Below, one piece after another: positions 1 through 36,950 of a stretch of DNA of 36,950 nucleotides (the stretch's first letter is position 1; each line of letters opens with the position of its first letter). The notes below the pieces were generated by a model that was not told the origin of the DNA, ran no database searches, and saw nothing but the letters and a program-made list of their open reading frames with translations. The position numbers were made by a program, and so were the translations under genes. The stretch lies in assembly GCA_046760505.1 (NCBI GenBank), contig JBHIEG010000020.1, forward strand, positions 1 through 36,950, in the 5' to 3' direction. The DNA is from Candidatus Hydrothermarchaeota archaeon. Lineage in GTDB: Archaea; CAYFZR01.

Positions 1-33
1 AATATATATCTCTCGAATGAAGAATATAATAGA

Positions 34-63
34 TAGATAACTACACGGTAGATAACTACACGG
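34..63. repeat. Perfect 15-bp tandem duplication (TAGATAACTACACGG x2)
   Basis: Copies at 34-48 and 49-63, immediately upstream of the GAGG RBS of the cytochrome gene. Confidence 0.9.
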
Positions 64-76
64 ATCGAGGGGTAAT

Positions 77-469
77 ATGAGAAAAGAATACATCTCAAAC
101 GTTTTATTGTTCGTAATTTTAGTGAGCGTGGTAAATGGAATACCCCTGTACATGAAGGAAATTCCTGCTTCTCTTAAGAAGTGTACTGTTTGTCACATTC
201 AGTCATCAGGCATAGGTGGCTTGAACAACTTCGGTTTTGATTTTGCAAAAAATAATTTTTCTCTCTCGAGAATAGAAAAATTAGACTCAGATCACGATGG
301 ATTCAGCAATTATGATGAGCTCAATGCAGGTACCTATCCTGGAGATCCGAATTCCTATCCAGGAATTCATGAAAACGAAAGGAGGTCTGTGTCCAGCTTT
401 ACATCATTCCTTGCTGTATTGATAATTCTTATTCTCATCTTCACGCTTTACCTCAGATCCAAATCTTAA
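77..469 (+). CDS. Small membrane-anchored monoheme c-type cytochrome with Ca-binding (TSP3-like) motif
   Basis: Signal peptide, CTVCH heme-attachment motif, LDSDHDGFSNYDELNAGTYPGDP repeat, C-terminal TM helix; adjacent to ccm genes. Confidence 0.75.
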   Translation: MRKEYISNVLLFVILVSVVNGIPLYMKEIPASLKKCTVCHIQSSGIGGLNNFGFDFAKNNFSLSRIEKLDSDHDGFSNYDELNAGTYPGDPNSYPGIHENERRSVSSFTSFLAVLIILILIFTLYLRSKS

Positions 470-972
470 TTATTTTTCTTTCTAATAACCTTGAACTTTT
501 CATATTCCTTTTCAAACAATTTCTCGTATTTTTCATGTAGAGATTTTTTTTCTAGCTTTTCACTTTCTAATTTAATGAAGTCTTCCTCACTCATCTCCAA
601 AACTTCATCAGGATCTGTATACCAAGTTACACTCTCTCTTCTTTTGCTTAATACGTATATTATGCTCGCCCCTACTATGAGCCCGATCAACGGATAAGTC
701 CATAAGGCAAGATTGAATCCTTTTTTTGGGGGAGTTGCAAGAATCTGCCTACCGTAAGTTTCCTGAAGAGTTTTTATTATCTCTTCTCTGGTCATTCCTT
801 TGCTTATCATATCTTGAATCTCACCAACCAGATAAGCCTTGGTTTCGCATTCGCAATTAGCAAGAAGCATGTTGCAGCCGCACGGACAGTAGACGTCTTT
901 GGAGATATCCTCCACGGTTAATGCCAAAGCTGGCACGATTAGGAAAAATATTGGAATGATATTTCTTAACAT
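466..972 (-). CDS. ccmH: CcmH-like cytochrome c maturation protein
   Basis: Signal peptide, CPCGC...CEC motif, GMTREEI...YG..ILATPPKKGFNLALW typical of CcmH, TM helix; directly downstream of ccmF. Confidence 0.85.
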   Translation of the reverse strand: MLRNIIPIFFLIVPALALTVEDISKDVYCPCGCNMLLANCECETKAYLVGEIQDMISKGMTREEIIKTLQETYGRQILATPPKKGFNLALWTYPLIGLIVGASIIYVLSKRRESVTWYTDPDEVLEMSEEDFIKLESEKLEKKSLHEKYEKLFEKEYEKFKVIRKKNN

Positions 973-974
973 GT

Positions 975-2879
975 TCAGCTCTCCACAAATCTTTTAGGTA
1001 TCAGAGCAACAATAATGCCTAAGCTCATCAAAACTCCCCCAATCCAGATTAGGGAAATTAATGGGAGGAACCTTACCACAAAAGATGCTCCCTCACCACT
1101 TATCCCTTCAAGGATTACGTATATGTCCTTTGTTAACGTAGAAACTATATCTGGACTGAAGTTATACTGTTTTGGAGTTAGAAACTCTGAGTAGGTTGGT
1201 TTTGCCTTTCCGATTAGTTTTTCATTCTCACGGATCTCTAACTCCACGGTCCAGACCATCTTGTTTGCGTGATGCTCAAAATTGTTGTCGACAAATACAA
1301 ACGTATGTTTGCCTATCCTTGTTTGCTCTCCCATCCCTAGGGAAAAACTGTGTTTTTCCTCATAGAGAGTTGAGAATGCAATTCCTGTAATAATCAAAAA
1401 TATTGAGAAGTGAACGAGGTAACCTCCGTATTTTCTTCTCCTCTTAACTATTAGCCTAAAGATGGACGAGCTTTCATCGTGTTTTTTAAATCTCCTATAG
1501 TCTTGGTAAAACTCTTGGAAGTGTGCTATGGCGGAGAAGAAGACGAAATAAGTTGCTAATATTACATAAGGTTCAAAATAACCCATAAACAATAGGAGCA
1601 TGACGGGTATCAGAGATGCAAGAAGAGGATACCTGAACATTTCTTTAAAATTTTCAAGAGAAAACCTTCTCCACGGAGTAAGAACGCAGAAACCTACGAG
1701 GATTAAGAGAAGTATTCCTATGGGCGCCTGAATCTGATTGTAGAACTCAGGTCCAACGCTGACTTGCACACCCTTGATCCATTCAGAAATCAGTGGAAAT
1801 ATGGTCCCCCAGAATATGGTAAGAGCAGAGACAACAAACAAGAGATTATTGACCAAGAAAGTGGTTTCTTTTGAAAAAGCTGATTCAAATATGTCTTTGC
1901 TCCTTATTTGATCATACTTCATTGCAATAACTCCTAGAGAGAAAATTAACATTGAAAGCATGTATGCCATGAAGTAAGGACCAATGTTCGAACCTGCGAA
2001 GGCATGAACAGAGGACAATACCCCGCTTCTTGTGAGAAAAGTTCCGAAGATTACAAACTCAAATGTCAATAAAATTAACAAAATATTCCAGAGTTTCATA
2101 CCTCTTTTGGTCTCTTGAATCATTACACTATGTAAAAAAGCGGTACTAGTAAGCCAAGGAAGCAAAGACGCATTTTCCACAGGGTCCCATGCCCAGTAAC
2201 CTCCCCAGCCAAGAATTACATATGCCCACCATCCGCCAAGTATAATCCCTAATCCAAGAAATAGCCATGAGAATAGGGTCCATTTCCTAACCCTATAAAT
2301 CCAACCCTCGTTATTCGTCAGGACTCCAGATATGGCAAAAGCAAATGGTATCGCGAGACCTGCATAACCTATGAATAAAGTCGGTGGATGGAAAGCCATG
2401 CCAATGTTTTGAAGGAGTGGATTTAGTCCTTGACCGTCTATTGGAACGAAATCAAGTCTTTTGAAAGGATTTAGAGATCCTATTAAAATGAACAGGAAGA
2501 AAGATTCTACCGACATCAGGATGGCAAGCGAATAATGAGTTAAGGTATCTTTTTTTTCTTTAAAGAGTACCCCAACTGAAAATATAGAGAGGAACCATGA
2601 CCAGAGCAAAAGAGATCCTGGAGAGCCAGCCCAGAACGCACTCACTGTATAAAATAATGGTAAATTCCTATCCGTATGCATCGCAACATATTCCACCTGA
2701 AAGTCCCGAGTAACCAAATAGTAAAGCAATATCACGGAAGATATGGTAACGAATGAAAAAGTCCCTATCAGGGCATACCTTCCGAAATTAACCAGATTTT
2801 TTCTATCAGACGAGAATGAAACTACCGAGAACATCGAGCAGATCAAAGCCAATAAGAGAGAAATGTATCCTATGTCCAT
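975..2879 (-). CDS. ccmF: Heme lyase CcmF/NrfE, full length
   Basis: WGGYWAWDPVENASLLPWL (WWD domain), LNPLLQ..MAFHPP, TRSGVLSSVHAF, many TM helices. Confidence 0.97.
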   Translation of the reverse strand: MDIGYISLLLALICSMFSVVSFSSDRKNLVNFGRYALIGTFSFVTISSVILLYYLVTRDFQVEYVAMHTDRNLPLFYTVSAFWAGSPGSLLLWSWFLSIFSVGVLFKEKKDTLTHYSLAILMSVESFFLFILIGSLNPFKRLDFVPIDGQGLNPLLQNIGMAFHPPTLFIGYAGLAIPFAFAISGVLTNNEGWIYRVRKWTLFSWLFLGLGIILGGWWAYVILGWGGYWAWDPVENASLLPWLTSTAFLHSVMIQETKRGMKLWNILLILLTFEFVIFGTFLTRSGVLSSVHAFAGSNIGPYFMAYMLSMLIFSLGVIAMKYDQIRSKDIFESAFSKETTFLVNNLLFVVSALTIFWGTIFPLISEWIKGVQVSVGPEFYNQIQAPIGILLLILVGFCVLTPWRRFSLENFKEMFRYPLLASLIPVMLLLFMGYFEPYVILATYFVFFSAIAHFQEFYQDYRRFKKHDESSSIFRLIVKRRRKYGGYLVHFSIFLIITGIAFSTLYEEKHSFSLGMGEQTRIGKHTFVFVDNNFEHHANKMVWTVELEIRENEKLIGKAKPTYSEFLTPKQYNFSPDIVSTLTKDIYVILEGISGEGASFVVRFLPLISLIWIGGVLMSLGIIVALIPKRFVES

Positions 2880-3971
2880 TTAATCTCCTTCCTCCTCCTT
2901 GGTCATTTTTTCGATCTTTTTTAGGATCTCCGATACCTCTTCCTCGTATTTAGATTTTAGCTCTTCATAATCCTCTTCACTTATCCTACCTTCTTTATAG
3001 TCTTTTTCAAGTGCATTCAGAACCGCAAATGCCGCTTCTTTCTTTGCGATCAAGTCCTCTGCTGAGGAAGTTCTAAATTTTATGCTGAAAAATCCAGCCA
3101 TAAGAATTATAAATAAGATTAGGCCCTCACCAATCCAGATCCATTTTTTTGGTAAAGTAGAGAATCCAGAAAGAACTAAGGCGACGCTTTCTCCTTTTTT
3201 GAGATTTAGTGATTCGAATGAAGAATACTGCTTGTTTTCGAAAGTTAATTCCCCCCTCCTTATCAGATTTTCCGCATTTTTTGATGAAATACTGTTCTTT
3301 TCAATTAAGAGCATTAAAAAGTTAGTTTTATAATTTAACTTTCTCTCAAATTTATAATCTTTATTTTGCGGGATTAACTCGTAGTAAAAATCAATCTGAT
3401 ACGTTTCGTTTGGTTTAATCGCTTGCATGGGGTCGAATGTAAAACCTTCCTCTTCCTTGATTATGCAGCACTCCATTATAGATGTTCTAAAGTTTAAATA
3501 TTCCGGAGGTAGATTAACCCGGAGTTCGTTTCCATTGTAAGCCTTATTTCCCTCATTCCTGAATACGACTATTTCCTTTACCTTAATTTTATTTTCTTCT
3601 GGTTGAACGACAATGTGATGTATGTTTACGATGATGTCGTTTGCGCTTCTAGTGGTATCGAAAACTCTGAATTTTACCTTTTGTTCCCTGCTTTTTAGAT
3701 CTACAGGCATTAGGTAGGGTATACTTTTGAATTTTAGTAGTATATAATACTTCTCTCCGATTTTTAAGTTATCAAATGAAAATGAACTTGTATTAACGGT
3801 TTTATTTTCCAGATATTTATGATTAGAATCCATCAGACTAGCATTTATATAAGAGGATTTGTCATAACCCTCTACTTCAACAAAAATACTTCCATTTTCA
3901 ATTTCTTGAGAAACAGATGGAAAAACCAAGATAAAAGTCAGGAAGAAAATTAATGAAAAGATCTTCTTCAC
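2880..3971 (-). CDS. Exported beta-rich protein with C-terminal TM helix and CcmI/SHOCT-like tail
   Basis: Likely GTG start at 3971 after GAGGG (ORF extends to 4010); signal peptide, vicinal CC, TM, tail LEKDYKEGRISEEDYEELKSKYE resembling the CcmI motif. Confidence 0.6.
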   Translation of the reverse strand: MKKIFSLIFFLTFILVFPSVSQEIENGSIFVEVEGYDKSSYINASLMDSNHKYLENKTVNTSSFSFDNLKIGEKYYILLKFKSIPYLMPVDLKSREQKVKFRVFDTTRSANDIIVNIHHIVVQPEENKIKVKEIVVFRNEGNKAYNGNELRVNLPPEYLNFRTSIMECCIIKEEEGFTFDPMQAIKPNETYQIDFYYELIPQNKDYKFERKLNYKTNFLMLLIEKNSISSKNAENLIRRGELTFENKQYSSFESLNLKKGESVALVLSGFSTLPKKWIWIGEGLILFIILMAGFFSIKFRTSSAEDLIAKKEAAFAVLNALEKDYKEGRISEEDYEELKSKYEEEVSEILKKIEKMTKEEEGD

Positions 3972-4010
3972 GAATATCCCTCTTTTTCTATCATAGGTTA
4001 TCAGCACCAA

Positions 4011-5075
4011 TTACAAGTACCCAACTATGATCACTACGCCTAAGGCTATCATGAATAGCCCATTTATTAACTTTATCGTTGGTCGCTTTTTCTCCCTGAA
4101 TTCGTCTAACGTAAGAGGATTAAGACCCATAGTTATCGCAAGAGACAGGAAGAATATTGGTGTGACTTTTGCTACATTGTACAACAATAAATAGGATAAT
4201 CCACTTGCAAAATCATGCTGAAGCCAGATAAGATTCAATATACCCAGGTATATGCCGGTTACACAAGGTAGCTTCACTAAAGAGAAAATTAATCCAAGAG
4301 AAAAGCTCGAAAACATTGTGTTTTTTGATGCAAGATTATGGATAACATTTTTTACATTATCCGGCGTCTTAAAAAGTCTGCTTTCCTTTATTGAATAATC
4401 CTTAATGAATAAAATTCCAAAGACTATCGGGATTAAGCCAGCAATTATCTTAGCGACACCTGAATATCTGGGTATAAAATCTAATATGCTCAGTATAAGT
4501 AGTCCTTTAAGGAAGAAAAAGGAAAATACGCCTAAACCAAAGGCTGAGAGTATTACAAAGATTCTTTTTCTATCGGTTACCAGAGCAAGTATCAATCCGC
4601 TTAAAAAAGCCACTACTGCTAGGCAGCATGGTTGTAAACCCGCTAAAAAACCTGCTGAGACAACTAAATAAGGTGTAAGGTCTTTCCTTCCCTTTTTAAT
4701 AACCGTTACATTCTCATTTGAGTAATATTCCACTTTTTCTGCTATTAAATTCTCCAATTCTTTTTCTGAAAGATCTTTTATATTTACACTATCCTTCTCA
4801 TTGAAAACAAGGGATGGTGGATCTAAATTAAGTTCTTCTATTCTTTTAAAATTCTCAATCTCATAAACGCTCTTTTTCTCATATAAAACCGTATTATTGT
4901 ATTTTCTTATGATTTTATCGATGATTTCTCCCTTCTTTTCGCATACCGGGCACCCTTCGATGTGAAAAAACTCAATCTTTACCTTTTTTGTATCTTCATT
5001 AATTCCATACGAAGGTACAAGCCAAAATGAGATGGTGAAAATTAATAAAATGATTAAAGGCTTGAGTGCACTCAT
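4011..5075 (-). CDS. Thioredoxin/glutaredoxin-like domain fused to CcdA/DsbD transmembrane domain
   Basis: Likely ATG at 5075; signal peptide, FHIEGCPVC, then GFLAGLQPCC and VKLPCVTGIY TM cysteines. Confidence 0.85.
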   Translation of the reverse strand: MSALKPLIILLIFTISFWLVPSYGINEDTKKVKIEFFHIEGCPVCEKKGEIIDKIIRKYNNTVLYEKKSVYEIENFKRIEELNLDPPSLVFNEKDSVNIKDLSEKELENLIAEKVEYYSNENVTVIKKGRKDLTPYLVVSAGFLAGLQPCCLAVVAFLSGLILALVTDRKRIFVILSAFGLGVFSFFFLKGLLILSILDFIPRYSGVAKIIAGLIPIVFGILFIKDYSIKESRLFKTPDNVKNVIHNLASKNTMFSSFSLGLIFSLVKLPCVTGIYLGILNLIWLQHDFASGLSYLLLYNVAKVTPIFFLSLAITMGLNPLTLDEFREKKRPTIKLINGLFMIALGVVIIVGYL

Positions 5076-5079
5076 CAAA

Positions 5080-6360
5080 TCACTTTTCTTCTTTTTTGAG
5101 TTTTTTTCTAGCATCATATAGATATATTAATGAGAAAAACAAAGATGCTGAGAGAAAGCCGATTATCAAGTACAAAAATTTATCTTTTTTACTTTCGTTC
5201 GATTCAGGGCTATTGAGTTCTTCTTGTCTCTGTCTTACTTCTTTGTCGTTAAAATTCTTTTTTATTGTATTCTCATTTAAATTATTCCCATTTGAATATT
5301 TGGATAATATTTCTTCCTTTGTTTTGCCTTCCATCAACATCTGGTTTATGTCTGCTTTAAGGAATTGAACCCACTCACAATCACATTCTGAGGATAAACG
5401 CCCGCAACCACATCCACAGGGGATTTTGCTGATGATTTCTTTACTAATTTCTATCTGTTTCTTTCTCAGAGTTTCATTTATACTATAGCGCACCTGTATA
5501 TTGTAGTCTCTAGCCTTCTTTAATCCAAGTAAAGCGGCTGATGTATAATAAGCAGTACCTTTCCAGCTGCCATCGTCCTGTTGTGTATAAAGGAGATATT
5601 TCACCGCCTTCTCTACTGGAGCGGTTTCTCCTAACTCAAGCAACGTAACCATCGTCATGCCGGTACAATGAGGACAGTTTCCCCAGCTTCCATTTGGATT
5701 CTGATCGCTTATAATGTAATTAACTGCTTTTTTTATAGTTTCAGAGTCTCTTGGTTCTCCATATGCTAGCAATGCACGCAGGGCCATGTTGTTGCATTTG
5801 GGACAGTCCTCCCAACTTCCATCCTCTTTTTGATTCCTTTTAAGCCACTCAATCCCTTTTCTGACGTATTCAGTGTCTTTTTCACCCGCCTCTATCAAGG
5901 CAAGGACGGAATTAGCGGTTATTCCTGTTTTAAGACCTTCTTCACCTTCGAAACTTCCGTCTGGATTCTGTTTCGATTTGAGATATTCTATTCCTTTTTT
6001 AACTGCATCAGAATCTTCTTTACCGCTCTTCAATAGAGCCATAAGGACTTGAGCAGTTACAAGAGTGTCGCTCTTTCCCTTAACCTTTGCCCATCCTCCA
6101 TCCTCATTCTGCCTCTTTATAAGACCCTGAGCAGTTTTATTTATCAAATCTTTGGGTTCGAAGTCAAATTCGATCAAAGTCTCTAAAACACTAGCGGTTT
6201 GATCGTTAGGTCCCCAAGTCTCATACAAGTCATAGATCTCTATTTTTGATTTTATGAGCCAATTCATGCCGCGTAATATATTTTGGTCGTATCCAACATC
6301 TTCCGCGAGAGTTAATGAAATAAGCATGAATAAAACAATTGTTGCTGGAATATTCTTCAT
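5080..6360 (-). CDS. Exported prenyltransferase/squalene-cyclase-repeat (alpha/alpha barrel) protein fused to CcmH-like domain and TM anchor
   Basis: QW-type repeats QNEDGGW, QNPDGSF, QKEDGSW, QNPNGSW, QQDDGSW; CPKC and CPHC; C-terminal IPCGCGC...ECDC...GKTKEEI; TM. Confidence 0.75.
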   Translation of the reverse strand: MKNIPATIVLFMLISLTLAEDVGYDQNILRGMNWLIKSKIEIYDLYETWGPNDQTASVLETLIEFDFEPKDLINKTAQGLIKRQNEDGGWAKVKGKSDTLVTAQVLMALLKSGKEDSDAVKKGIEYLKSKQNPDGSFEGEEGLKTGITANSVLALIEAGEKDTEYVRKGIEWLKRNQKEDGSWEDCPKCNNMALRALLAYGEPRDSETIKKAVNYIISDQNPNGSWGNCPHCTGMTMVTLLELGETAPVEKAVKYLLYTQQDDGSWKGTAYYTSAALLGLKKARDYNIQVRYSINETLRKKQIEISKEIISKIPCGCGCGRLSSECDCEWVQFLKADINQMLMEGKTKEEILSKYSNGNNLNENTIKKNFNDKEVRQRQEELNSPESNESKKDKFLYLIIGFLSASLFFSLIYLYDARKKLKKEEK

Positions 6361-6497
6361 TTACTTCCTCCTCAAACGATTCATACACTTTTGAATGTTT
6401 TTGAGTTAAATGATTTATTTTCTCACTAAGTTTAGATTGATTATTTATACTTTTGTTGTATATTTAAATATTTTTTTATTTATGTTAGGTAAATTTT

Positions 6498-7766
6498 TTA
6501 TTTTCTTCGCTTCGCCACATTAAGAAAAATAAAGATAAAAAGAAAAAGAAGAAATAAAATTATTCCCTTTACTATAGAATAAGATCTGCTCTCTACGTTA
6601 AGATCTACCTCATTGGATTCTTGCGTATGTAGTCCATTTTCATCGAAGAATATAATGTTCGCTGGTGGTATTGTGTATTTTTTTGACTTATCGCTTTTTA
6701 TAACATAGCTAAACGTCTCCTTTTGGCCAACTCTTAAAAAAGGAAGGTTTATGATCGTCTCTCCAGAAACCACCTTTACATCTTCGCAAACAGAGTCTAT
6801 GATTCTAATATCTTTTGCATCATCGTTTCCTATATTTTTTATTTCAAGAGTCACTATAACCTCTTCCCCCTCTTTTACCGTATCCTTATTTAGAGACTTT
6901 GAAATAACGATTATTGCCTCTTTCCTCTTGGTTTCAAATTCATCTTCTATTTTTTCATAGGATTCGTTTTTTACTTCAGATTTTATGCTTTCTATACTTA
7001 TAGAAGCCTTATTTGATTTTACTTCGATTACCTCTCCATCGATTTTATACAAGGCGGTTGTTGCGTCGAGAAGTATGTTTCCGGGAGAGTATGTTCTCAT
7101 TTTGTAAAATAATTCAACTCGGTTTCTGGGATACAAATCCAAATTGAAGATTATTTCATTTCCCTCTCTCTTTATTCTAGGCAAGCTCTCGTTAATCAGA
7201 ACATCAAGACCGTTTGGAATTTTATCCTTTATCTCTATGTTCTCAATCTTCCTTTTCCCATTATTCTCTACCTCGAGATAAACAATGAATGTACCATTTT
7301 CAGAGTCCTTTTCAATCCTCTTTTTTATGGTGATATCTGGGATCAATTCTTCCAAACGTTCTATTAAAGTCTCTTTTTCTTGATACCCAATCAATCGACC
7401 CACTTCATTCCCATTTTTATCAAAAAAAATGAAGACAGGAACTCCATAAACTCCAAAATCTTTTGCCAGTTCTTTGTACTCATTTGCGTCCACCGTAATT
7501 ATATTTACAACATCCGCGTATTCCTTCCTGATTTCTTTCATGATTGGAATCATCCTCACACATATGCTGCACGTATCCTTGGAAAAATCAAGCAAAGTGG
7601 GTTTCCCGCTTTTAAGAGCGTTTTCAAAGCTTTCCGGGGTATAATCATAGTAGATTCCGACCGGGCTTATTCTTGCATCTACAACTGGAGAATACAACGA
7701 TATAGAAATAAGGAAGATTACTGCCAATCTGGGCAATAGATCTTTTAATTTTTTTATGCGAAACAT
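6498..7766 (-). CDS. Exported thioredoxin fused to two DUF11/BatD-like Ig domains, C-terminal TM anchor
   Basis: Signal peptide, CSIC, cis-Pro loop GVPVF, ITIKK..VENNG and ISKSL..VTLEIKNIG..IID domains, TM plus basic tail. Confidence 0.8.
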   Translation of the reverse strand: MFRIKKLKDLLPRLAVIFLISISLYSPVVDARISPVGIYYDYTPESFENALKSGKPTLLDFSKDTCSICVRMIPIMKEIRKEYADVVNIITVDANEYKELAKDFGVYGVPVFIFFDKNGNEVGRLIGYQEKETLIERLEELIPDITIKKRIEKDSENGTFIVYLEVENNGKRKIENIEIKDKIPNGLDVLINESLPRIKREGNEIIFNLDLYPRNRVELFYKMRTYSPGNILLDATTALYKIDGEVIEVKSNKASISIESIKSEVKNESYEKIEDEFETKRKEAIIVISKSLNKDTVKEGEEVIVTLEIKNIGNDDAKDIRIIDSVCEDVKVVSGETIINLPFLRVGQKETFSYVIKSDKSKKYTIPPANIIFFDENGLHTQESNEVDLNVESRSYSIVKGIILFLLFLFIFIFLNVAKRRK

Positions 7767-7865
7767 AGCTCAATAACCACCAGAAGGAGTGGTCTACTGG
7801 ATTTAAATAAATTTTCATGTTGACCTTTCGGCGAAAGATACCATAAATAAAATTTTGATTCAGCA

Positions 7866-8600
7866 TTACTCCAGATCGATGCCGAAGAATTTGTAGTAAT
7901 CTGGGATCGAATCATATATTCTTCCTAACTGAGGGAATGCATTGTAGAGATATGGAGATATGGGATGGATTATTGTAAATGCGATTAAAATCAATATTAT
8001 TCCTGAAACTTTGTTTATCCACTCTGCTTTTAAAATGGATTCGGATAATTTAAACTTGGCCTCAGAACTTAATACACTGGCAAGAATTACAGGGATACCG
8101 AAACCTATTGAGTAGATAAATAAAGTAACGCCACCAAAGACCACGTTTCCCTCCGCTGCAATGAGTGCTAAAATACCTGCCAAAACAGGATCAGCACAAG
8201 GATTAACCGCTACACCAAATACTAACCCAAACGAAAAGGCTCCAATGAGACCTTTTTTTCTAGGAGCTGCCTTAGGTCTGAATCTCGAGAAAACATCAGA
8301 CTCTATCTTCACCACATTCAACAGTTTTAGTCCCATCAAAAATGCTATAAAAGCTGCCAAATATCTAAAATAAAACGTGAAGTTTAGAATCTGCCCTAGT
8401 ATAGAGGCAAACACACCCAAGGCTGTAAGGGTAATAGACAAACCGAAAATGAAAGAAACTGCTGTTGAAAACGCCTTTCTCCTGCTATCAGAAACTCCCG
8501 TGACGAATGCGAGAGTAACTGGCAGAACCGTAAAGACACATGGACCCAAGGCTGTAAAAATTCCCGCAAGAAAGGCAAGTGGAACTGATATCTCGACCAT
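7866..8600 (-). CDS. ccdA: CcdA cytochrome c biogenesis / transmembrane reductant conductor
   Basis: AFLAGIFTALGPCVFTVLP and VNPCADPVL motifs, about six TM helices. Confidence 0.92.
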   Translation of the reverse strand: MVEISVPLAFLAGIFTALGPCVFTVLPVTLAFVTGVSDSRRKAFSTAVSFIFGLSITLTALGVFASILGQILNFTFYFRYLAAFIAFLMGLKLLNVVKIESDVFSRFRPKAAPRKKGLIGAFSFGLVFGVAVNPCADPVLAGILALIAAEGNVVFGGVTLFIYSIGFGIPVILASVLSSEAKFKLSESILKAEWINKVSGIILILIAFTIIHPISPYLYNAFPQLGRIYDSIPDYYKFFGIDLE

Positions 8601-8618
8601 TGAAATCGCCTCAAAATT

Positions 8619-9053
8619 TTAAACCAGCTCATCCAACACGTTCTTTATTGTCTCTTTACTTTGATAGCCTACCAAAGTCCTGAATAGTTCCCCCTTTTTA
8701 TTGAAGAATATCAGCGTTGGAAGATTTCTTACTCCGTATTCCTTTACCAGATCTAGCTCGGTGTCGGCATTTACGGTTAAAATATTTGCTTTCCCTCGAT
8801 ATTCTTCCTTGAGTTCCTTCATAAAGGGAGCCATGCGTCTACAAGGTATGCACCAATCTGCGGCAAATTCCAAGAGAGTGGGCATGCCGCTTTTCAGAGC
8901 TTTCTCAAATTTATAGGGAGTGTAATCATATATTATCTTGGGTAAATCTTTTTCAGGTTTATTTTTCGAGGTGCTTCCGCTAACATGAAAAATATATCCT
9001 ATGGCGATTATAGCTGCAACCGCAACCACTATCATCCATTTATTGGGGCGCAT
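8619..9053 (-). CDS. Membrane-anchored thioredoxin (CcmG/ResA-like role)
   Basis: N-terminal TM, FAADWCIPC, NLPTL; coupled to ccdA; likely ATG at 9053 (ORF extends to 9065). Confidence 0.88.
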   Translation of the reverse strand: MRPNKWMIVVAVAAIIAIGYIFHVSGSTSKNKPEKDLPKIIYDYTPYKFEKALKSGMPTLLEFAADWCIPCRRMAPFMKELKEEYRGKANILTVNADTELDLVKEYGVRNLPTLIFFNKKGELFRTLVGYQSKETIKNVLDELV

Positions 9054-9150
9054 TCCATCAACCAAGTAAATTTACGTGGAAATTATATATAAATAATTAA
9101 TCAATGTTTAGATTTTGAGTCTATACATAGTATATAAAATTTATGGAATA

Positions 9151-10452
9151 TTAAAATTGATACCTCGCTGCTAAGGCAACAAAAAATAAAAAGATCAGTA
9201 TTCCAAAAGCTATTATGATCTTAGAGAAAGATAAGGAGCCATATTCAGCTTCAGATTCTTTTGAAACCGATATGGGTATTTCCTCTGTTGATACGAACTT
9301 CTCATCACCCAAGTGTGAGTAAATAAGATTTGCCCTGGGAATATTGTAGTTACCCTCCTTCAATGGTTTTATTATGTAACTATATGTCTTCGACTCCCCT
9401 GTGCCCAGTCTATCTTGAATATATAAATTGCCATAAATGACCTCAAAATTTTTAGGTATGCTATCTACTATTTTAATATCGACATCTCTATCCAATTTGT
9501 TCTCCACCCTTAAAAGCACAACTACCTCTTCGCCAACTGATGGAGTAAAACTTTCTACGGTCTTTGTTATGGTTAAACCTTCTATACTTTTTTCCATGAC
9601 GTTTTTATCTTTAGAGGGTTCTGCGATCTTCTTTTCTCCAAGCAATTTATACGGTGTAGAGGAAGGTAATTCCACACTCAAACCTATTCTATCAAAACTT
9701 ATGTTCAGCAGAGTTACCTTAGCCTTTCCAGCGAGAAACGTCTCCCCGACATTTCTCGGTATGGATAGACTCTCTATTTTCTCACCCATGGAGTAAACTG
9801 CTATGACTGCTCTTTCCATTTTTTTGTCTGTACCAATAAATTCTAACCAGAAGTTTTCATAACTGAATTTCTCGCCTAGAGATAGAAAGCCTTCGTAACT
9901 TCCCTTACTTTGTTTCAATACTACTCCCTTGGGCTCATAAATGGGGGTTAACTCGTATTTAGGTTTGGATTTTTTTATTTCTTTGGGGATCTCTTCAATT
10001 TTTTCTCCCTTTATTAATTTTCTTAGGACAAATTCAATATCCTCTTTCTCCTGATATCCAACCAGAGTTAAAACCTTCCTTCCATATTTATCAAAGAAAG
10101 TAAAGGTGGGAAGATAGCGTTCACCGTACTTCCTCGAAAGTTCAAGTCCCTCTTCAGTATCCACGTTGACGGTAATTATGTCTACCATGCCTTCGTATTC
10201 CGCTCTTAATGCCCTTATGGTTGGAACCATCATCCTACACGCGCCGCATCTGTCTGCAGAGAAATCCACCATCGTGGGCCTTCCATTGTAAAGTTTTGAG
10301 TTAAAGGTCTCCGGAGAATAATCGTAGTATATTCCTGCGGGACTTACATACCCTTCAGAACTTTTAGTTTCTTCGGCAAATAAGGGGTTCAATGAAATTA
10401 TAACTGAAATGAGGTTAATTAAGGTAAATAAAATCAAATGCTTGCGTGTCAT
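9151..10452 (-). CDS. Exported thioredoxin fused to S-layer-like and DUF11/BatD-like domains, C-terminal TM anchor
   Basis: Likely ATG at 10452 (ORF extends to 10506); signal peptide, FSADRCGAC, YLPTF, LTITKTV..VGEEVVVLLRVEN domain, TM. Confidence 0.8.
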   Translation of the reverse strand: MTRKHLILFTLINLISVIISLNPLFAEETKSSEGYVSPAGIYYDYSPETFNSKLYNGRPTMVDFSADRCGACRMMVPTIRALRAEYEGMVDIITVNVDTEEGLELSRKYGERYLPTFTFFDKYGRKVLTLVGYQEKEDIEFVLRKLIKGEKIEEIPKEIKKSKPKYELTPIYEPKGVVLKQSKGSYEGFLSLGEKFSYENFWLEFIGTDKKMERAVIAVYSMGEKIESLSIPRNVGETFLAGKAKVTLLNISFDRIGLSVELPSSTPYKLLGEKKIAEPSKDKNVMEKSIEGLTITKTVESFTPSVGEEVVVLLRVENKLDRDVDIKIVDSIPKNFEVIYGNLYIQDRLGTGESKTYSYIIKPLKEGNYNIPRANLIYSHLGDEKFVSTEEIPISVSKESEAEYGSLSFSKIIIAFGILIFLFFVALAARYQF

Positions 10453-10689
10453 CTTCCATATCATGCAAATTAGAGTGTTAAACCTTCTATTTAAAATGTA
10501 TGCCACAAACTATTCTACCAAACAGTTAAAGATAAAAAAAATCTAGGATCCCAATTTTTTTTATACATAATTCAATTATACAAGACCTAACATATTTTTA
10601 GAATGGAATGACCCTTTTTTCTTCCGTTAATATACCGAAATTTTTTTATACCGTATCTCCTCAAGCACTAACCAAGAGAGGTGTAGTGT
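10453..10689. promoter_or_regulatory. Divergent promoter region between the thioredoxin/ccm cluster and the Fe-S operon
   Basis: AT-rich intergenic gap, TTTTTATA TATA-like box near 10643-10650, GAGGTG RBS before the TTG at 10690. Confidence 0.5.
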
Positions 10690-11244
10690 TTGACAGGTAT
10701 TGAAATGCCTAAATCATTCTTGAGACTTAATGTGGTAGCCTTTAATCTCATTGCTGCTTTCTTAGGAAGTTTGGTTATTACAGCAGCAAGATCAGGACAT
10801 CTCCAATCTCTTATATGTTATGAATGCAGGGCTTGCATGACCGAATGTCCGAGAGGAATAGACCCCACTGGTTTTGAAGTCGCGGCGAGATCTTATAACG
10901 CGAATAGATACCATATTCTAAGAGGTGTTGAACTCACTGTGGAAGAGGCCCTCGCCTTGGATCCAGGCATGAGGGTAAGGGCTAAGTTTGCGGATGGCAC
11001 ATTGGATTCTAATAAATTAACTGTTTCTGATGTAAAGAAAAGAATTGAGAGAAAAGAAAAAGTGATCGTAGACGGTAGAGAGTACAATTACGATGATGTG
11101 AGGGAGGTTTATTCAGAGGAAATGCGTGCAAAGGATGTGGCACAGTTTTGTGTTAGATGTGGTCTCTGCGAGAAAAATTGTCCGGCTTCTCTCCGAATTC
11201 TTGAGATAATAGATGATCTAAGGGTTGATGGTAAGTTCAGGTGA
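10690..11244 (+). CDS. Membrane-anchored 2x[4Fe-4S] protein (HdrC-like dicluster)
   Basis: N-terminal hydrophobic helix; CYECRACMTECP and CVRCGLCEKNCP. Confidence 0.8.
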   Translation: MTGIEMPKSFLRLNVVAFNLIAAFLGSLVITAARSGHLQSLICYECRACMTECPRGIDPTGFEVAARSYNANRYHILRGVELTVEEALALDPGMRVRAKFADGTLDSNKLTVSDVKKRIERKEKVIVDGREYNYDDVREVYSEEMRAKDVAQFCVRCGLCEKNCPASLRILEIIDDLRVDGKFR

Positions 11245-11248
11245 TTCT

Positions 11249-11470
11249 ATGGAGGTAAACAAGCATATAGTTATACTTTTGGTCATTATATTCGTCGGGA
11301 TGATCTTGAACAGAAGCGCAGGGGTAACAGAATCTGATAATTTAAAGGCGCTGAAAGGGGATTTAGTAGAACTTGGAGTGATACCCAAGCCGTATGATCC
11401 AAATCTCACCTATCTAACCACTCCTGAGCTCAATATTTCCCACAGAAGTGAGTCAAAAGAAGGTGGATAG
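11249..11470 (+). CDS. Small membrane-anchored hypothetical protein
   Basis: ATG at 11249 after GGTGA; hydrophobic N-terminus; tightly packed in operon. Confidence 0.65.
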   Translation: MEVNKHIVILLVIIFVGMILNRSAGVTESDNLKALKGDLVELGVIPKPYDPNLTYLTTPELNISHRSESKEGG

Positions 11471-11471
11471 C

Positions 11472-11672
11472 ATGCGAGAAAAAATTTCCGAGAGAGATAT
11501 ATCAAGAAGATCTTTTATAAAAGGAGCAGGAGCATTGGGAGTTCTGTCAATCGTTCCTCTAGCGAGTAAATCAGATTCTAAAGTTATAGAGAATAAAATT
11601 AAGGGAAGTGTAGAATCCATTGATCCCAAACTTAATCATCTCTCAAGACCTAAATTAGAGGTTGTAAAATGA
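11472..11672 (+). CDS. Small twin-arginine (Tat) signal-containing protein
   Basis: ATG at 11472 after GGTGG; SRRSFIK plus hydrophobic stretch; ATGA overlap with next gene. Confidence 0.7.
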   Translation: MREKISERDISRRSFIKGAGALGVLSIVPLASKSDSKVIENKIKGSVESIDPKLNHLSRPKLEVVK

Positions 11673-12250
11673 TCAGGATCTTCGTCGGAAAAGATCTCAG
11701 CGGGAGGTACATCAAAAGAAATAATGTGGATATATTTGTTCCCAGGCTAATGAAGGTCTATGCAATAGATAGGGAAGGCAGGCATGTTGTGAAGGAAAAA
11801 TTCGTGGACAGAGAGGGGTACATAACGCTAAAGGAAAAAGTAGGAGACGAAGCGGAATGGGCACTAAAATACCTGGAAGTGAAAAACGATAAAGTATATC
11901 CTATCCCACCTATCCTAGGGACTACCCAGCAAAGGTTTGAGGAAGGAGTTGATATGTACGAACTTCTCTTAGATGCAAAGAAAAGCGGTAGACCCTATGG
12001 TGTGCAGAAATGCACCTATCCTATCTGCATAGGAAGATGCGTTCAAATATGTCCAACTGACGCGATCACAATGTCAACGGAAGAATTCAGAGAGACAGGA
12101 AAAATATTTCCAAAAATAGATGATAAGAAGTGCATAAAATGCGGGCTATGCATAGAGGCTTGCGGATTCGAGGCGATATATCAAAAGAAAGAGGCTATTA
12201 GAGAGACAACAAGATTTGAGAGAGAATCCTTGGGTGAGGTTAGCAGATGA
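11669..12250 (+). CDS. 4Fe-4S ferredoxin-domain protein with uncharacterised N-terminal domain
   Basis: CTYPICIGRCVQICP and CIKCGLCIEACG. Confidence 0.8.
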   Translation: MIRIFVGKDLSGRYIKRNNVDIFVPRLMKVYAIDREGRHVVKEKFVDREGYITLKEKVGDEAEWALKYLEVKNDKVYPIPPILGTTQQRFEEGVDMYELLLDAKKSGRPYGVQKCTYPICIGRCVQICPTDAITMSTEEFRETGKIFPKIDDKKCIKCGLCIEACGFEAIYQKKEAIRETTRFERESLGEVSR

Positions 12251-12756
12251 AGAAGACATCTTTTGAAGGATTGTCTAGGAGAGGTTTCTTAAGGATAACG
12301 CTTGAAACGGCTACAACGGCAATAATCGCTATGGTTCTTCTAGGAGAACTTGTTGTAAGTCGTGAAAATGCTCCATCTGTAATCAATGAGAAAAACGAGA
12401 CTGTTAAAGCAAAATTCATCGAATTCAAAGGTGAGCCAAAATTAGCACCTCCCGGAGCAATAGATGATTTTCTCTCTACGTGCGCAAGATGCGGTATCTG
12501 CGTTGAGGTCTGTCCGGTTGGTGTGCTAAGTCTTTATGATGTAGGTTACCCCATACTAACAAAAAAAGAAGAATGCATCTCATGGGTTAAGGAGAAGGAG
12601 CACTTCGAGTTAGAAAAATGCGGTCTCTGTGTGGCAAACTGCCCCACCGGGGCTCTGAGAGGTAAACGCGATTACCAATTTAAGTGGGTTCAATCCAAAT
12701 TACCTGCAAAACCCAAAAGATGGGTGGTTGGTCCCCGGAAAGGGACTAAAGAATAG
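12247..12756 (+). CDS. Tat-exported NapG/MauM/NapF-like ferredoxin
   Basis: SRRGFLR Tat motif, PPGA motif, CARCGICVEVCP, C...CGLCVANCPTGAL. Confidence 0.82.
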   Translation: MKKTSFEGLSRRGFLRITLETATTAIIAMVLLGELVVSRENAPSVINEKNETVKAKFIEFKGEPKLAPPGAIDDFLSTCARCGICVEVCPVGVLSLYDVGYPILTKKEECISWVKEKEHFELEKCGLCVANCPTGALRGKRDYQFKWVQSKLPAKPKRWVVGPRKGTKE

Positions 12757-12803
12757 GTGAATATGACAAAAAATATTAATGATTTCTCCTATTCCTTTAG
12801 GAT

Positions 12804-13139
12804 ATGTTGTGGAAGAAATTCCTGTTTGACTTTGCACTTGGTGGACTGATAGTAGCAATAGTTGTTCTTGTGGCAAATGTCATAAATCCCGTGATAGCAG
12901 GAATAATAGCGGCCATGCCTATAAGGCTTGCTACCTCGCTTTTTTTGATAAAATTTCATGAAGGAGAATACGCTGCAGTTGAGGCCTGTCGAGGAATCCT
13001 CCATGGAGCAGTTGGTGTCTTAGTATTTGCGATTTCTTTAACCTTGTTAACAAGAAAATTTGAGTTTTACCCGTCTTTTGGGGTTGCCATCGCCTTGTGC
13101 GTGTTCAGTACATACCTAATGTATCACTTCTTGGGTTGA
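12804..13139 (+). CDS. Small 4-TM membrane protein (DUF3147/GlpM-like)
   Basis: F.LGGLIV, AGIIAAMP motifs; four hydrophobic helices. Confidence 0.65.
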   Translation: MLWKKFLFDFALGGLIVAIVVLVANVINPVIAGIIAAMPIRLATSLFLIKFHEGEYAAVEACRGILHGAVGVLVFAISLTLLTRKFEFYPSFGVAIALCVFSTYLMYHFLG

Positions 13140-13166
13140 TGGTACACATTTTTTTAAGATTTAAAA

Positions 13167-13922
13167 CTAGAAATAAAGCTCTTCTCTTCTATCGGAAAAA
13201 ACTCGGATCTTTTTTCTAATATTTTTTATTTCTGATAAATTTATATTTGAAATAACAACTTTTTCCTTGTCTTTACCATCGTCTAATATTTCTCCATCTG
13301 GAGAAACTATTAAGGAGGCGCCAAAATACTTTTCCCCCACGATATTACATGCGCAATGAAATATCTGGTTTTCAATGGCTCTAGCCCTAACCAAAGTACG
13401 CCAAACTTCCTCTCTTGGTTTAGGAAATTGTGCAGGTGTTAAAAGAATATCGATACCCTTTAAGGCAAGGGTCCTTGCTAACTCCGGAAAACGTATCTCA
13501 TAACATATGATTACGCCTATCTTACATCTAGAGGTCTCAAAAATTCCTAAACTATTCCCATGGCTGAAATAATTTTTTTCATTCCCGTATAAATGTGTTT
13601 TTCTGTATTTACCGAGAAAATCCCCGTCCTCAAATAATATGCAGGTGTTATAAAGTTTATCTTCAAATTTTTCGATTATGGTTCCAGAAATAATGACCGA
13701 GTATTCTCTGGAGCATTCCATCATTTTATTGTACGTATCTCCCGGTATCGGTTCAGCGAGTTTATGTATGTTTTCGTAACAAAATCCAGTTGAAAAGACC
13801 TCAGGAAGAAGGATTATTTCACAACCTGATTCTATTGCTTTTTTGGCATATTCAAATGCCTTAGACAAGTTTGCCTCTTTGTTGCATAAATCTATGCCCA
13901 TTTGGATGACAGAGACTTTCAT
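13167..13922 (-). CDS. Carbon-nitrogen hydrolase (nitrilase superfamily)
   Basis: Catalytic triad motifs LPE, YRKTHL, ICYEIRFPE; RARAIENQ. Confidence 0.95.
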   Translation of the reverse strand: MKVSVIQMGIDLCNKEANLSKAFEYAKKAIESGCEIILLPEVFSTGFCYENIHKLAEPIPGDTYNKMMECSREYSVIISGTIIEKFEDKLYNTCILFEDGDFLGKYRKTHLYGNEKNYFSHGNSLGIFETSRCKIGVIICYEIRFPELARTLALKGIDILLTPAQFPKPREEVWRTLVRARAIENQIFHCACNIVGEKYFGASLIVSPDGEILDDGKDKEKVVISNINLSEIKNIRKKIRVFSDRREELYF

Positions 13923-14022
13923 CTTATAACCCAGAGAAAATAACGGTGTTGTGAATTTAAAAAAACTTTTGGAGTAGAACTATAACAAAAGTAGAATAAC
14001 GAAAATAAAAGGAGGTGGTTAT

Positions 14023-14547
14023 TTGATCTATGAGTTTGAGGGGATAAAACCTAAACTAAGTAGAAATACTCTCGTATTCCCAAATGCAATCATCGTTGGA
14101 GACGTAAAAATTGGAGAATACACAAGCATCTGGCCAAATGCAGTCATAAGGGGCGATCTTGATAGCGTGAAGATCGGGAAGTATACTCACATACAAGACA
14201 ATGCAGTGGTTCATACAGACTTTGATAGACCTGTAGAAATTGGAGACTACGTAACTATTGCCCATAACGCAGTGATCCACGGCTGTTTGATCGAAGACGA
14301 GGTTGTGGTCGGAATTGGTGCCATAGTGTTAGATGGGGCGAAGGTAAGATCTGGTTCCCTCATTGGGGCAGGCGCCTTGGTAGGACCGAAAAAGGAGATA
14401 CCTGAAAACAGTGTTGTTTTAGGCGTTCCAGGAAAGATAGTACGCAAACAAACAAATGAGGAGAGAAAAAAGATGCTCAATGAAATTACAATCAGATACT
14501 CAGAGTTATTGAAAAGATATGACCCTGATTTTTGGAGGAAAAGATAA
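14023..14547 (+). CDS. Gamma-class carbonic anhydrase family protein
   Basis: Hexapeptide repeats; IRGD, IQDNAVVH, IAHNAVIHG metal-binding histidines. Confidence 0.93.
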   Translation: MIYEFEGIKPKLSRNTLVFPNAIIVGDVKIGEYTSIWPNAVIRGDLDSVKIGKYTHIQDNAVVHTDFDRPVEIGDYVTIAHNAVIHGCLIEDEVVVGIGAIVLDGAKVRSGSLIGAGALVGPKKEIPENSVVLGVPGKIVRKQTNEERKKMLNEITIRYSELLKRYDPDFWRKR

Positions 14548-14566
14548 AGCTAGAGGGGTGTTCCAC

Positions 14567-15307
14567 TTGAAAAACCTAGTTCTAGAAAAAGAAAATGGGA
14601 TAATGAAAGTAACTATTAAAAGGCCCGAATACCTCAACGCCCTGAATACAGAAACATTGATGGAGTTAAAAGAGGTTTTAGATAATTTAAAAGAAGATGA
14701 AGAAATAAAAGTAATAATAATCACAGGAGAAGGAAAAGCATTTGTTTCAGGCGCAGATTTATCAGAAATGAGCGAGAAAAATCCTGAAGAAGCTCTGGAA
14801 TTTGCTCTCTTGGGCCAAGAAATTTTTGATGATTTGGAAAGCTTAGAAAAGGTTACAATAGCCATGATAAATGGATACGCTTTGGGAGGTGGCCTAGAAC
14901 TCGCCCTAGCATGTGATATTAGAATAGCTAGTGAAAAAGCAAAGATTGGCTCTCCGGAAGTAAACTTTGCGATATGTCCTGGTTGGGGTGCTACGCAAAG
15001 ATTACCCCGAATAGTAGGGGAAGGGAAGGCACTAGCACTGATACTCACTGGAGAAATGATAAACGCTGATGAGGCTGAAAGGATAGGCTTAATAAATGAA
15101 GTTGTTTCGGAGGAAAATCTTGAGAAAAAGACGATGGAACTGGCAAGGAAAATTGCAGAGAAAAGTTCTTTGGGTATAAAGATGATCAAAAAAGCCTTTA
15201 ATAAGAATAAAAAACTGGGTCTTAATTACGAGGCAACTTTATTCAGCATTTGTTTTTCTACCGGGGAGCCTCAAAGAAGGATGAAGGATTTCTTAAAAAG
15301 AGATTAA
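14567..15307 (+). CDS. Enoyl-CoA hydratase / crotonase
   Basis: Likely TTG at 14567 after GGGGTG; AFVSGADL, GGGLELAL, PEV..PGWGATQRLPR. Confidence 0.93.
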   Translation: MKNLVLEKENGIMKVTIKRPEYLNALNTETLMELKEVLDNLKEDEEIKVIIITGEGKAFVSGADLSEMSEKNPEEALEFALLGQEIFDDLESLEKVTIAMINGYALGGGLELALACDIRIASEKAKIGSPEVNFAICPGWGATQRLPRIVGEGKALALILTGEMINADEAERIGLINEVVSEENLEKKTMELARKIAEKSSLGIKMIKKAFNKNKKLGLNYEATLFSICFSTGEPQRRMKDFLKRD

Positions 15308-15320
15308 AACTGAATAAAGA

Positions 15321-16187
15321 CTAAGACTTTGCCTTTTTTATCAGGTATTCGGCTATTTTATCAGCCACATTTATCCCGGTAACCTTTTGTATCAACAATC
15401 CTGGCAAAGGATTTACTTCTATTACATAGAGATCTTCCCCGTGTTCTAGGATATCTACTCCCACTATATCTGATTTCGTAATCTCACTCGCTTTAATAGA
15501 CAAATCCACTATATCATCCGAAAGCGGACAGAGTTTGCCTATTCCTCCAAGACTTAAATTCGTGCGCCAGTCATTCTTTCCGTACCTGTACATTGCCGCT
15601 ACCGCTTCTTTACCCACCACGAAAACGCGGATATCTCTATTGTAATTTTTTGGAAGGTATTCCTGAAGCAGAACAGGAATTCCCTTTGAGTTGATTTTAT
15701 CAAAATACTCCTGCAATTCGAGGTAGGAGTTAGCCAGATAAATGTCCTCACCTCTCTCACCAAAAAGGGGTTTCAGGACAAGAGGAAAGCCCATTTCTTC
15801 GCTTATTTCTTCTGCTTTTTCATATGAGATTGCAACAGAAGAAAAGGGAACATTTATGCCATTTTTCTCCAAAAGAGTCAAGCACTTAATCTTGTTAGCA
15901 GTATTCTCAAATGATTCTAGCGAGTTTATTACCTTTATTCCCATGTTCTCCAATAACTCGAGTATCCATGTATGAAGTAAGAACTTTGAAAAGTTCTTAA
16001 TATCGCGGAAAAAGCCAGTTCTTACGTAAATTAGATCTGAAATTTTCTTAAATCCTATATTTCCTTCAGAAGTTACGCTAATATCCTCAGAATTAAAAAA
16101 ATCTACTTCACAGCCTCTCTTTTCCAGTGATGTGGCTATGAGTCTATTTGAATATCTATTTTTGTCCCCTGCAATTAGAATATGCAT
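15321..16187 (-). CDS. RimK-family ATP-grasp alpha-L-glutamate ligase (RimK/MptN/CofF-like)
   Basis: LKPLFG, QEYL, DIRVFVVG, WRTNLSLGG, GVDIL, EVNPLPG; likely ATG at 16187. Confidence 0.9.
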   Translation of the reverse strand: MHILIAGDKNRYSNRLIATSLEKRGCEVDFFNSEDISVTSEGNIGFKKISDLIYVRTGFFRDIKNFSKFLLHTWILELLENMGIKVINSLESFENTANKIKCLTLLEKNGINVPFSSVAISYEKAEEISEEMGFPLVLKPLFGERGEDIYLANSYLELQEYFDKINSKGIPVLLQEYLPKNYNRDIRVFVVGKEAVAAMYRYGKNDWRTNLSLGGIGKLCPLSDDIVDLSIKASEITKSDIVGVDILEHGEDLYVIEVNPLPGLLIQKVTGINVADKIAEYLIKKAKS

Positions 16188-16229
16188 GAAAAAAATAAAT
16201 AAAAAGAACTTCAAAAGTCTTTCCTAAAT

Positions 16230-16985
16230 TCATTGGTAGATCCTCTCATCTCCAGTATATACATACATTTTCCTGCCCCTCAAAAAGCAGATCAATGTAA
16301 TTCCAACTTCCCTCGCGACATCTATGCTTGGGTTTATTGGGGCAGAACGAGATCCAATTATTGGAATATTTGCATTTGCCACCTTTAATATCATACTAGC
16401 AGGAATTCGACCGCTACATAAAAGGAAGGTATTTAAAAAGTCAACTTTTTTAAGAGTTGAAATTCCTATTACCTTGTCTATGACTGCGTGTCTGCTGATA
16501 TCCTCTGCAATAGCAATTTCTTTACCATTTTTATCAAATATGCCTGCGGCATGGGTTCCGTGAGTAAGTTTCCAAATCCTTGAGTGCTTCTGTAGTTTTT
16601 TCATCGCATCGTATAACGTATTTGTCCCTACCCTCAAGTCTGAATTGACATAAATATCTTGGTTCAACAATCTGACTACCCAACCCTGCACACATTCTTC
16701 CATCCTAATTATTTCCAATTTATTTTCATCAAAATCCGGTATTTTCACCTCTATTGCATCTTCCATTATCTCTATATCTTCTATATCATCTGAGTCTTTT
16801 ATCATACCGGATCCAATGAGATAACCTATAGCGAGTTCTTTTAGCAAATTGGGAGATGTAGAAAAAACACCTATCTTTTTGCCATTTGCAAATATTCTAA
16901 TTTGTTCTTCATCTACCACGAAGGTATCATCTCTCGATATAAAACCGGACAAATCTATTTTTTTTGCATTAACCCTTTTATACAT
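16230..16985 (-). CDS. fdhD: Formate dehydrogenase accessory sulfurtransferase FdhD
   Basis: THGTHAAG, EDISRHAVIDKVIG, SGRI, SAP, TLICFLRG. Confidence 0.92.
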   Translation of the reverse strand: MYKRVNAKKIDLSGFISRDDTFVVDEEQIRIFANGKKIGVFSTSPNLLKELAIGYLIGSGMIKDSDDIEDIEIMEDAIEVKIPDFDENKLEIIRMEECVQGWVVRLLNQDIYVNSDLRVGTNTLYDAMKKLQKHSRIWKLTHGTHAAGIFDKNGKEIAIAEDISRHAVIDKVIGISTLKKVDFLNTFLLCSGRIPASMILKVANANIPIIGSRSAPINPSIDVAREVGITLICFLRGRKMYVYTGDERIYQ

Positions 16986-17054
16986 TTTGATCCCGAATCA
17001 AACTTCATGAGGTAGGTTAAAGGTATTGTATTATTATATGGCTCATTATATAGA

Positions 17055-18104
17055 TCAAACAGGATTATACATACACATAGGATCTTCTTGAAGGAAATCT
17101 CCAGTATATGCGTAGGCTCTGGCTCTACATCCCACACATACATTTCTGTACTTGCACAACCCACACTTGCCCTTTAGTGCGCCTTCTCTTAACGTTTTTA
17201 AAACCGAAGATTCATTCCATATTCTGGTAAATTCTAACTCTCTTACATTTCCTAACTTTATGGGCATGTAAGGACACGGATGTACGTCTCCCTCTGGAAG
17301 GATGCAACAGTATGCGGTTCCCGCCAAGCATCCCCTGGAAAGTCTTTCCAAATCTTCTCTTCCTAGGTCTCTTTTTTCTTTCTCCGCTTTTACTTTTCTT
17401 AGGCTTTTCTTTCCTTTCTGGAGCATTATTCTAAAGTACTGCGGGGCGCAGGTTGTTTTTAAAAACATGTCTGTTTCCTCTTGTCTCTCATACAGATAGG
17501 ATAGCAAGGACTCATATTCCTCGGGGGAAATATCTTTGTCCTTTATGGTTATTCCTCTCCCTGTAGGTACAAAGAAGAAAAGGTGATAGGCATCTGCTCC
17601 TAAATCCAAGGCTAGATCTATTATCTGTGGAATTTCGCTGTAGTTGTACTTTGTTACGGTAGTGTGTATCTGAAACGATAACCCAATCTTTTTGCATGCT
17701 TCTGCGCCTTTTAAAGCCTTTTCAAATGCTCCATCAACCCCTCTAAAATTGTCATGAACTTTAGGATTTGTAGAGTCTATGCTTATGCCTACTCTCTTTG
17801 TTCCCGCATCGTAAAGCCTAGACGCTACCTCATCATCTATCAAAGTTCCGTTCGTTCCTAAAACAACCCTAAATCCTAGATCAGATCCGTATCTAATGAT
17901 ATCGTATAAATCAGATCTTACAAGAGGCTCTCCACCGCTCAAAATTAGAATTGGTTTTGAGAGGCTTGATATATTCTCCATGAGAGAGTAAACTTCTTGA
18001 GTAGAGAGTTCATTCTTTCCTTTTTTACCTGCATCTCTGTAACAGTGGCTGCATCTTAGGTTGCAGGCCCTTGTCACGTTCCAGGAAATTAGACGCGGTT
18101 TCAT
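17055..18104 (-). CDS. ahbD: Radical SAM/SPASM protein, AhbD/NirJ2-like (alternative heme b synthesis)
   Basis: SWNVTRACNLRCSHCYRDAG, FFFVPTGRG, TCAPQYFRI, GCLAG..YC, SPASM cysteines; likely ATG at 18104. Confidence 0.78.
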   Translation of the reverse strand: MKPRLISWNVTRACNLRCSHCYRDAGKKGKNELSTQEVYSLMENISSLSKPILILSGGEPLVRSDLYDIIRYGSDLGFRVVLGTNGTLIDDEVASRLYDAGTKRVGISIDSTNPKVHDNFRGVDGAFEKALKGAEACKKIGLSFQIHTTVTKYNYSEIPQIIDLALDLGADAYHLFFFVPTGRGITIKDKDISPEEYESLLSYLYERQEETDMFLKTTCAPQYFRIMLQKGKKSLRKVKAEKEKRDLGREDLERLSRGCLAGTAYCCILPEGDVHPCPYMPIKLGNVRELEFTRIWNESSVLKTLREGALKGKCGLCKYRNVCVGCRARAYAYTGDFLQEDPMCMYNPV

Positions 18105-18168
18105 TGAAAACCCCAAACTTTTTTACGCTAGATGCCAAAAACTTATATAAAACCTTTGAGGAGACCGT

Positions 18169-18690
18169 ATGGAAACAATATACATACTGGATTCATCAGT
18201 TTTCTTCTCTGATTTGCCGATCAATCTACTAAGTGGAAAGAAAATAACCGTGCCAGAAGTCGAAGAAGAACTCAGAGACGATAAGAGGAGACTTAAACTT
18301 CAAATAGTCAGAGATCTTGAAATCAGGAAACCAAACGAAAGGTTTATCCAAGAAGTAACCGAAGTAAGTAAGAAGACAGGTGATATTAGATTCCTCTCAG
18401 AAACAGATATAAGCATACTTGCATTAGCCCTTGAAATTAAAAAAGATAAACTGTATCCGATAATCTTAACAGACGACTATGACATACAAAACCTCTCGAT
18501 GGAGTTGGGAATTGAGTACAAAAAAGTAGCAAGAAAAGGTATAAAAGAAGTATTTCGTTGGTATAATGTATGTGAGGGTTGCGGAAAGATTTATGATATC
18601 ACCTATGATGGTGAATGCGAGGTTTGCGGCTCAATGCTAAGAAAAAAGGTTAGGAAGGGAACAAGGAGGTATAGATGTGAAAAGTCTTGA
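18169..18690 (+). CDS. nob1: Nob1 family PIN endonuclease (rRNA maturation)
   Basis: ILDSS, TGD..LSETD, TDDYDIQN, Zn ribbon CEGC/CEVCG. Confidence 0.92.
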   Translation: METIYILDSSVFFSDLPINLLSGKKITVPEVEEELRDDKRRLKLQIVRDLEIRKPNERFIQEVTEVSKKTGDIRFLSETDISILALALEIKKDKLYPIILTDDYDIQNLSMELGIEYKKVARKGIKEVFRWYNVCEGCGKIYDITYDGECEVCGSMLRKKVRKGTRRYRCEKS

Positions 18691-19309
18691 AGACCTTATA
18701 AATAAGGCAATGCAACTGAAAGAAGAAGGTCTGGCCACAGGAGAAATTGCAGACGATCTAAACGTCTCGAAAGAGACTGCTTTGTGGCTAATTACGAAAG
18801 GATCCAAAAAACAAGAAGCCATAGAAGCTCCAAGAGATGTATACATAGACTGGAGCACACTAGGAGGAAAATCTACCAGGATAAGATTCCTTGCACTAGC
18901 AATGACCGACATGCTCATGGAATGCCTCGAGGAAAATGAACTTCCCATACCCGATGTGGTAATAGGAATCGCAACGAGTGGAGTTCCACTGGCTACCCTA
19001 ATAGCGGAAGAATTAGATGCCACGGTAGCTATTGTCAGACCAAGAAAGCATATGTGGGATCCCGAGAAAAAAATTAAGAGAACGGGTTTCTTTAGCACCA
19101 CTTTCTCTAATGTTAGCGGGAAGAACGTGGTTATTGTTGATGATATAATAACTTCTGGTTCAACCATAAGGGATATAATTGAACTACTCAAAGATGTGAG
19201 AGCAGATCCGTTAGCAGCTATTGTAATAGTCGATAAAAAGGGGATAGACAAAATTAATGGCGTACCGGTAAAATCTTTGATGAAGGTTAAAAGAGTCGAG
19301 GAAATATAG
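18677..19309 (+). CDS. gfcR: HTH plus phosphoribosyltransferase-fold protein (orotate PRTase-like, GfcR family)
   Basis: GEIADDLNVSKETALWL HTH, DVYIDWS, VVIVDDIITSGST. Confidence 0.8.
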   Translation: MKSLEDLINKAMQLKEEGLATGEIADDLNVSKETALWLITKGSKKQEAIEAPRDVYIDWSTLGGKSTRIRFLALAMTDMLMECLEENELPIPDVVIGIATSGVPLATLIAEELDATVAIVRPRKHMWDPEKKIKRTGFFSTTFSNVSGKNVVIVDDIITSGSTIRDIIELLKDVRADPLAAIVIVDKKGIDKINGVPVKSLMKVKRVEEI

Positions 19310-19320
19310 AAGGGGTCCGG

Positions 19321-20061
19321 TTGAGAATTGGCATCCTTGGATGCGGTGCCATAGGAAGTTACGTAGCGAAAAGACTAGCGAATAAGGCAAGCCTCTATCT
19401 TTTTGATAGAAACTTCGATAAATCGGAAACTTTGGCAAAAGAAACAGGAGCAAGGGCAGTAAAATTTGATGAACTGGTTGAAGAGGAGTTAGATATAGTA
19501 ATAGAGGCGGCCTCTCAAAAAGCCGTCAAAGAGCTTGCTCCAATCATTCTTCAAAAACATGATCTGCTCGTATGCAGCACCGGGGCCTTAATGGATTCCG
19601 ATCTTTTTAATAAACTTAAAAAAATATCTGAAAAATCCAATACAAAAATACTCATACCTTCCGGAGCAATGGTTGGAATAGATGGACTAAATGCGATAAA
19701 AGACGGTGTCGAAAGTGTTTCACTGATAACAAGAAAACCAGCCAAGCATTTCGGTTTAGAGAAAGAAACGATAATATTCGAAGGAAATGTAGAAGAAGCG
19801 GTAAAAAGATTTCCAAAGGAAATAAACATAGCTGCTACCATAAGTTTGGCATTAGATAAAAAAATTAAGGTAAAAATCATTGTGGATCCTAATATTGAAA
19901 AAAATATTCATTCTTTGAGGGCAATGGGAAATTTTGGTGAAATAGAAATAAAAGTTGAGTCTAATCCATTAAAAGAGAATCCAAAGACAAGTGAATTGGC
20001 TCCCCTATCCGTGGTTGCCACTATAGAAAAGATGATTTCAAAGGTGAAAATAGGTACATGA
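19321..20061 (+). CDS. nadX: L-aspartate dehydrogenase
   Basis: GCGAIG, EAASQ, PSGA.VGID, NPKTS.LA; precedes nadA and nadC. Confidence 0.93.
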   Translation: MRIGILGCGAIGSYVAKRLANKASLYLFDRNFDKSETLAKETGARAVKFDELVEEELDIVIEAASQKAVKELAPIILQKHDLLVCSTGALMDSDLFNKLKKISEKSNTKILIPSGAMVGIDGLNAIKDGVESVSLITRKPAKHFGLEKETIIFEGNVEEAVKRFPKEINIAATISLALDKKIKVKIIVDPNIEKNIHSLRAMGNFGEIEIKVESNPLKENPKTSELAPLSVVATIEKMISKVKIGT

Positions 20062-20954
20062 TCAGGGAGATAGAAAGGCTAAAAAGAAGGGAAAACGCAA
20101 TCATATTAGCCCATAACTACCAAAGACCAGAAATACAAGAGATAGCAGATTTTATCGGAGATTCTCTCGAACTATGCATAAAGGCCAGTCAAACAGATTG
20201 CGACATCATAGTATTTTGTGGAGTAGACTTCATGGCTGAAACTGCTAGCATTTTAAATCCAGACAAATTAGTATTGATTCCAGATAAAAACGCTAGATGC
20301 CCAATGGCCGCTATGCTCCCGAGAGAAGAAATATTAAAAGCCAAAAATGAGTATCCAGACAAAAAAGTTGTCCTTTACATAAACACGTTAGCCGAGGCTA
20401 AGGCAGAGGCGGATATAATATGTACATCCTCAAACTGTATAGAAGTGATCAACTCACTGAACGGAGACATTTTATTCGGTCCTGACAAAAATCTTGCCTA
20501 TTACGCAAAGCTAAAGACAAAACGAGAAATAATACCGATCCCCAAAAATGGATACTGCTATGTGCATAAGATGTTCTCTCCCTTTGACGTATTAAAATTT
20601 AGGGAAATCTACCCTCAAGCCGAGATCCTTGCACATCCTGAATGCGATCTAGAAGTACAGCAACTGTCTGATTTTATTTACAGTACAGGAAAGATGGTTA
20701 AACATGTTAAAAACTCAGATAAGGAGTGTTTTGTTATTGCCACAGAAGTGGGTCTTGTAGATAGACTTAGAAGAGAATGTCCGGAGAAAAAAATCTATCC
20801 CTGCTTGGATAAAGCAATATGTAGAACTATGAAACTGCATAACCTTAAGAAAGTGTATAAAGTCCTTAAAGATAAGAAAAATGTGATAAACGTGGACGAA
20901 GATATAAAAAAGAAAGCGAAAAAGGCTATCGATAGAATGCTAAATTTAAAATGA
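20058..20954 (+). CDS. nadA: Quinolinate synthase
   Basis: ILAHNYQ, GDSL, FCGVDFMAE, CPMA, AHPEC, C..MK. Confidence 0.97.
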   Translation: MIREIERLKRRENAIILAHNYQRPEIQEIADFIGDSLELCIKASQTDCDIIVFCGVDFMAETASILNPDKLVLIPDKNARCPMAAMLPREEILKAKNEYPDKKVVLYINTLAEAKAEADIICTSSNCIEVINSLNGDILFGPDKNLAYYAKLKTKREIIPIPKNGYCYVHKMFSPFDVLKFREIYPQAEILAHPECDLEVQQLSDFIYSTGKMVKHVKNSDKECFVIATEVGLVDRLRRECPEKKIYPCLDKAICRTMKLHNLKKVYKVLKDKKNVINVDEDIKKKAKKAIDRMLNLK

Positions 20955-20976
20955 CTAACAGGTTGTTGATTATGAA

Positions 20977-21798
20977 ATGATCCCTGAGCCGATTTTGAGA
21001 AAAAAAATCATTGAATTTCTGGAGGAAGATTCTCCATTCTACGATTTAACATCGGAATTGGTTGAAAATAGGGAGATTGAGGCAGAAATATGGTGCATGG
21101 AGCAATGTTTGCTCTGCGGAGTTCACGAGGCCAAGACTGTATTTGAAGTCCTCGGATGCAAAACAAGGAATTTAAAAGAAGATGGACATTTCGCAAACAA
21201 TGAACCTGTAATTTCGATAAAAGGATATTCCAGACCAATTCTATTGGGAGAACGTTTAGCACTGAATATGCTTGGTAGGATGAGTGGAATCGCAACATTG
21301 ACAAAAAAAGCGGTCGATATAGCAAAGAAAGTTAATCCAAATATAAAAATCGCATGTACAAGAAAGACAACCCCAGGTTTTAGATTGTTCGAGAAAAAAG
21401 CAGTTTTAACAGGTGGAGGCGATCCTCATAGGCTATCTCTAAGTGATATGATTCTAATAAAAGATAACCACATCCCAATTTTGAGAGATGACTACAAAAA
21501 TAAAATAAGTTTCAGCAAAAGGGTAGAGGTAGAAGTAAAAAATCTGGAGGAGGCCTTACGCTTTAAGGACGCGGATATCATAATGCTCGATAATATGAGC
21601 ATAAAGGATATAGAACATGTTATAAAGAACTTTGAATCGCAAGGAATCAGAGAAAAAGTTCTATTTGAGGCTTCTGGAAACATTGATTTAGATAACTTAG
21701 AAGAATACGCAAAAACCGGTGTAGATATTATTTCGATGGGCTTGCTTACTCATTCTGCAAGGGCGATAGATTTTAGTTTGAGAATTAAGAAGGTCTAA
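20977..21798 (+). CDS. nadC: Nicotinate-nucleotide pyrophosphorylase (carboxylating)
   Basis: TRKTTPG, HRLSLSD.ILIKDNH, EVEV, MLDN, EASGNI. Confidence 0.97.
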   Translation: MIPEPILRKKIIEFLEEDSPFYDLTSELVENREIEAEIWCMEQCLLCGVHEAKTVFEVLGCKTRNLKEDGHFANNEPVISIKGYSRPILLGERLALNMLGRMSGIATLTKKAVDIAKKVNPNIKIACTRKTTPGFRLFEKKAVLTGGGDPHRLSLSDMILIKDNHIPILRDDYKNKISFSKRVEVEVKNLEEALRFKDADIIMLDNMSIKDIEHVIKNFESQGIREKVLFEASGNIDLDNLEEYAKTGVDIISMGLLTHSARAIDFSLRIKKV

Positions 21799-21815
21799 TT
21801 ATCTCTGCTTTTCAT

Positions 21816-22748
21816 CTAATATTCTTTCTTTGCCCACTCAACCAATTCCTCAAGCCCTTTTTCTAGCGTATAACGGGGTTCATATCCCAAGAGTCTCTTT
21901 GCCTTTGATATGTCCGCTTCCCTCCTCAGGATATCGTTTGGTCTGGGTTTAGTGTATTCTGGAGTTAAATCTGAGTCTGTTATTTTAATCAACAATTCTG
22001 CGAGTTTATTAATACTAGTCTGGCACTGTGTTCCTATATTTATGACCTCTCCTATGGATCTCCTCTTGTTTACCGCCAGTATATTTGCCAGAACGTTGTC
22101 TCTTATGTAGGTAAAGTCTCTTGTTTGATTGCCATCTCCAAATATGATTGGGGGTTTGTTTTCGAGCAGTCTTTTAACAAATATCGAAACCACGCCTCCG
22201 TAAATGGTAGATCTCTGTCTTGGACCGTAAACATTAAAATATCTTAGGCATGTTGTCTTCAAACCATACAACTCATGGAATACTAGGCAATACCTTTCTC
22301 CGGCTAACTTGCTCACCCCATAACATGAATTTGGATTCAACGGATGTTTCTCATCCATTGGCAAATATTCTGGCTCTCCATAAACCTCTGAAGAAGATGC
22401 ATATATGATTCGCTCAACATCTGAGTCCAAACAGGCATTTAGAAGATTGAGTGTTCCAAGAATGTTGGTACTCATGCTCTCAAAGGGATCTTCGGTTGCT
22501 CTGTCTACGCTAACTACGGCTGCTTCGTGAAAAACTATATTCACTCCATTTAAAGCGTTTTTTACCTCATCTAAATTTCTTATGTCTCCTTCAATAATCT
22601 CCAACTCTATTCCTCTAAGGTTTTTGGCAGAGCCTGTTGAAAAGTTATCGAATACTTTCACGTGGTTTTCAGTGCATAACTCTTGAGCAAGGTGGGAGCC
22701 TATAAACCCTGCTCCACCAGTTATCAGTACGGTTTTATTCTTTATCAT
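21816..22748 (-). CDS. NAD-dependent nucleotide-sugar epimerase/dehydratase (extended SDR)
   Basis: TGGAGFIGSH, SSSEVYG, YGVSK, RYFNVYGPRQ, GDGNQTRDF; likely ATG at 22748. Confidence 0.93.
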   Translation of the reverse strand: MIKNKTVLITGGAGFIGSHLAQELCTENHVKVFDNFSTGSAKNLRGIELEIIEGDIRNLDEVKNALNGVNIVFHEAAVVSVDRATEDPFESMSTNILGTLNLLNACLDSDVERIIYASSSEVYGEPEYLPMDEKHPLNPNSCYGVSKLAGERYCLVFHELYGLKTTCLRYFNVYGPRQRSTIYGGVVSIFVKRLLENKPPIIFGDGNQTRDFTYIRDNVLANILAVNKRRSIGEVINIGTQCQTSINKLAELLIKITDSDLTPEYTKPRPNDILRREADISKAKRLLGYEPRYTLEKGLEELVEWAKKEY

Positions 22749-22753
22749 TGTCT

Positions 22754-24727
22754 TCACGGGTTGTACCTGTATATCCAAACGTAATCGTTGTCGAAGACGA
22801 GTTTGAAATGATTTAGATCTTCTCCCTTAAAGAAAGGCAGCATCTGAACAAGTAGATAATCATGAGCCCACGGAGCAAATATCCACCTACCTTGAGAGTA
22901 TCCGATGTACGGGTCTACCTGCGCAATATGGGATATTGCCCAAGACTTTCTGAACTCCTCAAGGCTCACGAGAACATAGACCGGTCTATCCTCAGGATTA
23001 TATTTTGCAATGATGTCCTTTGCAAATGACTCTGGATTGCTAAACATCTTTGCTACATCTTGGTTTACCTCTGTATGGATGTTAGCGCCGTCAAGTATTG
23101 TATATCTCTGGGCAAAGTGTTGTATCCAGTATCCATAGTCCCACCAAGATATTACAATAGAATCCTCTGGTGTGTTCTCCTTTAGCCACAGCAGTGATTC
23201 TAACCATTTTTGATTAATTTCACCCGTAAAACCGCTTGCAACCTCTGTACCATCGCTCACAACCGTAAACGCACATATACCGATGATAAAGAATATTACC
23301 AGTTTTATAGATTTCAATGTATCGTATTTTGATTTAAGCCTTTCCTTTTTAACTCCCTTTTTCGAGGAACTCAATTCTGCTTCCATCAATTTTTTTACAT
23401 CATTCACGTTGGAAATGCCTCTTGAAAATAGATAAGAAGCGGTAACACACACAACTGGAGCCAGTGAGTAGCCTAATCTTATTTCAGATTGATAAGATAG
23501 TGTTGCAACCAATGTCCATAAAATAATGAGCAAAAGTTCGTGCTTGAATTCCTTAAATAGATCAAAAAAGATTATGAATAGTCCCACCGGGTAAAATATA
23601 AGTAAGGCACCGATATGATTCCACCAATCCCCGCTCGTTAATTGCTCTATCAGAGCAGTAGATACGTAGGTTCTAAGAATCACAGGACTTTGAGATTCAG
23701 CCACGGTTTCTCTCACCAAACCCTTTGAACCATAGAATATTTTATTTACCAGTGCTTTGGAGAAACCAATCAACATTGTTGGGCTCTTTGGAACCAATAA
23801 AAATCCAATTATAATTAAAACCAAACCTATACTCAAAACAGATACAAAGGCATTTTTTTCTGAAATTCTCTCACTTAACTCATAGTAAAGGAGGGCCAAG
23901 ATACTTATTAGCGCCATAATAATTGGTAAAAATATCTCGGGTTGTAGCGTTTCAGATAGACTCCAGACATCAAAAAAAGCGACCGGTATGAAGATGGTGA
24001 GTATAGCGGTTATTGAATAGCTCTTGAGTAGCTCTCTGGATAACCTGTTAGCAAGAAACGAAGTTAAAAGCAAAAGAGATAGCGAAAGATAGATTATCCT
24101 AAATCCACCCCATGTCAATGCCATAAAAGCAAGCGTGATTCCTGAAAGAGAAGAAAATACATAAACATCCCTTCCTTTTGATTTAATTGCTCTAACGAAA
24201 AAGTAAAGAGAAAATATACCAAGGAATCCTGCTACTGCCTCTTTGTCACAGAAACCCTCATGAATCCTTGTAATATCTCCGGGAATAAATGCCATGAAAA
24301 AAGATGCTATTATTCCCGCTCTTTTATCTAAGATCTCTGAGACTAAAAGATAAATTGCTACTACGGAAACAGCTCCGCTGACCGCTGGGAATATTATCAT
24401 ATACTTCATTAGTGAAATATCTAGACCAAATGAAGTGATGAGTTTATAGGTGAATATAATGGTGTAGGCAAGAAAAGGTAAATAGGTATGGGGTACATCT
24501 CTTCCATTTGGATAATAGGAGAAGAAGTCTCTCTCGGGAAATGATCCGTGCTCGAGGTAGTATGAAACCATCCTGTAATGGTAATATGGATCCATTCCTG
24601 AGAGATAATCCCCAGGATTTGCAAGCATCCTAACCCAAACTGCGAGAATAAATATCACGAAGAGAATTATATAGGGTAAGAACCTCTCATACTTCATCAA
24701 CGATGAGAAGTAGATCTCTTCCATCAT
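22754..24727 (-). CDS. aglB: Oligosaccharyltransferase AglB (STT3)
   Basis: DPYYH, DKE, TVAE, SWWDYGYW, ExxK variant of the DK motif; multiple TMs; likely ATG at 24727 or 24724. Confidence 0.93.
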   Translation of the reverse strand: MMEEIYFSSLMKYERFLPYIILFVIFILAVWVRMLANPGDYLSGMDPYYHYRMVSYYLEHGSFPERDFFSYYPNGRDVPHTYLPFLAYTIIFTYKLITSFGLDISLMKYMIIFPAVSGAVSVVAIYLLVSEILDKRAGIIASFFMAFIPGDITRIHEGFCDKEAVAGFLGIFSLYFFVRAIKSKGRDVYVFSSLSGITLAFMALTWGGFRIIYLSLSLLLLTSFLANRLSRELLKSYSITAILTIFIPVAFFDVWSLSETLQPEIFLPIIMALISILALLYYELSERISEKNAFVSVLSIGLVLIIIGFLLVPKSPTMLIGFSKALVNKIFYGSKGLVRETVAESQSPVILRTYVSTALIEQLTSGDWWNHIGALLIFYPVGLFIIFFDLFKEFKHELLLIILWTLVATLSYQSEIRLGYSLAPVVCVTASYLFSRGISNVNDVKKLMEAELSSSKKGVKKERLKSKYDTLKSIKLVIFFIIGICAFTVVSDGTEVASGFTGEINQKWLESLLWLKENTPEDSIVISWWDYGYWIQHFAQRYTILDGANIHTEVNQDVAKMFSNPESFAKDIIAKYNPEDRPVYVLVSLEEFRKSWAISHIAQVDPYIGYSQGRWIFAPWAHDYLLVQMLPFFKGEDLNHFKLVFDNDYVWIYRYNP

Positions 24728-24744
24728 GACACCTCTGATAAGGT

Positions 24745-24760
24745 TGAATGTTAACATTCA
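24745..24760. promoter_or_regulatory. Perfect 16-bp palindrome TGAATGTTAACATTCA in divergent intergenic region
   Basis: Self-complementary; lies in the 53-bp gap between aglB and the ATP-grasp gene. Confidence 0.6.
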
Positions 24761-24780
24761 TAAATTTATCTGGTGATCTC

Positions 24781-25791
24781 GTGCGTGTATTGGTTACCGG
24801 TGTTGGAGGCGCCGCAGGACTGGGAGCGGTAAATTCTCTTTCAAAAACAGATGTTGATATTTATGGATGTGATGCAGATCCTCTTGCGCCTGGTTTATAC
24901 ATTACTACGCTAAAGAAAGGCTTTTTGATTCCTTACGCGAGAGATCCTTCTTTTTTAGGTGAACTAAACCGGATTATTGAGGAATATAGCATAGATGTGG
25001 TCATACCAACGGTAGATGAGGAAATAATTCGCCTCACAGAAAGTGGAATACCAGAAAATAAAGTAAAAGATGATAAATTAAAGGCAAGATGTCTTCTTCC
25101 AGATAAAGATTCTCTAACCAATGCAGTAAACAAATACGAGACTTACAAAGTCTGCAAGGATATTCCTCGTCCTGCTAGCATCGAAGTAAAAGATTTAAAC
25201 GAAATAAAAGGATTTGTGAGAGAAAAAGGATTCCCTCTGGTGGTAAAACCTTACATCGGAAGGGGTGCCAGAGGAATATTTTATGTGGAAAATGAAAATG
25301 AGCTTTTAGGACAGATTAAAAAAAGAAAAGATATATTTATACAGGAATACATTCCAGGAGGGCCTGTATATACATTTGGAGCATTATACGACTCTAAAGG
25401 GAAATATGCCTGTGGTATCGTGCTGAAAAAATTAAGAGAAAAACCTGAAACAGGAGGAGTTGCTTGGGCAGGAGAAGTTGTCAACGATGAAAGGGTCCAT
25501 AGTTTAGGTAAAAAGGTTGTTGAAAGGATAGGAGGATGGAGAGGCGCTATATCCATAGAGTTTAAACTGGATGGAAGAGACAAAAACTATAAATTGATGG
25601 AGATCAATCCAAGACTGTTCGGATATAATTACCTTGCTACAGAGGCAGGAATTAACCTAGCATGGTACTTAGTCCTTCTTTCGTTAGGAAAGAAATTGCC
25701 TTCCATTCCTAAACCGAGAGAGGGATTAACATTTATAAGGTGCTGGGTAGACAAAGTATTTCATCCCTCTCAACTCTATGGAGGTACGTGA
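24781..25791 (+). CDS. ATP-grasp domain protein (carbamoyl-phosphate-synthase-like)
   Basis: GTG at 24781 after GGTGA; VLVTGVGG, IPTVDEE, VKPYIGRGARG, QEYIPG, EINPR. Confidence 0.88.
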   Translation: MRVLVTGVGGAAGLGAVNSLSKTDVDIYGCDADPLAPGLYITTLKKGFLIPYARDPSFLGELNRIIEEYSIDVVIPTVDEEIIRLTESGIPENKVKDDKLKARCLLPDKDSLTNAVNKYETYKVCKDIPRPASIEVKDLNEIKGFVREKGFPLVVKPYIGRGARGIFYVENENELLGQIKKRKDIFIQEYIPGGPVYTFGALYDSKGKYACGIVLKKLREKPETGGVAWAGEVVNDERVHSLGKKVVERIGGWRGAISIEFKLDGRDKNYKLMEINPRLFGYNYLATEAGINLAWYLVLLSLGKKLPSIPKPREGLTFIRCWVDKVFHPSQLYGGT

Positions 25792-25792
25792 C

Positions 25793-26197
25793 ATGGATGT
25801 TTTGCTTAAAGAAAAACTCGAGGAACTTTCCGCGAAGGATATTATGATTGTCAACCCAATGACAATAAAGCCAGATGATAAGGTTGCCTTCGCTTATCTA
25901 AAGACGCTGAGAATGGGAATCGGCGGATTGCCTGTTGTAGATGAAAACAAAAAAGTAGTGGGAATGGTAACCCAGCGAGATATTCTCTTGCTTGGAGGTG
26001 TACAGATCTTTTACTTAACTGTAGAAGATGTAATGACCACACCTGCAATAACTGTGGATATAAACGCCTCCCTAAAAGAGATTGCAGATCTTATGGTAGA
26101 GAAAAATATTGAAAGGATCCCTGTCGTGGAGGGTGGGAAAATAGCAGGTCTTGTGACCCAAAGAGAGATAATGAAGGTCTTGTCCCAAAGTCTTTAG
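25793..26197 (+). CDS. CBS-domain pair protein
   Basis: AKDIM, GLPVVD..VVGMVTQRD, VEDVM, RIPVV; ATG at 25793 after GGAGG. Confidence 0.9.
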   Translation: MDVLLKEKLEELSAKDIMIVNPMTIKPDDKVAFAYLKTLRMGIGGLPVVDENKKVVGMVTQRDILLLGGVQIFYLTVEDVMTTPAITVDINASLKEIADLMVEKNIERIPVVEGGKIAGLVTQREIMKVLSQSL

Positions 26198-28467
26198 TGT
26201 CCTATCCAATGCTTTGACCTATCCCTCAGTTCTTGTCTCTTCCCCCTGTTCCAATCATCCAGCCTTTTATAGTAGCCAGTTATTCGACTGTAGTGGTCAA
26301 GGACTTTTCCGGTGGCTCCGCACTTCGGACATCTCTCCAATAGACCGGCAGAGATGTTCTGACAATGATTGCAAATCGTTAGATCTCTCGTATATGCAAA
26401 AAAGCCCAATTCAGAGTTTTTACATAATTTCTCAGTCATGCTAATTAAGGAATCCACGCTGGGTTTTTCCCCTAGGAACACGTGAAACATGTGACCTCCA
26501 CTGGATAACGGGTGGAAGGGTTCTTCCAGCTTTATTTTCTCGCTCAAGGATATATCCGCATCTACGCTCGTATGAGATGAATTCGAATAGTAAGGCGAAT
26601 CCATTGTTCCTTTAAATACTGCTCTCTCGCCAAATTCTCTCAAATCCAACATTGCTAACCTATAGGTACTATGCTCGGCAGGAGTTTGAGATATACACCA
26701 TCTATGCCCGGACCTATCTACAAATTCCGGCAGTATAACCGTCGCCAAGTACTTGATAAATTCGACACCAAACTTCCAGCTGCTCTTATCCTCATGAAGC
26801 GAATGACCTGTATGGGCAATCAGCATTTCATTTAATCCAATGTACCCAATGGTATGGGTAGTATCTTCTATTCGATAGTAGGTTTCTCCATTCAATTCCT
26901 GAGAGAGGAATGGTAAAACCCTATCCTGATACAATCTTCTTTCGATTATCTTGTGCTTTATGTTGCTAAGAGCCTCGTATATCATCTCGCACCTGTCCCA
27001 CAGCAACTCATAAAGCCTTTCATCATCTCCATTTGCCTCGTAAGCAAGTCTGGGAAGGTTTATAGTTATCTGATGGAGGTTTCCGGTCCTCATTGTATCA
27101 GTTTCCCAGTCTTCCTTCCATCCTGCGTCCAATCTCGATCTGCAGGCCATGTAGTTAACCTGATTTGACTGCCATTCTGGACAAAGATTCGCTATGTAAG
27201 GTGTACCGAACTTTGCTATCAGTTGATGAATCTTTAAAAGCATTTCTTCGTTTTCCTGCCTGAAAGAGTCCTTCCTTATCTTAAAAACTATGTTTGGAAA
27301 TAGATGTGGCTTTCCGGTATGGTCCCCCTCGAGTAAAACATCAATGAGGGCTGTCAGGAAAAGTCTGGCCTCATCTTCGTAATCCGCGTAGGTATCTCCC
27401 AAAGCTCCACCGGGCAGGATAGCAGGTTCTTTCTCCAAGAACTTGGGAACTTGAAGTTCCAAATCTAGGTTTGAAAATAGAACTCCTCCTCTCGCAATAT
27501 GATGTTGATTCATTTCATATACAAACATTTGAGCGGCTTGTTTTATTTGCTCGTGCGTTAAACCCCTGAGAAAGGGCGCAAGGAATACATTGAAGAAATC
27601 AAACCCCTGTCCCCCGGTCATCTGAGTTTGAGAAGTCATTAGTACTTTTGAAGCCTGTAAAATAGCGGTTTCAATATGTCTTGGCGGAGAAGAAACACTT
27701 GCATAAATTCCATTTCCATCAACCCTCAATCCAAATTTAAGGAACCACCTGAGATCGTGTTGCATAGAATTCGGTCGAACAGCCCAGTAATTCAGGTTGT
27801 GTATGTGGATTAATCCCCTCATATGGGCATCCGCGATGTCTCTCGGTAATATTTTGAGGAGACAGTACTGTTCAAACACAGAGTCTCCCGCTAACTTATG
27901 AATGGTCTCCGCATTATGCTGAAGATTTGTGTTCTCTTTAGATCCCAACTCTATCAACTTGGTTACGTCATATACCGGTAACCCCAATCTTGTATAATCT
28001 GCTCTCTCTTTTTCAAGGCCGTATTCTAATAATTTTGCATTAACAACCTCTCTTATCAATGGAGCGCTCAAAAACTCCAATTTTAATCTTCTTAATTCTT
28101 CTTCAACTTCTTTGGCAATTTTTTCAGCCATTTCTTGAGACATTCCTGTTTCGGAGATCAAGGATAGAACGATTTTTCTACGGTCAAATCCTTCTATAAT
28201 ATTTCTAGTGGTTCTTACTCTCATTTTATGGTATCTTTCATATCTTCTAGCCGCTTCAGGATCTTTTTTGTAGAGTAATTCAGTGGTCATTGCCCTAATT
28301 TCCTTAGTGCTTATCCCGTCGTATATTCTACCTGAAACATCCAGTGCGACCTCTGCGGCTGTCCAGAAAGGTATTCCAGATTCAATGCATTCTTCTGTAA
28401 TCCTGTTCGGGTCAAATCTCTCGATTTTTCCGTCGGAGCATACTACACGAATGATCTTGTCCCCCAT
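26194..28467 (-). CDS. nrdD: Anaerobic (class III) ribonucleotide reductase with two ATP cones
   Basis: Two ATP cones, IHIH, YMACR finger loop, TPAE, Zn site CNHC/CPKC, glycyl-radical loop SRITGYY; ATG at 28467 after GGTGA. Confidence 0.93.
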   Translation of the reverse strand: MGDKIIRVVCSDGKIERFDPNRITEECIESGIPFWTAAEVALDVSGRIYDGISTKEIRAMTTELLYKKDPEAARRYERYHKMRVRTTRNIIEGFDRRKIVLSLISETGMSQEMAEKIAKEVEEELRRLKLEFLSAPLIREVVNAKLLEYGLEKERADYTRLGLPVYDVTKLIELGSKENTNLQHNAETIHKLAGDSVFEQYCLLKILPRDIADAHMRGLIHIHNLNYWAVRPNSMQHDLRWFLKFGLRVDGNGIYASVSSPPRHIETAILQASKVLMTSQTQMTGGQGFDFFNVFLAPFLRGLTHEQIKQAAQMFVYEMNQHHIARGGVLFSNLDLELQVPKFLEKEPAILPGGALGDTYADYEDEARLFLTALIDVLLEGDHTGKPHLFPNIVFKIRKDSFRQENEEMLLKIHQLIAKFGTPYIANLCPEWQSNQVNYMACRSRLDAGWKEDWETDTMRTGNLHQITINLPRLAYEANGDDERLYELLWDRCEMIYEALSNIKHKIIERRLYQDRVLPFLSQELNGETYYRIEDTTHTIGYIGLNEMLIAHTGHSLHEDKSSWKFGVEFIKYLATVILPEFVDRSGHRWCISQTPAEHSTYRLAMLDLREFGERAVFKGTMDSPYYSNSSHTSVDADISLSEKIKLEEPFHPLSSGGHMFHVFLGEKPSVDSLISMTEKLCKNSELGFFAYTRDLTICNHCQNISAGLLERCPKCGATGKVLDHYSRITGYYKRLDDWNRGKRQELRDRSKHWIGH

Positions 28468-28566
28468 GAAAATCACCCTAATAGATTAGATTTTTTAACT
28501 ATTTATAATTTTTGACTTCGTCTTTTGTTCAAAATTTTTTGATTCATCGCAAAAAAGTTAAGATTT

Positions 28567-28582
28567 TTAACAATTTTGTTAA
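28567..28582. promoter_or_regulatory. Inverted repeat TTAACAA-TT-TTGTTAA, candidate operator in the nrdD/Lrp divergent promoter
   Basis: 7-bp arms; just upstream of TTATATATA TATA-like box at about 28599-28607. Confidence 0.45.
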
Positions 28583-28644
28583 TTACCCTAAGAAAGTCTT
28601 ATATATATCATCTTCCTTCAGTATGAGGGAGGGGTTGAAACTAA

Positions 28645-29076
28645 ATGGACGAAGTAGACAAAAAGATTGTCGAAATTCTAAGAGACGATTCAAGAACCAC
28701 ATTCAGTCAGATTGCAAGAGATTTAGGAATCTCGGATGTCGCGGTCTATAAGAGGGTAAAAAAACTCCAAGATGAAGGAATAATAAAGCGATTCACCCTA
28801 GTAATAGATCCCAGAGCGATGGGAAGAGAGGTTATCGCCTACGTTTTGATGAAAACTCTTGCAAATCATACAATACCCATTGCAGAACGCCTAAGGGAGG
28901 AAGAATGGGTCTCAGAGATCTATACCCTGGTGGGAGAATACGATATCATCGCTAAAGTCGAAACAAGCTCGATACAATCGCTAAAAGAATTCGTGGAGAG
29001 AAGACTAAGAAATATGGAAGGGATTTTAGATCTGAGAACATCCATCGTATTCACTGTATTCAAAGAGAACATATAG
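28645..29076 (+). CDS. Lrp/AsnC family transcriptional regulator
   Basis: MDEVDKKI..L..DSR HTH, RVKKL..EGII, GEYDII. Confidence 0.95.
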   Translation: MDEVDKKIVEILRDDSRTTFSQIARDLGISDVAVYKRVKKLQDEGIIKRFTLVIDPRAMGREVIAYVLMKTLANHTIPIAERLREEEWVSEIYTLVGEYDIIAKVETSSIQSLKEFVERRLRNMEGILDLRTSIVFTVFKENI

Positions 29077-29160
29077 TTTTACACCAAGATACACCTTGCA
29101 GGCAAATATTTTATAAGGGAAAATAGGAAAAAATATATCGTCCCCAAAAAGTTCAGGAAG

Positions 29161-29784
29161 ATGGACATGGTCCCTCGAGCGAAGGAGTTCTACTACCTAA
29201 GAGAGCATGCAATAAAGATGTATTCTGCCATGTTTGAATTGAATAAAATAATTTCTTCCCTTCGGGAAATAGATAAGGAAAAGATAAATGAAATAATACC
29301 TCAAGTAATAAGGCTCGAATCAGAGGCCGATGAGATTAAGCACCATATACTTGAAAAAGAGTTACCAGAATCCTCCACTATGAGCAGATTCATAACACTA
29401 GTGGAAACACAAGACGAAATCATGGATGAGATAGAAGAAATAGGAAAGTTACTGGATATAAAAGGTTGTGGTAACGTTCACGCAGATATTTTAGATAAAC
29501 TCAAGGATCTGAGTAATTGTACCCTAGACACCACAAATTTTCTTGTTGAAATTCTTGAAACTTTTCATGGAGAGAAAGATGTGAATGTAAGAGAAACGTT
29601 TGAGAAGCTGGATGAATGTACTGCCAGGCACTCCAAAGAAGAAATTAACTTATTAAAAACCATATTCGAGTATAAAGATGAGCTGAACGCTTTTCACCTC
29701 AGCAAAATTGTAAACAGTTTTGGAAAGATTAATACATGTATCAAAGAAAACGCAGAGACTCTAAAAAATATGTACGGAATTTAA
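29161..29784 (+). CDS. DUF47 / PhoU-like helical protein
   Basis: LESEADEIK and QDEIMD motifs, all-helical. Confidence 0.65.
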   Translation: MDMVPRAKEFYYLREHAIKMYSAMFELNKIISSLREIDKEKINEIIPQVIRLESEADEIKHHILEKELPESSTMSRFITLVETQDEIMDEIEEIGKLLDIKGCGNVHADILDKLKDLSNCTLDTTNFLVEILETFHGEKDVNVRETFEKLDECTARHSKEEINLLKTIFEYKDELNAFHLSKIVNSFGKINTCIKENAETLKNMYGI

Positions 29785-29794
29785 GGGAAGAGAA

Positions 29795-29959
29795 ATGGAA
29801 AAGGCAAGAAAATTGAGAGATTTGCCCGACGAGGAATTAGAAGATCTGATAAGTAAGAAGATGAAAAAAAGGATGAGACAATACATAGAAGAATTTGAGG
29901 CCGAGGATCGCATAATAAGATCCAATAAATTTAAGGCAAAGGGAAAAAAAAGAAAATAG
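29795..29959 (+). CDS. 54-aa charged small protein (uL29-like N-terminus), absent from ORF track
   Basis: MEKARKLRDLPDEELEDLISKKMKKRMRQYIEEFEAEDRIIRSNKFKAKGKKRK; purine-rich upstream sequence; fills the gap between two co-oriented genes. Confidence 0.65.
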   Translation: MEKARKLRDLPDEELEDLISKKMKKRMRQYIEEFEAEDRIIRSNKFKAKGKKRK

Positions 29960-29981
29960 AGTGGAACAAAAAGGGGATTTA

Positions 29982-31196
29982 ATGGACTTCTCTCAAGATA
30001 GAATAACTACCTTACATGACCTTTGCATAGATAAGAAGTTTCTCATAAAATGCATAGAAGATATGTCTGTAGAAAGACCTGTTGCATTGGTTCTCCCACT
30101 CTTGTACGAAGAATTCTCCGGTGATGCTCTGAGAAATATCGTTGAGAGTTTAAATAAGTTAAATTACTTAAATGAAGTAATCATCCCCATTTCAGCTAGA
30201 AATAGAGAAGAATACCAAGAATCACTAAATTACTTTTCAATTCTTAAGCACAATACGTTGGTGGTCTGGTGTAACGGACCCGGCGTAACTTATAATTTGA
30301 GAGAACTGAAGGAAAAGGGAATTGATCTAACGCTCCTTTATGGAAAGGGTATGGATGTCTGGATCGCAATGGGGATTGGAAGTCTAGAAAACTATGCAAT
30401 GATACTCCATGATGGAGACATATTAACTTACGACGAAATGTTGCCTTCCAAGTTAATATTTCCAATAATTGAGCCAGAACTTGATTTTTATTTCAACAAA
30501 GGGTACTACGCAAGAATAGATCTAAATGAACGCACGATGTACGGTCGTGTATATAGGCTTTTTGTAAAACCCTTGCTAAACAGTTTTCTGGATGTTGTAG
30601 GGTATGATTCTAGATTCCTTCAGTACATGTGTTCTTTTAGATATCCTCTGGCTGGAGACTTCGCACTTACCAGTGATTTAGCCCTTAACATGAGAATACC
30701 TGCAGACTGGGGGCTTGAAATAGGTATTTTGACTGAAGTTTACAGAAACACCGCAATAAAAAGAGTTTGTCAAACTGATCTTGGAATATACGACCACAAA
30801 CATAGGGAAATCGGAAAAGATAGGACCGAAGGTCTCCAGAAGATGGCAAATGATATCTTACTCACACTTTTGCGTAATCTGACAGAAATAAAAGGAATCC
30901 AAATCTCGAAAGATTTTTTAATAAGCTTGGGTGTATTATACCGGCGTCACGCTCAAGATCTGGTCAGGCAGTATCATGCAGAGTCCATGTTCAACAAAAT
31001 CAACTACAATAGACATTTGGAAGAGACTACGGTGGATCTTTTCGCGAAAATAATCGTAACATCAGGAGCAGAGTACTTGAACGAGCCAACAGGCACACAG
31101 ATCCCGGATTGGTTGAGAGTACTTTCTGCAATTCCCACAATAAGGAAAGATCTGAAAGAAAGTGTAATAGAAGAGATGGAGAGATTTTCTAAATAA
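29982..31196 (+). CDS. gpgS: Glucosyl-3-phosphoglycerate synthase (GT-A)
   Basis: MDFSQDRITTLH, GKG.DVW, HDGDI, KGYYAR, YGRV.RL, RYPLAGDFA, DWGLEIG, YDHKH. Confidence 0.85.
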   Translation: MDFSQDRITTLHDLCIDKKFLIKCIEDMSVERPVALVLPLLYEEFSGDALRNIVESLNKLNYLNEVIIPISARNREEYQESLNYFSILKHNTLVVWCNGPGVTYNLRELKEKGIDLTLLYGKGMDVWIAMGIGSLENYAMILHDGDILTYDEMLPSKLIFPIIEPELDFYFNKGYYARIDLNERTMYGRVYRLFVKPLLNSFLDVVGYDSRFLQYMCSFRYPLAGDFALTSDLALNMRIPADWGLEIGILTEVYRNTAIKRVCQTDLGIYDHKHREIGKDRTEGLQKMANDILLTLLRNLTEIKGIQISKDFLISLGVLYRRHAQDLVRQYHAESMFNKINYNRHLEETTVDLFAKIIVTSGAEYLNEPTGTQIPDWLRVLSAIPTIRKDLKESVIEEMERFSK

Positions 31197-31236
31197 TCGA
31201 AAAAGGTTAATACTCGTTTTTGAAAAGTGATGAAAC

Positions 31237-31947
31237 ATGTCCATAGCCGTATCCATAGACCTCGAACAAGATTTGCCACCCTATGGGAGTACTTTCAGAG
31301 GCATTGAAGAGGGATTACCTAAAATACTAGCCAAATTAATAAAATACGATGTAAATCCGACTTTTTTCGTAACATCCGACGTGGCAAAAAGATTTCCTGA
31401 CGAAATAGAAAATTTAATCGAACATGGATTCGAAATTGGTTGTCACAGTCATTATCATAAAAAGAGTACAAATCCAAATGAAATTGAAGAAGCAACCCAT
31501 ATATTAATGGATTTTTGTGATGTAATAGGGTACAGGGCACCGTATTTGCGCTTAAACAGCAACACTTACGAGTATCTACACAGGCTGAACTATATCTACA
31601 GTTCTTCTACCATAGGAACTCATATACGCAAAGTAAACGGAATAATAGAGGTTCCGATAACTCCTACCAAACTATTTGGTTTGAAATTGCCTGCATGTAC
31701 CTCTACATTAAGACTAGGTGGAAAGAGAATTATACCTAGAATACTGGAAAGGGAAGACATAGTTTTTTACACCCATCCCTGGGAATATATCAGGTTAAAT
31801 CACGTAAGACCAAGAATTTTGGGGTTCAGATGCGGTCCGTGGATCGAAAAGATATTTGATGAGTTTTTAAAAAAAGCCAGAGAGATAGACGATTTCAAAA
31901 ATCTCTCTTACTTAGCGAAGTACAATGCTAAAAGAAATCAAAAATAG
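31237..31947 (+). CDS. Polysaccharide deacetylase family protein
   Basis: SIDLE, TFFV, EIGCHSHYH, GYRAPY, YTHPWE. Confidence 0.88.
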   Translation: MSIAVSIDLEQDLPPYGSTFRGIEEGLPKILAKLIKYDVNPTFFVTSDVAKRFPDEIENLIEHGFEIGCHSHYHKKSTNPNEIEEATHILMDFCDVIGYRAPYLRLNSNTYEYLHRLNYIYSSSTIGTHIRKVNGIIEVPITPTKLFGLKLPACTSTLRLGGKRIIPRILEREDIVFYTHPWEYIRLNHVRPRILGFRCGPWIEKIFDEFLKKAREIDDFKNLSYLAKYNAKRNQK

Positions 31948-33154
31948 ACCTCTGTTTTTTAATGTATCTCAATATATGGCTCTGGCTTTCCCATTTTTCC
32001 ATGGGTATCTTTAATCTTGATGAGATGTAATCTAAGGCACCTTTTAAATCCTCAAATGTGATTGGTCCATTTTTCATCGCATTCCTCACATTTTCTCTTA
32101 TTTGCCAGACGCCTAATGGTATATAGTATCCTTTGTGAATCTCTCTAAAGATTATCACACCAGCCTGTCTTCTTCTTCTCACTAGATGTTCACAAACAGC
32201 TAGCCTTCCAGCATAATATGCGCCTGTGACGTTACTCGCATAATCTGACCTTCCCCGATAGAACTCATGATCCGATACTATGCTCGTTGTACCACATGAC
32301 CATATGCTCTCTGGAAACCATGCTTCCAGTTGTTCGAAACACCATGATGTAGGTATTAACAAGATGAAAAATCGGTTGTCAAGGTAGTCAGAATAAAAGA
32401 CTTGGTAACTATCTATCAAAGGGAAGTCTTTTATAACTCTTATCAAATTTTTCGAGACGATGTCGTCTACGGCAGTTATAGCCCATCTAGTTGGAACAAG
32501 TTTTCTCTTGCTTTCTTTACCAAGGAGACCTACCGAAAATATCCTGACAAGATGAGATACGGGGATATCATGATCATAAAGTTCTATCAGTGCCTTATCG
32601 GCTTTTAGATCTATATCAGACGTAATTTTTTCGATATGTCTTGGTATTTTTGGATTCTCTGTAACTTTTATTGAGATCAGAGGAGCAGAAGGACCCATTG
32701 GCTGTTCATAGTCTGAGAAACTCATTCTGAATCTCGGCTCTTTTGCGAGTTTTATCTCAGTATCTACAGGCTTTGATGCGAGTACAATTTCATGAACTGC
32801 ATCAAGTATTTTAGATGGTTTTTTCACATCTGCTAGAGTTTGAGTTCTGAGCAACTGCGACCTAAAATCTATAATCTCTTGAACAGATAATCCAAACCAT
32901 CTCTCAGTCATATCAAGTATGCTCGTATCGCCTAGAACAGGAGGAACCATTGGTCCCGCATATACTCTTGGATAGCCTCTATACCCTACAAAAGCAGAAG
33001 GAGGAGAAGATCCAAATATTTCTTTTGATGTGAATTTATGCTTAAATTTAACGATAGAATCTATTTTAGAAAGAATAGAACAACTGCTCCTACCACAGAG
33101 TAATCTGGATCCTTTGCATACTATACAGAGGTTTTTTTTCTGAGGACTAACCAT
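31928..33154 (-). CDS. nreA: Nre family DNA repair protein
   Basis: CIVCKG..LCG...C Zn finger, GSSPPS.FVG, LVPTRWAITAVD, C-terminal PIP box QRSIFDFF. Confidence 0.92.
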   Translation of the reverse strand: MVSPQKKNLCIVCKGSRLLCGRSSCSILSKIDSIVKFKHKFTSKEIFGSSPPSAFVGYRGYPRVYAGPMVPPVLGDTSILDMTERWFGLSVQEIIDFRSQLLRTQTLADVKKPSKILDAVHEIVLASKPVDTEIKLAKEPRFRMSFSDYEQPMGPSAPLISIKVTENPKIPRHIEKITSDIDLKADKALIELYDHDIPVSHLVRIFSVGLLGKESKRKLVPTRWAITAVDDIVSKNLIRVIKDFPLIDSYQVFYSDYLDNRFFILLIPTSWCFEQLEAWFPESIWSCGTTSIVSDHEFYRGRSDYASNVTGAYYAGRLAVCEHLVRRRRQAGVIIFREIHKGYYIPLGVWQIRENVRNAMKNGPITFEDLKGALDYISSRLKIPMEKWESQSHILRYIKKQRSIFDFF

Positions 33155-33170
33155 AAGACTCTCCGGGAGT

Positions 33171-33911
33171 TCAATCTAAACTATCCGCTTCTGGTACTGG
33201 TTGACTTCTTTTCCACTGATATAAAGGAGAAACACATACATACAAAAGTATTACTACGAATAAGAACTTTGGAAAGAAAAACTGCCCTTTGTCAGGAAGT
33301 ATTATGGTCATAAGGAGGGTAAAACCAACCAAGGAACCCATGAATATTCCCCTTGGATCGTTGATTATTCCTTTAAAGTTAGGGTAGGATACTGTGCTTA
33401 TCATTAGTAGTGCAGTTAGGTAGGCTAGTATCACCACAAGTACATTTGGTATTTTTATTTTCGATAACCAGAGAGTTGCGAACAGCAATCCTATTGCAGG
33501 TATTGGCAAACCAATGAATATTTCACCTTCTGTTTCGCAGAAAAGTATGTTAAATCTTGCAAGTCTTAAAACTCCACATAATATCAATGCAATTGATGCT
33601 AACATGACCGCAAAATTTTGAGGCGCTAGATTAGAGCTCCATATGAGAAGAGCTGGGGCAACACCGAATGATATGCAGTCAGATAAAGAATCAAGGTTGA
33701 CTCCAAAGTCTGTGGTTTTATCTTTCAGTCTTGCCCACCATCCGTCAATTCCATCCGCGATGAATGCCAACAATATGAATCTAGAAGCAGCATCGAAATT
33801 ACCCATATAGGAAGAAAATATGGAATATGAACCGAAAGAAGCATTTAGTAGGGTGACTATATCCGGTTTCTTTATTAACTCAGTTATCTTCACTCTCTCT
33901 ACACCTCTCAA
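33171..33911 (-). CDS. pssA: Archaetidylserine / phosphatidylserine synthase
   Basis: DGIDG..AR...G..LDSLSD CDP-alcohol phosphotransferase motif, RLARFN, FIGLPIP; start may be GTG at 33893. Confidence 0.92.
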   Translation of the reverse strand: MRGVERVKITELIKKPDIVTLLNASFGSYSIFSSYMGNFDAASRFILLAFIADGIDGWWARLKDKTTDFGVNLDSLSDCISFGVAPALLIWSSNLAPQNFAVMLASIALILCGVLRLARFNILFCETEGEIFIGLPIPAIGLLFATLWLSKIKIPNVLVVILAYLTALLMISTVSYPNFKGIINDPRGIFMGSLVGFTLLMTIILPDKGQFFFPKFLFVVILLYVCVSPLYQWKRSQPVPEADSLD

Positions 33912-34530
33912 ACAGGACGGTTTCTCCTGCTCTCACCTTCTCTCTTAAGGATACCTTAATTTTCCAGTCTGATTTTGGTAAGATTAAATCTACTCTAGAG
34001 CCGAATGTAATTTTTCCCAGTCTATCACCTGTTTTTAAGTAATGGCCCTCTCTGACCCAGCATTTGATTCTTCTTGCCAGAAAACCGGCAATCTGTACCA
34101 CACAATAAACCGATCCATTACCATCTCTTATCCATATCAGATTTTTTTCATTTTCAGAGGGTTCTCTAAATATTAAGGGCGAGAATCTACCCTTAATATG
34201 TTTAATCTCCTCTACAAAGCCGCTTAAGGGTACGCGATTCACGTGAACATCGAAAATAGACATAAAAATCCCTACCCTAATATAAGATTCATCTAACGCA
34301 TGTCCGTAGAAGACTTCACCCTTTTCAATTTCTTTGATTTCAACTATCTTGCCATCGGCAGGTGATACTACCACTTCCCCTTCAGGAGTATTCCTCTCAG
34401 GATCTCGATTGAATATAACATTAAATAAACTTAAACCAACAAAAGGCATTATTAGGATAGGGTGAACCAGCGAATAGAAAATACTCCCCGCTAGCAAGAA
34501 TACTATGGACACCTTGTGGTAATCATCCAT
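33880..34530 (-). CDS. psd: Archaetidylserine / phosphatidylserine decarboxylase proenzyme
   Basis: RDPER, SPADG, HVNRVP, FGSRVD self-cleavage motif; likely ATG at 34530. Confidence 0.92.
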   Translation of the reverse strand: MDDYHKVSIVFLLAGSIFYSLVHPILIMPFVGLSLFNVIFNRDPERNTPEGEVVVSPADGKIVEIKEIEKGEVFYGHALDESYIRVGIFMSIFDVHVNRVPLSGFVEEIKHIKGRFSPLIFREPSENEKNLIWIRDGNGSVYCVVQIAGFLARRIKCWVREGHYLKTGDRLGKITFGSRVDLILPKSDWKIKVSLREKVRAGETVLFERCRESEDN

Positions 34531-34562
34531 GAGCCTGCCCCCCAATCTACAATTCAAAAATA

Positions 34563-35783
34563 TTATGTTCCTTGTCCCACTGAATTTGGATTTAACTCTT
34601 TTAAGGTTAGTATTTTTAGTCCAAGTGGTCTTTTAACAATATTGCCCATTTTTGCTCCAATTAAGTAGGTTAATCCCTTCTCCGTAGCAATATCGACAAG
34701 TCTTTGAGTGACGACGCCATCGAAGACTATCGCGTATATGTCGTTCTCTGACTCGTTTAAACATCTTGCAAGATCTCTTACCGGAACCTCGTTTACCAGA
34801 TTGATTTCGCTATCATATAGGCGGGCCTTTAATGAGCCTGATAGGTCGTTCAATATTAGCCCAAACCTGAATAGATCATCATCTGGCTTAAAAATCTTTT
34901 CAGATGGTTTTTGCACCTGAATTCTATGCTTTGTTTCTTCTCTCTTCAAAGGAGTATAGAAGGTGGTTATCTGTTCTACAGGAATCTTGTTTCTGAGTGC
35001 CTTGATTATCTCTTTCTTAGTTAGTTCTTCGACCTCCTTCCCCTCTGGAGCCCTTGCTATATAATCGATATCCGCTGTTTGTAAGAGTTCTTTTAGTATA
35101 AGTTCTCCACCCCTGTCTCCGTCAACGAAAGCTATCACTATCTTCTCTTTGCTCAAATCTATGATTGTCTTTGGTATCTTTGTACCTTCAACCGCGATTG
35201 CGTTCCTAATCCCGTCCTTTAGGAGGTTCAGAACATCTGCTCTGCCTTCTACAACTATTATAGTATCCGATTCTGCGATGTTGGGTCCTGCTGGCAACTT
35301 TTCTGGACCATACTCAGTTATTTCCTTTATCCTTACCGCTCGTCTGACTTCTTCCGCTAATTCCTGACTCTCTGGACCCAATTCATCTATTAGGGTGCTC
35401 AATATCTCCTTTGATCTTTCAATAATTCTTCTCCTTTTTGTGGTTCTAACGTCCTCAATTCTATCTATTCGGATATGAGCAGTACAAGGTCCTACTCTAT
35501 CTATTGTCTCTAAAGCAGAGGCCAAAATCGCTGTTTCAACTTTATCAAGGCTGGAAGGTACGGTTATTGTGCCTCTGGATCTTCCTCCTTCTGACTTTAT
35601 TTCTACCTCTATTCTTCCTATTCTGCCGGTTTTTTGCAGTTCTCTCAAATCTAAGTCACTTCCAAGCAAACCCTCTGTTTGACCAAATATTGCGCCAACA
35701 ACATCAGGTTTCTCAACAACTCCATCTGCATCTATAATAGCATGAATCATATACTTAGTAGTCCCAAGCTCATCTTTTTCCAT
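34563..35783 (-). CDS. dnaG: Archaeal DnaG-type primase / exosome-associated protein
   Basis: GVVEKPDVVGAIFGQTEGLLG, VEGRADV, DGDRGG, FDGVVTQRL. Confidence 0.97.
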   Translation of the reverse strand: MEKDELGTTKYMIHAIIDADGVVEKPDVVGAIFGQTEGLLGSDLDLRELQKTGRIGRIEVEIKSEGGRSRGTITVPSSLDKVETAILASALETIDRVGPCTAHIRIDRIEDVRTTKRRRIIERSKEILSTLIDELGPESQELAEEVRRAVRIKEITEYGPEKLPAGPNIAESDTIIVVEGRADVLNLLKDGIRNAIAVEGTKIPKTIIDLSKEKIVIAFVDGDRGGELILKELLQTADIDYIARAPEGKEVEELTKKEIIKALRNKIPVEQITTFYTPLKREETKHRIQVQKPSEKIFKPDDDLFRFGLILNDLSGSLKARLYDSEINLVNEVPVRDLARCLNESENDIYAIVFDGVVTQRLVDIATEKGLTYLIGAKMGNIVKRPLGLKILTLKELNPNSVGQGT

Positions 35784-35872
35784 ATAATCCCTCCAGAAAT
35801 TAAAAATAAGTATCAGAGTTTATTTGGGGTGATTCAGACATAAGCATCACCTGTTCACATTCTTGCTAAACT

Positions 35873-36283
35873 TCACAGATTTTCAGTCTCAAAGCCTAAA
35901 TTTTCTCTTAATCTTTTGATGTGGGAATAAAGGGCTTCTATGTTGTTTATCCTTATGATTTCCCTTAAATCTCTTCTATATCTGTATATTACCTTAATAC
36001 CTCGACTTTCCAACCTTTTCTTAAGTTTCTCGTAAATCAGAGTGCCTTTTTTGTCAAGATCTGTAAGGACTATCACCTCTTCATGGTTAGAAATATTATC
36101 TATTACCTTCGTAAGGGTACCTAAACTTTGAATTGTATATATATCTCCGGTAATTCCTAACTTTTCAAGGGCTTCTTTGTCTTTTTTTCCTTCAACAACG
36201 ATTGGTTTTTTTTCGCTGGCTTGTTTGAGTTCTTTGATCCATGCTTCTAACTTTTCAATCTTTGTTATCTCCTTCCTTTTCAC
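35873..36283 (-). CDS. Small toprim-domain protein
   Basis: IVVEGKKD..AL, VLTDLDKKG. Confidence 0.9.
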   Translation of the reverse strand: MKRKEITKIEKLEAWIKELKQASEKKPIVVEGKKDKEALEKLGITGDIYTIQSLGTLTKVIDNISNHEEVIVLTDLDKKGTLIYEKLKKRLESRGIKVIYRYRRDLREIIRINNIEALYSHIKRLRENLGFETENL

Positions 36284-36581
36284 TCAACCATCTCTTCAGT
36301 TTTTTTGCGATGATTTCACTATTTCCTTCAATCTTTATCGTCTTCTGTCTGCTTTTACTTCCCTTCACAATTTTAACCGAGCTAGGTTTAACACCAAGGC
36401 TTTTACTAAATAATCTTATAACATGTTCGTTTGCCTTGCCCTTTACAGGTGCTTCTTTGATCTTTACCTCCAATCTTTTTCTCCACTCATTTATTCCAAT
36501 TATTTTGTCTGTATCCGATCTCGGGATGACTTCAATATCTATGAGTATTCCATCTTCAGATGTTTTGATGATCCCACGCAT
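36255..36581 (-). CDS. DUF167 (YggU) family protein
   Basis: V.PRS, APVKGKAN, IVKGSKSRQK; ATG at 36581 after GGTGA (the longer ORF runs into the ncRNA). Confidence 0.9.
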   Translation of the reverse strand: MRGIIKTSEDGILIDIEVIPRSDTDKIIGINEWRKRLEVKIKEAPVKGKANEHVIRLFSKSLGVKPSSVKIVKGSKSRQKTIKIEGNSEIIAKKLKRWLSEKEGDNKD

Positions 36582-36593
36582 GAAATCACCATG

Positions 36594-36812
36594 AATTATG
36601 CCCCAGAGGTAACGCCCCGTACTCACGGATAGACCCCTCGTCTCGCCTCCTACGGGGTGACCCTCCTCCGGGGCGTGTGTACTGCACCGGGGTTGGCCGG
36701 CAGATCATCGTTAGGAATCGTACCATACTCCCAGCGGGACCCAAAAGGTGCAGAATGTAGCCCTTGCCTTGCCTCGTTGATCATTAATCACAACGATCTT
36801 CGTGCAAGGGCA
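36594..36812 (-). ncRNA. Three-hairpin archaeal H/ACA pseudouridylation guide RNA (Afu4/HgcG-like architecture)
   Basis: GC-rich island; lower stems 36811-36804/36767-36760, 36753-36747/36688-36682 and 36674-36665/36609-36600, followed by ACA, ACA and AUA boxes; K-loop/K-turn GA pairs; pocket complementary to 23S helix 69. Confidence 0.85.
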
Positions 36813-36832
36813 ATATAATTGAGTATGTATAT

Positions 36833-36843
36833 CCTTAAATATA
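36833..36843 (-). promoter_or_regulatory. TATA-like box for the H/ACA RNA
   Basis: ATATTTAAGG on minus strand, about 25-30 nt upstream of the first stem. Confidence 0.55.
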
Positions 36844-36950
36844 TTATGTTCCAAGATTTTGAGTTCCAAAATGACTTGGAACTTGGTTATCGTACGGATA
36901 AAGACTTGGACTGCCCTAGATCGTATATCTATTTTTTTATTATAATTTTT

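What the first reader, a model, noticed from the sequence alone, without database searches (positions are those of the whole stretch)
77..12756. Expanded extracytoplasmic thiol-redox and cytochrome c maturation locus facing an orphan Fe-S export operon
Seen: nine co-oriented minus-strand genes (Trx-stalk, Trx, CcdA, Trx-stalk, barrel-CcmH fusion, Trx-CcdA, CC-containing CcmI-tailed protein, CcmF, CcmH). All but CcmF carry exported or TM cysteine motifs (CGAC, CIPC, CSIC, CPVC, CPKC, CPHC, two CxCGC..CxC, CC). They are flanked by a monoheme cytochrome and a divergent Tat/Fe-S operon. Established: CcdA/DsbD passes cytoplasmic electrons to exported thioredoxins, and characterised archaeal System I is usually reduced to CcmABCEF. 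Inference: four thioredoxin domains, two CcdA modules and two CcmH domains exceed what heme attachment needs, so this may be an undescribed cell-surface dithiol/disulfide electron relay tied to cytochrome maturation.
Basis: partly seen in the sequence, partly recalled or inferred. Interest (0 to 1): 0.8.

Follow-up and report, generated by a model that had tools for sequence, protein, structure and literature searches.

The report
Archaeal haem-attachment locus with extra thiol-redox genes
An uncultured hydrothermal-vent archaeon rich in multi-haem cytochromes keeps its haem-attaching enzyme, two unusual CcmH helpers and a set of membrane-tethered thiol reducers in one gene block; most parts are known kinds, but two of the proteins have domain combinations found nowhere else in the collections searched.

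Summary
Nine co-oriented minus-strand genes (466-10506) carry the stated domains and cysteine motifs, and a congeneric genome keeps them in the same order.

The core, CcmF plus two CcmH-like domains lacking LRCxxC, beside a small monohaem cytochrome, is the module already reported in print for Geoglobus and Ferroglobus. Two CcmH domains are therefore normal for it.

- **CcmH motif:** CxCxC-x6-CxC marks a large, mostly bacterial CcmH subfamily.
- **The "CC/CcmI-tailed" protein:** it is homologous end to end to uncharacterised proteins encoded after ccmFH in bacteria. Its CC pair is not conserved.
- **The Trx-CcdA fusion:** this architecture is common in archaea.

Two features are special to this genus:
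- an exported (alpha/alpha)6 toroid with two CPxC motifs, fused to CcmH2;
- thioredoxins mounted on DUF11/CARDB-type stalks with a C-terminal anchor.

The genome also holds ccmABCE (CxxxY CcmE), a split archaeal-type CcmF and a third CcmF-like gene, so this looks like a second, self-sufficient late-stage module.

Best reading: it reduces apocytochrome thiols and ligates haem for about 110 CxxCH sites. No expression data exist. Other windows of this scan noted related accessory genes in bacterial ccm operons and a CcmF-Trx-CcdA block in Methanoperedens.

The parts
77..469 (+). Monohaem cytochrome c (130 aa): signal peptide, CTVCH, TSP3-like Asp-rich repeat, C-terminal TM helix. Convergent with ccmH1.
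   Evidence: Homologues at 40-48% identity sit directly upstream of CcmH2-CcmF-CcmH1 in 3 of 4 loci of archaeal family f11 and in G001.
466..972 (-). CcmH1 (168 aa): signal peptide, CcmH domain with CPCGC-x6-CEC in place of LRCxxC, TM helix, charged tail.
   Evidence: PF03918 at 67 bits. A subfamily profile matches solved CcmH 2kw0 (6e-8) and 2hl7 (5e-6). The five Cys are invariant or nearly so across 44 sequences.
975..2879 (-). Unsplit CcmF/NrfE-type haem lyase (634 aa).
   Evidence: PF01578 plus PF16327. The WGGYWAWDPVEN motif and four invariant His (164, 250, 292, 490) are present in a 42-sequence alignment. It groups with f11 archaeal CcmF in a quick tree.
2880..4010 (-). ccm-linked accessory protein: signal peptide, beta-rich ectodomain, TM helix, helical cytoplasmic tail. 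The database record starts at residue 14 of this ORF, that is near 3971.
   Evidence: No Pfam or NCBIfam family. Homologous end to end to ORFs downstream of ccmFH in bacteria. The CC pair is conserved in 3 of 19 members.
4011..5117 (-). Fusion of an exported Grx/Trx-like CPVC domain with a CcdA-type membrane core (368 aa).
   Evidence: Near full-length matches occur in many archaeal genomes. A paralogue lies on contig C4.
5080..6360 (-). Exported (alpha/alpha)6 toroid with CPKC and CPHC at the N-termini of two successive helices, fused to a CcmH-like domain (CcmH2, CGCGC-x6-CDC) and a TM anchor.
   Evidence: AF2 mean pLDDT 84. Foldseek top matches are class II terpene cyclases and C3d/TED domains. 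The CPxC motifs are absent from 33 toroid homologues. The fusion is found only in G000 and G001.
6498..7766 (-). Thioredoxin (CSIC) on a DUF11/CARDB/BatD-type stalk with a C-terminal TM anchor (422 aa).
   Evidence: No listed match outside the genus spans both thioredoxin and stalk among 401 archaeal genomes.
7866..8600 (-). CcdA (244 aa), with one Cys each at 21 and 135 in hydrophobic segments.
   Evidence: PF02683 at 91 bits.
8619..9065 (-). N-terminally anchored thioredoxin (WCIPC, 148 aa), a CcmG/ResA-like candidate.
   Evidence: PF00085 at 78 bits.
9151..10506 (-). Second thioredoxin (CGAC) on a BatD-type stalk with a C-terminal TM anchor (451 aa).
10690..12756 (+). Divergently transcribed neighbour operon: a TM-anchored 2x[4Fe-4S] protein, a small TM protein, a 74-aa Tat-signal ORF, a signal-less 2x[4Fe-4S] protein and a Tat-signal NapG-like ferredoxin. 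No functional link to the ccm block is shown.
   Evidence: Conserved in G001.

Best explanation
The block is a consolidated late-stage cytochrome c maturation locus of the variant System I kind. Its parts and proposed roles are as follows.

- **Holocytochrome synthase.** This is an unsplit CcmF with two membrane-anchored CcmH-like domains, CcmH1 and CcmH2, that carry CxCxC-x6-CxC instead of LRCxxC. The CcmH2-CcmF-CcmH1 arrangement is the one seen in Geoglobus/Ferroglobus-type archaea.
- **Accessory protein.** A beta-rich, single-pass membrane protein that travels with ccmFH in bacteria probably takes the apocytochrome-handling place of CcmI.
- **Two reductant routes.** CcdA244 feeds the anchored thioredoxin and the two stalked thioredoxins. 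The Trx-CcdA fusion is a self-contained second route.

Together these would keep the CxxCH cysteines of secreted apocytochromes, and probably the CcmH and toroid cysteines, reduced outside the membrane until CcmF ligates haem delivered by the CxxxY-type CcmE encoded elsewhere.

**Shown:** domain identities, paralogy, synteny in a congener, homology of the parts to ccm-linked genes elsewhere, and the cytochrome load of the genome.

**Inferred:** the direction of electron flow, the substrates, the physical CcmF/H1/H2/accessory complex, and co-transcription.
For: **Domains and motifs:**

**CcmF looks catalytically complete:** the WWD motif and four invariant His are present.

**CcmH membership:** PF03918 and a profile match to solved CcmH 2kw0 and 2hl7.

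**Operon structure:** the five downstream genes abut or overlap (gaps -38, 0, 0 and 2 nt for the longest ORFs). This fits one operon running toroid-CcmH2, Trx-CcdA, accessory, CcmF, CcmH1.

**Conservation of the core**
- The whole block is syntenic in G001 at 65-90% identity.
- The same CcmH2-CcmF-CcmH1 core occurs in 4 of 9 f11 genomes, with the small cytochrome in 3 of those 4.
- CcmF of both archaeal groups falls on one side of a split with SH-aLRT 100 (quick tree, 42 rows).

**The accessory protein is ccm-linked**
- An HMM finds full or near-full homologues after ccmFH in 17 of 80 bacterial CcmF loci; 2 of the 17 were seeds of the HMM.
- Its TM-plus-tail part alone matches a small ORF just after ccmH in 37 loci.

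**Demand and the rest of the pathway**
- 15 ORFs have at least 2 CxxCH motifs, 110 motifs in all.
- ccmA, ccmB, ccmC and a CxxxY ccmE lie on contig C18.

**Established knowledge:** the CcdA/DsbD to CcmG to CcmH to apocytochrome route, and CcmFH as the synthase (PMC9084895 and PMC12285233, passages read).
Against: - **No expression data.** No RNA run holds the stretch. Gaps of 137, 99 and 85 nt with AT-rich TATA-like stretches allow several transcription units.
- **The redox motif is missing.** The CcmH domains lack the LRCxxC motif on which the thiol-redox role of CcmH rests. Their five cysteines, and the toroid's two CPxC, could equally bind a metal.
- **The reducing branch may be dispensable.** In Methanosarcina, ccmG and ccdA were dispensable under reducing laboratory conditions (PMC9084895), so a large reducing branch is not obviously needed.
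- **Redundancy.** The genome has a second, split CcmF and a third CcmF-like gene, so which cytochromes this module serves is unknown.
- **Dispersed paralogues.** Thioredoxin paralogues of the same kind lie outside the locus, on C7 and C32.
- **Thin sampling.** Only one related genome exists in the collections, so conservation of the full nine-gene arrangement rests on two congeners.
Confidence: 0.6

Rival explanations
1. The thioredoxin and CcdA genes form a general envelope thiol-reductase, isomerase or oxidative-damage repair system, in the manner of bacterial DsbD/ScsB/TlpA networks. On this reading they serve many surface proteins and merely lie next to the haem lyase genes.
For: - The four upstream genes are separated from the ccm operon by a 137-nt AT-rich gap and from each other by 18-99 nt.
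- Close paralogues lie at unrelated loci: a stalked thioredoxin on C7, an anchored thioredoxin on C32 and a Trx-CcdA fusion on C4.
- The f11 archaea keep CcmH2-CcmF-CcmH1 with no tblastn match (E <= 1e-3) to this window's thioredoxin or CcdA proteins within about 9 kb.
- The Trx-CcdA fusion is widespread in archaea, including lineages in which the CcmH family was not found.
Against: - The Trx-CcdA fusion sits inside the tightly packed ccm operon, between CcmH2 and the accessory gene.
- All nine genes are co-oriented, and their order is kept in G001.
- ccmG-ccdA adjacency to ccm functions is the norm in System I (PMC9084895).
Confidence: 0.2
2. The locus would be a new cell-surface dithiol/disulfide electron relay that carries respiratory or extracellular electrons, possibly fed by the divergent Tat/Fe-S operon, and would not simply maintain cysteines.
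For: - Thioredoxins on roughly 250-aa stalks, and a toroid with two CPxC motifs, are unique to this genus in what was searched.
- An exported-ferredoxin operon shares the promoter region.
- An earlier, unchecked scan note reports CcmF with two thioredoxins, CcdA and an Fe-S membrane protein in Methanoperedens.
Against: - No catalytic oxidoreductase subunit or terminal reductase is encoded nearby.
- Every part except the two fusions has a counterpart in ordinary cytochrome maturation.
- Thiol-disulfide cascades move two electrons slowly and are not known as respiratory conduits (general knowledge).
- The Fe-S link is adjacency only, seen in two congeners.
Confidence: 0.07
3. This is a rival for one step only. 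The CxCxC-x6-CxC clusters of CcmH1/H2, and the paired CPxC of the toroid, would be metal sites (zinc, iron or an Fe-S centre) with a structural or haem/iron-handling role. These proteins would then take no part in thiol-disulfide exchange.
For: - Five cysteines are invariant or nearly so in 44 sequences.
- 132 of the 150 best representatives carry the motif.
- The canonical CxxC spacing is lost.
- CPxC pairs are typical metal knuckles (my own knowledge, not tested).
Against: - The first cysteine aligns with the first cysteine of LRCxxC in solved CcmH.
- Each CPxC sits at a helix N-terminus, as in redox-active thioredoxin-fold sites.
- I could not read model coordinates, so the geometry of the four toroid cysteines is unknown.
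Confidence: 0.3

Closest known systems
CcmH-CcmF-CcmH cluster of Geoglobus ahangari, G. acetivorans and Ferroglobus placidus (PMC4600277; also noted for ANME-2d in PMC9012536)
   Same: - An extra, unsplit CcmF is flanked by two CcmH-like proteins that lack LRCxxC and carry a Cys-rich motif, in a cytochrome-rich archaeon that also has a CxxxY CcmE.
- The small CTxCH cytochrome gene is also shared.
   Different: - Here CcmH2 is fused to an exported toroid with two CPxC motifs and is separated from CcmF by a Trx-CcdA gene and a bacterial-type accessory gene.
- Four thioredoxin/CcdA genes lie upstream, and the cytochrome gene is inverted.
- No tblastn match to this window's thioredoxin or CcdA proteins (E <= 1e-3) lay within about 9 kb in the four f11 loci.
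Bacterial System I thio-reduction and ligation branch (DsbD/CcdA, CcmG, CcmH, CcmF, CcmI)
   Same: It has a CcdA-type membrane thiol transporter, membrane-anchored exported thioredoxins, a CcmH-family domain and a CcmF with WWD and four His.
   Different: - CcmH lacks LRCxxC.
- There is no TPR CcmI; a beta-rich accessory stands in its gene position.
- CcmE is of the CxxxY type and is encoded on another contig.
- The thioredoxins sit on DUF11-type stalks.
Streamlined archaeal CcmABCEF of Methanosarcina acetivorans (PMC9084895)
   Same: - It is an archaeal System I.
- The genome also has a split CcmF pair and adjacent thiol genes.
   Different: That system has no CcmH and works without CcmG/CcdA in the laboratory. 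This locus adds an unsplit CcmF, two CcmH-like domains and an accessory.
NrfEFG, the dedicated haem lyase of E. coli
   Same: - It is a second CcmF-family lyase with its own CcmH-like partner beside a general system.
- The best NCBIfam hits are NrfE and NrfF, below their cut-offs.
   Different: No CxxCK site occurs in any of the 15 multihaem ORFs, and there is no TPR NrfG.
Class II terpene cyclase / thioester-domain (alpha/alpha)6 toroids
   Same: The fold of residues about 50-290 of the 426-aa protein matches (Foldseek probability 1.00, TM about 0.5). Pfam detects SQHop_cyclase and Prenyltrans repeats.
   Different: - It is exported and is a single toroid.
- It has no DxDD or CGEQ motif.
- It has two CPxC motifs not seen in 33 homologues.
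- It is fused to CcmH.

Membership tests
CcmF/NrfE haem lyase | Cytochrom_C_asm plus CcmF_C domains, the WWD motif and four conserved histidines | tested here: met
   PF01578 at 119 bits and PF16327 at 167 bits. WGGYWAWDPVEN and H164, H250, H292, H490 are invariant in 42 sequences.
CcmH (PF03918) | Family HMM over its cut-off and homology to solved CcmH | tested here: met
   CcmH168 scores 67 bits against a cut-off of 25. The subfamily profile matches 2kw0 at 6e-8 and 2hl7 at 5e-6. The toroid protein's C-terminal domain is reached only through paralogy (E 1.9e-11), not by Pfam.
CcmH (PF03918) | Redox-active LRCxxC motif | tested here: not met
   Both domains have CxCxC-x6-CxC instead.
System I* (Allen et al. 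2006, as cited in PMC4600277 and PMC9084895; the original paper was not read) | CcmE with CxxxY in place of HxxxY | tested here: met
   The CcmE on contig C18 ends ...VKCPTKYEK.
System I* (Allen et al. 2006) | No CcmH | tested here: not met
   Two CcmH-like domains are present.
CcdA / DsbD_TM | DsbD_TM domain with one cysteine in each half of the membrane core | tested here: met
   CcdA244: PF02683 at 91 bits, Cys21 and Cys135. The fusion protein scores 27.3 bits against a cut-off of 27.1 and has Cys164/165 and Cys285.
Thioredoxin (CcmG/ResA-like, exported) | Thioredoxin fold with CxxC, preceded by a signal or anchor | tested here: met
   PF00085 at 56-78 bits for the three proteins. Each has an N-terminal hydrophobic segment. 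Equivalence to CcmG specifically was not tested.
CcmI / CycH | TPR domain and the TIGR03142 N-terminal module | tested here: not met
   No Pfam or NCBIfam hit at E <= 0.01 for the 376-aa protein, nor for the small ORF after ccmH in locus L048.
ccmFH-linked beta-rich accessory family (unnamed) | End-to-end homology and a position next to ccmFH | tested here: met
   BLASTP gives 3e-22 and 4e-17 over nearly the full length. The HMM hits 17 of 80 bacterial loci, all downstream of ccmF-ccmH.
Class II terpene cyclase | DxDD catalytic motif | tested here: not met
   No D.DD pattern in the sequence. Only the fold is shared.

The most novel reading that the evidence does not exclude
The toroid-CcmH2 fusion and the stalked thioredoxins together would form a previously unseen extracytoplasmic apocytochrome-handling device. 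On this reading, an (alpha/alpha)6 ring with a four-cysteine redox or metal site holds or threads the unfolded multihaem apoprotein at the CcmF/H synthase, taking over CcmI's chaperone role. Thioredoxins held many nanometres from the membrane keep long, multi-CxxCH chains reduced across the S-layer space.
Probability: 0.15. Interest if true: 0.7.

Novelty: new variant of a known kind. Interest (0 to 1): 0.45.

Why it matters
How archaea mature c-type cytochromes without CcmH and CcmI is an open question. The question matters because multihaem cytochromes carry extracellular electron transfer in methane-oxidising and iron-reducing archaea.

This locus shows a deep-branching, cytochrome-rich archaeon with several notable features:
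- a CcmH-bearing synthase;
- a candidate non-TPR substitute for CcmI that it shares with many bacteria;
- its own reductant supply.

The large CcmH subfamily with CxCxC-x6-CxC in place of LRCxxC has, as far as my searches show, only been remarked on in one genome paper. What those cysteines do is directly testable. If they bind a metal, the accepted thiol-redox role of CcmH would not hold for a large share of System I organisms.

Tried and rejected
**Complex prediction.** CcmF (42-row alignment) with the 376-aa accessory (18-row alignment) gave a score of 0.01, verdict 'no answer'. This is not evidence either way.

**Structure of the 376-aa protein.** With a 2-row alignment the mean pLDDT was 47. 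Only a beta-sandwich at about residues 26-102 and the C-terminal helices are usable, so no fold search was run on it.

**Sequencing runs.** No RNA holder is listed. Four DNA runs of one hydrothermal-vent study hold the stretch, and three may be its source.

**Word-indexed homology searches**
- The 376-aa protein returned only itself and the G001 copy.
- CcmH168 returned 3 proteins.
- Both searches are limited by the word index. The exhaustive search for CcmH168 found 2569 representatives.

**Metagenome scan with the toroid-CcmH alignment.** The best 80 of 374 confirmed stretches match only the toroid, at 38% identity or less and never beyond query residue 322.

**Protein Atlas.** For the stalked thioredoxin, no cluster scored above 0.82 by features. 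For the 376-aa protein, the look-alikes are unnamed bacterial clusters.

**PDB by sequence.** Nothing was found for the small cytochrome (best E 0.55) or for CcmH168 alone.

**Other items**
- One Pfam call was wasted on a 50-residue fragment.
- The careful phylogeny did not finish; only the quick tree is reported.
- An NrfA-like CxxCK target was considered and rejected: none occurs in the 15 multihaem ORFs.
- The sigma-70 promoter scan was not used, because the organism is an archaeon.

Full report
**What is there**

The window is contig C20 of a 2.17-Mb archaeal assembly with no McrA hit. The rest of the window carries archaeal markers: AglB/STT3, Nre and a DnaG-type Toprim protein. Only one congeneric genome, G001, is held. 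All other 'relatives' offered are related only at domain level. An earlier scan note calls the organism Hydrothermarchaeota-related; I did not test that.

- CcmH (PF03918, 67 bits);
- an unsplit 634-aa CcmF;
- a 376-aa protein with no family;
- a CPVC domain fused to a CcdA-type core;
- a 426-aa protein with squalene-cyclase/prenyltransferase repeats;
- thioredoxin plus DUF11/CARDB;
- CcdA;
- thioredoxin;
- thioredoxin plus BatD.

Every cysteine motif listed is present and is kept in G001 where I looked. The whole block is syntenic in G001 at 65-90% amino-acid identity. The five downstream genes abut or overlap (gaps -38, 0, 0 and 2 nt). The four upstream genes are separated by 137, 99, 18 and 85 nt of AT-rich DNA.

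**The genome has the rest of System I, and more than one lyase**

- ccmA, ccmB, ccmC and ccmE lie on contig C18. CcmE ends in CPTKY, the CxxxY variant.
- Contig C14 holds a split, archaeal-style CcmF: a 323-aa Cytochrom_C_asm protein and a 334-aa CcmF_C protein.
- Contig C2 holds a third Cytochrom_C_asm protein, next to 4-, 4- and 7-haem cytochromes.
- Fifteen ORFs carry two or more CxxCH motifs, 110 motifs in all, and none carries CxxCK.

The window therefore holds a second, separate late-stage module rather than the organism's only one.

**The core is a known archaeal module**

PF03918 passes its cut-off in 6 of 401 archaeal genomes sampled: G000, G001 and 4 of 9 genomes of one family, f11. 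In those four, CcmF (39-46% identical to the window's; 43-46% in three, 39% in G379's) is flanked by two CcmH-like genes with CxCGC...CxC. In 3 of the 4 it is preceded by a 121-127-aa CTLCH cytochrome that is 40-48% identical to the window's 130-aa cytochrome.

This matches what the Geoglobus ahangari genome paper reports for Geoglobus and Ferroglobus: two CcmH lacking LRCXXC, flanking a duplicate CcmF (PMC4600277, passage read). Chadwick et al. mention similar CcmH homologues in ANME-2d (PMC9012536, passage read).

The statement that CcmH is universally absent from archaea (PMC9084895, passages read) therefore already had published exceptions. Two CcmH domains are not an excess here.

In a quick maximum-likelihood tree of 42 CcmF sequences, the five archaeal rows form one split with SH-aLRT 100. 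The 42 were hand-picked from 83 candidate ORFs and G379's copy was left out. The careful search did not finish.

**The CcmH type is a large bacterial subfamily**

- The best 80 CcmF relatives kept from genome contigs are all bacterial by record title, at 37-49% identity (best segment; 37-43% for 79 of them, 49% for one partial match).
- 55 of the 80 have a CcmH directly downstream. Of those, 46 carry CxCxC, 8 carry CxxC and 1 carries neither.
- An exhaustive search with CcmH168 found 2569 representatives at E <= 0.001. Among the best 150, 132 have the CxCxC...C pattern, 4 have CxxC and 14 have neither.
- In 44 aligned members, C29, C31, C33 and C40 are invariant and C42 is nearly so.
- A profile of these members matches the solved CcmH domains 2kw0 and 2hl7, with the first cysteine aligned to the first cysteine of LRCxxC.

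My two literature searches for this motif variant found it discussed only in the Geoglobus paper. Closed journals were not searched.

**The 376-aa protein is a ccm accessory, not a redox part**

It aligns end to end with two ORFs encoded after ccmF-ccmH in two bacterial MAGs:
- a 414-aa ORF (E 3e-22);
- a 610-aa ORF that carries two cytochrome c domains at its N-terminus (E 4e-17).

An HMM built from four members finds full or near-full homologues after ccmH in 17 of the 80 bacterial loci; two of the 17 were seeds. Its TM-plus-tail part alone matches a small ORF just after ccmH in 37 loci.

The CC pair is kept in 3 of 19 members, and the HH pair is only partly kept. No TPR or CcmI model matches. 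Other windows of this scan reached the same view of these bacterial genes.

I read this protein as a probable stand-in for CcmI. This is an inference from gene position only; the complex prediction gave no answer.

**What is peculiar to this genus**

*The toroid-CcmH2 fusion*
- The 426-aa protein models well (mean pLDDT 84) as a signal peptide, an (alpha/alpha)6 toroid, a CcmH-like helical domain and a TM helix.
- Its best structural matches are class II terpene cyclases and C3d/TED domains, but it has no DxDD or CGEQ motif.
- CPKC and CPHC each sit at the N-terminus of successive helices. The aligned positions hold no cysteine in the 33 toroid homologues.
- Among the 120 best of 923 hits, only the G000 and G001 proteins cover the whole query, and none of the others lists PF03918.
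- The metagenome scan found only toroid-only matches.

*The stalked thioredoxins*
- Among 401 archaeal genomes, no listed match outside the genus spans both the thioredoxin and the stalk. 150 rows were listed and 43 were not shown.
- The genome holds a third copy on C7 and a stalk-only paralogue on C19.

*Not unusual*
- The Trx-CcdA fusion has near full-length matches in many archaeal genomes.

**How it most likely works**

Electrons from the cytoplasm would cross through CcdA244 to the anchored and stalked thioredoxins, and in parallel through the Trx-CcdA fusion. A thioredoxin-reductase-like gene lies on C14. These would reduce apocytochrome CxxCH pairs and perhaps the CcmH and toroid cysteines. 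CcmF, with CcmH1, CcmH2 and the accessory protein, would then ligate haem from the CxxxY CcmE.

Only the identities and linkages are shown; the electron flow, the complex and the substrates are inferred. Whether the five-cysteine clusters exchange disulfides or bind a metal is open, and is the most useful thing to test.

The divergent Fe-S/Tat operon is conserved in G001, but nothing ties it to this function.

**Verdict**

This is a real, coherent locus. It is a new variant of a known kind: a published archaeal CcmH-CcmF-CcmH core, a bacterial-type accessory, common reductant modules, and two genus-specific fusions. There is no expression or experimental support.

Noticed in passing
window 11448-12250: A 74-aa ORF that is little more than a twin-arginine signal (ISRRSFIKGAGALG...) overlaps by 4 nt the start of a signal-less 2x[4Fe-4S] protein in another frame. 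This could be a split or frameshifted Tat-exported ferredoxin, or a real two-gene arrangement. The G001 match to the Fe-S part shows two TAA stops inside.
   Followed up: partly
G000 contig C14:5149-10475 (loci L132, L003): A thioredoxin-reductase-like flavoprotein (Pyr_redox_2, 314 aa) lies three genes from the split archaeal-type CcmF pair. Between them are two exported proteins and one membrane protein with no Pfam family.
   Followed up: partly
G000 contig C2:70348-77254 (locus L005): A third CcmF/CcsA-like protein (309 aa, Cytochrom_C_asm at 70 bits) with an adjacent 194-aa protein of no family lies about 3 kb from three cytochromes with 4, 4 and 7 CxxCH motifs. It may be a dedicated lyase for them.
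   Followed up: partly
G000 contig C18 (locus L001:1988-3281): ccmC is called as only 168 aa, against a usual length of about 230-250 aa (my recollection). About 500 bases separate it from ccmB, and the other strand of that gap holds a 127-aa Cys-rich ORF. This may be a mis-called or non-canonical start; an earlier scan note reports ACG starts in this lineage.
   Followed up: no
window 77-469 and loci L114-L116: The small CTxCH cytochrome with a TSP3-like Asp-rich repeat travels with CcmH2-CcmF-CcmH1 in two unrelated archaeal groups. It has no PDB relative by sequence. Its role (substrate, reductant for haem, or part of the machine) is unexplained.
   Followed up: partly
G000 contig C32:2124-3549 (locus L133): Another anchored thioredoxin (CPYC, 144 aa) is convergent with a 334-aa membrane protein that has CPSC and no Pfam family. 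This may be a further thiol-transfer pair.
   Followed up: no
window 16230-18116: FdhD/NarQ and a radical SAM/SPASM maturase lie here with no molybdoenzyme gene in the window.
   Followed up: no
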